Shown here: positions 1 to 64,000 of the stretch, piece after piece
How the letters are laid out: every line of letters begins with the position of its first letter
Position numbering within the stretch: position 1 is the stretch's first letter
Assembly: GCA_947258655.1 (NCBI GenBank)
Contig: CAMYJD010000006.1
Location: 68,902-132,901 of the forward strand
Direction of reading: 5' to 3'
From: an uncultured Gammaproteobacteria bacterium
GTDB lineage: Bacteria; Pseudomonadota; Gammaproteobacteria; JAADHQ01
DNA: 64,000 nucleotides
Notes under the pieces: generated by a model
What the model was told of the DNA's origin: nothing
What the model saw: only the letters and a program-made list of their open reading frames with translations
The model's database searches: none
Program-made: the position numbers and the translations under genes

Positions 1-1
1 C

Positions 2-166
2 CTGATCCGCGAGGACAAGATTGCGCAGATGTATTCCGCCATCCAGACCGGGCAGGGCATCGGCATGCAGACACTCGATCAGCACTTGCAGGACCTGGTA
101 GCCCGAGGTGTGGTCAGCAAGCAGGATGCACAGGTCAAGGCTATGAATAAAGACACCTTTCACTAG
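2..166 (+). CDS. pilT: Type IV pilus retraction ATPase PilT, C-terminal fragment (runs off window start)
   Basis: Frame from base 2 reads LIREDKIAQMYSAIQTGQGIGMQTLDQHL...TFH*, the PilT C-terminus (LIRE, GMQTLDQ); directly upstream of pilU. Confidence 0.9.
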   Translation: MIREDKIAQMYSAIQTGQGIGMQTLDQHLQDLVARGVVSKQDAQVKAMNKDTFH

Positions 167-301
167 GGAAAGGGATGCGCCGATGACGGCATTGTACTCT
201 GACCGGGCGTAAATAATTATATTTAGAATTAAGCGCATACATAATATAAGTTTTTTCTTATATGCATGTATGTAAAACGACTACTATATTTAATCAAGTG
301 A

Positions 302-1462
302 TTGATGACACAGGAGAGTCCCTTGGCTGAACGAAAGCTCGATTTCACGGCATTGTTAAAATTGATGGTCAGCAAAAAGGCATCGGACCTATTCGTTACC
401 GCCGGTATGCCAGCCTCGATCAAGGTCAACGGTCGTATCAGCGCCGTATCACAGGCGACACTGACGCCGGATCAGGCGCGTGATGTGGTTTTCAGTATTA
501 TGTCTGATGCCCAGCGTGAGGAGTTTGAGCAAACCCACGAATGTAATTTTGCCATCAGCGCAACCGGGGTCGGTCGCTTCCGTGTCAGTGCCTTCATTCA
601 ACGCAACTTCGCCGGCATGGTGCTGAGGAGAATAGAGACCATCATTCCGACCATCGAGGAATTGAAACTGCCGCCGATTGTCAAGAACCTCGCCATGGTC
701 AAGCGTGGCCTGATTATTTTTGTCGGTGCGACCGGCACCGGCAAGTCCTCGTCGATGGCATCGATGATCAGCTACCGTAACCAGAACAGCACCGGGCATA
801 TCATCACCATTGAGGATCCGATCGAGTTCATTCATCAGCATGGGGGCTGTATCGTTACCCAGCGTGAGGTCGGCATCGACACGGATTCCTATGAAGTGGC
901 CCTGAAAAATACACTGCGTCAGGCGCCGGATGTTATCCAGATTGGCGAGATCCGTACCCGCGAAACCATGGAACACGCGATCGCGTTTGCCGAAACCGGG
1001 CACCTGGTCATATCCACGTTACATGCCAACAACGCCAACCAGGCCTTGGACCGTATTATCAACTTCTTCCCCGAGGAACGGCGTGACCAGTTATTTATGG
1101 ATCTGTCGCTGAACCTGAAGGCCATGCTGGCGCAGCAACTGATACCGACACCGGATGGCAAGGGCCGCAGGGTGGCCATGGAAGTCATGATCAATACGCC
1201 CCTGGTGTCCGATATGATCCGTAAGGCCGAGGTGCACAAGATCAAGGATGTCATGAAGAAGTCTGCCCAGCACGGCATGAAAACCTTCGACCAGAATCTG
1301 TACGAGTTGTATTCAGCCGGTGAGATCACCTATGAGGATGCCGTGCATTATGCAGATTCCGCCAACGAAGTGCGCCTGATGATCAAGCTCGGCAAGGGCG
1401 ACCCGGAACGCTTTGCCGAGGCCATGAATGGCGTGTCGGTGTTGATGGATGAAGAGCGTTAA
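302..1462 (+). CDS. pilU: Type IV pilus ATPase PilU
   Basis: KASDLF, Walker A GATGTGKS, TIEDPIE, LRQAPDVI-GEIR, TLHANNANQ; follows pilT. Confidence 0.93.
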   Translation: MMTQESPLAERKLDFTALLKLMVSKKASDLFVTAGMPASIKVNGRISAVSQATLTPDQARDVVFSIMSDAQREEFEQTHECNFAISATGVGRFRVSAFIQRNFAGMVLRRIETIIPTIEELKLPPIVKNLAMVKRGLIIFVGATGTGKSSSMASMISYRNQNSTGHIITIEDPIEFIHQHGGCIVTQREVGIDTDSYEVALKNTLRQAPDVIQIGEIRTRETMEHAIAFAETGHLVISTLHANNANQALDRIINFFPEERRDQLFMDLSLNLKAMLAQQLIPTPDGKGRRVAMEVMINTPLVSDMIRKAEVHKIKDVMKKSAQHGMKTFDQNLYELYSAGEITYEDAVHYADSANEVRLMIKLGKGDPERFAEAMNGVSVLMDEER

Positions 1463-1690
1463 AGGCAGAGCAAAGATTAAAGATACAAGGGAAGGAGGCG
1501 GGCTTAAAGCAGGGAAAAGGGTAAAGATAAAAGAGTAAAGGGAAGGAAGCGGGCGTAGGCCCGCTTTTTTTTAAACAGGGCAAGGGGTAAAGATACAAGG
1601 GGAAACAGCAAGAGAAAACATCAAAATATTGCGGGCCACGCCCGCCACATTCCCTTGTATCTTGTATCTTTAGCCTTGTATCTCTACTTA
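1462..1690. repeat. Degenerate heptamer array (AAGATAC family) with inverted copies
   Basis: attaaag-atacaag, agggtaa-agataaa-agagtaa on the left; cttgtat-cttgtat-ctttagc-cttgtat on the right. Confidence 0.75.
1547..1572 (+). terminator. Intrinsic terminator after pilU
   Basis: aagcggg-cgtagg-cccgctt hairpin followed by a T run. Confidence 0.7.
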
Positions 1691-1694
1691 GATG

Positions 1695-2570
1695 TCAAAA
1701 CACGCTATAAGCATCAAACACTGGCCCATCCACGCAGACCCTTTTCATGGCTGGTCCATCTTCGGTCCTGACCTCAACGACACAACCGGCGCAACCGCCG
1801 ACGGCGCAGGCCATATACTCCTCCAGTGACACCTGGCAGGGCAGGTTGAATTCCCGTGCCAGCGTGGCAACGGCTCGGAGCATCGGTGTCGGTCCGCAGG
1901 CGAAGACCTCGACCTCGTCGCGCTGTTCAACGTCCAGGCCTTGCAGCCACTGGCGGGCCAGATCGGTCACATAACCCTGATAACAGCCGGGATAGTCCTG
2001 CTGGCTCGCCAGGCGGCTGGGTATGTTCCAGTCATCCAGTAGTGGCATGCTGGCGATCACACCTTCATCGATACCATCGACGATGATCTCTGATGGACGC
2101 GCCTTGAACGGGAAAGGGATTTCGGATCCCATCAGGACCAGCGCCTGGTAGGCATCCTGCATGGCGTGTATGTGTTCGGCGAGAAATATCATCGGCGGTA
2201 TACCAACACCGCCGCCAATCAGTAATGGTCGTTTGCGTTCCAGTGGCAATGTGAAAGGTGTGCCTATCGGTGCCAGTATATTGAGCTTTTCGCCGGGTTT
2301 ACGCGTTGCCAGCAGGCGTGTCCCCTGGCCTTCGATTTTATACAGAAAGTCGACCCAGCCGGCATTTTTACTTACCCGCATAATCGATATAGGTCTACGC
2401 ATCGCCAAGCCGGGATCGCATTGGATATGGGCAAAACTGCCCGGCAGGGCATGTGCAGCACATTCAGGCGCCTGTACGCGCATAATATGCTGACCGCCGG
2501 CAAAATCCTGGTGAGACAGGATCTCGGCATTTTCGACAAAGATGGTGTTTCGGTGTGTTTTTTTCATCAT
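1695..2570 (-). CDS. pyrK: Dihydroorotate dehydrogenase electron transfer subunit (PyrK/PyrDII-like)
   Basis: RRPISI FAD motif, GGGVGIPP, ACGPTPM, [2Fe-2S] motif MACAVGGCAGC...RVCVDGPVF; last gene of the pyr cluster. Confidence 0.85.
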   Translation of the reverse strand: MMKKTHRNTIFVENAEILSHQDFAGGQHIMRVQAPECAAHALPGSFAHIQCDPGLAMRRPISIMRVSKNAGWVDFLYKIEGQGTRLLATRKPGEKLNILAPIGTPFTLPLERKRPLLIGGGVGIPPMIFLAEHIHAMQDAYQALVLMGSEIPFPFKARPSEIIVDGIDEGVIASMPLLDDWNIPSRLASQQDYPGCYQGYVTDLARQWLQGLDVEQRDEVEVFACGPTPMLRAVATLAREFNLPCQVSLEEYMACAVGGCAGCVVEVRTEDGPAMKRVCVDGPVFDAYSVF

Positions 2571-2635
2571 GCAAAGGGCTTCAATACAGAGGGATAATAT
2601 AAATATGTGCCGAAATCGCGTCTATTATCGCGCAT

Positions 2636-3910
2636 TCAGTCAAGAGTATAAACAATATTCCCGCGGTACAATGTATGCGTGACTCTGCCCTTGAACTCCC
2701 AACCCATGAAAGGTGTGTTCCTGCCCTGACTCTGTATGCTGTTCTGGTCCAGTCGCCAGATCCGTTCGGGATCGATAATGCAGATATCGGCCGGGCTGCC
2801 GGGGCTCAGGTTGCCCGCATCGATATTGAGGATATGCGCCGGGCCGCTGGTCAGTCGGCGAATCGTTTCTGACAAAGGCAGGTTGTCTTCTTCATGCAGG
2901 CGTAGGCTTAAGGGCAACAGCGTTTCCAGGGCCGAGATACCCGGCTGGGTCGAGCAGAAAGGTGCCAGTTTGGCATCGGCCTCATGTGGCTGGTGATCGG
3001 AACAAATGGCCTGGATCACATTCTGCTTGACGCCTTCGCGCAGGCCGTCGCGGTCACGCTGTGTGCGTAACGGCGGGATGACATGGCACAAGCTGTCATA
3101 GTCGCTAATATCCATTTCGGTCAGGTGTAATTGATGGGCGCAAACGTCAGCCGTTACCGGCAGGCCATCATACTGGGCCCTGGCTATCATGCGTACTGCA
3201 CGCAGCGTCGACAGGCGGGTGAAATGCGCCTTGACGCCGATCAGCTCGATCAGGGCCAGGTCGCGGGCAACTGCGGCAGTTTCTGCGGCAACAGGAATGC
3301 CTGGTAATCCCAGGCGTGTGGATACTTTGCCTTCATGTGCGCAACCATGTTTGCCAAGCCAGTAATCCTGGGGATTGATAAACACCGTCAGTTTATGCGT
3401 CTGTGCGTATTCCATCGCCAGGCGCTGGATCTGGGTATTGGCCAGTGGGCCAACATTGGCTACGGCCGGACAGCCCGCCTGTTTGAGAGCGGCCATTTCA
3501 CTGAGTTGTTCACTTTTCAGGCCCTGTGTCAGCGCAGCGATAGGCAGGACATTGGCATAGCCGGCCTGTTCGGCGCGATTCTGGATCAGTTCAGCAACCG
3601 CCGGTGTGTCTATAATCGGATTGGTGTCCGGAGGACAGCACAGCGTGGTAATGCCGGCTGCGGCAGCGGCGCGGGTTTCTGACTCGATCGTGGCCTTGTG
3701 TTCATGGCCCGGTTCACGCAGGCGCGCGCTGAGATCAATCAGGCCGGGGATGACCCAACGGCCGCTGGCATCTATGTCATGCTCGGCGTTAAAGCCGTCC
3801 AGTTCAGCAGCCACGGCAAGGATTTTACCGTCGCCAATAAAAATATCCAGGTTTTCATCGATACCATTGGCCGGATCGAGTACGCGACCTCCACTGATGC
3901 GCATTTTCAT
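2636..3910 (-). CDS. pyrC: Dihydroorotase-like protein, probably the inactive PyrC' ATCase-associated subunit
   Basis: [14 protein letters not shown] (HxH replaced), PPDTNP, PPLR, SDHQPH, NTPF; overlaps pyrB. Confidence 0.85.
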
Positions 3911-4881
3911 TGGGATTCATCTCCCTTGCGCTGCTGACCACTGCGCATGGCCATTGACATGACGGCCATACGCACGGCGATGCCATAGGAAACCTGCTGC
4001 AGGATGACCGAACGTGAGCCATCGGCGACCTGCGAATCCATTTCCACACCGCGATTGATCGGCCCCGGGTGCATGACGATGGCGTCGGATTTGGCGACAC
4101 GCAGACGCTCTTCCGTGAGCCCGTAAAGCTGGAAGTATTCGTGTTCACTCGGTAATAATGCCCCTTGCATGCGTTCATTCTGCAGACGTAGCATGATGAT
4201 GACATCGGCATCGCGGATGCCTGATTGCAGGTGATGATGGACCTGCACGCCAAGGGAATCTATTTCCGCCGGTATCAAGGTGCGCGGTGCAACGACGCGA
4301 ATTTCGCCGGTACCCAGTGCATTCAGGGCCAGTATTTGCGAACGTGCCACGCGCGAATGGAGGATGTCACCGACGATGACGACGGTCAGTTCCCTGAAAT
4401 CCTGCTTGTGCCGACGTATCGTGAACATGTCCAGCATCGCCTGGGTGGGATGTTCATGGCGTCCATCGCCGGCATTGATGACGCTGATATGCGGTTGACT
4501 GTGGGTGGCAATGAAATGGGCCGCGCCACTGTCGACATGACGAACGACAAACATATCGGTATGCATGGCCTCGAGGTTTCGTAGTGTATCGAGCAAGGTT
4601 TCACCCTTGGTGGTGGCCGATACGCTGACATTCATGTTGAGGACATCGGCGGACAGGCGCTTGGCGGCAAGTTCGAACGTAGTGCGTGTGCGCGTACTGG
4701 GTTCGAAAAACAGGTTGACGATGGTTTTTCCCCTGAGCAGCGGCACCTTCTTGATCGATTGTTCGGTAACACCGGCAAAGGATTCGGCAGTATCCAGAAT
4801 ATCAGTGAGAATGTCCCGGTTGAGTCCATCTATGGAGAGAAAGTGGCGTAAGCGTCCGTTTTCGTCTACCTGAAGGTTCAT
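3907..4881 (-). CDS. pyrB: Aspartate carbamoyltransferase catalytic subunit
   Basis: [41 protein letters not shown]. Confidence 0.96.
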
Positions 4882-4965
4882 GAGATCTCTGTTGTTTGGA
4901 TTTCTGATATTGTATGCGTTTTCTACACTATTGTTTAGTCATTTTTTGAAAAAAGTGACTGTTTC

Positions 4966-5496
4966 TCAGGCGCTCGTTTCGGATGACTTGCCTGGATCCT
5001 TTTGTATAATCAGCTGCAGGGGGTCAGGGCCACTGAGTTTCACATGCTCGTTGCTGGCCAGATCAAGTTGCTTGCCGACCACGCTGGCTGCAATCGGTAA
5101 TTCGCGCCCGCTGCGTTCCACCAGTACAGCCAGTGAAATCGAGGCGGGACGGCCATAATCAAATAGTTCATTCATCGCTGCACGAATCGTGCGCCCGGTG
5201 TGCAGGACATCGTCGACCAGGATAATATGCTGATCATCTATGCCGAAAGGGAGGCTGGTGGGTTTGACCTGGGGGTTGATGCCGATGCGGGTAAAATCAT
5301 CCCGATAAAATGAAATATCGAGTACTCCGAGTTCCCGCTGGATACCCATCAGTTGATAGAGCTTTTTCGCAATCCATACCCCGCCGGTATGAATGCCAAT
5401 CATCAATGGATCGCTGATATGACGTTGATGCAATAGGTCCTGTAGCTCGCGGGCCATCTCCTCGACAAGTGAATCGATCTCACTCTGATCGCTCAT
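4966..5496 (-). CDS. pyrR: Bifunctional pyr operon regulator / uracil phosphoribosyltransferase PyrR
   Basis: LDISFYRDDF, VDDVLHTGRTIRAA, RELPI. Confidence 0.93.
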   Translation of the reverse strand: MSDQSEIDSLVEEMARELQDLLHQRHISDPLMIGIHTGGVWIAKKLYQLMGIQRELGVLDISFYRDDFTRIGINPQVKPTSLPFGIDDQHIILVDDVLHTGRTIRAAMNELFDYGRPASISLAVLVERSGRELPIAASVVGKQLDLASNEHVKLSGPDPLQLIIQKDPGKSSETSA

Positions 5497-5929
5497 GCTG
5501 TAAATGCTCCTGTTGTTGTATCCAGCTTTGTAAAATTATCTGCGCAGCCATTTTGTCGACATCGCCCTTGCGTGATTTCCGGCGCTGTCCGGCCGCGCGT
5601 TGGCGCCTGATTTCTGCCTCCGCCTCGCGCGAGCTAAGACGTTCGTCCATTTCGTAAACCGGCAAGTGGAAACGTCCATGCAGCTGGCGAGCGAATTTTT
5701 TCGCCGCCTCTGTCATATCCTGCTCTGTGCCGTCCATATGATACGGCACGCCGATGACCAGTGCATCCGGTTTCCATTCCTTGATCAACGCTTCGATGGC
5801 AGCCCAGTCAGGTTTGTGCTGGATGTTGTGCAAGGTCTTCAACGCCTGGGCGGTACCAGTCAGTTCCTGACCAACGGCAACGCCGATCCTGCCAAGACCG
5901 AAATCAAATCCCAGAAAACAGCGCGACAT
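5480..5929 (-). CDS. ruvX: YqgF/RuvX RNase H-like nuclease
   Basis: LGFDFGLGRIGVAVG, DERLSS, VDKMAAQIIL; synteny with yqgE. Confidence 0.92.
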   Translation of the reverse strand: MSRCFLGFDFGLGRIGVAVGQELTGTAQALKTLHNIQHKPDWAAIEALIKEWKPDALVIGVPYHMDGTEQDMTEAAKKFARQLHGRFHLPVYEMDERLSSREAEAEIRRQRAAGQRRKSRKGDVDKMAAQIILQSWIQQQEHLQHERSE

Positions 5930-5947
5930 GAAGGTTGCCAGTAAATG

Positions 5948-5983
5948 ACTTGTATCTTATATCTTGTACCTTGTATCTGAATT
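5948..5983. repeat. Heptamer array (CTTGTAT family)
   Basis: cttgtat-cttatat-cttgtac-cttgtat between yqgE and ruvX. Confidence 0.75.
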
Positions 5984-6546
5984 CAACCATGCCCGGTATC
6001 ACCGGATAGCAGATTCAGGTCGATGCCAATTATCTCGGCGGCCCTTGCCCAGCGCTTTTCGACCGGTTCGTCAAATAAAACGGACAGGTCTGCGGGTCCG
6101 GTCAGCCAGGCATTTTCGCCCAGTTCCATCTCCAGTTGTCCTGCGCCCCAGCCGGCATAACCGAGTGTTATCAGATACTGCGCCGGTCCGTTGCCATTGG
6201 CAATCTCGACAAGAATGTCCCTGGAAGTCGTGATAGCCAGTTGTTCGCTGATGATGACCGTGGATTCCCATAGCACGGCCGGTCGGTGCAGGACAAAGCC
6301 GCGCTCTTCCTGAACCGGACCGCCATGGAAGACCGGTATACTGGCCAGTTCCGGATCCTTGATCTCGATGTCCATCTGCTCCAGTACATCATGAATGCTC
6401 AGGTCCAGCGGCCGGTTGATGACCAGCCCCATGGCGCCATCTTCATTATGTTCGCAGATATACGTTGTCGTATGATGAAAATTGGGGTCAGCCAGTTGTG
6501 GCATGGCGATCAGGAAGTGATTGGAAAGGCAGGTCGGCTGGTTCAT
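5983..6546 (-). CDS. algH: YqgE/AlgH family protein
   Basis: FLIAMPQLADPNF, GAMGLVINRP, GGPV, LGYAGWGAGQLE. Confidence 0.92.
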   Translation of the reverse strand: MNQPTCLSNHFLIAMPQLADPNFHHTTTYICEHNEDGAMGLVINRPLDLSIHDVLEQMDIEIKDPELASIPVFHGGPVQEERGFVLHRPAVLWESTVIISEQLAITTSRDILVEIANGNGPAQYLITLGYAGWGAGQLEMELGENAWLTGPADLSVLFDEPVEKRWARAAEIIGIDLNLLSGDTGHG

Positions 6547-6555
6547 ACAGATAGT

Positions 6556-7437
6556 TTATCGGCTATAGAGTCTGTTATCCAATGTAAATGACCAGGTCCT
6601 GATAATACGCAGGACCTTGCGGCCATCCAGCACCTCTGCCGGGACCCGTGCGTAGGGTGCTGCCAGTTTGACGATATCCATGGCTGCCTTGTCCAGCAAC
6701 TTGTGTTTGGATGACTTCAGGATACGCACGCTTATCAGGGAGCCGTCAGGTTTTAATGTGACTTCCATGATCAGGTTGCCACTGAGCTTTTTTCGTCGTG
6801 CCTGATACGGGAAGTTCATGTTGCCGATTTTTTCGACTTTACGCGTCCATGAGGCCAGGTAGGCAATATCCTCGCGGCGTTGTGTGTTCGCGTACAGGTA
6901 CTTTGAATCGGGCAATTGTGAGTAGGCCTGCCAGTTAGCATTATTCTGGGCACTCAGTCTGGCTATTTCCTTGCTGCGTCGCACCAATTCCTGGGCAGAT
7001 ATCTTACTGGTGCGAACCTTGTCCGGGTCTTTGCTGCTGGAACTGACTTTTATATCTGATGCTTGTTGTGTCAGTACCTGTACGTGTCCTTTCTTTGTCT
7101 GCCGGACCTTTGTGGCAGCGACATTCTGTTCTGCCTGACCCTGGGTCTGGGCGGGACTGGGTTTGCTCTGTACTTCACGATGCCTGACTTTTTTTTGTGT
7201 ATTACCCGAGCCTTTCTGGTTTGCCTGGGCCAGGTAATCCGCCTTGTCCGGGGCTTCGTCGGACTTGTGCTGTACCAGCGTGATATCCATTGTCGAGATG
7301 ATATCGGGCTTGCTGGTATCTTCCGATGAAAAACTGATGCCGAGAATGATCAGCGCATGCAGGACGATGGCCAGGAACAATGTGAGTCCGAGGCGATCAT
7401 TGTGCGAGATGACTATTTTTCGTGCGGCATGGCTCAT
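6556..7437 (-). CDS. TonB family energy transducer (TonB3-like)
   Basis: N-terminal TM with HALIIL, ADYLAQANQKGSG, C-terminal TonB_C (SSKHKLLDKAAMDIVKLAAPY); gshB-tonB3-algH synteny. Confidence 0.8.
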   Translation of the reverse strand: MSHAARKIVISHNDRLGLTLFLAIVLHALIILGISFSSEDTSKPDIISTMDITLVQHKSDEAPDKADYLAQANQKGSGNTQKKVRHREVQSKPSPAQTQGQAEQNVAATKVRQTKKGHVQVLTQQASDIKVSSSSKDPDKVRTSKISAQELVRRSKEIARLSAQNNANWQAYSQLPDSKYLYANTQRREDIAYLASWTRKVEKIGNMNFPYQARRKKLSGNLIMEVTLKPDGSLISVRILKSSKHKLLDKAAMDIVKLAAPYARVPAEVLDGRKVLRIIRTWSFTLDNRLYSR

Positions 7438-7457
7438 GGCTGTGTATCTGCCCCGTG

Positions 7458-8516
7458 CTATGACAGGGGCTTGCTGATGACTATTTTAGCCGGTTTGGAT
7501 GTTAAATGGACATGTTTTTCCATTTCCGGGCTCATGTGTATATTACCATCGCTGTCAACCAGTAGCACATGGACTATGCCCATGGATTGTGCAATGCGAT
7601 ACCAATCTTCAGGGCCGGCGACAAATAATGCCGTGGCCGCGGCGTCAGCCAGGGCGGCGTCTTCATGCATTACGGTCACCGCTTGTGTGCCTGTGCCCGG
7701 GTATCCGCTGCGCGGGTCGATAATATGATGATAGCGCCGGCCTTCATATTCGAAGTAGCGTTCATAATCACCCGAGGTGAACACACTCTGGCGGCCGGCG
7801 ACCTCGATATAGGCCAGAACCTGTTCGGCTTTACGCGGGTGATTGATGCCAATACGCCAGGGCCGCTGTCCGCGTTGGCCGATGGCCTTGAGGTCGCCAC
7901 CGGCATTAATAATGGCGTTTTCTATGCCCTGTATCTCCAGGGTCTCGATGGCGCGGTTAATGCCGTAACCCTTGGCAAAACCGCCCAGATCAACGAATAC
8001 ACCGGGATTGTTGCTCCTGATCCTGATCCCGCTCATCTCGATATCGTCCATGCGCGGATTGGCCTGGAGCAGTTTGCGGATATCCTCGTCTGCGGGAGGC
8101 AGGCCGGTTTCGTGTTCTCCATCCTTCAGGCCCCACAGACGAATCAGTTTGCCGATCGCGGGATTGAACAGGTGCTCGCTGCTGACAGCAAGCTGTTTGG
8201 CCTTTACCAGCAACGGACGTACCGAGGGGGCATCGGAAAACCATTCGCTGGTCGCGAATAACTGGTTGTTCCTGCTCAGGGCGCTGCGTTGCCAGGGATG
8301 CCAGGTTACATGCATGTAGCGGAAATCTGCTTCCAGTTGCTCGAAGGCCTGTTCCGCGGTGGCCTCATCCACGCCGGCAATGCTGACATCGATAATCGTG
8401 CCAAAACTGAAAATACTGTGATGATGGACCTTTGTGTCGTCGTCAGTTTGGTGCTCGCAGGCCGTGTTTGACAGTAACAACAGTGAAAAGGCAAAGCAGG
8501 ATAATAATCGGGTCAT
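7458..8516 (-). CDS. apbE: FAD:protein FMN transferase ApbE (lipoprotein)
   Basis: Start refined to MTRLL; lipobox-like NTAC; DLGGFAKGY, INAGGD, TSGDYERY, HHIIDPRSG, ADAAATA. Confidence 0.9.
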   Translation of the reverse strand: MTRLLSCFAFSLLLLSNTACEHQTDDDTKVHHHSIFSFGTIIDVSIAGVDEATAEQAFEQLEADFRYMHVTWHPWQRSALSRNNQLFATSEWFSDAPSVRPLLVKAKQLAVSSEHLFNPAIGKLIRLWGLKDGEHETGLPPADEDIRKLLQANPRMDDIEMSGIRIRSNNPGVFVDLGGFAKGYGINRAIETLEIQGIENAIINAGGDLKAIGQRGQRPWRIGINHPRKAEQVLAYIEVAGRQSVFTSGDYERYFEYEGRRYHHIIDPRSGYPGTGTQAVTVMHEDAALADAAATALFVAGPEDWYRIAQSMGIVHVLLVDSDGNIHMSPEMEKHVHLTSKPAKIVISKPLS

Positions 8517-8527
8517 TGAAATGGTTC

Positions 8528-9475
8528 TTATTGAAGTTTGCGTTCGATGGCGTCCATGAGCAGGGCGGCTATATTGAGGTTGAACAGTTTGTCCAGTTCC
8601 CTGATGCAAGTAGGGCTGGTGACATTGATTTCGGTCAGGTAATCGCCAATAACGTCGATGCCGACAAACAACAGGCCCATCTCCTTAAGCGTTGGCGCCA
8701 GCTGCGCACAAATCCAGTAATCGCGCTCCGACAAGGGTATGCCCTCACCACGACCGCCGGCGGCGAGATTTCCGCGGGTTTCGCCCGTAGCCGGAATCCT
8801 GGCCAAGGCATAGGGTACGGGCTCGCCATCGACGATCAGGATACGTTTGTCACCTTCGCTGATTTGCGCGATAAATTTCTGCGCCATACAGTATTCGCTA
8901 CCATTGTTGGTCAAGGTTTCGATAATGACATTGGTATTCGGGTCGTCTTCACGTACGCGGAAAATAGACACGCCTCCCATGCCTCCCAGTGGCTTCAGGA
9001 TGATATCGGTATGGCTGTGCAGAAATGCCTTGATCTGGTCGGCATCACGGCTGACCAGTGTCGGTGCACAGCATTGCGGAAACCATGCGGTAAACAGTTT
9101 TTCATTGGCTTCGCGCAGACTGTCCGGACGGTTGATAACCAGACATCCCAATTCATGGGCGCGTTGCAGGATATAAGTGGCATAGATGTATTCCATGTCA
9201 AAAGGTGGGTCTTTGCGCATGAGGATGACGTCCATGTCCTGCATCGGCATGAAACGGCGTTCACCCAGATCGAACCAGTCTTCCGAGTTGTCCCTGACAG
9301 TCAGTTGCCGTGCCTGCATCTGTGGTATTCCATCAAGCATGGAAAGGTCGGGCAATTGTGTATAGTAGATATCCCATTGACGAGATTGCGCTTCCAGCAA
9401 CATTGCAAACGTGCTGTCCTTGACGATATTGATTGACCCGATCGGGTCCATGACTACACCTAGTTTAATACGCAT
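8528..9475 (-). CDS. gshB: Glutathione synthetase
   Basis: VMDPI...KDSTFAM, MRKDPPFD, RGNLAAGG, EINVTSPT. Confidence 0.96.
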   Translation of the reverse strand: MRIKLGVVMDPIGSINIVKDSTFAMLLEAQSRQWDIYYTQLPDLSMLDGIPQMQARQLTVRDNSEDWFDLGERRFMPMQDMDVILMRKDPPFDMEYIYATYILQRAHELGCLVINRPDSLREANEKLFTAWFPQCCAPTLVSRDADQIKAFLHSHTDIILKPLGGMGGVSIFRVREDDPNTNVIIETLTNNGSEYCMAQKFIAQISEGDKRILIVDGEPVPYALARIPATGETRGNLAAGGRGEGIPLSERDYWICAQLAPTLKEMGLLFVGIDVIGDYLTEINVTSPTCIRELDKLFNLNIAALLMDAIERKLQ

Positions 9476-9589
9476 TACAATCCAGAAAGCAGTAGTTAAG
9501 TATTTGCTTATTTATCCCATATGAGACAAGCGCACAGCCTCGCAGTTCTGCTGCTGTTTGGCAAGTGTGAAAATCATGCGTTAGACTGG

Positions 9590-9616
9590 TTAAGTTACTC
9601 ATCAGGTCGTCGATAA
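9590..9616 (+). promoter_or_regulatory. Putative sigma28-like promoter upstream of pilG
   Basis: TTAA-N15-GTCGATAA versus consensus TAAA-N15-GCCGATAA; second near match TAAAGTTT-N12-CCCGATAC at 9671-9698. Confidence 0.35.
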
Positions 9617-9936
9617 TAATAATCAAGCAAGGCGCTGATCAGCCTGAAAAAATTATTTATATATTTTTCTTAAAGTTTTCAGCCTATCAGCCCGATACAG
9701 CAATGAAGCGGGTAGTCAGTCACTAACATTAGTTTATTAAGCTGTACTAAATTATGTCTGGCCACATTACGTTGAAACGGAAAATTGAAGTGTTTATATG
9801 GTCTTCGGCTATATTGTTTATGGATTATCGTTACAGTTTGTGTTAAATAATTCAAATGATTTACATTTTCTGTTAAATGTCGTTAAGTGATATTAACAGG
9901 GGGCGAGCGCAAGTGTTGGACGGTATGGGAGGCATA

Positions 9937-10338
9937 GTGACAAGTGAACATCAGTCTGAGGTCGGTGATATGAAAGTCATGGTGATTGACGATAGTAAGA
10001 CTATAAGACGCACAGCAGAGACACTGTTGAAGAAAGAAGGCTTTGCTGTGGTGACAGCAACGGATGGTTTTGAAGCTTTGTCAAAGATTACAGATCAGGA
10101 ACCCGATATTATTTTTGTTGATATCATGATGCCTCGACTCGATGGTTACCAGACCTGCGCCTTGATAAAGCATAACCAGGTTTTCAGGAATACGCCGGTA
10201 ATCATGCTCTCTAGTAAAGATGGGCTGTTTGACAAGGCGCGTGGACGCATAGTCGGTTCCGATCAATACCTGACGAAACCATTTACTAAAGAAGAATTGT
10301 TGAGCGCTATAAAACGGCACGTGAAAAAAGCTAGTTAG
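9937..10338 (+). CDS. pilG: Twitching motility response regulator PilG
   Basis: KVMVIDDSKTIRRTAETLL, DIMMPRLDGYQTCALIK, SSKDGLFDKARGRIVGS; GTG at 9937 follows GGGAGG RBS. Confidence 0.95.
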   Translation: MTSEHQSEVGDMKVMVIDDSKTIRRTAETLLKKEGFAVVTATDGFEALSKITDQEPDIIFVDIMMPRLDGYQTCALIKHNQVFRNTPVIMLSSKDGLFDKARGRIVGSDQYLTKPFTKEELLSAIKRHVKKAS

Positions 10339-10417
10339 TAGTCAGATGCGTAGGCATGTGGTAATGCAGCAATCAACAGCATATAGAACGGATTAATTTA
10401 CAAAAAGGTATATTTGA

Positions 10418-10783
10418 ATGGCTAGTATTCTCATCGTAGACGATTCTCCAACCGAAATACATGTTTTAAAAACCATGTTGGAGAAAAATGGTTTTAGTGC
10501 CATGACGGCAAACAGTGGCGAAGAAGGCATAGCATCGGCCAAGTCTGAAAAGCCTGATCTTATCCTGATGGATGTGGTTATGCCGGGAATGAACGGTTTT
10601 CAGGCAACGCGAGCGCTGTCCAAGGACACAGATACGTCATCGATACCAATTATCATTGTTACAACCAAGGATCAGGAAACAGACAGGGTCTGGGGTCTGC
10701 GTCAGGGGGCCGTTGATTATGTCACCAAGCCGGCGAATGAAAAAGACCTGATTAGCAAGATCAATCAAGCCTTGGGGAACTAA
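10418..10783 (+). CDS. pilH: Response regulator PilH
   Basis: ILIVDDSPTE, DVVMPGMNGFQATR, TTKDQETDRVWGLRQGA. Confidence 0.95.
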   Translation: MASILIVDDSPTEIHVLKTMLEKNGFSAMTANSGEEGIASAKSEKPDLILMDVVMPGMNGFQATRALSKDTDTSSIPIIIVTTKDQETDRVWGLRQGAVDYVTKPANEKDLISKINQALGN

Positions 10784-10799
10784 AAGGCCAGTATAATAA

Positions 10800-11348
10800 A
10801 TGGGAAGCAAGAGAAAATTTTCACATCCAATTCTTGTTCTGCAGGATATTGAAAACAGGAGTCGCGCCAATGCGCGCGGCCTGCCACAGCAAAAAGTGGT
10901 CAAGGATGAGTGGAGCGGGATTGGATTCAAGGTGGGTGATCTGCACATGGTTGCACCACTGGGTCATGTCGTTGAAATTCTGACTTGTCCGCAGTTGTCC
11001 CGCGTTCCAGGGGCCAAGCCCTGGGTGTTGGGGATCGCTAATATACGCGGCAATCTGTTGCCGGTAATGGACATGAAAAATTACCTGTTTGGTCAGGCGT
11101 CAGCAGTTAAAAAGAAATCACGCGTGCTGGTGCTGAACCATCGCGGTGTATTTTCAGGCTTGCTTGTGGATGAGGTGATGGGGATGCGACGTTTTCTGGC
11201 AGAGACGCGCACGCTGACACCGGCGGATACGGATGTGTCAGTCAAGCCCTATATTGAACATATATACAAGCAAAATAACGAACAATGGCTGGTTTTCAGT
11301 ATGCATAAACTTGCTGAGAGCCCGCTGTTTCTGCAAGTGGCCAGTTAA
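10800..11348 (+). CDS. pilI: CheW-like adaptor PilI
   Basis: VPGAKPWVLGIANIRGNLLPVMD; operon position. Confidence 0.9.
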   Translation: MGSKRKFSHPILVLQDIENRSRANARGLPQQKVVKDEWSGIGFKVGDLHMVAPLGHVVEILTCPQLSRVPGAKPWVLGIANIRGNLLPVMDMKNYLFGQASAVKKKSRVLVLNHRGVFSGLLVDEVMGMRRFLAETRTLTPADTDVSVKPYIEHIYKQNNEQWLVFSMHKLAESPLFLQVAS

Positions 11349-11420
11349 GGCCAACAAAATTTATTTATAAGTATTTATTATCAACACAATTGAGATTTAG
11401 GCCTTTGTCAGGAGACAAAA

Positions 11421-13442
11421 ATGAGTAACGTGAATGCCAATAAAATGCTGGGTTTTGAGAAACAATACAGGGGAATCCTGATCCTTCTCATACTCTCCAT
11501 CGTCGTAATGGGTGTCATCTTTTACAAGGTGGGTGTGCAGACCCAGAATGATAAGGAGTACATTCGTCTGGCGGGTGAGCAACGTGTATTATCACAGAGT
11601 ATTGCGAAATTTGCTCTTGAGGCCGCGGTCGGTAGGGAGCAGGCATCCGACAACCTGAAACAGTATCGCGATCAGTTCCAGGCGAATGTTGATCTGTTGA
11701 AGAATGGCTCCGAATCCTTGCCGGCACTCACCGAGGATTTGCAGCCACTCTTGCAGAACGTGGAGCAGAACTGGTTAGCATTCCGTGAAAATGTCGATAC
11801 GATACTTGACGGTAAATCCAGTATCACATCAGTACGTGATAATGCGAATGCGATCAACGAGATGATGCCTAAACTGCTGGCGGATTCAGACCAGATCGTC
11901 AGTATCCTCGTCGAAAGTGGTGCGCCCTCGTCACAGATCTACAAGGCCAGTGTGCAGTTGATGTTGAATCAACGTATAGCCAATAATGTAACCAAGGTGC
12001 TGGTTGGTGGTGAAGGTACGGTAACCGCAGCAGACCGACTCGGTCGTGACGCAACCATCTTTAAAGGTGTGGTACGTGGCATGCTTGAAGGCGATCGCGA
12101 CCAGGGCATCGTCAGGGTCAAGGATCCGGATGCACGCGCAATCTTGCAGGAAGTTGCGAAAACCTTTCAGACAGCCAGTAACATGGTCGGTGGTATTCTC
12201 GACGAATCGCCAGCATTGTTCGAAGTCCAGGATGGCGCCACTAGCGTAACCGAATTGTCCGATACCCTGATCGACTCCAGTACCTCACTTGGACAGTCCA
12301 TTGCGGATGCTGCCGATAGCAGGTTGTTAAGTCCGACCATGGCTTTTGCATTCGGTGGCCTTGCATTATTGCTGTTGATTTATCTGGGTATTCGCCTGGT
12401 TAAGGACTCCGAGGTTCGTACCAAGGAAGCTGAGGATACGCAGCTGCGTTCACAGGAAGCTATCCTGCGTCTGCTGGATGAGATCCAGGGACTGTCCGAG
12501 GGTGACCTGGCTTCATATGCTGTCGTAACCGAAGATATGACCGGGGCGATCGCCGACGCATTTAACAGCTCTATCGATGAATTACGTCAATTGGTAACAA
12601 CCATTAACGAGACCTCGGTGCAGGTATCTTCCGCTGCTCAGGAAACCCAGGCTACAGCCATGCATCTGGCTGAAGCCAGTGATCACCAGGCGCAGCAAAT
12701 CACGGCTGCGAGCTCGGCAATCAACGAGATGGCTGTGTCAATCCAGGAAGTATCCAACAACTCGGAAGAAACCTCGAAAATGGCGGAACAGTCGGTTGAA
12801 ATGGCCAGTAAGGGTGGCGATGCGGTGCGTCGTACCATCCAGGGCATGGACGGCATTCGTGAGCAGATTCAGGAAACATCCAAACGTATCAAGCGTCTTG
12901 GTGAAAGTTCACAGGAAATTGGTGACATCGTTGAGCTGATTACCGATATTGCTGACCAGACCAATATCCTGTCTCTGAACGCAGCCATTCAGGCGGCGAT
13001 GGCAGGTGAAGCCGGTCGTGGTTTCGCGGTTGTTGCGGATGAGGTACAGCGTCTTGCGGAGCGTTCCACAGATGCGACCAAACAGATCGAGGCCCTGGTA
13101 AAAACCATTCAGACGGATACCAATGAAGCGGTTATATCAATGGAGCAGAGTACTGCCGGTGTTGTTAGCGGGGCGAAACTGTCCGAGGATGCGGGTGAGG
13201 CCCTGGTTGAAATTGAAGGGGTTTCCAACCGATTGGCGGGTCTGATTCAGTCGATATCCGATAGTGCCGGACAGCAATCCAACGCAGCGGCCAATATTTC
13301 AGATACCATGAACGTTATTCAGGAAATTACAACCCAGACCTCGGCGGGTACCAATGAAACCGCAGCATCGATCGGTAATCTTGCCGAACTGGCGAATGAC
13401 CTGAGGCAGTCAGTATCTGGATTTAAATTACCAGAGGATTGA
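11421..13442 (+). CDS. pilJ: Methyl-accepting chemotaxis protein PilJ
   Basis: Two TMs, periplasmic domain, MCP hairpin [40 protein letters not shown]. Confidence 0.95.
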
Positions 13443-14359
13443 CAGGAAGGAGTCCTGACTTGAAGTCTGTGCAGAATAAAATGTCGGAGACAGGTTTCCT
13501 CGATCCGTTGCCGGAAATGGATGATCAGCAGTTCAGGCAATGGATGGGTCTGCTTGAGGATCGAACCGGTACCGTATTGCCACCGGAAAGGAAATCATTT
13601 CTGGTAACCAATCTTGGTTTGCGTATGCGTGAAATCGGCTGTCGTAACTACCAGGAATATTACGACATGCTATCCGGTGTGCAGGGTCTGAAGGAATGGA
13701 ATGTCCTCGTTGATCGCATCACTGTACATGAAACGCGTTTTTTCCGACACCCGTTATCACTTGAGCTGGTGCATGATTACGTGACACATAAGCCACTTGA
13801 TCAAAGCGCTGGGCATGTATCGGTGCAGGTCTGGAGTGTAGCCTGTTCAACAGGAGAGGAGGCCTACTCGCTCGCTATGGTGATAGACCAGGCTTTCAAG
13901 CGGCGAGGGGATGCCAGTTATTTTGGTATTACCGCGACAGATATCAGCCCGGCGTCACTGATAACCGGACGCAAAGGTGTGTATCCGGAGCGGCGCTTGA
14001 AGGATGTAGAACCTGGCCTGCGTGAAGAATATTTTAACCAGGCTGAGAAAAATCATTATCAAGTCGACGATTATTTAAGAAAGCGAATATGTTTCGCGCG
14101 CATGAATGTAATGGATATTGTTAATGAGCCGGTGGGTAAGATGGATATTATATATTGCCAGAACCTGCTGATTTATTTTGACAGATCCACACGTACCGAA
14201 ATTGTGACAAATATGGCCAGACATTTATTGCCAGGCGGACTGTTGATTCTGGGTTCGGGTGAAATGCTGAGCATGGAACATCCTGAACTGGAACAAATAC
14301 AACATCCACGCGTACTGGCTTATCGTCGTGTGAAAGAATCGACAAGGGTTAACGAATAA
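13439..14359 (+). CDS. pilK: CheR-type methyltransferase PilK
   Basis: [35 protein letters not shown]; alternative ATG at 13481. Confidence 0.9.
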
Positions 14360-17300
14360 TGGCGATGGATACTACGATCGATTACAGTACTCTGAACTGG
14401 GTCAAGGAAGAAATTGACGAAACTATGAAACAGGCTCGTCATGCCCTGGAAGAATATGTGGAAGACCAGGAGGATGCGACGCAACTGCGCTTTTGCCTGA
14501 CCTATATTCACCAGGTTTACGGAACCTTGCAAATGGTGGAGCTCTACGGCGCTTCCTTGTTTGCTGAAGAGATGGAGCAATTGATTCAGGCGCTGCTGGC
14601 CAATGAGGTCACGCAGAAAAATGATGCTTACGAAGTGTTGATGCGGGCAATATTACAATTACCCGATTACCTTGAGCAGATCCAGGGTGGTATGAATGAT
14701 AACCCATTAATCCTGATGCCAATCATGAATGATCTGCGCGCAGCCAGAGGAGCGGCGTTGTTGTCAGAAAGTGCCTTGTTCGCACCAGACCTGCGTAATG
14801 CAACACCGGTAGAGCTCGGTGAATCAGTCGAATTCTTTGGCGTTGATCCCAAGGTACTGGCGAGAAAACTACGGCCGTTGTTCCAGATCGGTCTGCTGGG
14901 TTGGTATCGTGACAAGGATACAACCGATAGTCTAAAAAAGATCATCAAAGTGTTGTCTCAACTCGAGCAGGTATGTAGCCGTGACGAGGCAGTACGACTC
15001 TGGTGGGTAGCCAGAGGGCTGGCGGAGTCCTTGCTGCATGGCGGCATCAGTGGAAATATTACCCTGAAATTGTTGCTTGGACACGTGGATCGTGAAATCA
15101 AGCGCCTTATAGACATAGGTGAGCAGGAATTATCGGCACATCCTTCAGAAGAGCTGCTGAAAAACCTGTTGTACTACATTGCCCAATCCAGGCCGGTAAC
15201 GGCACGCATCAAGGAAATTCAGCAGAAATTCAATCTGTCGACAATACTGGTCTCTGGTGAAGATGTCGAGTCAGCCAGGGAATCGCTTGCTGGCCCGAAT
15301 GCACAGTTGATGGAAACGGTATCGATTGCCATTTCTGAAGACCTGGCGCGTGTCAAGGATGCACTGGACCTGCTCTTGCGCAGTGATGAGCGTGACCTGT
15401 CTACACTGGAGCCGCAGATAGAGGTCATGCAAAAAATGGCCGATACCCTCGGCATGCTGGGCATGGGAGTGCCCCGCAAGGTCATTCAGGAGCAGGCCGG
15501 TATCATTGCTGCAATCGTCAAGGGAGAGCTTGTCCCTGATGAATCACGCCTGATGGAAATTGCCGGTTCGTTATTGTTCGTTGAGTCCAGCCTGGTTGGT
15601 CTGGTCGAAAGCAGTCATGCACAGGAAGATCGGGCGGGAGAAGCAGCAGGCGGTGGTGCAGATGCCAAGTTGGCAACGGGTGAGATGCGCCAGATCCAGG
15701 ATGTTGTGCTGAAGGAAATTTCAGTCGAAATTTCAAAATCGAAAGATGCTATCGTGGCATTCCTCGATGCGCCGATGGACTTTGACCAGTTACAGGTTGT
15801 CCCGGGCCTGTTTGAAACAGCCAAGGGTGGTATGCAAATTATGGGGCTTGAGCACGCCTCAAGGCTGATGGAGTCCGCTGGTCATTATATCAGTAATGAC
15901 TTATTGGCACGCAATGATCCACCAGGCCCACAGGATCTGGATAATCTCGCCGATGTAATCTCCAGCATCGAGTATTATCTCGAGGCAGTTCGCGAGAACA
16001 GAACAAATACGGATGCAATTCTTGCCGTTACCGAGCAAAGTCTCCGTAATCTGGGCTACAAGGCTGATAGCGTCATTGCTGAAACGGCGCCACTGGCTGA
16101 CGAGGCTACAGTTGAAAGCCATGCGTCTGTCGACACGGCTGCGGCTGAGGAAGAAACGGCAATACTTGCTGATATCCCCGCTGACAGCTTTGCAGAAACT
16201 TCTGCAGGCGGTAATGAGAGTGAGGAGGCGGCCGTCGAGACAGCTGCGGCTGCGGCAGATACCGCGATAATTACAGAAATTCCAATGGATAGCTTCACTG
16301 AAACTCCTGCGCCTGAAATTGACAGTGCAGCAGAAAAAGTTGCAGATGTTAGTGAAGTTGCCGAAGTGCAGCCGACGAAAGCAGGGCCTGCGTTGAGCAG
16401 TAGTTTCCCGGATGATATTGACGAGGACATTGCCGAGATATTTATTGAAGAGGCAGAAGAGGTTCTGGATTCTATCAGGGAATCCCTGCCACGCTGGAAA
16501 GGAGATTATAACGATCTTGATTCCCTGGGTGACGTCCGTCGATCATTTCATACATTGAAAGGCAGTGGGCGTCTGGTCGGAGCGACGGCCATCGGTGAGT
16601 TCGCCTGGTCGATCGAAAATATGCTGAACCGTGTTCTGGACGGTACGATTGCCGTCAGCCCCGGCAAGGTGGATTTGCTTGATGATGCAGTTGATGCGCT
16701 TCCGGGTTTGATAAGTGAGCTCAAGGGTGAAGGTCCTTCCGGTGTCGATGTCGAGGCGTTAATCAATAGGGCCGAGAATGAAATCCAGAAACCAGCGGCT
16801 GTAGAGCAACAACCGGAAGCACTATTGATAGAAGAGGCCAGGCAGGCAGCAAACAGGGATGAGCAGCAAAGGGAAGAAGCGGCCGAGATTATTCAGGTTA
16901 TGGATCCTGTACTGCATGAAATTTTCAGCAAGGAATCCGCAGGCCACATAAACACGATCAATGAGTACCTGCAAACTATTGCCAGCAGGGATCAGGAGCA
17001 CAGACTGGTGAATGATGATCTGGTCAGGGCCCTGCATACCTTGCACGGTAGTGCACGTATGGCCGGTGCCGAAGATATAGCGGAAGTTGCCGGTACTTTT
17101 GAAAAATATGCGAAAGTCCTGCTTGAAAACGAGACAACAGTCAGTGAAGAGAGTCAGTCGCTGCTAAAACTCGGTGTTGATGCCATCAATGAAATGCTGG
17201 CGATGATTAACAAGGCCGGTGAACCCAGTGTTAATGCCAGGTCCATCGTGGACAAGGTTTCAACCCTGCATGAATTCGAAGTTGAAAAGCAGGAAGAGCA

Positions 17301-19995
17301 TGCACGTCAGCAACAGGAACAGGTATTGCAGCAACAGGAAGAGCAATATCTGGAAACTGCAGAGGAAGATGAGCTTGATCAGGAAATTGTTGAGGTCTTT
17401 CTGGAGGAAGGTGCAGAAATTCTGGACTCAAGCGAGGTTATTCTGCAGAGATTATATGAATCTCCTGATGACAAAGATGCCATTGCAGAATTGCAACGTG
17501 AATTGCATACGCTGAAAGGTGGCGCAAGGATGTCAGGCATTACGGCGATGGGCGACCTGAGCCATGCAGTGGAGTCTGTTCTGACAGCGGTTGTAGAAGA
17601 AGGCTTGCCGGTAACTGAGCATATGGTCGATGCTCTGCAGCGTTCGCTGGATCGATTGATCAGGATGCTGGAAATGGCAGGCAAACAGCAAAGTCTGACT
17701 ATGGAAACGGAACTCATTGCCGAGCTGGAAGGCATTCTCAAGGGCGAGGCAGTGGCCAGCGCGGAATTGCCTGCTGAAGAACATGAAGTGGTTGCGGCAG
17801 AGACAGTAGTAGAGCCAGAGGAGCTTGAAGGAACTGCAGAGATAATAGAATTTCCAGTTACGGAAGAGGAGCAGGTCGAAGTCGAAGCAGTCGAGATCGA
17901 ACAGCTTGGAGCTGAGGAGCTTGATAGCGCAGAGGCCGTCGGTGCCGAGGATATGTCACCTGCTGAGAGCGGGCTTGAAGATGCAGGCCAGCTTGAACTA
18001 GCCGAGGCCGCCACAACAGCAGAACCAATCGAACTGGAAACAGAGAAGCCGGGTGAGCAGCAGGATATGGAAGCTGCTGAAATGCTTGCGCGGGTTACAC
18101 CTGCGGAAATTCCACCCCCTATACCGGCGCCGATTCCACAGGTAATAGAGAAGGCAGCACAAACGGCGGCGGGCGAGATGGTCAGAGTACGCTCGGACCT
18201 ACTGGATAACCTGGTTAATTATGCAGGCGAAGTCAGTATATTCAGGTCGCGGCTCGAACAGCAGATCGGTGCTTTCCGTTATAACCTCGTTGAAATGGAT
18301 CAAACTGTTGATCGATTGCGTGAGCAATTGCGTAATCTGGAAATAGAAACTGAAGCGCAAATCCTGTTCCGTTACGAACAGGAGATTGACAGTGACGAGA
18401 AATTTGATCCGCTTGAGCTCGATCGCTATTCAACCATGCAGCAGTTATCGCGCGCCCTGATGGAAACAACAGCTGATATAGCCAGTATTCAGGATCTTAT
18501 GGACGGCCTGGTCAGGGAATCGGAAACACTGATGGTTCAACAGGCGCGCGTCAATACCGACCTGCAGGAAGGTCTGATGCGTACACGCATGGTGTCATTC
18601 TCCGGTGTTATTCCACGATTGCAGCGTATCTTGCGTCAGACAAACCAGGAGCTGGGCAAGAAGGCCAGATTAAATGTTTCGGGTGAAGCAGGTGAGCTTG
18701 ACAGAAACGTTCTCGAAAGAATTACCGCGCCACTGGAGCATATGATCCGTAATGCGCTTTCTCATGGTTTGGAGACACCGCAACAACGCGCAGCAGCTGG
18801 CAAGGACGAAATTGGCGTTATCGATCTGACGGTTTCACGTGAAGGTTCTGAAATACTGCTGTCTCTGCAGGATGATGGCGCCGGTATGAACCTTGACGCC
18901 ATTCGTAAAAAGGCCCAGGAGCGCGGTCTTATAGAAGACTCGAGCCATCTTACTGACAATGACATCATGCAGTTTATTCTGGAGTCCGGTTTCAGTACTG
19001 CCGAGCAGGTTACCCAGATTTCAGGCCGTGGTGTCGGCATGGACGTGGTGAATAGTGAAATCAAGCAATTGGGTGGCTCGCTGAATATCACGTCAGTACC
19101 AGGTAAAGGTACGAAGTTTGTTATTCGCTTGCCACTGACGCTGGCCATGAATCATGCATTGCTGGTCAAGGTTAGCGATGAGAGCTATGCTATTCCGTTG
19201 ACCAGTATTGAAGGTATAGTCCGTATGAGCCGGGAGGAACTCGAACGCTATCAGGCAAATCCGGACAATATGTATCATTATGCGGGCAGCGATTACCAGG
19301 TGCAGGGCCTCGGCTCCATCTTGCATGCGCAATACTCCGGTTTCACCTCTGCGGAAAAATTATTACCGGTATTGCTGGTCCGTTCGGGCGATCATCAGAT
19401 GGCCCTGCAGGTTGATGAGTTACAAGGCAGTCGCGAAATTGTAGTAAAATCTGTTGGTCCGCAGCTGAGTACCTTGAGAGGAGTGTCGGGTGCAACCATT
19501 CTGGGTGATGGTCGTGTCGTATTGATCCTCGATATGGGCTCGATTATCAGGTTGAGCGCAGCGATGCGTGTTACCGAGGCCACAGCTGTTGAAGAATACG
19601 CGCAGGAAGAACGCAAGCTTAATGTTATGGTAGTCGATGACTCGATAACGGTCAGGAAAGTAACGACCCGATTGCTGGAACGTAATGATATGCACGTAAT
19701 TACTGCGAAAGATGGTGTCGATGCTGTCGCCACCCTGCATGAACATATACCGGATATCATGCTGCTGGATATCGAGATGCCGCGTATGGATGGCTTTGAA
19801 CTTGCGACCTATATGCGTAATGAGCCACGTTTGCAGGATATACCAATTATAATGATCACTTCTAGGACCGGTGACAAGCATCGTCGTCGTGCCGAGGAAA
19901 TAGGTGTCCAACGTTACTTGGGTAAACCGTACCAGGAGCACGATTTACTTGAGAACATCAATTCAGTGATAGAGGAAAAGCATGGGATTGCTTAA
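14359..19995 (+). CDS. chpA: Hybrid CheA-like kinase ChpA (multiple HPt, HATPase, CheW, REC)
   Basis: HPt motifs FHTLKGS, LHTLHGS, LHTLKGG; LEHMIRNA, DDGAG, GFST, SGRGVGMDVV; C-terminal receiver DIEMPRMDG. Confidence 0.95.
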   Translation: MAMDTTIDYSTLNWVKEEIDETMKQARHALEEYVEDQEDATQLRFCLTYIHQVYGTLQMVELYGASLFAEEMEQLIQALLANEVTQKNDAYEVLMRAILQLPDYLEQIQGGMNDNPLILMPIMNDLRAARGAALLSESALFAPDLRNATPVELGESVEFFGVDPKVLARKLRPLFQIGLLGWYRDKDTTDSLKKIIKVLSQLEQVCSRDEAVRLWWVARGLAESLLHGGISGNITLKLLLGHVDREIKRLIDIGEQELSAHPSEELLKNLLYYIAQSRPVTARIKEIQQKFNLSTILVSGEDVESARESLAGPNAQLMETVSIAISEDLARVKDALDLLLRSDERDLSTLEPQIEVMQKMADTLGMLGMGVPRKVIQEQAGIIAAIVKGELVPDESRLMEIAGSLLFVESSLVGLVESSHAQEDRAGEAAGGGADAKLATGEMRQIQDVVLKEISVEISKSKDAIVAFLDAPMDFDQLQVVPGLFETAKGGMQIMGLEHASRLMESAGHYISNDLLARNDPPGPQDLDNLADVISSIEYYLEAVRENRTNTDAILAVTEQSLRNLGYKADSVIAETAPLADEATVESHASVDTAAAEEETAILADIPADSFAETSAGGNESEEAAVETAAAAADTAIITEIPMDSFTETPAPEIDSAAEKVADVSEVAEVQPTKAGPALSSSFPDDIDEDIAEIFIEEAEEVLDSIRESLPRWKGDYNDLDSLGDVRRSFHTLKGSGRLVGATAIGEFAWSIENMLNRVLDGTIAVSPGKVDLLDDAVDALPGLISELKGEGPSGVDVEALINRAENEIQKPAAVEQQPEALLIEEARQAANRDEQQREEAAEIIQVMDPVLHEIFSKESAGHINTINEYLQTIASRDQEHRLVNDDLVRALHTLHGSARMAGAEDIAEVAGTFEKYAKVLLENETTVSEESQSLLKLGVDAINEMLAMINKAGEPSVNARSIVDKVSTLHEFEVEKQEEHARQQQEQVLQQQEEQYLETAEEDELDQEIVEVFLEEGAEILDSSEVILQRLYESPDDKDAIAELQRELHTLKGGARMSGITAMGDLSHAVESVLTAVVEEGLPVTEHMVDALQRSLDRLIRMLEMAGKQQSLTMETELIAELEGILKGEAVASAELPAEEHEVVAAETVVEPEELEGTAEIIEFPVTEEEQVEVEAVEIEQLGAEELDSAEAVGAEDMSPAESGLEDAGQLELAEAATTAEPIELETEKPGEQQDMEAAEMLARVTPAEIPPPIPAPIPQVIEKAAQTAAGEMVRVRSDLLDNLVNYAGEVSIFRSRLEQQIGAFRYNLVEMDQTVDRLREQLRNLEIETEAQILFRYEQEIDSDEKFDPLELDRYSTMQQLSRALMETTADIASIQDLMDGLVRESETLMVQQARVNTDLQEGLMRTRMVSFSGVIPRLQRILRQTNQELGKKARLNVSGEAGELDRNVLERITAPLEHMIRNALSHGLETPQQRAAAGKDEIGVIDLTVSREGSEILLSLQDDGAGMNLDAIRKKAQERGLIEDSSHLTDNDIMQFILESGFSTAEQVTQISGRGVGMDVVNSEIKQLGGSLNITSVPGKGTKFVIRLPLTLAMNHALLVKVSDESYAIPLTSIEGIVRMSREELERYQANPDNMYHYAGSDYQVQGLGSILHAQYSGFTSAEKLLPVLLVRSGDHQMALQVDELQGSREIVVKSVGPQLSTLRGVSGATILGDGRVVLILDMGSIIRLSAAMRVTEATAVEEYAQEERKLNVMVVDDSITVRKVTTRLLERNDMHVITAKDGVDAVATLHEHIPDIMLLDIEMPRMDGFELATYMRNEPRLQDIPIIMITSRTGDKHRRRAEEIGVQRYLGKPYQEHDLLENINSVIEEKHGIA

Positions 19996-21142
19996 TCCTG
20001 TAAATAATAGTCTGCGCGTTGCGATATTGTCACGTTCTGTGCGTGAGCGGGACTGTCTGGGTGAGATACTGGAAGCCAATGGCCTTCAGGTAGTCGATGA
20101 TGAGCTTTTCAGGCAAAATCTGAGCGCAGGAAACGACCAGGGTGTGGCCGATGTCATTCTGGTGAATCTGGATGATAGCGATGATGCGGAGCTCGATATG
20201 CTCCTTGATCATGCCGAGCTTCCAATGTTATTTAATGATAGTGCATCGATCCGCAAGCAGGTTACTGCAGGAGGGCGTGCATGGGGCCGACGTTTGGCGG
20301 AGAAGCTTATCGAGGCTGCGGGTGAGAAATTCAGCGTTCAATCAGAAGAGGTTGAAGAGCCTGAAAGCGCCTATACAGTGGCCGAGACCCAGCATCAAAC
20401 TCCCGGGCTGCAGCCTGTCGATAGTGCGCTGACCGAACCGTATGAGGACAGCAAGGATGTCACGCTCATGATTAATACGCAGGAAGCATCTGTACCGTAC
20501 AAGGATATGCCAACAGCTGAAATAGTTGCAATGAACAAGGATGGCAGCCTGGACAATATTGTTAACCGGGCGCGCCGCATCTGGGTTCTGGGTGCGTCTA
20601 TAGGAGGACCGCAGGCAGTAAAGCAGTTTCTTGCGCGCTTGCCGAAGGATCTACCGGTCTGTTTTATACTGGCGCAGCATATCGGCGTTGGTTTCGTCAA
20701 TCTGCTGGCTGAGCAATTAAGTCGCATAACCAGTCTTAGAGTAACCGCCCCTGAAGAAGGTATGGTGCTTGAAAAAGGTCATCTTGTTGTCGCGCCAGTA
20801 GACAAGCGTATCAATTTCAGTGAGCGTGGAGTGATATCCATGGAGGATATCAAACAGCGTAGTATCTACAGTCCTTCGATAGATGATGTCATGACTGTCG
20901 TCGCCAAACACTATGGTGCCGATGCCAATGCAATTATATTCAGTGGTATGGGTAATGATGGTACAGCGGGTTGTCACTTGATTGCACAAAAGGGTGGCAT
21001 GATTTGGGCGCAGGAGCCCAAGAGTTGCGTGATAAGCAGCATGGCCGATTCTGTCCGTTACGCCAATATCGTCAGCCTCAGTGGAACCCCCGAGGAGCTG
21101 GCTGATAATCTTGTCGAGTATCTTGAAGGTGAAACCAACTGA
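19982..21142 (+). CDS. chpB: CheB-type methylesterase ChpB
   Basis: GASIGGP, AQHI, FSGMGNDG catalytic motifs. Confidence 0.88.
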   Translation: MGLLNPVNNSLRVAILSRSVRERDCLGEILEANGLQVVDDELFRQNLSAGNDQGVADVILVNLDDSDDAELDMLLDHAELPMLFNDSASIRKQVTAGGRAWGRRLAEKLIEAAGEKFSVQSEEVEEPESAYTVAETQHQTPGLQPVDSALTEPYEDSKDVTLMINTQEASVPYKDMPTAEIVAMNKDGSLDNIVNRARRIWVLGASIGGPQAVKQFLARLPKDLPVCFILAQHIGVGFVNLLAEQLSRITSLRVTAPEEGMVLEKGHLVVAPVDKRINFSERGVISMEDIKQRSIYSPSIDDVMTVVAKHYGADANAIIFSGMGNDGTAGCHLIAQKGGMIWAQEPKSCVISSMADSVRYANIVSLSGTPEELADNLVEYLEGETN

Positions 21143-21618
21143 TGAGTAATCTGAATGTATCCGTGCGCAGCCTGTTGATCCCTATGATGCGCGAACAAAT
21201 ATTGTTACCCAATGCATCCCTGGCTGAAATTGTAGCCTTTTCCGAGGCGGGTGTAATTGAAAATAGCCCTGAATGGTTGCTTGGTATGTTTCCCTGGAGA
21301 GGGCTGGATGTGCCATTGATATCATTCGAGGCACTGCAGGGTGGCCAACCGGCCGAGACCGGTAAGCGCAGTCGTATTGCAATCTTTAATACGCTGAGCG
21401 GAAATCCTGATTTACCTTTTTTTGCTGTCGTTGTGCAGGGTATACCTCATCTGCTCATGGCAAATCAAAGTGTCGTCACCGCCGTGGCCGAAGATACGGA
21501 CGATCAGGAAGCTGTGCTGGCGCATGTTCTCATTGAGGCCGAACCGGCCATTATTCCGGATCTCGACAGGATCGAGTCAGCGATTCTGGCAGAAAAATCG
21601 CTGTTCAACCAAGTGTGA
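21142..21618 (+). CDS. chpC: CheW-like protein ChpC
   Basis: LLPNASLAEI, WLLGMFPWRGLDVPLISFE; last gene of chp operon. Confidence 0.87.
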   Translation: MSNLNVSVRSLLIPMMREQILLPNASLAEIVAFSEAGVIENSPEWLLGMFPWRGLDVPLISFEALQGGQPAETGKRSRIAIFNTLSGNPDLPFFAVVVQGIPHLLMANQSVVTAVAEDTDDQEAVLAHVLIEAEPAIIPDLDRIESAILAEKSLFNQV

Positions 21619-21644
21619 TATTTTCTGTTCTGACTAATATTCTG

Positions 21645-22379
21645 CTAGCCAAGGTCGCCGTATAAATTCTGGATAATGCTCAGGGCCGTCACGGCCGCTG
21701 TTTCGGTGCGCAATATTCGCGGCCCCATACGCATACCGTGAAAGCCGTGCTGATATGAAAGTTCAATTTCACGTGGGCTTAAACCGCCTTCCGGTCCCGT
21801 CAACAGTAGTATCTGCTTGTGTCCGGGCTGCAATGATCCCAAAGTACTGCTGGCATTCGGATCAAGCGTCAGTTTCAAGGCCGGCATATCCTGGCTGCTG
21901 ATCCATGTGTCGAAGCTTGTCGGTGATTCAATAACCGGTATACGATTACGTCCACATTGTTCACATGCACTGGAGACGATACCCCGCCAGTGTCTGATTC
22001 TTTTTTCGAGCCTGTCCTCCTTTAGCTGTACGGCACCACGTTCGGTGAAAATGGGGAGAATAGCAGTCACACCCAGTTCAACCGCCTTCTGAATTGTATA
22101 ATCCATGCGTTCCCCTCTGGAGACTCCCTGGCACAGGGTAATGTTCAAGGGCGATTCGCGATCGATGATTTGTGCATCCTCAATAGTGGCCCATGCATGA
22201 TTGCGCTGGATGCGTGATATGACGGCCCTGTATTCATGCCCATCACCATTGAATAACATCAGTTCAGTTCCATGCTGAACGCGCAGCACTCGGGTCAGGT
22301 GTGTCGCTGCCTGTGCCTCAAGTTCGATTTCCGTGCCTGCTGTCAATGGTCCGGAATGGTAGATGCGGATGGTTCTCAT
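21645..22379 (-). CDS. rsmE: 16S rRNA m3U1498 methyltransferase RsmE
   Basis: HLTRVLR, QKAVELGV, ACEQCGR, GPEGG, GPRILRTETA; start refined to MRTIRIY. Confidence 0.95.
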   Translation of the reverse strand: MRTIRIYHSGPLTAGTEIELEAQAATHLTRVLRVQHGTELMLFNGDGHEYRAVISRIQRNHAWATIEDAQIIDRESPLNITLCQGVSRGERMDYTIQKAVELGVTAILPIFTERGAVQLKEDRLEKRIRHWRGIVSSACEQCGRNRIPVIESPTSFDTWISSQDMPALKLTLDPNASSTLGSLQPGHKQILLLTGPEGGLSPREIELSYQHGFHGMRMGPRILRTETAAVTALSIIQNLYGDLG

Positions 22380-22383
22380 GGTC

Positions 22384-22439
22384 TTGAAGATACAAGATAC
22401 TGGGCGCCAGATACAAGGGAAAAGATACAAGATGAAAGG
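22384..22439. repeat. Heptamer array (AAGATAC family)
   Basis: aagatac-aagatac ... agataca-agggaaa-agataca-agatgaa upstream of rsmE. Confidence 0.7.
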
Positions 22440-22502
22440 ATATGGATGTCAGGACCATGTGCCATGCTGATCATTCAATGATATGGAAACAAAAATATAT
22501 TT

Positions 22503-22526
22503 CTTTGTGCCTTCGTGTCTTCGTGG
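22503..22526. repeat. Short 8-bp tandem repeat
   Basis: ctttgtgc-cttcgtgt-cttcgtgg. Confidence 0.55.
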
Positions 22527-22565
22527 TAAATATTGATTTTCATAAGTCCGGAAGGGGAAAGTCGG

Positions 22566-23915
22566 CTAGTCAGAGGTAGCAAGGTGGATACCTTCAATTG
22601 CGATTTTTGCCATATGGGTGATCTGCTCGGGGGTGATGATATAGGGCGGCATAAAGTAGACAACATTGCCCAGCGGTCTGAGCAAGACACCATTGGCCAG
22701 GCCGTTCTGGTATACCTTGAGCCCTCTGCGCTCCTGCCACGGATAGGCCTCCCTGTTGTGTTTGTCCTTGATCATTTCTATGGCGAGAATCATGCCCGTC
22801 TGGCGGACCTCGGCAACATGCGGATGATCCCGCAGTTCCTGAACGGACTCAGACATGAGTCGGGACAGAACGGTGTTGTTGTTTATGACATCATCCTGTT
22901 TGAAGATATCCAGAGTCGCCAGTGCAGCACGACAACCGAGGGCATTACCCGTGTAGCTGTGTGAGTGCAGGAAGGCAGTCAGTCTTTCATAGTCGTCATA
23001 GAAGGCCTGGTATATGTTGTCATGGGTCAGGACTACTGATAGTGGCAGGTAGCCTCCGGTCAGGCCTTTGGACAGACACATAAAGTCAGGGCTGATATTG
23101 GCCTGCTCGCAGGCAAACAGGGTGCCGCTACGTCCAAAGCCAACAGCGATTTCATCGGCAATGAGATGGACGTTATATCTGTCGCAGGCCTTGCGCAACA
23201 GTTCCAGGTATACTGGCTCATACATACGCATATTGCCGGCGCATTGCACCAGGGGTTCTACGATGACGGCGCATGTTTCATGCGCATGCCGTTCCAGTAT
23301 CTGCTCCATGTATTTGAACATGCGTACAGAAAAATCATGGCAGCTCTCTCCTGACTCGCGATGATAGCAATCGGGTGATGGTACGGTAATGGGCTGCATC
23401 AGTAATGGTGCATAGGTGTCCTTGTACAGTTCGACATCACCTACTGCGAGTGCGCCGAGTGTTTCACCATGATAGCTGTTGCTCAGGTTAATAAACCGTG
23501 TCCGCGCAGTCTGGCCGGTGTTTTGCCAGTAATGAAAGCTCATCTTCAGGGCCACCTCGATGGCTGATGAACCATTGTCTGCATAGAAACATCGTGACAG
23601 GCCTGCGGGCGTGATCTCGGTCAGGCGCTCTGAGAGCTCAATGATGGGCTCATGGGTAAAGCCGGCAAGGATGACATGTTCCAGTTCATCCAGTTGTTTT
23701 TTTAATGCCTGGTTGATACGTGGGTTGGCGTGCCCGAACAGGTTGACCCACCACGAACTGATTGCATCGAGGTAGCGATTGTCATCGAAGTCATGCAGCC
23801 ACACCCCTTCGCCGCGCTTGATAGGGATTAGTGGTAACGACTCATGATCTTTCATCTGCGTACAGGGGTGCCAGAGGGTGCGCAAATCGCGTTCTATGTA
23901 TTTTTTATTTTCCAT
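22566..23915 (-). CDS. bioA: Adenosylmethionine-8-amino-7-oxononanoate aminotransferase
   Basis: WHPCTQM, DAISSWWVNLFGH, IADEIAVGFGRSG, SKGLTGGYLP, HSHSYTGN. Confidence 0.95.
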   Translation of the reverse strand: MENKKYIERDLRTLWHPCTQMKDHESLPLIPIKRGEGVWLHDFDDNRYLDAISSWWVNLFGHANPRINQALKKQLDELEHVILAGFTHEPIIELSERLTEITPAGLSRCFYADNGSSAIEVALKMSFHYWQNTGQTARTRFINLSNSYHGETLGALAVGDVELYKDTYAPLLMQPITVPSPDCYHRESGESCHDFSVRMFKYMEQILERHAHETCAVIVEPLVQCAGNMRMYEPVYLELLRKACDRYNVHLIADEIAVGFGRSGTLFACEQANISPDFMCLSKGLTGGYLPLSVVLTHDNIYQAFYDDYERLTAFLHSHSYTGNALGCRAALATLDIFKQDDVINNNTVLSRLMSESVQELRDHPHVAEVRQTGMILAIEMIKDKHNREAYPWQERRGLKVYQNGLANGVLLRPLGNVVYFMPPYIITPEQITHMAKIAIEGIHLATSD

Positions 23916-23935
23916 AAGTCGTCTATCTGAACTGG

Positions 23936-24029
23936 AGTGGCGAGCAGTAGCGAGTTGCTAGTGGCTGGTAGCGATGACTGAATAGTAGCTTGAATTTCCT
24001 GGCTACTCGCCGCTCGCTACTAGCTACTA
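23936..24029. repeat. Inverted heptamer arrays (GTAGCGA/GTAGCTA family)
   Basis: gtagcga-gttgcta-gtggctg-gtagcga ... ggctact-cgccgct-cgctact-agctact. Confidence 0.75.
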
Positions 24030-24031
24030 AT

Positions 24032-24883
24032 CTAGGCCTTAAGGCCTAGATTCTGCCAGATCGCCATACTGGGGCCGGCCTGGTTCATGGTATAAAAATG
24101 AAAACCGGGGACACCTTCCTGCTGTAGTCTTGTGCACATTTGCGTAACGACGTCTTCACCGAAGGCCATGATGCTGTCGCGATCATCGCCGAATCCCTGT
24201 AAACGCTTCTTTATCCAGCGTGGAATTTCTGCACCGCACATATCCGAGAAGCGCGCTAATTGCGTATAATTGGTAATCGGCATGATACCCGGGACAATGG
24301 GAAGATCAATGCCGGCCTTTTCGCAATCATCCACGAAGCGGAAGTAGGCATCGCAATTATAAAAATACTGTGTGATAGCGGCATTGGCGCCTGCATCGAC
24401 CTTGCGCTTGAAATTGATCAGATCAGTCTGCGCGTCACTGGCCTGGGGATGCACTTCAGGGTAAGCAGCAACCTCAATATGAAAATAATCGCCGTATTCC
24501 CTGCGAATGAATTCCACCAGTTCGTTGGCGTAACGGAAGGCGCCGGCCTCTTGCATGCCGGATGGCATGTCGCCGCGTAATGCAACGACACGATTGACGC
24601 CGTTTTCCTTATAGGTATTGAGAATGTGAGTAATGCTTTCCAGTGTAGAGCCGACGCAGGACAGATGCGGTGCTGCGGACAGTCCCGATTGCTGGATTTC
24701 GAGTACGGTATCGATAGTTCCCTGCTGGGTGCTGCCGCCGGCGCCAAATGTAACGGAAAAGTATTTTGGTTTCAGTTTGGCCAGTTCAGTGCGTGTAGCA
24801 CGAAGCTTATCCAGGCCCTGTTCTGTTTTTGGCGGGAAAAACTCGAAGCTGTACTGGGGAGTATATTTTTTTTGGCTAATCAT
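24032..24883 (-). CDS. metF: 5,10-methylenetetrahydrofolate reductase
   Basis: SFEFFPPKT, SVTFGAGGST, ALRGD, AAYPEVHP, ITQYFY, HFYTMN. Confidence 0.96.
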   Translation of the reverse strand: MISQKKYTPQYSFEFFPPKTEQGLDKLRATRTELAKLKPKYFSVTFGAGGSTQQGTIDTVLEIQQSGLSAAPHLSCVGSTLESITHILNTYKENGVNRVVALRGDMPSGMQEAGAFRYANELVEFIRREYGDYFHIEVAAYPEVHPQASDAQTDLINFKRKVDAGANAAITQYFYNCDAYFRFVDDCEKAGIDLPIVPGIMPITNYTQLARFSDMCGAEIPRWIKKRLQGFGDDRDSIMAFGEDVVTQMCTRLQQEGVPGFHFYTMNQAGPSMAIWQNLGLKA

Positions 24884-24885
24884 AT

Positions 24886-24977
24886 TAATTCAGGTACAAG
24901 ATACAAGGATAAAGATACAAGGGTCGGTGCACTCACACCTTCCCTTGTATCTTGTATCTTTTCCCTTTCCCCTGTCT
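24886..24977. repeat. Inverted heptamer arrays (AAGATAC/CTTGTAT family)
   Basis: aggtaca-agataca-aggataa-agataca-aggg ... cc-cttgtat-cttgtat-ctt between ahcY and metF. Confidence 0.78.
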
Positions 24978-26399
24978 TTAATATCGATAGTGTTCGGGTT
25001 TGTATGGACCATCAACCGGAACATTGATGTAGTCGGCCTGATCCTGGCTTAAAGGCGTCAGGTTGGCGCCGATCTTGTCCAGATGCAGTCGCGCTACCTT
25101 CTCGTCCAGAATCTTGGGCAGGACATAGACTTCGTTATTATATTTATCGCTATGATTGAATAACTCGATCTGTGCCATGACCTGGTTTGTGAACGATGCG
25201 GACATGACAAAACTTGGATGGCCTGTGGCACAACCGAGGTTGACCAGACGGCCTTTGGCCAGAACAATGATGCGTTTGCCATCGGGAAATATGACATGAT
25301 CAACCTGTGGCTTGATTTCTTCCCACTGGTATTTTTCCAGAGACGCAATCTCTATCTCGGAATCGAAGTGTCCGATGTTGCAGACAATGGCTTCATTTTT
25401 CATCGCTGCCATATGGTCATGATTAATGACATTGACGTTACCTGTTGTGGTAACGAAGATATCACCCTGGTCGGCGATGTCATTCATTTCCACAACGCGG
25501 TAACCTTCCATGGCTGCCTGTAATGCACAGATTGGGTCGATTTCCGTGACCCATACGGTAGCGCCCATGCCACGGAAGGCCTGTGCGCAACCCTTGCCGA
25601 CATCACCATAACCGAGTACGACGCAGATCTTTCCGGCGACCATGACATCCGTCGCGCGCTTGATCCCGTCGAGTAATGATTCACGGCAACCGTAGAGGTT
25701 ATCGAACTTGCTCTTCGTGACCGAGTCATTGACGTTCATGGCCGGGAACATCAATTCGCCGGCTTCCTGCATCTGGTACAGGCGATGAACACCGGTGGTG
25801 GTTTCTTCGGTTACGCCCTTGACACTGTCGACAATCTTCTGCCATTTGTCTTTTTCTGCCGTGTTACGCAATACGTTCAGAATGGCGGCCCATTCTTCAT
25901 TGTCATCGGCTTTGGTTTCGGGTATGGCACCGGCCTTTTCAAACTCAGCGCCCTTATGTACTAGCAGGGTCGCATCGCCGCCATCGTCGAGGATCATGTT
26001 GGGTGCGCCACCATCCGGCCAGGTGATCATTTGTTCAGTACACCACCAATATTCCTCGATGGTTTCACCTTTCCATGCAAATACCGGGATACCCTGATTG
26101 GCGATAGCGGCGGCGGCATGGTCCTGGGTTGAGAAAATATTACACGATGCCCAGCGTACTTCGGCACCCAGATCGACCAGTGTTTCTATCAGTACGGCTG
26201 TCTGGATAGTCATGTGCAGGCTGCCTGATATACGTGCGCCTTTGAGCGGCTTCTGACCTTTGTATTCCTCGCGGATGGCCATCAGGCCAGGCATTTCCAC
26301 TTCGGCGATACGGATTTCCTTGTGGCCCCATTCGGCCAGAGACATGTCGGCGACTTTATAGTTAGTGAATACAGAACCTGAGGCAGCGCTCATCTTCAT
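24978..26399 (-). CDS. ahcY: Adenosylhomocysteinase
   Basis: [55 protein letters not shown]. Confidence 0.97.
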
Positions 26400-26419
26400 T
26401 CTCCTTAATTAAAAGTTGA

Positions 26420-26500
26420 ATGAGCGCCGTTGATCCAGTTTAGGGGATCTGCCCGCTCCCGAGCCTGACGGATTGTACCGCTGCAGCGCCCCTCGGGAGT
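26420..26500 (-). ncRNA. SAH riboswitch
   Basis: Minus strand CUCCCGAGGGGCGCUGCAG...GUCAGGCUCGGGAG...AACGGCGCUCA matches the SAH aptamer core and pseudoknot; directly 5' of the ahcY RBS. Confidence 0.9.
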
Positions 26501-26553
26501 GACAGTGTTGTATATTGTAGTCGAAAAAATCGTTAACGCAATAACTGCGCCGA

Positions 26554-27711
26554 TCAGATGCCGGCCGCATCTCTCAATGCATCGGCCTTGTCGGTTTTTT
26601 CCCAGGTGAATTCATCTTCCTCGCGACCGAAGTGACCATAAGCTGCTGTTTTTGCATAGATTGGGCGTAGCAGGTCGAGCATTTTGACGAGTCCGCCGGC
26701 GCGTAGGTCAAAATGTTCATCAATCAGCTCGACGATGCGAGCGTCATCGACCTTTCCGGTGCCGAAGGTCTCTACACTGATAGAGGTCGGCTGTGAAACA
26801 CCGATTGCATAGGAGACCTGGATCTCGCAACGGTCAGCGAGGCCGGCGGCGACAATGTTCTTGGCGACATAGCGACCGGCATAGGCCGCGGAACGGTCCA
26901 CCTTGGATGGATCCTTGCCGGAGAAGGCACCACCACCATGGCGGGCCATACCACCATATGTATCGACAATGATCTTGCGTCCGGTCAGGCCGCAGTCACC
27001 AACCGGACCACCGATAACGAAACGTCCGGTCGGATTGATGAAGAATTTGGTATTTTCATCGATCCACTCCTTGGGTAATACCGGTGTCAGTATCTCATCC
27101 ATGACCGCTTCCTCGATGGCTTTTTGCTCCATGTCAGGACTGTGTTGTGTCGACAATACAACGGCATCGATGCCAATCGGAGTGGTGCCATCATAGCGGA
27201 AAGTGACCTGGCTCTTGGCGTCGGGACGTAGCCACGGCAGTGTGCCATTCTTGCGCACTTCAGCCTGGCGCTTTACCAGCCGGTGTGCATAGGTTATCGG
27301 CGCCGGCATCAGTACATCGGTTTCATTACAGGCAAAGCCGAACATCAAACCCTGGTCACCAGCACCCTGTTCGTGTTTTTCGTCTTCATCGACGCCCATG
27401 GCAATATCGGCAGACTGTTTGTCTATCGATGTCAGGATGGCGCAGGATTCGTAATCGAAGCCTATTTCTGAGCTGTTATAGCCGATTTCCTGGATGCGTC
27501 CGCGGACCACTTCGTTCATGTCGACCCAGGCCGATGTTGTGATTTCACCTGACAGCACCACCATGCCGGTATTGACCATGGTTTCGCAGGCCACGCGTGC
27601 TGACGGGTCCTGTTCCAGGATCGCATCCAGAACAGAGTCGGATATCTGATCGGCGACCTTGTCCGGATGGCCTTCTGAAACAGATTCGGATGTAAATAGA
27701 TGTTTGCTCAT
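26554..27711 (-). CDS. metK: S-adenosylmethionine synthetase
   Basis: [28 protein letters not shown]; start refined to MSKHLF. Confidence 0.97.
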
Positions 27712-27737
27712 TATCTTGTTTCCCTTATTAAAACCAA

Positions 27738-27773
27738 TAAAAAACCGCTTTGTCATGGACTAAAGCGGTTTTT
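27738..27773 (-). terminator. Intrinsic terminator in metK leader (riboswitch expression platform)
   Basis: Minus strand AAAAACCGCUUU-aguccaugac-AAAGCGGUUUUUU. Confidence 0.8.
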
Positions 27774-27792
27774 CAGGGGTTCGGTTGTGACC

Positions 27793-27845
27793 TCGCTTTA
27801 GCCGTATTTATTAAGCGCCCGCAATCTGAATTCAAATCAGCGCTA
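27793..27845 (-). ncRNA. SAM-II riboswitch
   Basis: Minus strand AGCGCUGAUUU-gaauucaga-UUGCGGGCGCU-uaAUAAAUacgGCUAAAG follows the SAM-II pattern (GCGCUGAUUU...UUGC..GCGC..AUAAAU..GCUAAA); upstream of metK. Confidence 0.85.
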
Positions 27846-28029
27846 TTGAGCAATTATTATAATTAACTGATTATATATGTCAAAGTCTACGGGGATTTAT
27901 TGTATTCATGTACGCAGCCATAAGTGTTGAAAAATACAGGCGGTACTTTTGATTTATTATTTAGGTATATATTATACGTACCCTGGCAATATCAATTGCA
28001 TTAAACCATAAAGAGAAAGAGGATATAGC

Positions 28030-28593
28030 ATGGTCAGTCTGGAAACCCCCATTTGTGATTTTGGCGCGCCCGCCATTGAGTTTGAATTACCCGGTATTGA
28101 TGGTAAGCACTGGACCCTGGAGGATTGTCGGGGCGAAAAGGGTCTGTTGGTTATGTTTATTTGCAATCATTGCCCTTACGTTAAGGCCATCCGCGAACGT
28201 ATCGTCAGGGATACGCGTGAATTACGCGAGATGGGCATCAACAGTGTTGCCATCATGTCCAATGATTCGACGCAATACGAAGAGGATTCTTTTGAAAATA
28301 TGGGGAAAATTGCCAGGGAGTATGATTTCCCGTTCCCCTATCTACTCGACGAAAGCCAGCAAGTAGCCAAGGCCTATGGGGCAGTGTGCACACCGGATTT
28401 CTTCGGCTATAACCATGATCTGCAATTACAGTATCGCGGCAGACTGGATGCCAGTCGCAAGGAAAGTGCCTCTGCAGATGCGCGCAGGGACCTGTTTGAG
28501 GCGATGGCGGAGGTCGCTCGCAGCGGGCGGGGACCGCGGGAACAGATCCCAAGCATGGGATGTTCAATAAAGTGGATTGAGGAAGGCGAATAA
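28030..28593 (+). CDS. Thioredoxin/AhpC-TSA family redoxin
   Basis: FICNHCPYV, YPFPYLLDE-like segment, AVCTPDFF, YRGRLD, PSMGCSIKW. Confidence 0.88.
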   Translation: MVSLETPICDFGAPAIEFELPGIDGKHWTLEDCRGEKGLLVMFICNHCPYVKAIRERIVRDTRELREMGINSVAIMSNDSTQYEEDSFENMGKIAREYDFPFPYLLDESQQVAKAYGAVCTPDFFGYNHDLQLQYRGRLDASRKESASADARRDLFEAMAEVARSGRGPREQIPSMGCSIKWIEEGE

Positions 28594-28938
28594 ATTGCTT
28601 AATAATCAATACTATATGATTACCTTAATAATAATATAGATTAATATTATCGTTATCCCAAGTAAGTTTTATCGTTACATAACCAGTCTCACTATTGCCG
28701 AATGCCTTCAAGTAGGGGAGAATACCGCTTCTTCTGAATCAGGGTAGCGCAAGCTGCCTTATTCATTTGCTAGTAATCCAGATAGTACAGGCGCGCTTCA
28801 GGTCCGGCAGGTTATCAATGCGTCAACAGAGCCGGAAAGAATTTATCGTCTTGGTAAATGCATAATTTCAAAGCGATAGTGCGATTACCGGGACCGTGAC
28901 AGGTTTCAATTAAAACTTTGGGAACAGAGGAGAGAACT

Positions 28939-30924
28939 ATGCCCTCACGTAGAGATTTAGCCAATGCCGTTCGAGCGTTGAGTATGGATGCAGTACAAAA
29001 GGCCAAGTCCGGTCATCCGGGTGCCCCGATGGGTATGGCCGATATTGCTGAAGTATTGTGGAACGACCATATGACCCACAATCCTGCCAATCCAGACTGG
29101 AGTAATCGCGATCGGTTTGTACTGTCAAATGGCCATGGCTCCATGTTGATATACTCCCTGCTACATCTTACAGGTTATGACATTAATATGGATGACCTGA
29201 AGAACTTCCGTCAATTACATTCAAAAACTCCGGGTCACCCTGAATATGGCTATGCACCCGGTGTTGAAACCACCACCGGCCCGTTGGGTCAGGGTATTAC
29301 CAACGCCGTGGGCATGGCCATTGCCGAGAAGGCCATGGCAGGACATTTCAACCAGAAAGACCACAATATTGTCGACCATCACACCTATGTGTTTCTTGGT
29401 GACGGTTGCTTGATGGAAGGTATCTCGCATGAGGCCTGTTCGCTGGCCGGCACCCTGAATCTGGGTAAATTGATTGCATTCTGGGACGACAATGGCATCT
29501 CTATCGATGGTCATGTAGAAGGCTGGTTCTCGGATGATACGCCGAAGCGTTTCGAATCCTACGGCTGGCATGTGATCCCTGGTGTTGATGGCCATGATCC
29601 GGAAGCAGTACAAAAGGCCATTGAGCTGGCCAAGTCGATGACCGACAAGCCAACGATGATATGCTGCAAGACCACGATCGGTTTCGGTTCCCCGAACAAG
29701 GCCGGCAGCCATGCCTGTCACGGTGCGCCCCTGGGTGAAGAGGAAATCAACCTGACCAAGGCAGCCCTGGGTTGGGACCACGAGGCCTTTGAGGTTCCTA
29801 ATGACATTTATCACGGTTGGGATGCGAAGGAGAAAGGTACAGAAGCTGAAAAGGCATGGAATGAAAAATTCGCGGCCTATAAGGCAGCCTATCCGGAACT
29901 GGCGGCAGAATATGAGCGTCGTATGGGCGGCGATCTGCCCGCAGACTGGGCGGCGAAATCCGCCGAATATATCGCCAGCGTCGATGCCGAAGCGAAAAGC
30001 CCGGCGACGCGCCAGGCATCCCTGGCTTCTATTGAAGCCTATTCACCGTTGTTGCCTGAACTGTTTGGTGGATCTGCCGACCTCGGTTGTTCCAACCTGA
30101 CAGAATGGTCCGGTTACAAGCCCATCGTAAATCACGAAGAAGCCAACTATGTGAACTATGGTGTCCGCGAATTCGGTATGTCGGCGATCATGAACGGTAT
30201 CGCTCTGCACGGTGGTCTGATTCCATTTGGCGCGACTTTCCTGATGTTCTCGGAATATGCGCGTAACGCGATCCGTATGGCGGCATTGATGAAGATCCGT
30301 AGCCTGTTCGTATTTACCCACGACTCGATCGGACTGGGTGAAGATGGCCCAACCCACCAGGCCATCGAGCAGATCCCGACCTTACGCATGATTCCGAATA
30401 TGCATGTCTGGCGTGCCTGTGATGCAGTTGAGTCGGCCGTAAGCTGGCAGCAGGCGATAGAGCGTAAGGACGGTCCTTCGTGCCTGATCTTCTCGCGCCA
30501 GGGTCTGCCCCATATGCCACGTACTGCCGATCAGATCGAATCAATCAAGAAGGGTGGCTACATCCTGAAAGACTGCGACGGTACGCCGGATGCGATTATT
30601 ATCGCCACCGGTTCTGAAGTCGAGTTGGCCGTGGGTGCAGCAGATAAGCTCAGTGGCAAGAAGGTTCGTGTTGTGTCGATGCCATCGACCAATGTCTTCG
30701 AAGCCCAGGATGATGCCTACAAAGAGTCCGTGCTGCCGGCAGCAGTGACTGCCCGTGTTGCAGTAGAGGCCGCGGTTACAGGTGGTTGGTACAAATATGT
30801 GGGGCTGAATGGTAAGGTCGTCGGTATCGACAGATTTGGTGAGTCGGCACCCGCACCGGAATTATTCGAATACTTTGGCTTTACCGTTGATAACGTTGTC
30901 AAGGCCGTCGAAGAAGTTTTGTAA
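28939..30924 (+). CDS. tkt: Transketolase
   Basis: [17 protein letters not shown] ThDP motif, [15 protein letters not shown]; ATG after GAGGAG RBS. Confidence 0.97.
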
Positions 30925-30951
30925 TTCTAGTTTATACGTTTGAGGAGATAA

Positions 30952-31959
<1,008 letters not shown>

Positions 31960-32053
31960 GTTGCTGGTAGCGAGTAGCTAGTAGCGAGGGGTTGGTGTCA
32001 GGAGGTGATTGCCTCCTGATATCCTTGATCCAAGCTACTAGCCACTCACTACT
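31960..32053. repeat. Inverted heptamer arrays (GTAGCGA family) around a central hairpin
   Basis: gttgctg-gtagcga-gtagcta-gtagcga ... tcaggagg/cctcctga hairpin ... agctact-agccact-cactact. Confidence 0.78.
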
Positions 32054-32117
32054 GTTTTCAAGAGGTATTCGCCAAGCCAAGGGTTTGCCAAATATCTTTT
32101 AGTTTAAGGAGAAAAAC

Positions 32118-33299
32118 ATGTCCTTTATCAAATTGACTGATCTTGATCTTGCTGGCAAGCGCGTCCTGATTCGCGCCGACCTTAACGTACCTGTCAAAGA
32201 TGGCAAAGTAACCTCCGATGCACGTATTACTGCATCCATGCCGACTATTGAACATTGTATGAAGGCCGGAGCTTCGGTCATGGTTATGTCCCACCGCGGG
32301 CGTCCGGAAGAAGGTAAGGCCGACGAGGAAAACTCGATGCAGCCGATAGCCGAGGATATGTCAGCCAAGCTTGGTAAAGAGGTGCGCCTGGTCAAGGAAT
32401 ACCTCGATAATTCCCCTGAAGTCGCTGCCGGTGAAGTCGTGCTGCTGGAAAATGTACGCTTCAATGCAGGCGAGAAGAAGGACAATGAAGAACTGGCAAA
32501 AAAATATGCTGCGCTTTGTGATGTATTTGTCATGGATGCATTTGGTACGGCGCATCGCGCGCAGGCCTCTACACATGGTGCCGGTAAATTTGCGCCGACC
32601 GCCTGTGCCGGATTGTTGCTCGCTGATGAACTGGATAACCTGGCCAAGGCCCTGGCTGAACCGGCGCGTCCGATGGTGGCCATTGTTGGCGGCTCCAAGG
32701 TCTCTACCAAATTGACCGTGTTGGAAGCGCTGTCAGAAAAAGTCGATCAGCTGGTTGTTGGCGGTGGTATTGCCAACACCTTCCTGAAGGCAATGGGTCA
32801 TAATGTCGGTAAGTCCTTATGTGAAAATGATCTGGTTGATACGGCCCAGGCGCTGGTCGAAAAAATGAAAGCACGTGGCGCAAGTATTCCGATCGCAACG
32901 GACGTCGTTTGTGGTAAGAATTTTGACGAAAATGAACCGGCAGTATTAAAAGCGGCGAGTGATGTTGAAGATGATGACATGATTTTTGATATCGGTCCTG
33001 ATAGCGCTAAAGAACTGGCGGACATTATTTCCAAAGCGGGTACCATTGTCTGGAACGGTCCGGTCGGTGTGTTCGAATTTGACCAGTTTGGTGAAGGTAC
33101 GAAAACGGTATCGATGGCCATCGCCAATGCAGACGGATTCAGTCTCGCAGGTGGCGGTGATACGATTGCCGCTATCCAGAAATATGATATCTATGACAAG
33201 GTATCCTATATCTCGACTGCGGGAGGCGCTTTCCTGGAATACCTGGAAGGCAAGACCCTGCCTGCTGTTGCGATGCTGGAAGAAAGGGCAAAAAACTAA
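32118..33299 (+). CDS. pgk: Phosphoglycerate kinase
   Basis: [36 protein letters not shown]. Confidence 0.97.
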
Positions 33300-33342
33300 A
33301 CGGCTGTAGTAACCTGTAAACGACTACAAGAAGTCTTGGATC

Positions 33343-34809
33343 ATGCTAAGAAGAACAAAAATACTGGCAACACTGGGCCCGGCAACCGATCCGCGTAATG
33401 GCGACAGTTCCGATTACGAGGTTATGGATGAGATCATTCAGGCGGGTGTCGATGTTGTGCGCGTCAATTTTTCCCATGGTAGCCATGAAGAACATCTGCA
33501 ACGCGTTGAGGCGGTACGTAATCGCGCCAGGGCGCATGGCAGGCAGGTCGGGGTTTTATGTGACCTGCAAGGGCCAAAAATCAGGATAGCAAAATTCAAG
33601 CTCGGCAAGGTCGACCTCGAAGAGGGCGCGCGCTTTGTACTCGATGCGGGCCTGGAAGCAGGGGCCGGTACGCAGGAACGTGTCGGAATTACCTATCCCG
33701 ATCTGCCCAATGACCTCAGTCGTGGAGATACCCTGCTTCTTGATGACGGCCGCATCGTGCTGTGGGTTCAGGATGTAGAGGGCAGTGAAATTCAATGCAC
33801 GGTTAAAGTCGGCGGTATCCTGTCCAATAACAAGGGCATTAATCGTAAAGGCGGTGGCCTGTCGGCCGCTGCGTTGACCGACAAGGACAAGGAAGACATC
33901 AAGCTGGCTGCACAAATGCAGGCGGATTATCTGGCGGTGTCGTTTCCGCGGCATGCAGAAGATATCAAGCACGCGCGCGAGTTATTGCGCGCTGCCGGCG
34001 GTAACGGCGCCATTGTTGCCAAGATCGAACGTGCCGAGGCTATCGATGCTATTGATGAAATCATCGAGGCATCTGACTCCATCATGATCGCACGTGGTGA
34101 TCTGGGCGTCGAAATTGGCGATGCTGAATTACCGGCGATCCAGAAAAGATTGATCCGCCAGGCCCGCTATGCCAATCGCGTCGTAATTACCGCAACACAA
34201 ATGATGGAATCGATGATCGAGAACCAGATACCGACGCGCGCCGAGGTCTTTGACGTGGCCAATGCGGTACTGGATGGTACTGATGCAGTCATGCTGTCAG
34301 CGGAAACAGCCGCTGGCAAATACCCGGCACTGGCCGTGGCCGCGATGGACCGGGTCTGTCGCCACGCCGAAAAACAACGTGTAGCGCGTATCTCCGATCA
34401 CAGGATTAATACAGAATTCAATGAGATAGACGAGGCTATCGCTATGTCTGCGATGTATGCAGCCAATCATCTCGGTGCCAAGGCCATCGCGGCCCTGACA
34501 GAATCGGGAGCAACGGCTTTATGGATGTCACGCATCAGTTCCGGTATACCTATTTACGCCTTGACGAGTCATGTCGAGACGCGTAGAAAGGTAACTCTCT
34601 ACCGGGGGGTGTACCCGGTCAGTTTCGAACCGGTCAGTACCAATCATGCCGAGGTCAATCAGGAAGCCATCGATGAACTGGTCAGGCGCGGTACAGTCAG
34701 AGATGGTGATCTGGTAGTATTGACCAAAGGCGATTTAATGGGCGTGCTGGGTGGTACCAACGCCATGAAGATTGTGCGCGTAGGGGAACTGGTGAATCCG
34801 GACTCCTAG
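33343..34809 (+). CDS. pyk: Pyruvate kinase
   Basis: [48 protein letters not shown]. Confidence 0.96.
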
Positions 34810-34889
34810 TAACGCCAAGTAGATAAATATTCTGCAAGTATTTTTTATTTTTTTTAAATTTTGAAAACCACACGAGAGAGGAGAGAAAC

Positions 34890-35954
34890 ATGGCTCTAAT
34901 TTCCATGCGTCAGCTTCTGGATCATGCTGCCGAAAACGGCTATGGCATGCCAGCATTCAATGTCAACAACATGGAGCAGGTGCATGCCATCATGCAGGCT
35001 GCAGACGAATCCAACAGTCCGGTCATCATGCAGGGTTCTGCCGGTGCACGTTCCTATGCAGGCGAACCGTTCCTGCGTCATCTGATTATTGCCGCTATCG
35101 AGCAGTATCCGCATATTCCGGTCGTTATGCATCAGGACCATGGTTCAGAGCCGGCTGTGTGCCTGCGATCTATCCAGTCAGGTTTCTCCTCTGTGATGAT
35201 GGATGGCTCATTGATGGCCGACATGAAGACTCCGTCAAGCTATGAATACAATGTAGATGTGACCAAGACCGTTGTTGATATTGCCCATGCCGGTGGTGTT
35301 TCTGTAGAGGGCGAACTCGGTTGTCTGGGTTCACTGGAAACGGGTGAAATGGGTGAGGAAGATGGCCATGGCGCTGAAGGCAAGTTGTCCATGGACCAGT
35401 TGCTGACCGACCCGGAAGAGGCGGCTGACTTCGTCAAGAAGACAGGTGTGGATGCACTGGCTATCGCTATCGGTACCAGCCATGGCGCCTACAAGTTCAC
35501 GCGTCCGCCTACAGGTGATATCCTCGCGATCGAGCGTATCAAGGAAATCCATGCGCGTATTCCGAATACTCACCTGGTTATGCACGGTTCTTCATCAGTA
35601 CCGCAGGACTGGCTGGAAATCATTAACAACCACGGCGGAGACATGGGTGAAACCTATGGTGTGCCGGTTGAAGAAATTCAGGAAGGTATCAAGAACGGTG
35701 TACGCAAGGTCAATATCGATACCGACCTGCGCATGGCCTCTACCGGTGCGATCCGCAAGCACCTGGCGGAAAATCCGTCCAACTTCGACCCACGCAAATT
35801 CCTCAAGGCTTCCACAGCAGCCATGAAGGATATTTGTAAGGCACGTTATGAAGCCTTCGGTTGTGCCGGTCAGGCAGACAAGATCAAGCCAATCAGTCTG
35901 GATGACATGGTCGGTCGCTACCTGAGTGGTGAGCTGGATCCGCGCGTTAACTAA
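34890..35954 (+). CDS. fba: Fructose-bisphosphate aldolase class II (CbbA/Calvin-cycle-like subtype)
   Basis: [46 protein letters not shown]. Confidence 0.95.
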
Positions 35955-35972
35955 GCGAATTGGCTCCATCTG

Positions 35973-36010
35973 AAAAAGGGAGAAGTGACTACTCACTTCT
36001 CCCTTTTTTT
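35973..36010 (+). terminator. Intrinsic (bidirectional-type) terminator after fba
   Basis: aaaaagggagaagtga-ctac-tcacttctcccttttttt. Confidence 0.88.
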
Positions 36011-36119
36011 GACCTCGGCTTTACACCGATCAGGTTCAGGACGACAGGCATGGTTGAGCAGGCTTACAGCTGCTATTCTTGAAACAGGCGCAACCTGAAA
36101 ATACCATAAGGACAGTACC

Positions 36120-36521
36120 TTGTTATTTCATGATTCAGGCAACAAGTTTCCGTGTCCATGCTGCGGATACCGGGTAAATGCCATGCCGCCTGGCTATCAT
36201 GAAAAATGTCCGATATGTGGTTGGGAAGATGATTTGACCCAGCTGCGCTTCGTCGATATGCCCGGTAGTTCCAACCACGTGTCGTTACGCAAGGCGCAAA
36301 TCAATTACATCGAATATGGTGCCTCCGAAAGAAGAAGCATCCCCGATGTGCGTAATCCCTTCACGGATGATCCTCGTGATGATCAATGGAGGCCTGTTGA
36401 TCCGCATAAGGACAATATCGAAGAGCCCAGGTCCGGCATTGATTATGCGACATCCTACCCGCAGGACTCGACGCGTCTGTATTACTGGCGCGATACATAC
36501 TGGCGCAGGATTGTAGGTTAA
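36120..36521 (+). CDS. Cysteine-rich CPCC family protein
   Basis: FPCPCCGY...CPICGWEDD...NHVSLRKAQINY pattern; TTG start. Confidence 0.75.
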   Translation: MLFHDSGNKFPCPCCGYRVNAMPPGYHEKCPICGWEDDLTQLRFVDMPGSSNHVSLRKAQINYIEYGASERRSIPDVRNPFTDDPRDDQWRPVDPHKDNIEEPRSGIDYATSYPQDSTRLYYWRDTYWRRIVG

Positions 36522-36625
36522 GCATTGGTTTTGCAATAGCTTACATGGCCCGGGCACTTTCACGCTTGCACAATTGGGCGCGTGTATTACAGGATTTATG
36601 TGTTCAATGATGCATGACTAGAGCG

Positions 36626-38983
36626 CTAGTTATCAGCATCCTTGTTTTGTTTGTCTGGCAGAATATGGTCATCTTTCGCGCTATTAGATATATCACGTAC
36701 ATGCAGGTCGCGCTGTGGAAACGGGATTTCAATACCGTTTTGGCGAAAAATATCATCAATTGCAAAATTGATTTCACTGATCGTTGTTCGACGCATGTCA
36801 ATGTTCTTGATATGGCAACGCAGTTCAAAGTCCAGTGAGCTGTCACCAAAACCCAGGAAAAGCACAATAGGTAGTGGAGCCATCATCGGACTGTCGATGA
36901 CCTGCTCATGTTCGCTAGCCACCTGTAATAACAGTTCCTTGACCAATTGGGTATCCGAGCCGTAGGCCACACCGACAGGTACACGGATCCTGCCGCGTTG
37001 ATCGTATAACATCCAGTTGGTCACGGTGCCGGATATCAGGTCAGAGTTGGGTACGATGACATCGGATCGGTCAAAGGTCTGGATCTGGGTGGAGCGAATA
37101 CTAATTTTGCGTACGTAACCTTCAACAGTACCCACCTGAATCCAGTCACCGGTTTTTATTGGTCGCTCAAACAACAGGATCAGGCCTGAGACAAAGTTGT
37201 TGACGATATTCTGCAAGCCAAAACCAATGCCTACCGACAGGGCGCCGGCAATCAGGGCCAGCTTGGAGAAGTCCATACCCGCGATACCCAGGGATATAAT
37301 GATTGCGATACTGGCTCCTACATATCCGCTGATCGTCGCCATTGATTCGCGTGCTCCACGCTCCATGTGTGTACGCTTTAACCAGCGCTGTTCCAGTCCC
37401 TTGCGAAACCATGCATTGATTGTTAACAAGACAGGTAATACCAGGATGGCCTGTAGAATGCGTGATGGCAGGATCTCAATAGAACCAATGCTAAAACCAG
37501 TGGTAATATAACTGATCAGTGTCTGCACATAGGTGTCAGGAACCCTCCAGATATATAGCAGGCTACCAAACAATCCGGCCCATAACAGCAGGTTGATGAT
37601 AATCCGTATCCAGATAATACCGGGCATGGCCTGTTCCGGCTTTAGTCCCATGGAGGCATGTATTTTCTGTGGCCAGCTGCCCTTGCCACTCTCAAGATTG
37701 TCAATCGCTTCTGAAGTCAATAGATCCAGCAGCTTGTAGATATCAATTAAAATAAGTGTGCCCAATACGGTGCGTAAAATGTACAAAGAAAGGTTGCGGT
37801 AACCATAGAATTCCGCCACCAGGGCTCCGAACAGCAACAGAACAATTGCCATCCTGAATAACTGGTTGCTGCGAGCCTTGTTGAAACGCCCGACCAGCCA
37901 GATGACCATGATCAGGTTGACGATAATAATGGCACCATAAATACCGCGGGTCAGTAGTAATGCTGACTCCGGCAGGCTTTGTGCGAGTATGGTTGAAAAC
38001 AGTAGGTAGCCAAAAAATATTATTAATACAAGGGTCTTCAGGCGATGACCAAGCCTGCGGGCGATGGTGACCTGATCGTCCTTAATCACTTTTAGTTCTA
38101 GTGATGAATACAGGAAAATATGTATCAGTGCCAGTAGTATGCTGACTATAGGCAATCCGTAGGCGACGATGCTGATGAAGGGGATCGGCTTGATATCACT
38201 TGTCGTTACATAGAAGAATACGGCGGCTAGTATGCTGGGTAGTAAATAGGGTGCATAACGAATGCTGGTTTGTGTAAAAGCATTGGCCAAATAAGAGGAG
38301 CGATTATCCGTAGGCGGGCGCCTGTCCAGCCATAAGCGCAGTTTTCTCCTGATCTGCAGGCCGCTAACAACAGCGGCAATGAGCAGTGCCAGCAGCACAA
38401 AGAACTCGCTTGGGCCGATTTTGTCGAGTCCACTGTTTTTCAGGATAAATTCCTTACTGGCGCTCAACCAGACGCCGGGATTTTCCCAGTTTTCTTTGGC
38501 CAGCTTGACGAAACTCGGTCCTTTAAAGACATACTTTTCAGCCAGATTTGACTGTTTTATTTTAGTGATGCGTTGTAGCGACTCCTCACTTCTTAGCAGG
38601 ATCAGCTTGCATGTGGCCTTTAGTTTTTCACTGGTGGCCAGACTGCTCTTGATCGATTTACGTTTTTTACTGACATCAACAGCTTCTCCCTTGATGTAAT
38701 CACCAAGGGATTCCAGGCTCTTTTGCAGGTCCTGCAGTTCATTATCACGAGTCTGCAGACACTGGCTTGCCCAGTTTCTATATTCGGGTAGTTGTTTCAG
38801 ATAGCCTTCAAGTTTCGTGATATCTACAGGCTTTCGTTGAAGTTCATGCTCTATAGTATCCAGAATTTTTACAATGCTAGCAGGTGTTTTGTCGTCACCA
38901 TTGGTGGACGCATGGGCAGGACTGCTCACAGCGATGACCAGTGTCAGCAGAAAAAATATAAAAGCCTGAAACACAGTTTTCAT
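36626..38983 (-). CDS. Mechanosensitive ion channel, MscS/MscK family with large N-terminal domain
   Basis: GALSVGIGFGLQNIVNNFVSGLILLFERPIKTGD, GVAYGSD, IEIPFPQRD; signal-peptide-like start and coiled-coil N-terminus; alternative start 39040. Confidence 0.9.
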   Translation of the reverse strand: MKTVFQAFIFFLLTLVIAVSSPAHASTNGDDKTPASIVKILDTIEHELQRKPVDITKLEGYLKQLPEYRNWASQCLQTRDNELQDLQKSLESLGDYIKGEAVDVSKKRKSIKSSLATSEKLKATCKLILLRSEESLQRITKIKQSNLAEKYVFKGPSFVKLAKENWENPGVWLSASKEFILKNSGLDKIGPSEFFVLLALLIAAVVSGLQIRRKLRLWLDRRPPTDNRSSYLANAFTQTSIRYAPYLLPSILAAVFFYVTTSDIKPIPFISIVAYGLPIVSILLALIHIFLYSSLELKVIKDDQVTIARRLGHRLKTLVLIIFFGYLLFSTILAQSLPESALLLTRGIYGAIIIVNLIMVIWLVGRFNKARSNQLFRMAIVLLLFGALVAEFYGYRNLSLYILRTVLGTLILIDIYKLLDLLTSEAIDNLESGKGSWPQKIHASMGLKPEQAMPGIIWIRIIINLLLWAGLFGSLLYIWRVPDTYVQTLISYITTGFSIGSIEILPSRILQAILVLPVLLTINAWFRKGLEQRWLKRTHMERGARESMATISGYVGASIAIIISLGIAGMDFSKLALIAGALSVGIGFGLQNIVNNFVSGLILLFERPIKTGDWIQVGTVEGYVRKISIRSTQIQTFDRSDVIVPNSDLISGTVTNWMLYDQRGRIRVPVGVAYGSDTQLVKELLLQVASEHEQVIDSPMMAPLPIVLFLGFGDSSLDFELRCHIKNIDMRRTTISEINFAIDDIFRQNGIEIPFPQRDLHVRDISNSAKDDHILPDKQNKDADN

Positions 38984-39265
38984 GGTAGTTCCAGGATGCC
39001 CAGGTGAAAGAGGCTGGTCATGAAAAATTAATGTGTGCATGGTGAAATCTATTTAACAATACATGTGGATCGGTTTCTTTTTTTACATAGACAGCGCTTA
39101 AGATTAAAATCATATCATGCATTGGCAGGATAATTGTAAGACCCATAACGCATTACTATATAAAATATTTTATTAATTAGCGTGCGGTATTGATTGGCTA
39201 CCATATTGAAATGTGCTGATAGAGATACTATTTTATTTGTAATGTAACTAAAAGCGGGAATTGAT

Positions 39266-39964
39266 ATGGACAAGGTAGGCAAGCTGTATAAGGAATGGCG
39301 TTTTTTGATTTTATTTTTACTATTGATGTCGTTGTTCCGCTCGGCAGTGGCCGACTGGTATACCGTTCCCACCGGCTCGATGAAGCCCACTATTCTTGAA
39401 GGCGACAGGATCTTTGTCAACAAAATGGCCTATGGTCTACGGGTGCCGTTTACGACACAATCATTGCTAAAATGGGCCGATCCGCAAAGAGGAGAGATTG
39501 TCATTATCGAATCAGGGATAGCTGCCCAGCGCCTGGTCAAACGCGTCATCGGTGTCCCGGGTGACATCATAATGCTCAAGGAAAATCGCCTGTTCGTCAA
39601 CGGTCAAGCACTACAATATACGCGTAGCGATCAGGGTGGATTCGCCATCGACTGGTCAGACCAAAGAGGCGAGCCTGTCATCCTCAATGAAAAGATCGGC
39701 AACAGGCTGCATGAGGTGGCAATAGCTCGGACAGATTCATTCTTTGGCCCGGTGCAGGTCCCTGAGGGACATCTGTTTGTCATGGGTGACAATCGTGATT
39801 TCAGTGCCGATTCACGTTACTACGGTTTTGTTCCCAGAGACGAGGTACTTGGCAGGGCCAGGGCTGTGATTGTATCCCTGGATCCGGGTAACTATTTTCT
39901 GCCACGAACAGATCGTTATTTTAACGCATTCGATGAGGCACAGCGCGAGCAGCTATTGCGTTAG
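39266..39964 (+). CDS. lepB: Signal peptidase I
   Basis: PTGSMKPT (Ser), LVKRVIG (Lys), [12 protein letters not shown]; stand-alone copy, may be a paralog. Confidence 0.88.
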
Positions 39965-40849
39965 TCGCGCCAGCGCCTCACGGTATTTTTCTGCCGTCTT
40001 GTCGGCGATCTCCTGCGGCAGATGCGGTGCCGGCGCCTGCTTGTCCCAGTCCAGTGTTTCCAGATAATCACGTACAAACTGCTTGTCGAAACTGGGTGGG
40101 CTGATGCCGGGCCGGTACTGGTCAGCAGGCCAGAAGCGGGACGAGTCTGGCGTCAGGGCCTCGTCAATCAGGGTCAGGCAGCCGCTGTCATCGATGCCGA
40201 ATTCGAATTTGGTATCGGCAATAATAATACCGCGTTGCAATGCATATTCAGCCGCCAGGGTATACAGTTTGATGCTGACGTCTTTTACCTGCTGGGCAAG
40301 GTCGTTACCCAGTAATTCCTGTGTATAGGCAAAATCCACATTTTCATCATGATCACCGACCGCGGCCTTGGTCGATGGTGTATAGATGGCCTCAGGTAGC
40401 TTGTCAGCCATTTGCAGGCCCGCTGGCAGTGGAATGCCGCACACGCTGCCACTGTGCTGATAATCCTTCCAGCCGGAACCGATCAGGTATCCACGCACGA
40501 TGGCCTCAACCGGGAGGGCCTTCAACTTTTTGACGATAATGGCGCGTCCAACTACCTGGGCGCGCTCGTGCTCATTCGGCAGGGCTTGTTCGAGGCTGAT
40601 ATCGGCGACCTGGTTCGGGACAACATCTTTCATGAAATCAAACCAGAAGTTGGAGGTCGCGTTCAGGATGATGCCCTTGCCCGGTATCGGATCAGGCAAA
40701 ACCACATCGAATGCTGACAGGCGATCGGTGGTAACGATCAGTAGGTGCTTATCTCCCACAGCGTAGATATCACGCACCTTGCCGCGATGTATCAGCGGTA
40801 AGGATTGTATGTTTGACTGATATAGCGTGTCGGGTGCTTCCATCTGCAT
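39953..40849 (-). CDS. purC: Phosphoribosylaminoimidazole-succinocarboxamide synthase
   Basis: [40 protein letters not shown]. Confidence 0.96.
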
Positions 40850-40990
40850 TCCAGATACAATTGTGGATGAACAAGTCAGCGATTATACGAAGATTTGACC
40901 CATTATGCAGCATTAAATGTCAGGGCCAGACACTGTAGTGTTACGAGTATGAGGTAGGGGGACATGCGTAGACTGATAGGGAAGTAGGGC

Positions 40991-41030
40991 ATAAAAAGGT
41001 GCCTGTGACCACAAAGGATACACAGGCACA
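40991..41030 (-). terminator. Probable terminator after the ABC ATPase gene
   Basis: gtgcctgtg...cacaggcac stem followed on the minus strand by a U run. Confidence 0.55.
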
Positions 41031-41062
41031 AACCCATTGACGAACTGTAAAAAAATTAATAT

Positions 41063-41980
41063 TTAATCATTAACGGCGTACAAGACGGGAGCGTCATCCT
41101 CCTTTTTTTGTTTGTCTTGTACCTCCGCTTTTTCTTCGCTGGCCATTGCCGTTTCTGCGTCAACGTCAGAACCGGAGTCCGCTTCTTCCTCGGCTTCCGG
41201 GTTTTTGTAACGCTCATGCAGGAAGCGCACGACTTCGGCGCGGTAGTGGTTATATTCAGGGACTTCTGCCAGTGCCAGTCGATCCCTGGGGCGCTCGAGG
41301 TCGACCTTGAGGATCTCACCGACCGTGGCCGCCGGGCCATTGGTCATCATGACGATGCGGTCTGACAATAAAACGGCTTCATCGACATCATGAGTAATCA
41401 TGATGACGGTGTTATTGAGTTCCGCCTGAATTTCCATTAGCGAGTCCTGCATGTGCGCGCGCGTCAGTGCATCCAGAGCTCCAAAAGGTTCATCCATCAG
41501 CATGACCTTCGGCTCCATAGACAATGCACGGGCAATACCGACACGCTGCTTCATGCCGCCTGATAATTCATCAGGGCGTTTATCCATGGCATGTGACATA
41601 TGCACCAGTTCCAGATTATGTTCGATCCATTCCTTCATTTCTTCCTTGCTTTTCTGGTTCTTGAAAACCTGCTTGACGGCCAGTTCTACGTTTTCATAGG
41701 CTGTCATCCAGGGTAACAGGGAGTGGTTCTGGAAAACGACCGCGCGGTCCGGTCCGGGTTCGCTGACTTCCTTGCCATTGAGTATTACACCGCCTTCGGT
41801 GGCCTGGTGTAATCCGGCGATAATATTCAGCACTGTGGATTTACCGCAGCCGGAGTGGCCGATCAGGGAGATGAACTCGCCTTTTTCGATGCTCAGTTTT
41901 ACCTTGTCCAGTGCCCTGAAAGGCCCGTTGGGTGTCGGGAAGTCAATCGTGACATGTGAAAGTTCCAGATATGAATCCAT
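41063..41980 (-). CDS. Nitrate/nitrite-type ABC transporter ATP-binding protein (NrtC/D, NasD-like)
   Basis: GHSGCGKS, VFQNHSLLPW, LSGGMKQRVGIARAL, DEPFGALDALTR. Confidence 0.9.
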   Translation of the reverse strand: MDSYLELSHVTIDFPTPNGPFRALDKVKLSIEKGEFISLIGHSGCGKSTVLNIIAGLHQATEGGVILNGKEVSEPGPDRAVVFQNHSLLPWMTAYENVELAVKQVFKNQKSKEEMKEWIEHNLELVHMSHAMDKRPDELSGGMKQRVGIARALSMEPKVMLMDEPFGALDALTRAHMQDSLMEIQAELNNTVIMITHDVDEAVLLSDRIVMMTNGPAATVGEILKVDLERPRDRLALAEVPEYNHYRAEVVRFLHERYKNPEAEEEADSGSDVDAETAMASEEKAEVQDKQKKEDDAPVLYAVND

Positions 41981-41997
41981 ATTAGTTTCTCCTCAGA

Positions 41998-43020
41998 TTA
42001 GCGAATCACAGCACTCTTGTCCCAACTGATAGACTTCTGCAACATTAGCATCAGCCTGTCCAGCAGGAAGCCGACAAGTCCTATGGTAAATACCGCGACC
42101 ATGATTCTGGCCAGTGAGTTGGAACTCCCATTCTGGAATTCGTCCCAGACAAATTTTCCCAGGCCCGGGTTCTGAGCGAGCATTTCCGCAGCAATCAGTA
42201 CCATCCAGCCGATACCCAGCGATACGCGCAGACCAGCAAACATCATCGGGATTGATGACGGGATGACAATCTTGAATACCTTGGTTAGCCATGTCAGCCT
42301 GAGGACCTTGCTGACATTGATCAGGTCCTTGTCGATTGACGATACACCGACAGTTGTATTGATAATGGTTGGCCACAGGCAACATAGGGTAACTGTAATG
42401 GCCGAATTCAGATATGACTTGTCGAACATCGGGTCATCACTGACATACACGGCACTGACAATCATCATTACTATCGGCAACCAGGCCAATGGAGACACAG
42501 GTTTGAATATTTGTATCAGGGGATTTAATGCCGTGTATATCAACGGACTCAGGCCGCACATTATACCGATGGGAATGGCGATTAATGATGCGATCAAGAA
42601 GCCGGTCATTACTGTGTAAATACTGGTCCATATTTGATCCAGATAGGTTGCTTTGCCTGTATAGGGCCTGATTTTAATTTCTGCATCAGGGTTCTGGGCC
42701 AGTTTTTTTGCGTTTCGTTTTTCCTGCCTTTCGTAAAAAGCAGCTTCTTTTTGCCGTTCCTCTTTGTGTTCATCCAGCAGATTGACTGCCTGTTCCCAGA
42801 CCTGGGTGGGTCCAGGTACGGCGCCAAGCGATGTTTTTATCTGGCTGGCGCCTGCGGACCACAGTAACAGGAAAATGCCGAGTGCCACTAATGGTGTGAC
42901 AATTGCTTTCAATAACTTGTTTATTTCCTCTGCCTTGTTGGGCCCGGTAAATATACGTAAAAAGGGCTCAATCAGCATGTTATGTAGGGCAGAAAAATTT
43001 TTCATAAATAATGTAGTCAT
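41998..43020 (-). CDS. Nitrate/nitrite-type ABC transporter permease (NrtB/NasE-like)
   Basis: FKPVSPLAWLP, LWPTIINT, GWMVLIAAEML, GLGKFVWDEFQNG. Confidence 0.9.
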   Translation of the reverse strand: MTTLFMKNFSALHNMLIEPFLRIFTGPNKAEEINKLLKAIVTPLVALGIFLLLWSAGASQIKTSLGAVPGPTQVWEQAVNLLDEHKEERQKEAAFYERQEKRNAKKLAQNPDAEIKIRPYTGKATYLDQIWTSIYTVMTGFLIASLIAIPIGIMCGLSPLIYTALNPLIQIFKPVSPLAWLPIVMMIVSAVYVSDDPMFDKSYLNSAITVTLCCLWPTIINTTVGVSSIDKDLINVSKVLRLTWLTKVFKIVIPSSIPMMFAGLRVSLGIGWMVLIAAEMLAQNPGLGKFVWDEFQNGSSNSLARIMVAVFTIGLVGFLLDRLMLMLQKSISWDKSAVIR

Positions 43021-43056
43021 AACAATATACCAATGGGATAGATTTTGATTTATTAT

Positions 43057-43082
43057 TACCTCCCCTAATAATCGGGGAGGTA
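43057..43082. terminator. Intercistronic hairpin between binding-protein and permease genes
   Basis: tacctcccc-taataatc-ggggaggta. Confidence 0.55.
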
Positions 43083-43092
43083 TATAGTCTTA

Positions 43093-44496
43093 CTAGATTT
43101 TCTCCTTACCTTTCAATCCTATCTTGAACTTCTTCAGATAATCATTCGGCTTTTTACCATCATAGGTAATGTTGTCGATGAAATGCGTTTGCGGAGCACG
43201 GAATCCGTCTTCCTTGGCAAAGTCTGGGAATTCAGAGGCCTTCAGTTTACCTTCCGCAATCAGCTCTTTCGCCGCCGTTGCATAGATGTCCGGACGATAG
43301 ACCTTCTTGGCAATATCCATGTACCAGCTGTCCGGTTTCTGTTCCGAGATCTGACCCCAACGACGCATCTGGGTCAGATACCAGATAGCATCACTGTAAT
43401 ACGGGTAGGTAGCGAAATAACGGAAGAACACATTGAAGTCAGGTACTGCACGTTTGTCGCCTTTTTCGTATTCGAATGTACCGGTCATACTGTTGGCGAT
43501 AACATCATAATCAGCGCCGACATACTCGGACTTGGCCAGGATCTTGACCGCTTCAGGACGATTGGCATTGTTTTTGTCATCCAGCCACTTGGCTGCACGA
43601 ATCATCGCCTTGACCACGCGGATATGGGTGTTCGGGTTCTTGTCTGCCCATTTCTTACTGACGCCGAATACCTTTTCAGGGTTGTTTTTCCAGATTTCGT
43701 AGTCGGTGATGACCGGAACACCAATGCCCTTGAATACGGCCTGCTGGTTCCAGGGCTCACCTACGCAATAACCGTAGATGGTTCCCGCTTCCATGGTAGA
43801 AGGCATTTGTGGGGGAGGTGTAACCGACAGCAAAACATCGGCCTTGATTTGTCCCTTGATGTCACCCTTGTGCGGGGCATAGTAGCCGGGATTGATGCCG
43901 CCGGCAGCCAGCCAGTAACGCAGTTCATAGTTATGTGTGGATACCGGGAAAACCATGCCCATCTTGAAGGGTTTGCCGTCCGCCTTGTACTGATCCACGA
44001 CCGGCTTCAGGTAATCGGCCTTGATCGGATGAACCGGCTTGCCGCCCTTGTGCGGGACGTGCTTTTTCATTTCTTTCCAGATCTTGTTGGAAACGGTAAT
44101 GCCGTTACCGTTCAGATCCATACTGAATGCAGTAATAATGTGGTCCTGGGTACCGAAACCGATCGTAGCACCGAGCGGTTGACCGGCGAGCATATGGGCA
44201 CCATCCAGTTCGCCATCGATGACGCGGTCCAGCAATACCTTCCAGTTCGCCTGGGCTTCCAGCTTCACGTACAGGCCTTCGTCTTCGAAATAGCCTTTTT
44301 CATAGGCGATCGCGAGCGGCGCCATATCGGTTAATTTGATAAAGCCAAATTTCAGATCTTCCTTTTCTGGCTCTCCCACAGCGGCGTGGGATGCACTGGT
44401 CATCATGCCAAATCCGATGGCTGCGGCCATGGCAGTTTTCGCCAGGCTCTTACCCAGACTCAAGGGCCTTGAGTTGTCCGGTTTAAACTTCGTCAT
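43093..44496 (-). CDS. CmpA/NrtA family ABC substrate-binding protein (nitrate/nitrite)
   Basis: Signal peptide; [50 protein letters not shown]. Confidence 0.9.
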
Positions 44497-44535
44497 TGAT
44501 ATCTCCTCTGTTTGGAGTAATTGATTATTAAGGTC

Positions 44536-44621
44536 AAAAAAAAGGCCCAGTCATGCATCTCCGCAAAGACATGCATGATTGGACCTCGTTATCCTGTGTC
44601 AGCGAGACCGCCGTTGGCCTC
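44536..44621 (-). promoter_or_regulatory. ANTAR (NasT) dual-hairpin attenuator with terminator
   Basis: Minus strand GAGGCC-AACGGC-GGUCUC and GGAU-AACGAG-GUCC hexaloops; the second overlaps the 5' arm of terminator GAGGUCCAAUCAUGCAU...AUGCAUGACUGGGCCUUUUUUUU. Confidence 0.85.
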
Positions 44622-44665
44622 ATGTATATAGTACCCGGAGGTAGTATATTGCTGCTTGCTTATAT

Positions 44666-44682
44666 TGCAGTAATTATGCCAG
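44666..44682 (-). promoter_or_regulatory. Sigma54 promoter of the ABC transporter operon
   Basis: CTGGCATAATTACTGCA (GG-N10-GC). Confidence 0.8.
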
Positions 44683-44765
44683 ATATGGCCTGTGATTTAT
44701 CTTGTTGTTTTGTATTAATATATAGAAATGTGCGCGATATTGTCGTGGCGCTGATGTCAATATAT

Positions 44766-44801
44766 TGCACAATAATAGGGCTGCTGCACCTCAATAGTGC
44801 A
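44766..44801. promoter_or_regulatory. Tandem NtrC-like enhancer sites
   Basis: TGCACCTCAATAGTGCA (44785-44801) plus weaker TGCACAATAATAGGGCT; about 100 bp upstream of the sigma54 promoter. Confidence 0.7.
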
Positions 44802-44808
44802 ATGGATT

Positions 44809-45393
44809 TCAGGAAAGCAGGTCAAATGTGGCGATAATCCCTTCGGCGATTTCCGCAATGCGTTTGTTCTTGTCCATGGCCATTTTACGCAATGCCTGGT
44901 AGGCCTCGTCCTCTGAATATTGCTTGTGCTGCATCAGTAAGCCCTTGGCCTTGTCGATGACCTTGCGTTCTTCGAGTTGTGTGCGCGTCTTGACCAGGTC
45001 CAGTTTAAGCTTCTGCACCTCGGCAAAACGCGTTACCGCTACCTGTAATATAGACTTGATCCGCTGGGCCTCAAGCGTGCCGACGATATAGGTTGCAACA
45101 CCGTTCTTGATGGCTTGCTCTATGATCTCGTCTTCATTGGACCCGGTAAACAGTATGACCGGCACCGAAAAGCCCTGGTTGATGCTCCTGATTTGTTGCA
45201 ACAGGCTACCGTCCAGTTGCTCGACTTCGATAATAATGGCATCAGGTACGTTGTTGTCTAGATGGGCATGAATATCCTGGTCGTTGGTCATGGTCTCTAT
45301 CTTGTCGACACCGATACTCGTCAATGTTGCCTTGAGTTCATCCGCAGGATCAACTTCCTGCAAAACGAGCAAAATTTCTTTAATTCCAGTCAT
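44809..45393 (-). CDS. nasT: ANTAR-domain response regulator NasT
   Basis: Receiver-like N-terminus plus ANTAR LEERKVIDKAKGLLM...EDEAYQALRKMAMDKNKRIAEIA; start refined to MTGIKE; adjacent to nitrate ABC genes. Confidence 0.88.
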   Translation of the reverse strand: MTGIKEILLVLQEVDPADELKATLTSIGVDKIETMTNDQDIHAHLDNNVPDAIIIEVEQLDGSLLQQIRSINQGFSVPVILFTGSNEDEIIEQAIKNGVATYIVGTLEAQRIKSILQVAVTRFAEVQKLKLDLVKTRTQLEERKVIDKAKGLLMQHKQYSEDEAYQALRKMAMDKNKRIAEIAEGIIATFDLLS

Positions 45394-45431
45394 GTCAGCT
45401 ACTTGCTTGTCAGGAGATAAGCAATAAGTTA

Positions 45432-45448
45432 GGCAACTATTATGCCAA
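45432..45448 (-). promoter_or_regulatory. Sigma54 promoter of nasT
   Basis: TTGGCATAATAGTTGCC (GG-N10-GC); NtrC-like CGCACTGTATCTGTGCA at 45553-45569. Confidence 0.7.
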
Positions 45449-45660
45449 TACGATCCGGGCCGGTAATTTGATATGCCTATAGCTGTTTCACGGATCGCAA
45501 ACGGATATTGTTTGACACGGTCAAGAATGAGGCGATCCAACAATGCCGCGTGCGCACTGTATCTGTGCAGTATCTGGCATAATAATATATGCGCGGACGA
45601 ATTTGGTGCGGCTATGTCCATCAGATAAGCATAAGCCTATGGTCTATCTCCATTGAAAAG

Positions 45661-45677
45661 TAGGCAAGCTTATTGCA
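45661..45677 (+). promoter_or_regulatory. Possible sigma54 promoter of glgC
   Basis: TAGGCAAGCTTATTGCA (GG-N10-GC) about 35 bp before the ATG. Confidence 0.5.
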
Positions 45678-45712
45678 TTGGCAGAACATAGATAACTAAT
45701 GGAAACCTGTTT

Positions 45713-46933
45713 ATGCTTGAAGAAACCCTGACATTTATTCTTGCGGGTGGCGCCGGATCAAGACTGCAACCACTGACGTCGGATCGCGCCAAGCCTGCTG
45801 TACCCTTCGGTGGAAAATATCGCATTATCGATTTTACCCTGGCCAACTGCTTGCACTCCGAACTGCGGCGTATTCTCGTGCTGACACAGTACAAATCGCA
45901 TTCATTACAGAAACATCTGCGAGACGGCTGGTCGGTATTCAACCCTGAGCTGGGCGAATATATCACTACCATCCCTGCCCAGATGCGCAGAGGCCTGGGC
46001 TGGTATGATGGTACGGCGGATGCGATTTATCAGAACCTGTATCTGATAGAACGCAGTGGGGCAAAATATGTCCTGATCCTGTCCGGTGACCATATATACC
46101 GTATGGACTATGCACCACTGATCAAGGCGCATGTGGACTCCGGTGCAGCAGCGACTATCGCCTGCATGAATGTCGATCTTGAACAGGCATCCGCATTTGG
46201 GGTGATGGAGATCGATACCAATAATCGCATTGTCGATTTCCAGGAAAAACCGCCGAATCCTGCACCGCTGTCCGATCAGGCAGAGCAGGCGTTGGTATCG
46301 ATGGGTATCTATGTCTTTTCCATGGATATGTTGAAGGAGCTGCTGGAAAAGGATTCCAGTGATGACAAATCCACGCATGATTTTGGTCGGGACATCCTCC
46401 CGGGGCTTATCAGGCAACAGCCGGTATATGCCTATAGCTTCGGTGGCCATGCGGGGCGTGTTTCGCAGGATAACTACTGGAAAGACGTGGGTACGATCGA
46501 TTCCTATTATGAGGCGAATATGGACCTGTTAAAGGCCGTGCCACCACTGAACCTGTATCAGGATGACTGGCAAATCCGCACCTATCAATCACAGACGCCA
46601 CCGGCAAGAACAGTGCCAGGCGAATCAGGGACCGAAGGTATTTTTATTAATTCTATAGTCGCAGGTGGAACGATTATCGCGGGCGGGAATATCTCGCATT
46701 CGATTATATTCAAGAATGTATTCGTTGACGATGATGCATTTGTTGAAAACTCATTGTTGTTTGATGGCGTGCGTATCGGAAAAAACACAAGAATCAATAA
46801 CTGTATTATTGAAAAGCATGTGCATGTCCCTGATGATGAAGTGATTGGCTATGATATTGAGCAGGACCGTCAGCGCTTCAGTGTATCGGATAAGGGTATA
46901 ACGGTGATTCCTAAAGGCTATCGTTTCACCTGA
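45713..46933 (+). CDS. glgC: Glucose-1-phosphate adenylyltransferase (ADP-glucose pyrophosphorylase)
   Basis: [64 protein letters not shown]. Confidence 0.95.
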
Positions 46934-46995
46934 ATCTGATTCTAAGCGCGGCCAACGTAAAGTTGGAGTGCGTGAATCATCAAATGTGTGCATTA

Positions 46996-47080
46996 TGCAC
47001 AACGATTGTGCAGCTTGAGGTCTCTAATCTATAGCGGTCCTGCTAAAACATTGATTTATCGGTCTGGCATGAAACATGCT
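46996..47080 (+). promoter_or_regulatory. NtrC-like site, IHF-like site and sigma54 promoter of the oxidoreductase/cytochrome operon
   Basis: TGCACAACGATTGTGCA (46996-47012); AATCAATGTTTTA on the minus strand (~47044-47056); CTGGCATGAAACATGCT (47064-47080). Confidence 0.78.
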
Positions 47081-47085
47081 AAATG

Positions 47086-47200
47086 TTACCCGTGACCAAA
47101 GGCGGTCACGGTAATTTTAAAACTTCGGGACATTGATCCCGATCGAGGCAAAGGCGCCCATTGTGAGTCAATTTATTGGTTCATGAGAGGGCGTTTTTTT
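47086..47200 (+). promoter_or_regulatory. ANTAR (NasT) multi-hairpin attenuator with terminator
   Basis: CCGUGACC-AAAGGC-GGUCACGG, UCGGGA-CAUUGA-UCCCGA and GGC-AAAGGC-GCC; the last overlaps terminator GGCGCCC...GGGCGUUUUUUU. Confidence 0.85.
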
Positions 47201-47214
47201 ATGAGTACAGGTAC

Positions 47215-49197
47215 ATGACTGCCGAAGTATTGAAGCAAGAGCAACAGTATGCACGCAAGTCCTTCGATATTATCGTCGTTGGCATGGGCCCTGTCGGGCT
47301 GCATTTTCTCCAGAAACTGATGGGTATGGATGCCGCGCTCGGTATCGCGGTCTTCGGTGACGAGCCGTGGCAACCCTACAACCGGGTAAAACTGTCTTCA
47401 TTGTTATCAGGAGATATCAGGGAAGAATCCTTATACGAAGCCAATGCGATTCTGGATAATGCGTCCGTATATCCTTTTTATAATAACCGGATTGTATCAA
47501 TCGATCGTTATGCCCATGAGGTCGTAGACAGTCAGGGCCAGAGATATGCATATGGCAAGCTTGTGCTGGCGACAGGTTCGAGTGCGCATATACCGGTTAT
47601 AGAGGGTGTGCAGCTGAACAATGTATTCCGCTTCCGTGACCTTCATGACGTAATGTCGCTGATGGGTAGAAGCGTGATGACGCGTACAACCGTCGTTATC
47701 GGCGGCGGCCTGCTCGGCCTGGAAGCAGCCAGGTCCATGCAGCGTTTCAATACCGATGTGCATGTCGTTGAACACGATATGTGGTTGATGTTCAAACAAC
47801 TGGATGACACAGCGGGCGCTTGTTTGCAGGAGCATATAGAGACTACCGGGATCAAGGTGCATACCAGTCAGCATGTTAAGAAAATCATCGGTGACGACAG
47901 AGTGACGGGTGTACAACTGGCAAATAATGAGACCATCGAATGCGATACGGTCATCCTTGCTACAGGTATTGTAGCCAATGTGCAACTGGCACTCGACTCT
48001 GGTTTGCACATCGGTAAAGGCATAAGGGTAAACGATAATCTGCAAACCAATGACAATGATATCTATGCTATTGGTGAATGCGCAGAGCACGATGAAAAGG
48101 TGTATGGCCTGGTCGGGCCTGGCTATGAGCAGGCTGCGGTTCTGGCGCATCATATTGAAGGCAGGAAGAGTGTTTATAAGGGTTCTGTCTCTGCGGCAAA
48201 ATTGAAGGTGGTAGGCTTGCCGGTATTTAGCGCCGGGGAAGTCGAGCAGGGGGAGAGCCATGTTGATAAGTATGTCTATCAGGATCAAGAGAAAAATATT
48301 TATCGTAAGCTTATTGTCAGAAACGGGCGTCTTCGAGGTGTCGTAGGTGTAGGCGAATGGCCTGGCATACATCGGTTTCAGGAAGCAATTGCGAAAAAGC
48401 GCCGCGTGTGGCCATGGCAGTCGGGCAGATTTATCGATGAAGGCATTATGTGGAATGATGTGCTGGCGGAAAATGTTATCGACTGGCCGGCATCTGCGAC
48501 GGTATGCAACTGCACCGGTGTAACACGTGGGCAGCTGGATCTGGCGCAAAGTAAAGGGGCAACGACAGTAGCGCAAATCGCGACGATGACATGTGCATCT
48601 ACCGTTTGCGGTTCCTGTAAAAACCTGATTGGCGATTATCTTGGTAGCAGTGCTGCGCCAGAACCGGTAAAGGGCTTCCGGATGCTGTTTATAGCCTCGT
48701 TGCTAGCAACGCTCGCTGCATTGTTGTTTTTTCTGTTTCCTGTTGTCGACTATACGAGCACCTCGCAGGCAGGCTGGTCCATTGATATGTTGTGGCGGGA
48801 CAGCTTTTTCAAGCAGGTGAGCGGATTTACGGTACTCGGCGTCGCCGCCTTTATCTCCGTCATCTCAATCCGTAAGCGGGTGCAGAAGCTTTTCAAGTTA
48901 TGGGAATTTACTTCCTGGCGGATCGTGCATGTCGTGCTCGGTCTGTTGGTGCTGGGTATTCTGTTTTTACATACCGGTTTTCGTATGGGCAATAATCTCA
49001 ATTTTGCCTTGATGTTGACATTCAGCAGCTTGTTGCTGGTGGGCGCAATTGCGGGTGTCGCGATTGCCTATGAGCACAGCTTGCCGAGAAGGCTGGCAAA
49101 ACATGTACGTTCAATCGCTCTGTGGTCGCATATCATTTTATTATGGCCGCTGCCGGCCTTGTTGGGCTTTCATATTCTGAAAACGTATTACTTTTAA
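47215..49197 (+). CDS. NirB-like FAD/NAD(P)H oxidoreductase with BFD-like [2Fe-2S] domain fused to a predicted di-heme-b membrane domain
   Basis: GMGPVG, YNRVKLS, GGGLLGLE, IYAIGECAE, VCNC...TVCGSC; C-terminal hydrophobic helices with H-x13-H pairs; no siroheme domain; start refined to MTAEVL. Confidence 0.8.
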   Translation: MTAEVLKQEQQYARKSFDIIVVGMGPVGLHFLQKLMGMDAALGIAVFGDEPWQPYNRVKLSSLLSGDIREESLYEANAILDNASVYPFYNNRIVSIDRYAHEVVDSQGQRYAYGKLVLATGSSAHIPVIEGVQLNNVFRFRDLHDVMSLMGRSVMTRTTVVIGGGLLGLEAARSMQRFNTDVHVVEHDMWLMFKQLDDTAGACLQEHIETTGIKVHTSQHVKKIIGDDRVTGVQLANNETIECDTVILATGIVANVQLALDSGLHIGKGIRVNDNLQTNDNDIYAIGECAEHDEKVYGLVGPGYEQAAVLAHHIEGRKSVYKGSVSAAKLKVVGLPVFSAGEVEQGESHVDKYVYQDQEKNIYRKLIVRNGRLRGVVGVGEWPGIHRFQEAIAKKRRVWPWQSGRFIDEGIMWNDVLAENVIDWPASATVCNCTGVTRGQLDLAQSKGATTVAQIATMTCASTVCGSCKNLIGDYLGSSAAPEPVKGFRMLFIASLLATLAALLFFLFPVVDYTSTSQAGWSIDMLWRDSFFKQVSGFTVLGVAAFISVISIRKRVQKLFKLWEFTSWRIVHVVLGLLVLGILFLHTGFRMGNNLNFALMLTFSSLLLVGAIAGVAIAYEHSLPRRLAKHVRSIALWSHIILLWPLPALLGFHILKTYYF

Positions 49198-50588
49198 TGA
49201 AGCATTCAAAACTCTGGCTGCTATGGCTGACAATAATCGTGATATCAGGCGCATATTTAACATACCTGCTTATTGATGGTGAGGATAAAACCATGTTCAT
49301 GCCCGGTGCCATGACAGGTGGGCATCATCAGATAGGTGTTGCCTGTGAAGCCTGTCATACGGATTCATTCACGGATAAGGAAGATATGCAGAAGGCATGT
49401 GAAAGCTGTCATGGCGAGCAGCGCAAGAAACCGTTTGATTCGCATCCGCGCGCGAAATTTACCGATCCTCGTAATGCGGACCGGTTGGAAAATATTGATG
49501 CGTTGCATTGCATCACCTGCCACGTCGAACACAAACCGGAAATAACGCAAAAGACCGGCCTGACACAGCCTGTCGATTTTTGTGTGCATTGTCATCAGGA
49601 TATAGCCGAAGAGCGCCCGAGCCATGCGGGTATGGGCTTCGAGACCTGTGCCAGTGCGGGTTGTCACAACTTTCATAATAATCGTGCCCTGTATACAGAC
49701 TTCCTGGTCAAGCATATGCATGAAGCGGATATGCTCGACAAACAGAAAATGCCGGCACGGGAATTTGCCAGTGTGCTTGAAGATATCGCGACCTATCCGC
49801 ATGACCGTTATCCGGTTGGCAAGCTGGAAGTGAAAGATATGGATGCCCCTGAAGGCATGCAGGTCGCGGATGATATTGTGCATGACTGGGTCACGACGGC
49901 ACATGCCGGTTCGGGTGTAAATTGTACTGCCTGTCATATGGTCAGCGGGGAAGATGATAAAAAGGTATGGGATGACCACCCCGATCATCGTGCCTGTCAG
50001 ACATGTCATGATATTGAAGTGAACCAGTTTATGCAGGGCAAGCATGGCATGCGTCTGAAGTCAGGTCTTTCGCCGATGACGCCCGCTCAGGCCCGCTTGC
50101 CGATGAAGGCAGATTCACATGATACAGAACTGACCTGTAATACATGTCACCAGACACACGCCTACAAACTCGAGACTGCAGCGGTTGAGGCATGCCTCGG
50201 TTGTCATGATGACAAGCATAGCATAGCTTATAAGAATTCCTCGCATTATGAACTCTGGCAAAAGGAAAGCAAAGGTGAATTGCCTGAAGGCAGTGGCGTT
50301 TCGTGTGCCACCTGCCATATGCCGCGCACATCCATCGATGTCAGTGACTGGTTGCGACGCGTGGTCGTGCAACATAACCAGAACGCGACGCTTGTGCCGA
50401 ACGAGAAGATGATTCGACCGGTCTGTCTGAACTGTCACGGCCTTGGCTTCTCGATTGATGCGCTCGCAGATGAAGACCTGGTGCAGCGTAATTTCAAGGG
50501 CAAGCCATCCAAACATATTAACAGTATCGATATGGCGGAACAGGATAATAAAAGGCATTTGGAGGAAACCGGAGGTGAAACATTCTAG
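49197..50588 (+). CDS. Membrane-anchored/exported multiheme cytochrome c (10 CxxCH + 1 CX4CH)
   Basis: TAATG coupling to the upstream gene; N-terminal hydrophobic helix; CEACH, CESCH, CITCH, CVHCH, CASAGCH, CTACH, CQTCH, CNTCH, CLGCH, CATCH, CLNCH. Confidence 0.9.
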   Translation: MKHSKLWLLWLTIIVISGAYLTYLLIDGEDKTMFMPGAMTGGHHQIGVACEACHTDSFTDKEDMQKACESCHGEQRKKPFDSHPRAKFTDPRNADRLENIDALHCITCHVEHKPEITQKTGLTQPVDFCVHCHQDIAEERPSHAGMGFETCASAGCHNFHNNRALYTDFLVKHMHEADMLDKQKMPAREFASVLEDIATYPHDRYPVGKLEVKDMDAPEGMQVADDIVHDWVTTAHAGSGVNCTACHMVSGEDDKKVWDDHPDHRACQTCHDIEVNQFMQGKHGMRLKSGLSPMTPAQARLPMKADSHDTELTCNTCHQTHAYKLETAAVEACLGCHDDKHSIAYKNSSHYELWQKESKGELPEGSGVSCATCHMPRTSIDVSDWLRRVVVQHNQNATLVPNEKMIRPVCLNCHGLGFSIDALADEDLVQRNFKGKPSKHINSIDMAEQDNKRHLEETGGETF

Positions 50589-50660
50589 AACTGACATGGC
50601 TGACAGAGCCGTAACATGAATACAACATAATTTACACATGACTAAACAAGGAGACTTGAA

Positions 50661-51251
50661 ATGAACAAAACCAAACTGGCAGTAAGCATGGGCACGGCAA
50701 TCGCGATAGCCTCTGCGACGACAACACTAAATGCAGCAGGTGACATGGTGCCGGTCAAGGCCATGGCGGATGCATTGCATCTGGTAATGGACTCTGACCG
50801 TACAATCTATACACGCAAGATTGTCAATCGTCTGGTCAAGAAAGACAAGGTCATCAAGGCCAGTGAGCATTTTGAAGATGACAAGGCGCTGGTACTACCC
50901 GCACAAATGTTCCGCTTCGGCGCCGAGCTTGTACAAAAGCGCTCGGAAAAATTACCGGATGTGAATTTCAGTTATTCACTACAGTCGCTGTGGCCGGTGA
51001 ACAGGCAAAATGCACCGAAAACCAAGGCCGAAAAAGACGGCCTGAAGTTTGTCGCGGAAAACAAGGGTAAAAACTACTACACCGAGGAAACACTCGGCGG
51101 CAAGAAGTATTTTACTGCCGTTTATGCCGATACTGGTGTAGCGCCCGTCTGTGTGTCCTGTCATAACAAGCACAAGGACTCCCCGAAGCGTGACTTCAAG
51201 CTGGGCGATGTCATGGGTGGTGTGGTTATCCGTATACCGATTGACGGATAA
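50661..51251 (+). CDS. Tll0287/DUF3365-like periplasmic monoheme c protein
   Basis: Signal peptide; LPAQMFR, SLWPVNRQNAP, C-terminal CVSCH...FKLGDVMGGVVIRIP. Confidence 0.8.
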   Translation: MNKTKLAVSMGTAIAIASATTTLNAAGDMVPVKAMADALHLVMDSDRTIYTRKIVNRLVKKDKVIKASEHFEDDKALVLPAQMFRFGAELVQKRSEKLPDVNFSYSLQSLWPVNRQNAPKTKAEKDGLKFVAENKGKNYYTEETLGGKKYFTAVYADTGVAPVCVSCHNKHKDSPKRDFKLGDVMGGVVIRIPIDG

Positions 51252-51265
51252 TCGGGCATAATGTC

Positions 51266-51655
51266 ATGCGTTTGCCTGCCATAATATTATTTCCGGTGAT
51301 GCTCAGTTGTTGCCTGTCTGCAGTGGCGGATAATGCTGCATATATACACTTCGATGGAGACGCGCTCGCGAGCGGGCGTACGCTGTGGCTGGAAAACTGC
51401 GAGGGATGTCATGGTTATGGTGTGGCAGGCGCGCCAATACCGATGCAGGCAGATGAATGGAAGCAACGGGTGACAAAAGATAGGCAGGTATTATATGGCC
51501 ATGCTATCAACGGGTTTTTCGGACCTGACGACACCATGATGCCGGAAAGGGGGGGTAATCCAGAGCTCAGTGACGAGCAGGTCAAACGGGCAGTGGATTA
51601 CATGGTCGAGCTGGCGACATATTATATCAGGCAACAATCGAATCAATCTAAATGA
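51266..51655 (+). CDS. Cytochrome c5-like class I cytochrome
   Basis: Signal peptide, CEGCH..GVAGAP, HAINGF, MPERGGNPELSDEQVKRAVDYM. Confidence 0.88.
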   Translation: MRLPAIILFPVMLSCCLSAVADNAAYIHFDGDALASGRTLWLENCEGCHGYGVAGAPIPMQADEWKQRVTKDRQVLYGHAINGFFGPDDTMMPERGGNPELSDEQVKRAVDYMVELATYYIRQQSNQSK

Positions 51656-51688
51656 AATGACTAAATATCAAGTAGAGAGGAAATTAGT

Positions 51689-52102
51689 ATGACTCCGGAA
51701 CAAGTGAAACTGGTAAAAGATTCATGGGCCAAGGTGGCCCCGATCGCGGATACCGCCGCGGAACTGTTTTATGGCAAGCTGTTTGAACTGGATCCATCGG
51801 TCAAGCCGATGTTCAAGGGCGATATGACCGAACAGGGCAGGAAGTTGATGGCGATGCTGAACACAGCGGTCAATTCACTCGATAATGTCGAGGCCATAGT
51901 GCCGGCAATTCAGGCCATGGGTAAACGTCATGTCGGCTATGGTGTCAAGGATGAACATTATGATACGGTCGGCGAGGCGCTGATCTGGACCCTGGGTGCA
52001 GGTCTCAAAGACGACTTTACCGATGACACCAAGGAGGCCTGGGTTGCGGTATATACACTGGTATCGACGACCATGAAGGACGCGGCCTCTGAGGCTGCCT
52101 GA
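51689..52102 (+). CDS. Single-domain globin (flavohemoglobin-like globin domain)
   Basis: FY (B10 Tyr), PMF (CD1 Phe), EQGRKL (E7 Gln), GKRHVGYGV (F8 His), HYDTVGEAL. Confidence 0.92.
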   Translation: MTPEQVKLVKDSWAKVAPIADTAAELFYGKLFELDPSVKPMFKGDMTEQGRKLMAMLNTAVNSLDNVEAIVPAIQAMGKRHVGYGVKDEHYDTVGEALIWTLGAGLKDDFTDDTKEAWVAVYTLVSTTMKDAASEAA

Positions 52103-52130
52103 GCAGGTATAAACATCAGTAAAAGGATGT

Positions 52131-52156
52131 AAAACAGCCGGGTGACCGGCTGTTTT
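52131..52156 (+). terminator. Terminator after the globin gene
   Basis: aaaacagccgg-gtga-ccggctgtttt. Confidence 0.8.
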
Positions 52157-52204
52157 GCTTTATGCAATCAGAGCCGAATGGTAGTTACTTTTGTCGAAAA
52201 ATCC

Positions 52205-52385
52205 TGTCATTGCGAGCTTATAGGCCATACCTTTAAATAGTCTAATAACGGTCGCAGCGAAGCAATCTCCCCAATCCCGTATTGGGATATTGCATTGTCT
52301 GATAGAGAATGACTGCTGAAGCAGGTTGCCGCGCTACGACCGCCATATTATTTTTATTGAATGGCCTGTAAGCTCGCAATGATGG
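52205..52385. repeat. Long palindromic REP/RPE-like element (GTCATTGCGAG family)
   Basis: gtcattgcgagcttataggccat ... atggcctgtaagctcgcaatgat outer IR; inner cggtcgcagcgaagcaatct / aggttgccgcgctacgaccg IR. Confidence 0.75.
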
Positions 52386-52526
52386 CAATCTGTTACTCTG
52401 AAAGACATTATCATCTTAAGTAAGTGCCATTCCTATCAGATACTTATTTGCCGGTTTACAGGTTTTTCCATTTTCTGTGTTCTCGTGATATTTTTGCGAC
52501 AACTGTATGGATAGAATGTTTCCGGC

Positions 52527-53078
52527 ATGGACATGGACAATAAACAACAACTGGATGATCTGCTGGCCAGGACCGCGCTCGGGGACCAGTCTGCCTTTGA
52601 CCTGCTCTATCAACATACATCGTCTCTGTTGTACGCGATCGCGTTCAAAATCCTCAAAAAAACCGAATATGCGGAAGAAGCGCTGCAGGAAGCCTATGTC
52701 AGGATCTGGCATAATGCCGGCGAATATAATAGCGAAAAGGGCGCTGTGCTGACATGGATGGGGAGTATTGTGCGCTATCGTTGCCTCGATATGCTCAGAA
52801 AAGTGAAGCCGGAGGAATCCATTCATGGCAAATCCGAGTATATCATTATGGAAGATGAGGATCCCGGGCCGCTCGAACAGGCATTGATGGCCGGTGATGC
52901 GCGAGCCCTGATGGACTGCATTGAGTCACTACAAGAGAAACAACGTAGAAGCATACTGATGGCTTTTTATGAAGGTTTGACCCATGAGCAGTTATCGCGC
53001 TACCTCAGCGTGCCGCTGGGTACGGTGAAGAGCTGGGTGCGGCGCGGGCTCGATAAAATTAGGGAGTGCCTCGGTTAA
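52527..53078 (+). CDS. ECF sigma factor (SigK-like)
   Basis: GDQSAFDLLY, AEEALQEAYVRIW, IVRYRCLD, PLGTVKSWVRRGL. Confidence 0.92.
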   Translation: MDMDNKQQLDDLLARTALGDQSAFDLLYQHTSSLLYAIAFKILKKTEYAEEALQEAYVRIWHNAGEYNSEKGAVLTWMGSIVRYRCLDMLRKVKPEESIHGKSEYIIMEDEDPGPLEQALMAGDARALMDCIESLQEKQRRSILMAFYEGLTHEQLSRYLSVPLGTVKSWVRRGLDKIRECLG

Positions 53079-53764
53079 TGGTCAATGGTGTGGATGACAA
53101 TCGCTATGATCTGGCAGCCGAGTATGTGCTTGGCACATTGCGCGGTAATGCGCGTGTGCAATTCGAGCGTCTGTTACGTGAAGACGCCGAAATGCGTAAA
53201 CGTGTACACGAATGGGAGTCGAGATTGTTTGTGCTCAGTGACGGAATCGAGCCATTAAAACCGCATGCGCGCGTGTGGAAACGTATCCAGGCACGCGTAG
53301 CACCCCGAAGTGATATGCACAAGAGCCGCATTGGCTGGTGGCGGGCGTGGGCCCTGGCTGCCAGTGTCATGCTGGTTGTGCTCAGTGTCACAACCCTGCA
53401 GTTGCTGCAGCCCGAGGAAGGCTCGGCGCCTGCTGTTGTTGTTCTTAGCGATGAATCCTCCCGTGCCGGCTGGGTAGTGCACGCAGACTATGATAACAAA
53501 CAGCTTATTGCCCAGGCCCTGCAGATCAATGATCCGGGTGAGGGCAAGGCCTTCGAGCTGTGGATGCTGCCCAAGGACGAACCACCGAGATCGCTGGGAT
53601 TGTTGCCATTACAGGGTAAGCAGCACCTGGGCTTGAGTGCAGACAAACTGGCCGTGTTGCAGCGATCGGGCGCATTGGCTGTCAGTGTGGAACCGGCAGG
53701 TGGATCGCCTACCGGCTTGCCTACAGGTCCGGTCCTGTATCAGGGTAAAATATTGGAAATCTAG
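53078..53764 (+). CDS. Anti-sigma factor, RskA family
   Basis: LAAEYVLGTL, TM helix, ELWMLP..PRSLGLL, LAVSVEPAGGSPTGLPTGPV; TAATG coupling to the sigma gene. Confidence 0.9.
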   Translation: MVNGVDDNRYDLAAEYVLGTLRGNARVQFERLLREDAEMRKRVHEWESRLFVLSDGIEPLKPHARVWKRIQARVAPRSDMHKSRIGWWRAWALAASVMLVVLSVTTLQLLQPEEGSAPAVVVLSDESSRAGWVVHADYDNKQLIAQALQINDPGEGKAFELWMLPKDEPPRSLGLLPLQGKQHLGLSADKLAVLQRSGALAVSVEPAGGSPTGLPTGPVLYQGKILEI

Positions 53765-53854
53765 CCTTATCACGTACTTGCGCTTGCCTGCAACAGTATC
53801 TGCCGGATCGCCTGTCCGTGCTCCTGCCTGATTCGAAAAAAATAATAAATTTTT

Positions 53855-53880
53855 GCATCCGCCTTGCGTGCACGCACGTA
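53855..53880 (+). promoter_or_regulatory. Putative ECF-dependent promoter
   Basis: GCATCC-N16-CGTA upstream of the DUF4331-like gene, resembling SigK-group promoters. Confidence 0.5.
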
Positions 53881-53918
53881 TATATCCTCGAACCGATTAA
53901 TTGCTCGAGGAGAAGAGG

Positions 53919-55469
53919 ATGAAAAAACGTATTTTACATTGCGCTATGGCGATGGCAATGACAGCAGGCACAGGGATGTTAAGTATATCCCAGAGCTATG
54001 CATCCAGTCATCGTGAGGCACCCAACATAACACGTATGCCGAAAGTGGACTCCACTGACTTTTATATGTTTAATAGCTACGAGTCCGGACGTGAAGGCTT
54101 CGTTACCCTGTTAGCCAATTATGTGCCATTGCAGGATCCGCAGGGTGGACCCAATTATTTTTCCATGGATCCATCCGCGCTATATGAAATCCATATCGAT
54201 AATGATGGCGATGCCAAGGAGGATCTGACCTTCCAGTTCAGTTTCAGAAACAGGCTGAGTAATAACGGCAATGGTATCAGTCTCAATATTGGGCCTGATA
54301 GCGACAAGCAAACTGTGGCGATCCCGTTAAAGCATGCCGGCGGGATCGGTGTCAGCGCCGGAACAGCCAATCTCGGTTTTCTGGAAACTTATACCGTGAC
54401 CATGGTGAAGGGTGACAGGAGAAAGGGAACGAAACGAAGAATTTCCCATGCCGAAACGGGTGCGCGAAGATTTACCAAGCCGTATGACTATGTCGGTGAG
54501 AAGACATTTGGTGATGGAGCTGCCTATGAAAGCTATGCCAGTCAGTATATTAATCCGATCAGTGTGCCGGGTTGCGGTGAAGGCAAGGTATTTGTGGGGC
54601 AGCGCAAGGAGTCTTTTGTAGTCAATCTGGGTGAGACATTTGATCTGGTCAATTATGCGCCTATTGATGGATTGATAGACCAGAGTAAGGACAATGATGA
54701 TCTAAGAAACAAGAATATCACAACCATCGCGCTGGAATTGCCTGTGGACTGCCTGACCTCGGGATCTGATAGCATCATTGGCGGCTGGACATCAGCGAGT
54801 TTACGCCAGACGCGTGTTCTCAATCGGCGCGCAAGCTTCGCGAAACCCGAGTTCAATAAGGGTGCATTTACACAGGTATCCAGGCTCGGCAGCCCGTTGG
54901 TCAATGAACTGGTCATTGGTCTGAAGGACAAGGATCGCTTCAGTGTCAGTGAGCCAAAGGGTGACGGTCAGTTCGCAACCTATGTCACCCATCCCACCCT
55001 GCCGGCCTTGCTTGATATTCTGTTCAGGGAAGCCGTTGGTAGCACAGATAATATTGCGCCGACCAATTTTCCGCGCAATGACTTGATTGCAGCCTTTTTG
55101 ACAGGTATCGCCGGTGTAAACCAGCCGAAAGCGGTAGTGCCCTCCGAAATGCTGCGCCTGAATACTGCAATCGGGGCCGTGCCTGCGAGCCAGCAGAGTA
55201 CATTTGGTGTGGCCGGTGATGACCTGGCCGGTTTCCCGAATGGACGCCGTCCTGGTGACGATGTCGTTGATATCGCCCTGCGGGTGGTGATGGGACGATT
55301 ATGTCACCCGGTGCCGGTCAATGGTGTGGATACCGCGCTCGGTTTCTGTGAGCCGGGGCAGGCCATCGTCGGTACAGTTCCATTCACGGATGGAGCGCCT
55401 GTCAGTGCAGCAGATTTTAACGAGCAATTCCCATATCTACTGACACCAATTGCCGGATCACCCAATTAA
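53919..55469 (+). CDS. Secreted DUF4331-like protein
   Basis: Signal peptide ending SYA then SSHREAP, DSTDFYMF, QVSRLGSPLVNE, GFPNGRRPGDDVVD, FPYL. Confidence 0.82.
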   Translation: MKKRILHCAMAMAMTAGTGMLSISQSYASSHREAPNITRMPKVDSTDFYMFNSYESGREGFVTLLANYVPLQDPQGGPNYFSMDPSALYEIHIDNDGDAKEDLTFQFSFRNRLSNNGNGISLNIGPDSDKQTVAIPLKHAGGIGVSAGTANLGFLETYTVTMVKGDRRKGTKRRISHAETGARRFTKPYDYVGEKTFGDGAAYESYASQYINPISVPGCGEGKVFVGQRKESFVVNLGETFDLVNYAPIDGLIDQSKDNDDLRNKNITTIALELPVDCLTSGSDSIIGGWTSASLRQTRVLNRRASFAKPEFNKGAFTQVSRLGSPLVNELVIGLKDKDRFSVSEPKGDGQFATYVTHPTLPALLDILFREAVGSTDNIAPTNFPRNDLIAAFLTGIAGVNQPKAVVPSEMLRLNTAIGAVPASQQSTFGVAGDDLAGFPNGRRPGDDVVDIALRVVMGRLCHPVPVNGVDTALGFCEPGQAIVGTVPFTDGAPVSAADFNEQFPYLLTPIAGSPN

Positions 55470-55757
55470 CAGCAAAAAGGCATACCCCTCCCCGATCAGG
55501 GGAGGCTGGCCGAGGATTCAGAAATAACAAATTATCAACACTCATAGTCATTGCCATGTCCATGGCGTTCACGGACTGTAGTGGTTCAGGTAGTCAATAG
55601 ACTATTAATCAATTTGCAATCGTACTATATACGGGTCGGCGACAGCCTTTATTGAGATCTGTATTATTTATCTGTATAAATCGACTGAAGGGTCTGTTCA
55701 GCACGCGGCATATTGATGTGCTCGGCCTGTGTCGATTTTCCGACTGACTTATCTTGA

Positions 55758-56711
55758 TTGATCGATGAAAAGATTCACAAACAAATGCATGCAATGGAAT
55801 TATTCGAAAACATAGATGCACCCATCCATCGTCTTAGTGATGAAGTTACTGACAGGTATGGTGTGCAACTGGCAATAAAAAGAGAGGATTTTGTTCATCC
55901 TGAAATAATGGGCAATAAACTGAGGAAGCTTAAATACAATATCATCGATGCATGCAAATCCTATAACCCCGTATTGCTCAGTTTCGGCGGCGCCTATTCC
56001 AACCATATCCTGGCCCTTTCAGCAGCCGGCAGAATATTTACAATCCCGACGATAGGCATTATCCGCGGGGATGAATTAGCGGGAGCAGGATTAAATCCTG
56101 TGCTCGATGTTGCACAAAGAAATGGCATGCAACTGGCATTTGTCAGCAGGATGGATTATCGCAGAAAAACAGAACCCGAATTCTTGCAAGGTTTGCATGA
56201 CGAATACGGCGATTTTACCGTCATTCCAGAAGGTGGAAGCAATTCCCTGGCGGTTAAAGGTGCGGCCGAGATAGTCGCGGATATCGATGATGAGTTTGAT
56301 GTTATCGCATGCGCCTGTGGTACGGGTGGGACACTTGCGGGTCTAATCAGCGGTGTTCATCAGTATCGGTCCGGCGCGGGTCGGGTACGTGGATTTGCGG
56401 TGCTAAAAGGCGCTACATTTATCAGGGATGCGGTACAAAAACTGCTCGCAGAACATGTCTATACCGATGTCGAATGGGATATCGAATCTGGCTATCATTT
56501 TGGTGGTTATGCCAGGACCAGTGCTGCGTTGATCGACTTTATGAAATGGTTTGAGGGCAGGCATGCTATAGAGCTGGATTACATTTATACCGGTAAGATG
56601 ATGTATGCGCTTTATGCACAGATTAAATCGGGTCAAATAGCTGCTGGCAGCAGAGTGCTGGCCATTCATACGGGCGGTACACAAACGGCGGCTCTGCGTC
56701 ATTTGCGTTAA
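55758..56711 (+). CDS. ACC deaminase/D-cysteine desulfhydrase family PLP enzyme
   Basis: IKRED, GNKLRKL, FGGAYSNH, PEGGSN, CGTGGTLAG, YTGK, IHTGG; true start may be slightly downstream. Confidence 0.88.
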   Translation: MIDEKIHKQMHAMELFENIDAPIHRLSDEVTDRYGVQLAIKREDFVHPEIMGNKLRKLKYNIIDACKSYNPVLLSFGGAYSNHILALSAAGRIFTIPTIGIIRGDELAGAGLNPVLDVAQRNGMQLAFVSRMDYRRKTEPEFLQGLHDEYGDFTVIPEGGSNSLAVKGAAEIVADIDDEFDVIACACGTGGTLAGLISGVHQYRSGAGRVRGFAVLKGATFIRDAVQKLLAEHVYTDVEWDIESGYHFGGYARTSAALIDFMKWFEGRHAIELDYIYTGKMMYALYAQIKSGQIAAGSRVLAIHTGGTQTAALRHLR

Positions 56712-57003
56712 TGTTGCAAGGCATGGTTATGGGTAAATAATAACGCAGCTTATAAGGCAGTCCAATCTTCTCACCTCGATAAAATTATTTTATTGATATC
56801 TGGCGGTTTCTGTTTAAACAAGACTGCACAATTTTAAGGTAATAATGGCTGCAAAAAAATTGTTTGATTACAATATTTTTTTAGCAGTAATCCTGAACCT
56901 TTTAATGGCGATACGGTCATTATCATTAGACTGCAGCGTGCGTAACGACAGCAATGCTGTGTCTCCCGTCACTATCCTCTGTACTTTACACAGGAGAGAC
57001 ATT

Positions 57004-57386
57004 ATGAAAAACAAATACATGAATCATGTTACAAAAAAATACACCTGCCTGGCATGTGCGTTGTGCTTCTTGGGCTAGGCGTTATGCCTGGCGCTTATGC
57101 CGTTAATGCTACAACCGCCCTGGGTGTTGGTGTGAGCACCCTGGTTGCTGCGGGGCGTCCGTATCATCATTTACAAACTAATCGCAATGGCGTTGACAAA
57201 CAGCAGGTCAATAAAACGGTGGTAGTGCGAACAAAGAGAGGGCATAGTAGCAGGCCCTATCATCATCTGATCAAAAATCGCACTATTGAACAAACTGAAT
57301 TCGCCGCGATGGAAGCAGGCAAGACGAGCAAGAGTGGAATGCATAGAAGCGTATCGCAAGGAGGCAAACCATATCGTATCCGCTAA
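57004..57386 (+). pseudogene. Small secreted repeat protein split by a -1 frameshift at A7 (pseudogene, programmed slippage or sequencing error)
   Basis: AGGAG RBS and ATG 57004; one extra A at 57033-57039 joins MKNKYMNHVTKK to IHLPGMCVVLLGLGVMPGAYA (signal peptide) and the RPYHHL repeats. Confidence 0.6.
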
Positions 57387-57414
57387 TAACTATGATAAGT
57401 ATTAATTCCGGCTC

Positions 57415-57457
57415 TGTGCGACAAGGCATAGCGTTAATTACATTGCCTTGTCGCGCA
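57415..57457. terminator. Hairpin between convergent genes
   Basis: tgcgacaaggca ... tgccttgtcgcg. Confidence 0.55.
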
Positions 57458-57539
57458 ATTAATTATTCTTCATGCTGGCTTGTCAGGCCTTATCGACAAA
57501 TGCTTATTGATGAATAATGCCATTGGATAATGCAATACT

Positions 57540-57947
57540 TCATTTTATTAATGATTCATCCCAGAAGGTGGCCTCTATCTTGTTGCCCTCCGGATCGCGA
57601 ATAAAACAACCATAGTAGGCGTCCGTATAATCGGGTCTCGGTCCGGGTGCGCCATCGTCAGTGCCACCGGCAGCTAATGCCGCTTCATGAAACGCATGCA
57701 CGGCTTCCCTGGTATCGGCAATAAAGCCAACATGCGAACCATTACCAACAGTTGCGGGTCTTCCATCTATTGGTGTTTGTACCCAGAACTCCGGAAAGGC
57801 ACGGCCGTAGCCTGCTGCGCCCGGGTGCTCCATTATTTTTCTGCATCCTAATGTGGGCAACACCTTGTCGTAAAAAGCGATGGCGCGTTCAAAGTCATTT
57901 GTGCCGACCGAGATATGTGAAATGATACTGGGGTTTTCATCCGTCAT
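57540..57947 (-). CDS. VOC/glyoxalase family protein
   Basis: ISHISVGTND, AFYD, GNGSHVGF, DGAPGPRP, YGCFIRDPEGNKIE; start refined to MTDENP. Confidence 0.9.
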   Translation of the reverse strand: MTDENPSIISHISVGTNDFERAIAFYDKVLPTLGCRKIMEHPGAAGYGRAFPEFWVQTPIDGRPATVGNGSHVGFIADTREAVHAFHEAALAAGGTDDGAPGPRPDYTDAYYGCFIRDPEGNKIEATFWDESLIK

Positions 57948-58092
57948 GTTTTCTCTCCTGATCCATGAGTTTTGATATTTTCTGACTGGACAATAAATCA
58001 TTGCATCATGTGTCCAGGTGCGCAAGTTCTGTTAGTTAATTGCCAGGAGAAAAGAGAAAAGGGGTCGGTGACAACTGAGAGAAAAGGAGAGA

Positions 58093-58214
58093 AAAGGGGT
58101 CGGTGACAACTGAGAAGCATTTGCATTTAGATTTCTGTATTTAGCAAACCAAGATGTAACCCACACATCCACCCAGCTAAACCTTAATGATTCTCATTTG
58201 TCACCGACCCCTTT
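58093..58214. mobile_element. MITE-like element copy 1 (122 bp, terminal inverted repeats)
   Basis: AAAGGGGTCGGTGACAACTGAGAA ... TTCTCATTTGTCACCGACCCCTTT; extra left-end duplicate at 58054-58080. Confidence 0.75.
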
Positions 58215-58251
58215 ATTTGCCTTTATTTGTTATTTCGAGTGGGTTGATGGC

Positions 58252-58725
58252 TCAGGCTCTTGGTATGCGCAGGGTCTGCCCGGGGTAGATCTTGTTGGGG
58301 TCGGATAGCAATGGCTGGTTGGCCTCGAAGATTTCCATATATTTATTGGCACTGCCAAGATGTTCCTTGGCGATCTTTGACAAAGTATCTCCTGATTTGA
58401 CGGTATAGAAACTAGCTTCCGGCTCCGAGGATGCGACTTCTATGCGATTGTCGACACGGCTGATGCCAAATTGGTTGCCTGCTGTCAGTGTCGCTTTTTC
58501 ATTGTCCTGTTGGCTGTCGGTATTGCCTTCCAGTGTCACCAGATCGCCATCGGCAGTGACCTTCAGGTTGGCTACTTGTATGCCTGAATTTTTTATCATC
58601 TGGGTGATTTTTTCCGAACGTATTTCATTGATGCGTTCTTGTGAAACAGTTACGACGTCTTCCTTTTTTTCATCATCCCCAAATATTTTATCGCCGGCAC
58701 TGGCGACGAAATCAAATAGTCCCAT
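58252..58725 (-). CDS. kbp: BON-LysM protein (Kbp/YgaU-like potassium-binding protein)
   Basis: MGLFDFV..AG.K.F, BON domain, LysM YTVKSGDTLSKIAK...IFEANQPLLSDPNKIYPGQTLRIP. Confidence 0.88.
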   Translation of the reverse strand: MGLFDFVASAGDKIFGDDEKKEDVVTVSQERINEIRSEKITQMIKNSGIQVANLKVTADGDLVTLEGNTDSQQDNEKATLTAGNQFGISRVDNRIEVASSEPEASFYTVKSGDTLSKIAKEHLGSANKYMEIFEANQPLLSDPNKIYPGQTLRIPRA

Positions 58726-58878
58726 GGTTGTTCTCCTCGTAAGTATTGTGCAGCTTTTATAACATATTGGCGCTGATTTATAATGAAGGTTTTGCTATAT
58801 TTTACAATTTGTTACACGGCTATCTTTAGGCTGTATAAATTAGTAGCTCGGGGATAAAGGAGGCGGAATAAAAGAATA

Positions 58879-58998
58879 AAAGGGGTCGGTGACAAATGAG
58901 AATCATTAAGGTTTAGCTGGGTGGATGTGTGGGTTACATCTTGGTGCTAAATACAGAAATCTAAATGCAAATGCTTCTCAGTTGTCACCGACCCCTTT
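58879..58998. mobile_element. MITE-like element copy 2 (120 bp), inverted relative to copy 1
   Basis: Reverse complement of 58093-58214 except a 2-nt deletion (ttagcaaaccaag vs ttagcaccaag). Confidence 0.78.
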
Positions 58999-59045
58999 AT
59001 TTGGACCCCTTTATTTGTTTATTTGCTTTATTTTGCCTTTATTTC

Positions 59046-59789
59046 TTATTGATTGCACACCGGGCAGGCCGGGTCCTTTTTCAGTTTGATGCTGCGCCAC
59101 TCCATGTAATTGGCATCGAGCAACAACAGGCGACCGTTCAGGTCTTCACCAAAAGCGCAAATGATCTTGATCGCCTCCAGGGCCTGGATACTGCCGATGA
59201 TGCCGACCAGAGGGGCGAGTACGCCGTTGGCGCTACAGGACTGGTCGAGTTCGCCTTCATCTTTATACAGGCAGTGGTAGCAGGGGCTGTCGTCGATATC
59301 GTTACGAAACACGGCGACCTGTCCTTCCAGGCGTATTGCGGCGCCGGATACCAGTGGGGTGCGGGTGTGGACACAGGCCTTGTTGACCATGAACCGGGTT
59401 TCGAAGTTATCACTGGCGTCGATGACGACGTCGACATTGCGGGCCTGTTCGCTCAGCGCTGCGTGGTCAAGGCGGTGATTGATGCAGGTGATGCGGCATT
59501 CCGGATTCAGTGCCTGTACGGCCTGCTGGGCCGACTCGACCTTGGCGCGGCCGATATCTGCCGTGCCGTGCGTGATCTGACGTTGCAGGTTGCTGAGATC
59601 GACAACATCGTCATCGACGAGGACCAGTTCACCGACGCCGGCGGCGGCCAGGTACATCGCCACAGGCGAACCGAGCCCGCCGAGACCGATAACCAGCATG
59701 CTTGAGTCGGCCAGTTTTTGCTGGCCCTCGATGCCGATTTGCGTCAGCATGATCTGGCGGCTGTAGCGTAATAGTTGTTCGTCATTCAT
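59046..59789 (-). CDS. moeB: Molybdopterin-synthase adenylyltransferase MoeB (ThiF/MoeB family)
   Basis: RYSRQI, GLGGLGS, SNLQRQ, DASDNF, CYHC, C..NGVL, CPVC; prfA-prmC-moeB synteny; alternative start 59810. Confidence 0.88.
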   Translation of the reverse strand: MNDEQLLRYSRQIMLTQIGIEGQQKLADSSMLVIGLGGLGSPVAMYLAAAGVGELVLVDDDVVDLSNLQRQITHGTADIGRAKVESAQQAVQALNPECRITCINHRLDHAALSEQARNVDVVIDASDNFETRFMVNKACVHTRTPLVSGAAIRLEGQVAVFRNDIDDSPCYHCLYKDEGELDQSCSANGVLAPLVGIIGSIQALEAIKIICAFGEDLNGRLLLLDANYMEWRSIKLKKDPACPVCNQ

Positions 59790-59890
59790 AGGGGTTTGTA
59801 ATGTTCCCATATATTCTCGGTGCAACGTTGTCGTCGACGGTTTAATGAATTTCTGACAGCAAAGTAAGAATAGTCTGACAGAGTCTGACC

Positions 59891-59905
59891 TGATAATCAT
59901 TATAA
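59891..59905. promoter_or_regulatory. Putative Fur box upstream of the lipoprotein gene
   Basis: TGATAATCATTATAA, one mismatch from the 7-1-7 consensus TGATAATnATTATCA. Confidence 0.5.
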
Positions 59906-59941
59906 TACGCATCATAATTTATCAAAATAGAGGAAGATGTA

Positions 59942-61516
59942 ATGACCGAAGGATTGGCAAGTCGCAGCCGTTCGTGCTGGGTTTCGATTTTATCTGTTTT
60001 AACCCTGTTTTTGTCTGCCTGTGGCGGGGGTGGCGGTGGTGGTCAGTCACAAAATACCACATCAGGGCCCGATATCTCTGTAAACCAGCTGGTTGATGGC
60101 CCGACTGCAGGTCTCGGCTATGTATCCGGGCAACAGAGCGGTATTACCGATGGCCTCGGTCTGTATCTGTATGAACTGGAGCAAACCATCACCTTCAGTG
60201 TCGGTGATATTGTGCTTGGGGCTGCAGATCCGGCCGGTAAATCATTGCTGACGCCGGTTGATATGGTTGCCGGCGCCGTCGATGAAACGGATCCCGCCGT
60301 GACCAATATCCTGCGCTTCCTGCAGACGATTGATGATGATGGTAATCATGATAACGGCATAGAAGTAACTGCGGCCGTTCGCGCACAGGCAGCGAATGCC
60401 TCCATCGATTTTAATCAGAGCGTCAGCGCCTTCGAACAGGATGTAAATGTGCAGAGTGTAGTCGCTGATCTGACTATGGTCACCAGCGCCGGCACGAGAT
60501 CACTGGTGCCGACTGCGGCGGCATTGGCCAATTTCAGGCAGAGTATGTTGTTTCGCCGGATCGGCAATAATTGTGCTGATTACGCTGGTAGTGACACGGG
60601 CACACTGGATTTTGCCATTGATCAGCTGGGCGTGATCAGTGGTAGTGGCCAGAGTAATACCCTCGGTGCATTCACCCTGACGGGACAGGTCGATAGTAGT
60701 GGTAATGTTTCAATGATTTCCACTGCGTCAGGTGTTCAGATAGCGACCTTTAGTGGTGCGATCGATATCAACCGCAATTTTAACGGTTCATGGACCGATG
60801 GCAATGGTAGCACCGGTACGGTTTCGGGTGCGCGTTCGGGTATTCCATGTACGCAGCTACGCGGTGGTGATGGTGGTCTGGGCGGTGCGGTACGCATCGG
60901 TTACGACATCTATAATGGGCTGTTCCGCTATCAAATGGCGGAAATTGGCGCCCCTGTCGATGTATTGCAGCCCTATACCCGTACCGTGATACTGCGAGGT
61001 AGCGAGAAGCGCGCGGAGGAAGATGGCACGGCCTGGTTGCCGATCGATTTTAATATCCCGCCGACATTGGGCAGGGTGCCGTTCGACAATAGATGGATCC
61101 ATAATGGTGCTGGTCTGTATCAATATGATGGACAGGCAACAACTTTCAAACTGCAACCGCCGGAAAATTCAACACCAACAGATATCTTTTTCTCGTTCCT
61201 GACAGTCGATGTGCCAACACTGGGGAGTACGATCTCGATTGGCAGCGGTACCGTCACCGGTGTCGAGGTCGGGGCGATGAAATTCCGTGGTCATTCCTGC
61301 ACATTGTATGATCTGACGACAAGCGAGGGGCAGCCGGCAGGGCAGGTGTGCCTGGCTCGTTTCAGTGGCGTTAATGATGCCGTCGCGCTTTATTATCATA
61401 CCATCATCAACTATACCGATACGGGTGGTACAACATCGCCGTTCGATCTGAAGTACGTCGCCAGGGAGGTAGCTCTCGGAATTGCGCTAGATAGTGATAC
61501 GTTTACTGCGCCCTGA
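59942..61516 (+). CDS. Hypothetical surface lipoprotein
   Basis: Lipobox LSAC followed by poly-Gly; G/S/T-rich beta-like sequence; RBS GAGGA. Confidence 0.8.
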   Translation: MTEGLASRSRSCWVSILSVLTLFLSACGGGGGGGQSQNTTSGPDISVNQLVDGPTAGLGYVSGQQSGITDGLGLYLYELEQTITFSVGDIVLGAADPAGKSLLTPVDMVAGAVDETDPAVTNILRFLQTIDDDGNHDNGIEVTAAVRAQAANASIDFNQSVSAFEQDVNVQSVVADLTMVTSAGTRSLVPTAAALANFRQSMLFRRIGNNCADYAGSDTGTLDFAIDQLGVISGSGQSNTLGAFTLTGQVDSSGNVSMISTASGVQIATFSGAIDINRNFNGSWTDGNGSTGTVSGARSGIPCTQLRGGDGGLGGAVRIGYDIYNGLFRYQMAEIGAPVDVLQPYTRTVILRGSEKRAEEDGTAWLPIDFNIPPTLGRVPFDNRWIHNGAGLYQYDGQATTFKLQPPENSTPTDIFFSFLTVDVPTLGSTISIGSGTVTGVEVGAMKFRGHSCTLYDLTTSEGQPAGQVCLARFSGVNDAVALYYHTIINYTDTGGTTSPFDLKYVAREVALGIALDSDTFTAP

Positions 61517-61532
61517 CGGGCCGGTAAACCAG

Positions 61533-61937
61533 TTACAGGTATTTGCGCCAGTAATCGGGGCGGTCATCGCGGCAGCCGTGTTGCAGGCGGCTGTAGCGGT
61601 TGATGAAGATATTGCGCGTACAGGGTCCATCGGGGCAGCCCATGTTTTCACATTGGACGTTTTCGGTATAGTAATACAGTGCGCGTTTGAGTTTGAACAA
61701 CAGGCTGTTGTCGAGATGAAAGCCGAGTTCGATCAGCGCATCTTCGATAAGCTCCAGGGTCAGGTGGCGGATATCATAGCTGACTGAGAGTCTGTGTATA
61801 TCGATCAGGTCGAGGTGGATGATGCCATCAACATCGCTTAGAAACAGCATAGCGTTCCGCGCCTGTTCGGGATCTGCATGTACGCTGCAAAAGGCCAGTT
61901 CGCGATGTTTAATCAGGTCATGATTTAAGCCATCCAT
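61533..61937 (-). CDS. Hypothetical protein
   Basis: 134-aa ORF directly downstream of prmC; normal composition; SYD...IEDALIELGF segment suggests an HMA/ferredoxin-like fold. Confidence 0.7.
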   Translation of the reverse strand: MDGLNHDLIKHRELAFCSVHADPEQARNAMLFLSDVDGIIHLDLIDIHRLSVSYDIRHLTLELIEDALIELGFHLDNSLLFKLKRALYYYTENVQCENMGCPDGPCTRNIFINRYSRLQHGCRDDRPDYWRKYL

Positions 61938-61980
61938 TCCTTGAGTCTAGCGTACTGACAGGATTAATCTAGCAATTAAA

Positions 61981-62823
61981 TCAGTCCGGGCGGCGTCCGG
62001 CACTGACGCGGGCATGCCCGGCGAGGTCGGTATAGTGGTGGGTATCCTCGAATCCGTACTTTAAAAACAATGACTTGACGGCATTTGCCTGGTCGTGGCC
62101 ATGCTCCAGCAACAACCAGCCGCGGGATTTCAGGTAGTGTCCGGCGTGGCTGATAATAGCGCGGATCGCATCGAGTCCGTCTGCCCCGGATACCAGCGCC
62201 GGACGCGGCTCGTGGCGCACATCGCCTTGATCCAGATGCGGGTCATGGGCGGGAATGTAGGGCGGATTGGAGACAATGATATCAAACCGGCGCTGCGGTA
62301 CCGGCGCGAACCAATCGCCCTGGAGCAGCTCGATATTGTCGAGCTTCTGGCTCTGGATATTATGTTGTGCGATTTTCATTGCCGCCGCGGATTGCTCGAT
62401 TGCTGTAACCTGGCTGGCTGGCCTTTCCCGTGCAATGGCCAGCGCAATTGCGCCGCTGCCGGTACCGAGATCGAGGACCTGTTGCGGTAGCTTTAATGGA
62501 ATACGCGCAAGTGCTTGCTCGACCAGCAGTTCGGTCTCGGGACGCGGGATCAGCGTTGCATCAGAGACCTTAAGATCGAATTCCCAGAATGCCCGGCGCC
62601 CGCTCAGGTACGCAATCGGTTCCCCGGCCAGGCGTCGTTGCAGTAAGGCGTCGAACTGTGTTGCCTGCGCGGCAGACAGCTCCTGCTCGGGCCAGGTATA
62701 CAGATGGGCGCGATTGCATTGGAGGACATGGCAGAGCAGTAGTTCGACATCGGCTCTGGAAGAGTCCGATGTTTTACTCAATTTTTGCTGTGCTTCAGTG
62801 AGTGTCTGTTGGATCGTCGTCAT
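61981..62823 (-). CDS. prmC: Release factor glutamine methyltransferase PrmC/HemK
   Basis: LIPRPETE, LDLGTGSGAIA, VSNPPYI, LLEHG. Confidence 0.96.
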   Translation of the reverse strand: MTTIQQTLTEAQQKLSKTSDSSRADVELLLCHVLQCNRAHLYTWPEQELSAAQATQFDALLQRRLAGEPIAYLSGRRAFWEFDLKVSDATLIPRPETELLVEQALARIPLKLPQQVLDLGTGSGAIALAIARERPASQVTAIEQSAAAMKIAQHNIQSQKLDNIELLQGDWFAPVPQRRFDIIVSNPPYIPAHDPHLDQGDVRHEPRPALVSGADGLDAIRAIISHAGHYLKSRGWLLLEHGHDQANAVKSLFLKYGFEDTHHYTDLAGHARVSAGRRPD

Positions 62824-62831
62824 TTTAGAAA

Positions 62832-62911
62832 AGTTGCTAGTCGCTATTAGCTAGTAGCGAGGCCGAAAGAATGAATAGAGCAGTCTTTTTCTGGCCACTA
62901 GCAACTCGCTA

Positions 62912-62921
<10 letters not shown>
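62832..62921. repeat. Inverted heptamer arrays (GTAGCTA family)
   Basis: gttgcta-gtcgcta-ttagcta-gtagcga ... gccacta-gcaactc-gctacta-gctactc, overlapping the prfA stop. Confidence 0.75.
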
Positions 62922-63994
<1,073 letters not shown>

Positions 63995-64000
63995 TATGTT

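Follow-up and report, generated by a model that had tools for sequence, protein, structure and literature searches.

A NirB-type dehydrogenase fused to a four-histidine membrane domain and encoded next to an 11-haem cytochrome: a candidate quinone-independent electron exporter

Introduction

To our knowledge, proteins of the ferric-reductase-domain (FRD) type, MsrQ and bacterial NOX, are the only bacterial routes by which electrons from cytoplasmic NAD(P)H cross the inner membrane without passing through quinones. The FRD has six transmembrane (TM) helices. In the Fre-MsrQ-MsrP system a cytoplasmic flavin reductase feeds a haem b membrane protein, which in turn reduces a periplasmic enzyme. 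In Bradyrhizobium, the NasC-Bjgb-Flp system under NasS-NasT reportedly combines nitrate-assimilation genes with genes for a single-domain globin and for an NAD(P)H flavoprotein, a set that is read as NO detoxification in the course of nitrate assimilation.

Here we analyse a fusion gene and its operon in a stretch of 64,000 nucleotides from an uncultured gammaproteobacterium (the window). Searches over the main text of papers returned no description of this gene fusion, of its operon or of its membrane domain. With a probability of roughly 65% we read the fusion, from sequence and structural models, as a single-chain flavo-iron-sulfur cytochrome b that would bypass the quinone pool and carry electrons through the inner membrane, from cytoplasmic NAD(P)H to an 11-haem cytochrome, its job most likely being the reductive removal of NO, hydroxylamine or nitrite.

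Results

The fusion gene keeps the dehydrogenase half of NirB

The features of the locus are collected in Table 1. Read from a TTG, the open reading frame of the fusion spans 47176..49197 on the forward strand. The ATG at 47215 is the likely start codon because the resulting 660 aa match the length of most homologues and the site lies 3' of the T-run of the leader terminator (47194-47200).

Table 1. Features of the fusion operon and its surroundings in the window
Feature	Coordinates	Strand	Basis
NrtCBA-type nitrate ABC transporter genes (context)	41063..44496	-	Domain scan
nrtA leader hairpin TGAGGCC-AACGGC-GGTCTCG, about 126 nt 5' of nrtA, then terminator with U8	44603..44622	-	Fold analysis
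NasT-type response regulator with ANTAR domain (context)	44809..45621	-	Domain scan
Leader hairpin CCGTGACC-AAAGGC-GGTCACGG, hexaloop with A at position 1 and G at position 4, about 125 nt 5' of the start codon	47090..47111	+	Fold and palindrome analysis
Leader intrinsic terminator, long hairpin then T7, 14 nt before the ATG	47150..47200	+	Leader fold
Fusion gene, 660 aa: NirB-type dehydrogenase, BFD and four-His membrane domain	47215..49197	+	ORF call, translation, domain scans, homologues
FAD/NAD(P)H pyridine-nucleotide-disulfide oxidoreductase module	47263..48399	+	Pfam: Pyr_redox_2 residues 17-294, Rubredoxin_C residues 328-395
BFD-like [2Fe-2S] domain, residues 429-476; C431/C433/C465/C468 invariant	48499..48642	+	Pfam, homologue alignment
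Five-TM domain, residues 485-660, without Pfam match; H572 (48928-48930) and H586 (48970-48972) on TM3, H639 (49129-49131) and H653 (49171-49173) on TM5	48667..49194	+	Pfam, alignment, AlphaFold2, hydropathy
Membrane-anchored multihaem cytochrome c, 463 aa; N-terminal TM helix, 10 CxxCH and 1 CxxxxCH; ATG overlaps the fusion TAA (TAATG)	49197..50588	+	Motif count, Pfam, alignments, complex model
Stand-alone Tll0287/DUF3365 (sCache_heme) c-type haem protein, signal-peptide-like N-terminus	50661..51251	+	PF11845, E 2.4e-19
Small monohaem cytochrome c, 129 aa, signal-peptide-like N-terminus	51266..51655	+	ORF call, domain scan
Single-domain globin, 137 aa, like the N-terminal domain of NO-inducible flavohaemoprotein; no signal peptide	51689..52102	+	Pfam, NCBIfam
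Terminator-like palindrome, 11 pairs, directly after the globin gene	52131..52156		Palindrome search

The Pfam scan gave Pyr_redox_2 (E 5.1e-53), Rubredoxin_C and Fer2_BFD; neither NIR_SIR nor NIR_SIR_ferr was found in the fusion. The translation contains VVGMGPVG at residues 21-28 and GGGLLGLE at residues 163-170, and the CNC...CGSC motif of the BFD domain comprises C431, C433, C465 and C468, which are unchanged in 112 of 112 full-length homologues. Binding of FAD and of a [2Fe-2S] cluster is predicted from sequence and model. The nearest solved proteins to the dehydrogenase module are soluble ferredoxin and rubredoxin reductases, together with an entry named 'NirB-family N-terminal domain'. 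The model of the full-length fusion reached a pTM of 0.61.

The best NCBIfam match is NirB (TIGR02374), with 400.2 bits against a cut-off of 578.35, and the alignment pairs fusion residues 19-480 with only model positions 1-469 of 794. A canonical nirBD-nasA cluster is present on another contig of the same genome, and its NirB is 35% identical to the fusion over 367 residues, the stretch covered by the fetched locus. A six-frame search of the genome with PF01077 gave matches on contigs C60 and C45 only and none in the window. Judged from its sequence, the fusion protein is not NirB, since the siroheme domains are missing, the NCBIfam score lies under the cut-off and the canonical nirBD-nasA genes are elsewhere in the genome.

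The first-pass annotation of this DNA had described the N-terminal half of NirB with one BFD-like cluster and no siroheme domain. The domain scan bears this out, and all the motifs that it quoted (FAD, NAD(P)H, cluster and two His pairs) recur in the translation. It had also expected automated pipelines to call the protein nitrite reductase large subunit, and they do so for half of the named homologues: among the 120 listed homologues 20 carry names, of which 10 read 'nitrite reductase (NADH) large subunit', 9 'FAD-dependent oxidoreductase' and 1 '(2Fe-2S)-binding protein'.

A five-helix membrane domain with two invariant histidine pairs

Five hydrophobic segments follow the BFD domain in the hydropathy profile, and the AlphaFold2 model of residues 475-660 (pLDDT 92.3) has helices at model residues 14-33, 56-78, 91-113, 120-144 and 151-185. 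Two of these helices carry histidine pairs with i, i+14 spacing: HVVLGLLVLGILFLH holds H572 and H586, and HIILLWPLPALLGFH holds H639 and H653. All four histidines are invariant in the 112 full-length homologues, which are 41-78% identical overall, and R569, T587/G588, N596 and W644/P645/P647 are invariant or nearly so across the 112 sequences. Such conservation goes beyond chance. The loops TM2-3 and TM4-5 contain six and four K+R residues, the other two loops one each. Because the K/R-rich loops are TM2-3 and TM4-5, sequence and model fit a topology with the N-terminus inside and the C-terminus outside, which would place H572 and H639 near the cytoplasmic face and H586 and H653 near the periplasmic face. 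The domain probably holds two haems b.

The membrane domain in other architectures

A profile search with the family gave 1092 clusters at 50% identity with E<=1e-3, and 383 with E<=1e-30. The best 150 of these matches were covered, and some weaker relatives were reached through a survey of 300 genomes sampled from the class, 18 of which had strong matches. The domain is also C-terminal in proteins with other dehydrogenases: P0144 combines it with three cNMP domains, BFD, FAD_binding_6 and NAD_binding_1, and P0146 with EF-hand, BFD and FNR. At locus L068 a gene for an FNR-type fusion is followed by a homologue of the window cytochrome (11 CxxCH, 32% identical, E 2e-56). Remote free-standing relatives (hhalign probability 97.6%, E 3e-12; about 28% identical) keep both H-x13-H pairs. 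Six of them were examined, and at all three loci with wider flanks the free-standing gene lies between a gene for a cNMP and 4Fe-4S protein and one for an FHA-anchored cytochrome with 9 to 10 haems; at one of the three the upstream protein also has a Pyr_redox module. The membrane domain thus stands next to a multihaem cytochrome in three different architectures, and from sequence the family may comprise three forms: the NirB-type dehydrogenase fusion, an FNR-type fusion gated by cNMP or Ca2+, and a split form.

A search of the ESM Atlas by features gave best scores of 0.78-0.80, under the informative level; the second-ranked cluster, of 229 aa and with Fer2_BFD in 34% of its members, is no more than a hint of short forms. 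Open frames of 669 aa and 702 aa in genomes G022 and G026, found in the PF01292 search, looked family-like and were discarded, as tblastn with the window proteins revealed no homology.

The operon lies in a nitrate-assimilation neighbourhood

The multihaem cytochrome gene is the next gene after the fusion in 14 of 14 copies, namely the window and 13 copies on 12 fetched loci. Among these 13 other copies the sCache_heme gene comes after the cytochrome gene in 12, whereas the small monohaem cytochrome c gene is found in 5 and the globin gene in 6, being absent from 7. The palindrome behind the globin gene is the likely end of the operon. The function of sCache_heme proteins is described as hard to delineate in a passage of a 2026 preprint (10.64898/2026.02.01.703092).

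In the window the genes for NrtABC and NasT adjoin the operon; among the 12 fetched loci, 5 have NrtA in their flanks and 3 have NasT. A gene with a hemerythrin domain is found upstream in L006, and members of its BLAST cluster occupy upstream positions in L010 and L011. The best reading of this gene content is a link of the operon to nitrate assimilation and NO defence.

In ANTAR-type leaders an intrinsic terminator is preceded by one or more hexaloop hairpins whose loops have A1 and G4. The operon leader folds with a z-score of -4.4 (0 of 200 shuffles fold as well), and it resembles the nrtA leader in layout, both having a hexaloop hairpin at about -125 and a terminator. A second hairpin in the operon leader has the loop CAUUGA, off the A1/G4 consensus. 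The 12-mer CCAAMGGCGGTC, common to the operon leader hairpin and the nrtA leader and derived from these two sites, has three matches genome-wide against two for the reversed control, the third lying inside an ExbB-like coding region. A relaxed form of the motif added only one site, also in a coding region, so that no enrichment was seen. No correctly oriented hexaloop hairpin was found in the leader of the canonical nirB, Rfam gave no match at E<=1 between 40000 and 56000, and a comparable hairpin-and-T-run leader precedes only 3 of the 13 other copies. These leaders weakly suggest that the operon is tied to nitrate regulation through a NasT-type leader.

The downstream cytochrome has 11 haem motifs

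All 13 intact cytochromes share 10 CxxCH motifs, one CxxxxCH motif and the N-terminal TM helix. The fusion and the cytochrome of L005 are each split between reading frames.

The neighbourhood raises the alternative that the nitrite reductase label is functionally right even though the protein is not NirB: the cytochrome would be catalytic, NrfA- or octahaem-like, and the fusion its dedicated NADH-linked donor, making up a genuine nitrite (or hydroxylamine or NO) reductase of a new form. Besides the nitrate-assimilation genes and the descent of the fusion from the dehydrogenase half of NirB, this is favoured by two stretches of the cytochrome that match solved NrfA and eight-haem nitrite reductases, weakly and in short local alignments (E 2.4e-5 to 1.4e-4), and by the invariant motifs HGMR and PNEKM, which do not look like ligands and could line an active site. 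However, the Lys-ligated CxxCK haem, the majority form of the catalytic haem in NrfA, is found in 0 of 13 cytochromes, whose 11 invariant extra histidines could make all 11 haems bis-His. PF02335 scores 17.6 bits on the window cytochrome against a cut-off of 24.1 and has no match in the six-frame genome search. Moreover, the genome already has nirBD-nasA, and assimilatory nitrite is made in the cytoplasm and not in the periplasm. No evident catalytic site was found in the periplasmic components of the operon. We therefore consider a dedicated reductase of this kind unlikely, although it survives best among the alternatives.

The cytochrome is modelled at the periplasmic face of the membrane domain

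The membrane domain was modelled with two haems and residues 1-175 of the cytochrome in three runs, along with three controls. The complex scored a median of 0.69 (runs 0.67-0.71), whereas the best control scored 0.00; the partner pLDDT was 75-77 and the runs share at least 98% of contacts. Of 80 solved complexes 58 reached the mark of the tool, as did 2 of 110 mismatched pairs, a calibration that is rough here, as our own alignments and a riding ligand were used. On the fusion side the modelled interface comprises residues 513-518, 592-596 and 644-660, i.e., periplasmic loops and the end of TM5, beside H586 and H653; on the cytochrome side it comprises the TM helix, an LPG motif and the first haem motif C50/H54. 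In this model the cytochrome sits on the periplasmic side of the membrane domain.

An N-terminal anchor with a haem next to the membrane is also the layout of quinol dehydrogenases. The haem b domain could accordingly reduce quinone, the fusion being an unusual NADH:quinone oxidoreductase, and the cytochrome could be fed from the quinol pool like CymA, NapC and NrfH. The best structural match among membrane proteins, the quinone-reactive dihaem cytochrome b561 CybB of E. coli (5oc0_A; Z 10.2, rmsd 2.9, 126 aligned residues, model residues 54-186 covering TM2-TM5), points the same way, but soluble talin bundles match equally well (Z 10-11). The association of the membrane domain with multihaem cytochromes in three architectures, the overlap of the fusion and cytochrome genes and the complex model at the periplasmic face all argue for direct transfer instead, and the window cytochrome has no match to the NapC/NirT family in Pfam. 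We regard the route through quinone as improbable and retain the direct transfer of electrons from the membrane domain to the cytochrome as the preferred reading.

The membrane domain compared with known haem-binding families

No Pfam family matched residues 475-660, and PF01794, the FRD family, gave no match even at E<=10; genome-wide its sole match is an MsrQ-like gene on contig C34. For profile comparisons, alignments of MsrQ-type FRD and CybB-type proteins were built from genomes of the class. By hhalign the membrane family reached a probability of 0.9% with the 13 MsrQ-type sequences and 0.3% with the 21 CybB-type sequences, and the remote free-standing family 0.2% and 1.3%, respectively. 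A sequence-profile search of the PDB with the membrane-domain alignment gave no match at E<=10, and Foldseek with the model gave nothing in the PDB at E<=0.001, talin rod bundles taking the top rows. The structural matches to cytochrome b6 (Z 8.9), HyaC (Z 8.7) and STEAP1 (Z 7.8, rmsd 4.0, 120 residues aligned) are within the non-specific range of helical bundles. PF01292 and PF14358 did not match the fusion protein itself. Relatives gave matches below threshold. DUF4405 (21.6 bits, its cut-off being 26.7) matched two of the five free-standing relatives that were tested, at best with E 3e-4, and the FNR-type fusion of L068 (E 0.014); PF01292 matched four of the five (E 8e-4 to 0.2). The affinities of the domain hence lean, if faintly, to the side of prokaryotic cytochrome b561 and DUF4405. 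A passage in Makarova et al. 2015 (PMC5898192) assigns DUF4405 to the cytochrome b family.

The first-pass annotation had linked the two His pairs, 14 residues apart, to ferric-reductase-like and cytochrome b domains, and had read the protein as an NAD(P)H-driven trans-membrane reductase. The pairs are invariant and lie within predicted membrane helices, rather than being unconserved or outside the membrane, and the likeness in spacing stands. Membership in the FRD is not detectable with PF01794 or by profile comparison with MsrQ-type sequences. The wider reading as a reductase is supported by the domains, the invariant histidines, the topology and the complex model.

The lack of detectable homology to any haem-binding family (Pfam, hhalign, PDB profile search) would suit a domain whose four histidines are not ligands at all, but which serves as an anchor or as a metal-binding or transport module. 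It would then hold a soluble-type NADH:[2Fe-2S] reductase at the membrane, e.g., for a cytoplasmic globin; the single-domain globin of the operon needs a reductase, and in Bradyrhizobium Flp is reported to fill that role (PMC4724949). However, an anchor would not keep four histidines along with the other conserved residues over 112 sequences, nor would both H-x13-H pairs persist in relatives of about 28% identity. In addition, it is the globin that is absent from 7 of the 13 other copies, and the cytochrome is never absent. We therefore hold a domain free of haem to be very doubtful, and the preferred reading remains a dihaem domain.

Discussion

The least credible of the alternatives is an inward flow, in which the haem c chain would take electrons from a periplasmic donor and send them through haems b, Fe-S cluster and FAD to NAD(P)+. 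Every cofactor of the chain is reversible in principle, and some carriers appear to be lineages of sulfur oxidisers, which need reverse electron flow for NAD(P)H. However, an electron moving inward would run against the membrane potential and towards a couple, NAD(P)+/NAD(P)H, that lies near -320 mV; the flow would be doubly uphill with no coupling device in view. Moreover, the relatives with FNR, EF-hand and cNMP domains look like regulated NAD(P)H oxidases.

The export of electrons from NAD(P)H, which we favour, would start with the reduction of FAD in the NirB-type module. The electrons would pass to the [2Fe-2S] cluster of the BFD domain, then to a first haem b, which H572 and H639 would hold on the cytoplasmic side, and on to a second, for which H586 and H653 would be the periplasmic-side ligands. 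From there haem 1 of the translationally coupled 11-haem cytochrome, docked on the periplasmic side, would be reduced, and the cytochrome could in turn pass electrons to the soluble sCache_heme protein and the small cytochrome c. Because the operon lies in a nitrate-assimilation neighbourhood and includes an NO-type globin, the most likely job here would be to clear species derived from nitrite (NO, hydroxylamine or nitrite itself) by reduction in the periplasm during nitrate assimilation.

We see an even chance that this holds more widely and that the three forms are widespread, unrecognised bacterial counterparts of NOX: quinone-independent wires from NAD(P)H through flavin, Fe-S cluster and two haems b to multihaem cytochromes c, built on a new family of dihaem domains and exporting electrons to the periplasm on demand, in this genome against NO, hydroxylamine or nitrite. 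If so, the family would add a second, unrelated solution for quinone-free export of NAD(P)H electrons beside the FRD-type proteins, and the cNMP and EF-hand variants would suggest that such export can be regulated in bacteria. A conserved 11-haem cytochrome would also gain an electron source of its own, and stand-alone sCache_heme (Tll0287/DUF3365) proteins would for the first time be given a genomic context and a partner. Labelling these proteins as nitrite reductase large subunit inflates the nitrite-assimilation capacity predicted from metagenomes, which recognition of the family would correct.

Compared with known systems, the fusion shares with NirB the FAD, NAD(P)H and BFD parts of the model, but the siroheme/[4Fe-4S] half (NIR_SIR_ferr, NIR_SIR) is absent and the membrane domain stands in its place. 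With NOX, DUOX and FRE it would share the principle of passing electrons from cytoplasmic NAD(P)H through a flavin to two membrane haems b, here predicted, with one His from TM3 and one from TM5 for each haem, about 13 residues between the His of a helix and the N-terminus inside. The likeness extends to its relatives with FNR-type dehydrogenases and EF-hand or cNMP regulatory domains, the EF-hand form resembling NOX5. However, the fusion has no PF01794 match and five TM helices instead of six. Its dehydrogenase, which belongs to the pyridine-nucleotide-disulfide class, is N-terminal, in reversed domain order; between flavin and haems lies a BFD [2Fe-2S] cluster, and in place of O2 or Fe(III) the proposed acceptor is a multihaem cytochrome c.

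TM2-TM5 superpose on CybB and HyaC of the cytochrome b561/DUF4405 side, though no better than on soluble talin bundles, and the fusion differs in its extra N-terminal helix and in having both His pairs on only two helices. A parallel to the proposed route is Fre-MsrQ-MsrP, in which a haem b membrane protein likewise relays electrons of cytoplasmic NAD(P)H to a periplasmic redox protein and quinones are bypassed. There, however, the dehydrogenase is not fused and no Fe-S relay is interposed, the membrane protein belongs to the FRD, to which our domain does not belong by HMM, and the periplasmic partner is a molybdoenzyme rather than an 11-haem cytochrome. Like NasC-Bjgb-Flp of Bradyrhizobium, the window has a globin and an NAD(P)H flavoprotein near nitrate genes and an ANTAR regulator; that system is wholly cytoplasmic, whereas the operon described here adds a membrane haem domain, predicted from sequence and model, a multihaem cytochrome c and an sCache_heme protein.

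Domain composition of the fusion protein

Read from the ATG at position 47215, which sits 14 nt past the leader terminator, the fusion gene encodes 660 residues, the length of most of its homologues. The first-pass annotation had described the product as an N-terminal half of NirB without the siroheme domain; all the motifs it quoted were found in the translation at their places, and the domain scans agree with this description. Pfam assigns three domains to the front part (see table) and, in a scan of the whole protein, no family past residue 480. The top NCBIfam model was NirB (TIGR02374); its cut-off is 578.35 bits and the fusion reaches 400.2, in an alignment spanning only model positions 1-469 of 794. 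Given this Pfam content and the partial, sub-cut-off match to TIGR02374, the protein is the dehydrogenase half of NirB with one BFD cluster, in which the siroheme half is replaced by something else.

Coordinates of the features discussed (positions in the window, or in the locus or contig named)
Feature	Location	Position	Strand	Remark
Fusion ORF	window	47176-49197	+	ORF call
Pyr_redox_2	fusion	residues 17-294		Pfam, E 5e-53
Rubredoxin_C	fusion	residues 328-395		Pfam
Fer2_BFD	fusion	residues 429-476		Pfam
Multihaem cytochrome	window	49197-50588	+	463 aa
Tll0287-like gene (stand-alone Tll0287/DUF3365, sCache_heme)	window	50661-51251	+	
Fusion-operon leader	window	47060-47215		
Fusion leader, part sharing the nrtA leader motif	window	47090-47200	+	
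nrtA leader	window	44520-44622	-	
glgC-type gene	window	45713-46933	+	
Sigma, anti-sigma-like and DUF4331 genes	window	52527-55469	+	
Alginate_exp porin	L001	5182-6516		
Alginate_exp porin	L002	12791-14026		
Alginate_exp porin	L003	5232-6425		
Hemerythrin-HHE gene	L006	5275-6126	+	Pfam
Same BLAST cluster	L010	894-1442		
Same BLAST cluster	L011	5884-6426		
Broken fusion and cytochrome	L005	6558-10408		MAG contig
First tandem module	L012	1262-5282		
Second tandem module	L012	6498-10614		
FNR-type fusion	L068 (G215)	2373-4895	-	
Free-standing relative	L069	4859-5689	-	remote homologue, both H-x13-H pairs
Free-standing relative	L070	4612-5550	-	remote homologue, both H-x13-H pairs
Free-standing relative	L071	4272-5114	+	remote homologue, both H-x13-H pairs
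Cytochrome b561 frame	G022:C175	14664-15203	-	669 aa
Cytochrome b561 frame	G026:C94	7892-8440	-	702 aa

The membrane domain and its candidate haem ligands

Searched alone against Pfam at E<=10, fusion residues 475-660 gave just three sub-threshold, unrelated matches. A homologue search seeded with residues 485-660 only found 127 proteins at E<=1e-3 among 8000 scored candidates, and nearly all of the 120 matches listed are about 660 aa long with the same N-terminal Pfam domains as the fusion. For 112 of these 120 (630-700 aa, eight shorter ones being left out) an alignment was built, in which H572, H586, H639 and H653 as well as C431, C433, C465 and C468 are invariant (112/112). Complete or almost complete conservation is also seen for W527, K533, Q534, R553/K554/R555, W568/R569, T587/G588, G592, N596, W644/P645/P647 and Y658. 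The AlphaFold2 model of the domain calculated from this alignment (pLDDT 92.3, pTM 0.86) has five long helices and places the His pairs on helices 3 and 5. Two bis-His haems stacked across a membrane are classically ligated by two helices, each with its His 14 residues apart, as in NOX and the bc1 cytochrome b. The TM2-3 loop carries six lysines and arginines and the TM4-5 loop four, with one each in the remaining two loops; hydropathy and loop charge together point to an N-in, C-out topology, which would place H572/H639 close to the cytoplasmic face and H586/H653 close to the periplasmic one. In a model of the full-length protein (pLDDT 85.6) the domains are good internally and their mutual arrangement is uncertain (pTM 0.61).

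In six-frame searches of the whole genome PF01292 (Ni_hydr_CYTB) and PF01794 (Ferric_reduct) both matched other genes and not the fusion. When the membrane-family alignment was compared by hhalign with proteins from genomes of the class, the probability was 0.3% for 21 CybB-type proteins and 0.9% for 13 MsrQ-type ferric-reductase-domain proteins; membership of the ferric-reductase domain family is not supported. No PDB chain matched a profile of 14 diverse membrane domains at E<=10, and Foldseek with the domain model returned nothing at E<=0.001. In a VIA-align comparison with 48,161 representative chains, third place goes to E. coli CybB, which aligns with model residues 54-186 (126 residues, rmsd 2.9, Z 10.2); talin bundles surround it at Z 10-11, and according to the note of the tool itself such values are not specific for helical bundles. 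Re-examined from the Foldseek list, cytochrome b6 reached Z 8.9, HyaC 8.7, STEAP1 7.8 and NarI 6.5. The membrane proteins near the top of the structural ranking are all haem b bundles, at Z values non-specific for helical bundles. In the model, TM2-TM5 resemble a dihaem four-helix bundle of generic type; Pfam, profile and structure searches establish no known family for the domain. Open frames of two class genomes (G022, G026) with a C-terminal PF01292 cytochrome b561 domain above cut-off were ruled out as relatives of the fusion, as tblastn gave no homology.

Conserved operon partners and a model of the complex

Synteny was compared between the window and 12 public loci with 13 further copies, one locus (L012) having two. 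The gene order is fusion, multihaem cytochrome, Tll0287-like protein: the cytochrome directly follows the fusion in all 13 further copies, and the Tll0287-like gene comes next in 12, the exception (L004) ending at a contig edge. A small cytochrome c follows in 5/13 and a globin in 6/13. In the window the fusion TAA is overlapped by the cytochrome ATG (TAATG). In one MAG contig (L005) fusion and cytochrome are each broken over reading frames, which could be operon decay or an assembly error. In a Thiohalomonadales MAG (L012) the fusion-cytochrome-sCache_heme module is duplicated in tandem beside nrtABC; the leader of the first copy shows a canonical-looking hexaloop hairpin pair. Excerpts of a 2026 preprint (10.64898/2026.02.01.703092) describe stand-alone sCache_heme members as being without informative gene association, a context that the fusion operon may supply.

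Each of the 13 intact cytochromes carries a TM helix at the N-terminus and contains 10 CxxCH motifs, one invariant CxxxxCH and 11 further invariant histidines; CxxCK is absent from all of them. Judged by these motifs, the cytochromes probably bind 11 haems each, and an open haem site is not evident.

The structure prediction in complex with the downstream cytochrome, proposed in the first-pass annotation as a check, was run with the membrane domain (aligned with the 13 further copies), two haems and cytochrome residues 1-175. The score was 0.69 (median of three runs, 0.67-0.71) and the best of three controls 0.00; the calibration mark is reached by 58/80 solved complexes and 2/110 mismatched pairs, which is only a rough guide here because the runs relied on custom alignments and included a riding ligand. 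The partner has a pLDDT of 75-77 and the runs share at least 98% of contacts. On the fusion side the modelled interface consists of periplasmic loops and the last part of TM5 (residues 513-518, 592-596 and 644-660); on the cytochrome side it involves the TM helix (10-25), the conserved LPG stretch (32-38) and the first haem motif (C50, H54). The model thus supports binding of the two proteins.

Relatives with other architectures

Among 1.84 billion representatives, the membrane-domain profile (window plus 13 further copies) has 1092 matches at E<=1e-3, of which 583 remain at a threshold of 1e-10 and 383 at 1e-30. Within the best 150 of the 1092, the NirB-type module with BFD accounts for 99 and an FNR-type module for five; the other 46 are short proteins in which the membrane domain stands by itself or is joined to BFD, and many of these are probably fragments. 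In a Pfam check of ten listed relatives, P0144 comprises three cNMP_binding domains, BFD, FAD_binding_6, NAD_binding_1 and the membrane domain, and P0146 an EF-hand, BFD, an FNR module and the membrane domain; P0233 and P0237 resemble this layout, with cNMP domains. With the FNR modules of these four, a different NAD(P)H dehydrogenase is thus plugged ahead of the same BFD and membrane unit, and such swapping is what an electron-accepting unit would be expected to show. The layout of these variants and of L068, with cNMP-binding or EF-hand domains N-terminal, recalls the Ca2+-regulated NOX5.

In the class survey (300 genomes scored, G248 left out) 38 match the membrane domain at E<=1e-5, including one weak match in an unpublished genome (G039). 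Strong matches (E<=1e-46) occur in 18 genomes, an FNR-type fusion in one (G215), and weak matches only in 19, in proteins of about 280-400 aa. Downstream of the G215 fusion comes a homologue of the window cytochrome with 11 CxxCH (32% identical, E 2e-56). Seven survey loci were examined, including those of free-standing relatives, which keep TM1-TM5 and both H-x13-H pairs, have a large cytoplasmic insert ahead of the last helix and are homologous to the membrane family of the fusion (hhalign 97.6%, E 3e-12). Pfam gives them sub-threshold matches to DUF4405 and PF01292, one to Ferric_reduct, and nothing else; DUF4405 was placed in the cytochrome b family by Makarova et al. (PMC5898192, in excerpt). 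At all three loci with wider flanks (L069-L071) a cNMP_binding and 4Fe-4S protein precedes the membrane gene (276-312 aa), and an FHA-anchored cytochrome of 9-10 haems follows; in L070 the upstream protein also has a Pyr_redox module. The arrangement seems to be a split form, so far uncharacterised, of the proposed electron conduit. An HbpS-like lipoprotein gene comes next in L069 and L070. In the fusion loci, the G215 locus and the free-standing loci alike, a multihaem cytochrome gene follows that of the membrane domain. The same plan thus recurs in three architectures: an Fe-S donor on the inner side, a membrane protein with four His, and on the outer side a multihaem cytochrome.

Nitrogen neighbourhood and leader

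Upstream of the fusion operon the window encodes NrtC, NrtB, NrtA, a NasT-type ANTAR response regulator and GlgC; in the examined flanks of the 12 loci NrtA was found in five and NasT in three. The GlgC-type glucose-1-phosphate adenylyltransferase, between nasT and the operon, is an odd neighbour not seen in the other loci. Past the operon terminator lie genes for an ECF sigma factor, an overlapping anti-sigma-like protein and a DUF4331 protein. Three loci have an Alginate_exp-family outer-membrane porin amid the nitrate-transport and fusion genes; this porin may be selective for anions and let nitrate or nitrite through. A hemerythrin-HHE-domain gene stands just upstream of the fusion in L006, with BLAST-cluster mates likewise upstream in L010 and L011; these are three loci with no globin seen. 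Hemerythrin-HHE-domain proteins are often tied to NO or to iron-centre repair.

Another contig of the genome (C45) carries canonical nirB (810-aa ORF) together with nirD and a gene for a molybdopterin nitrate reductase, and a search of the genome gave no convincing NirS and no NrfA. These findings argue that the fusion operon is accessory to nitrate assimilation and not its nitrite reductase.

The fold of the fusion-operon leader (z -4.4) comprises a pair of hairpins and a strong U7 terminator, and the nrtA leader (z -4.2) follows the same plan with U8. In both, a hexaloop hairpin some 125 nt ahead of the start codon contains CCAAMGGCGGTC. This would fit antitermination by NasT/ANTAR, weakly so, because the motif was derived from these same two sites, is genome-wide no commoner than a reversed control, has its remaining matches within coding regions and is missing from the leader of canonical nirB.

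Proposed electron path and its possible use

In the proposed path NAD(P)H would reduce the FAD of the fusion, the electron would pass to the [2Fe-2S] cluster, traverse the membrane via two haems b and reach the docked 11-haem cytochrome and then soluble haem c proteins. Outward electron flow is favoured by redox potential and by membrane potential. As with NOX, the cell would spend NADH and some proton-motive force, a cost that suits detoxification or assimilation, not respiration. For the end use, periplasmic reduction of NO, hydroxylamine or nitrite is favoured by three observations: stand-alone sCache_heme proteins act as redox carriers and bind NO weakly, according to the same preprint excerpts; the operon globin resembles the haem domain of NO-inducible flavohaemoglobin; and Bradyrhizobium (PMC4724949) offers the precedent of an NO defence by globin and flavoprotein within a NasT-controlled nitrate cluster. 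We put this end use at about one in three, since no catalytic site was identified.

In a literature search of article main texts, neither the fusion nor its membrane domain nor the operon was found described. Coupling of a flavin dehydrogenase to two haems in the membrane is already known as a principle; the parts of the fusion system and its partner are new.
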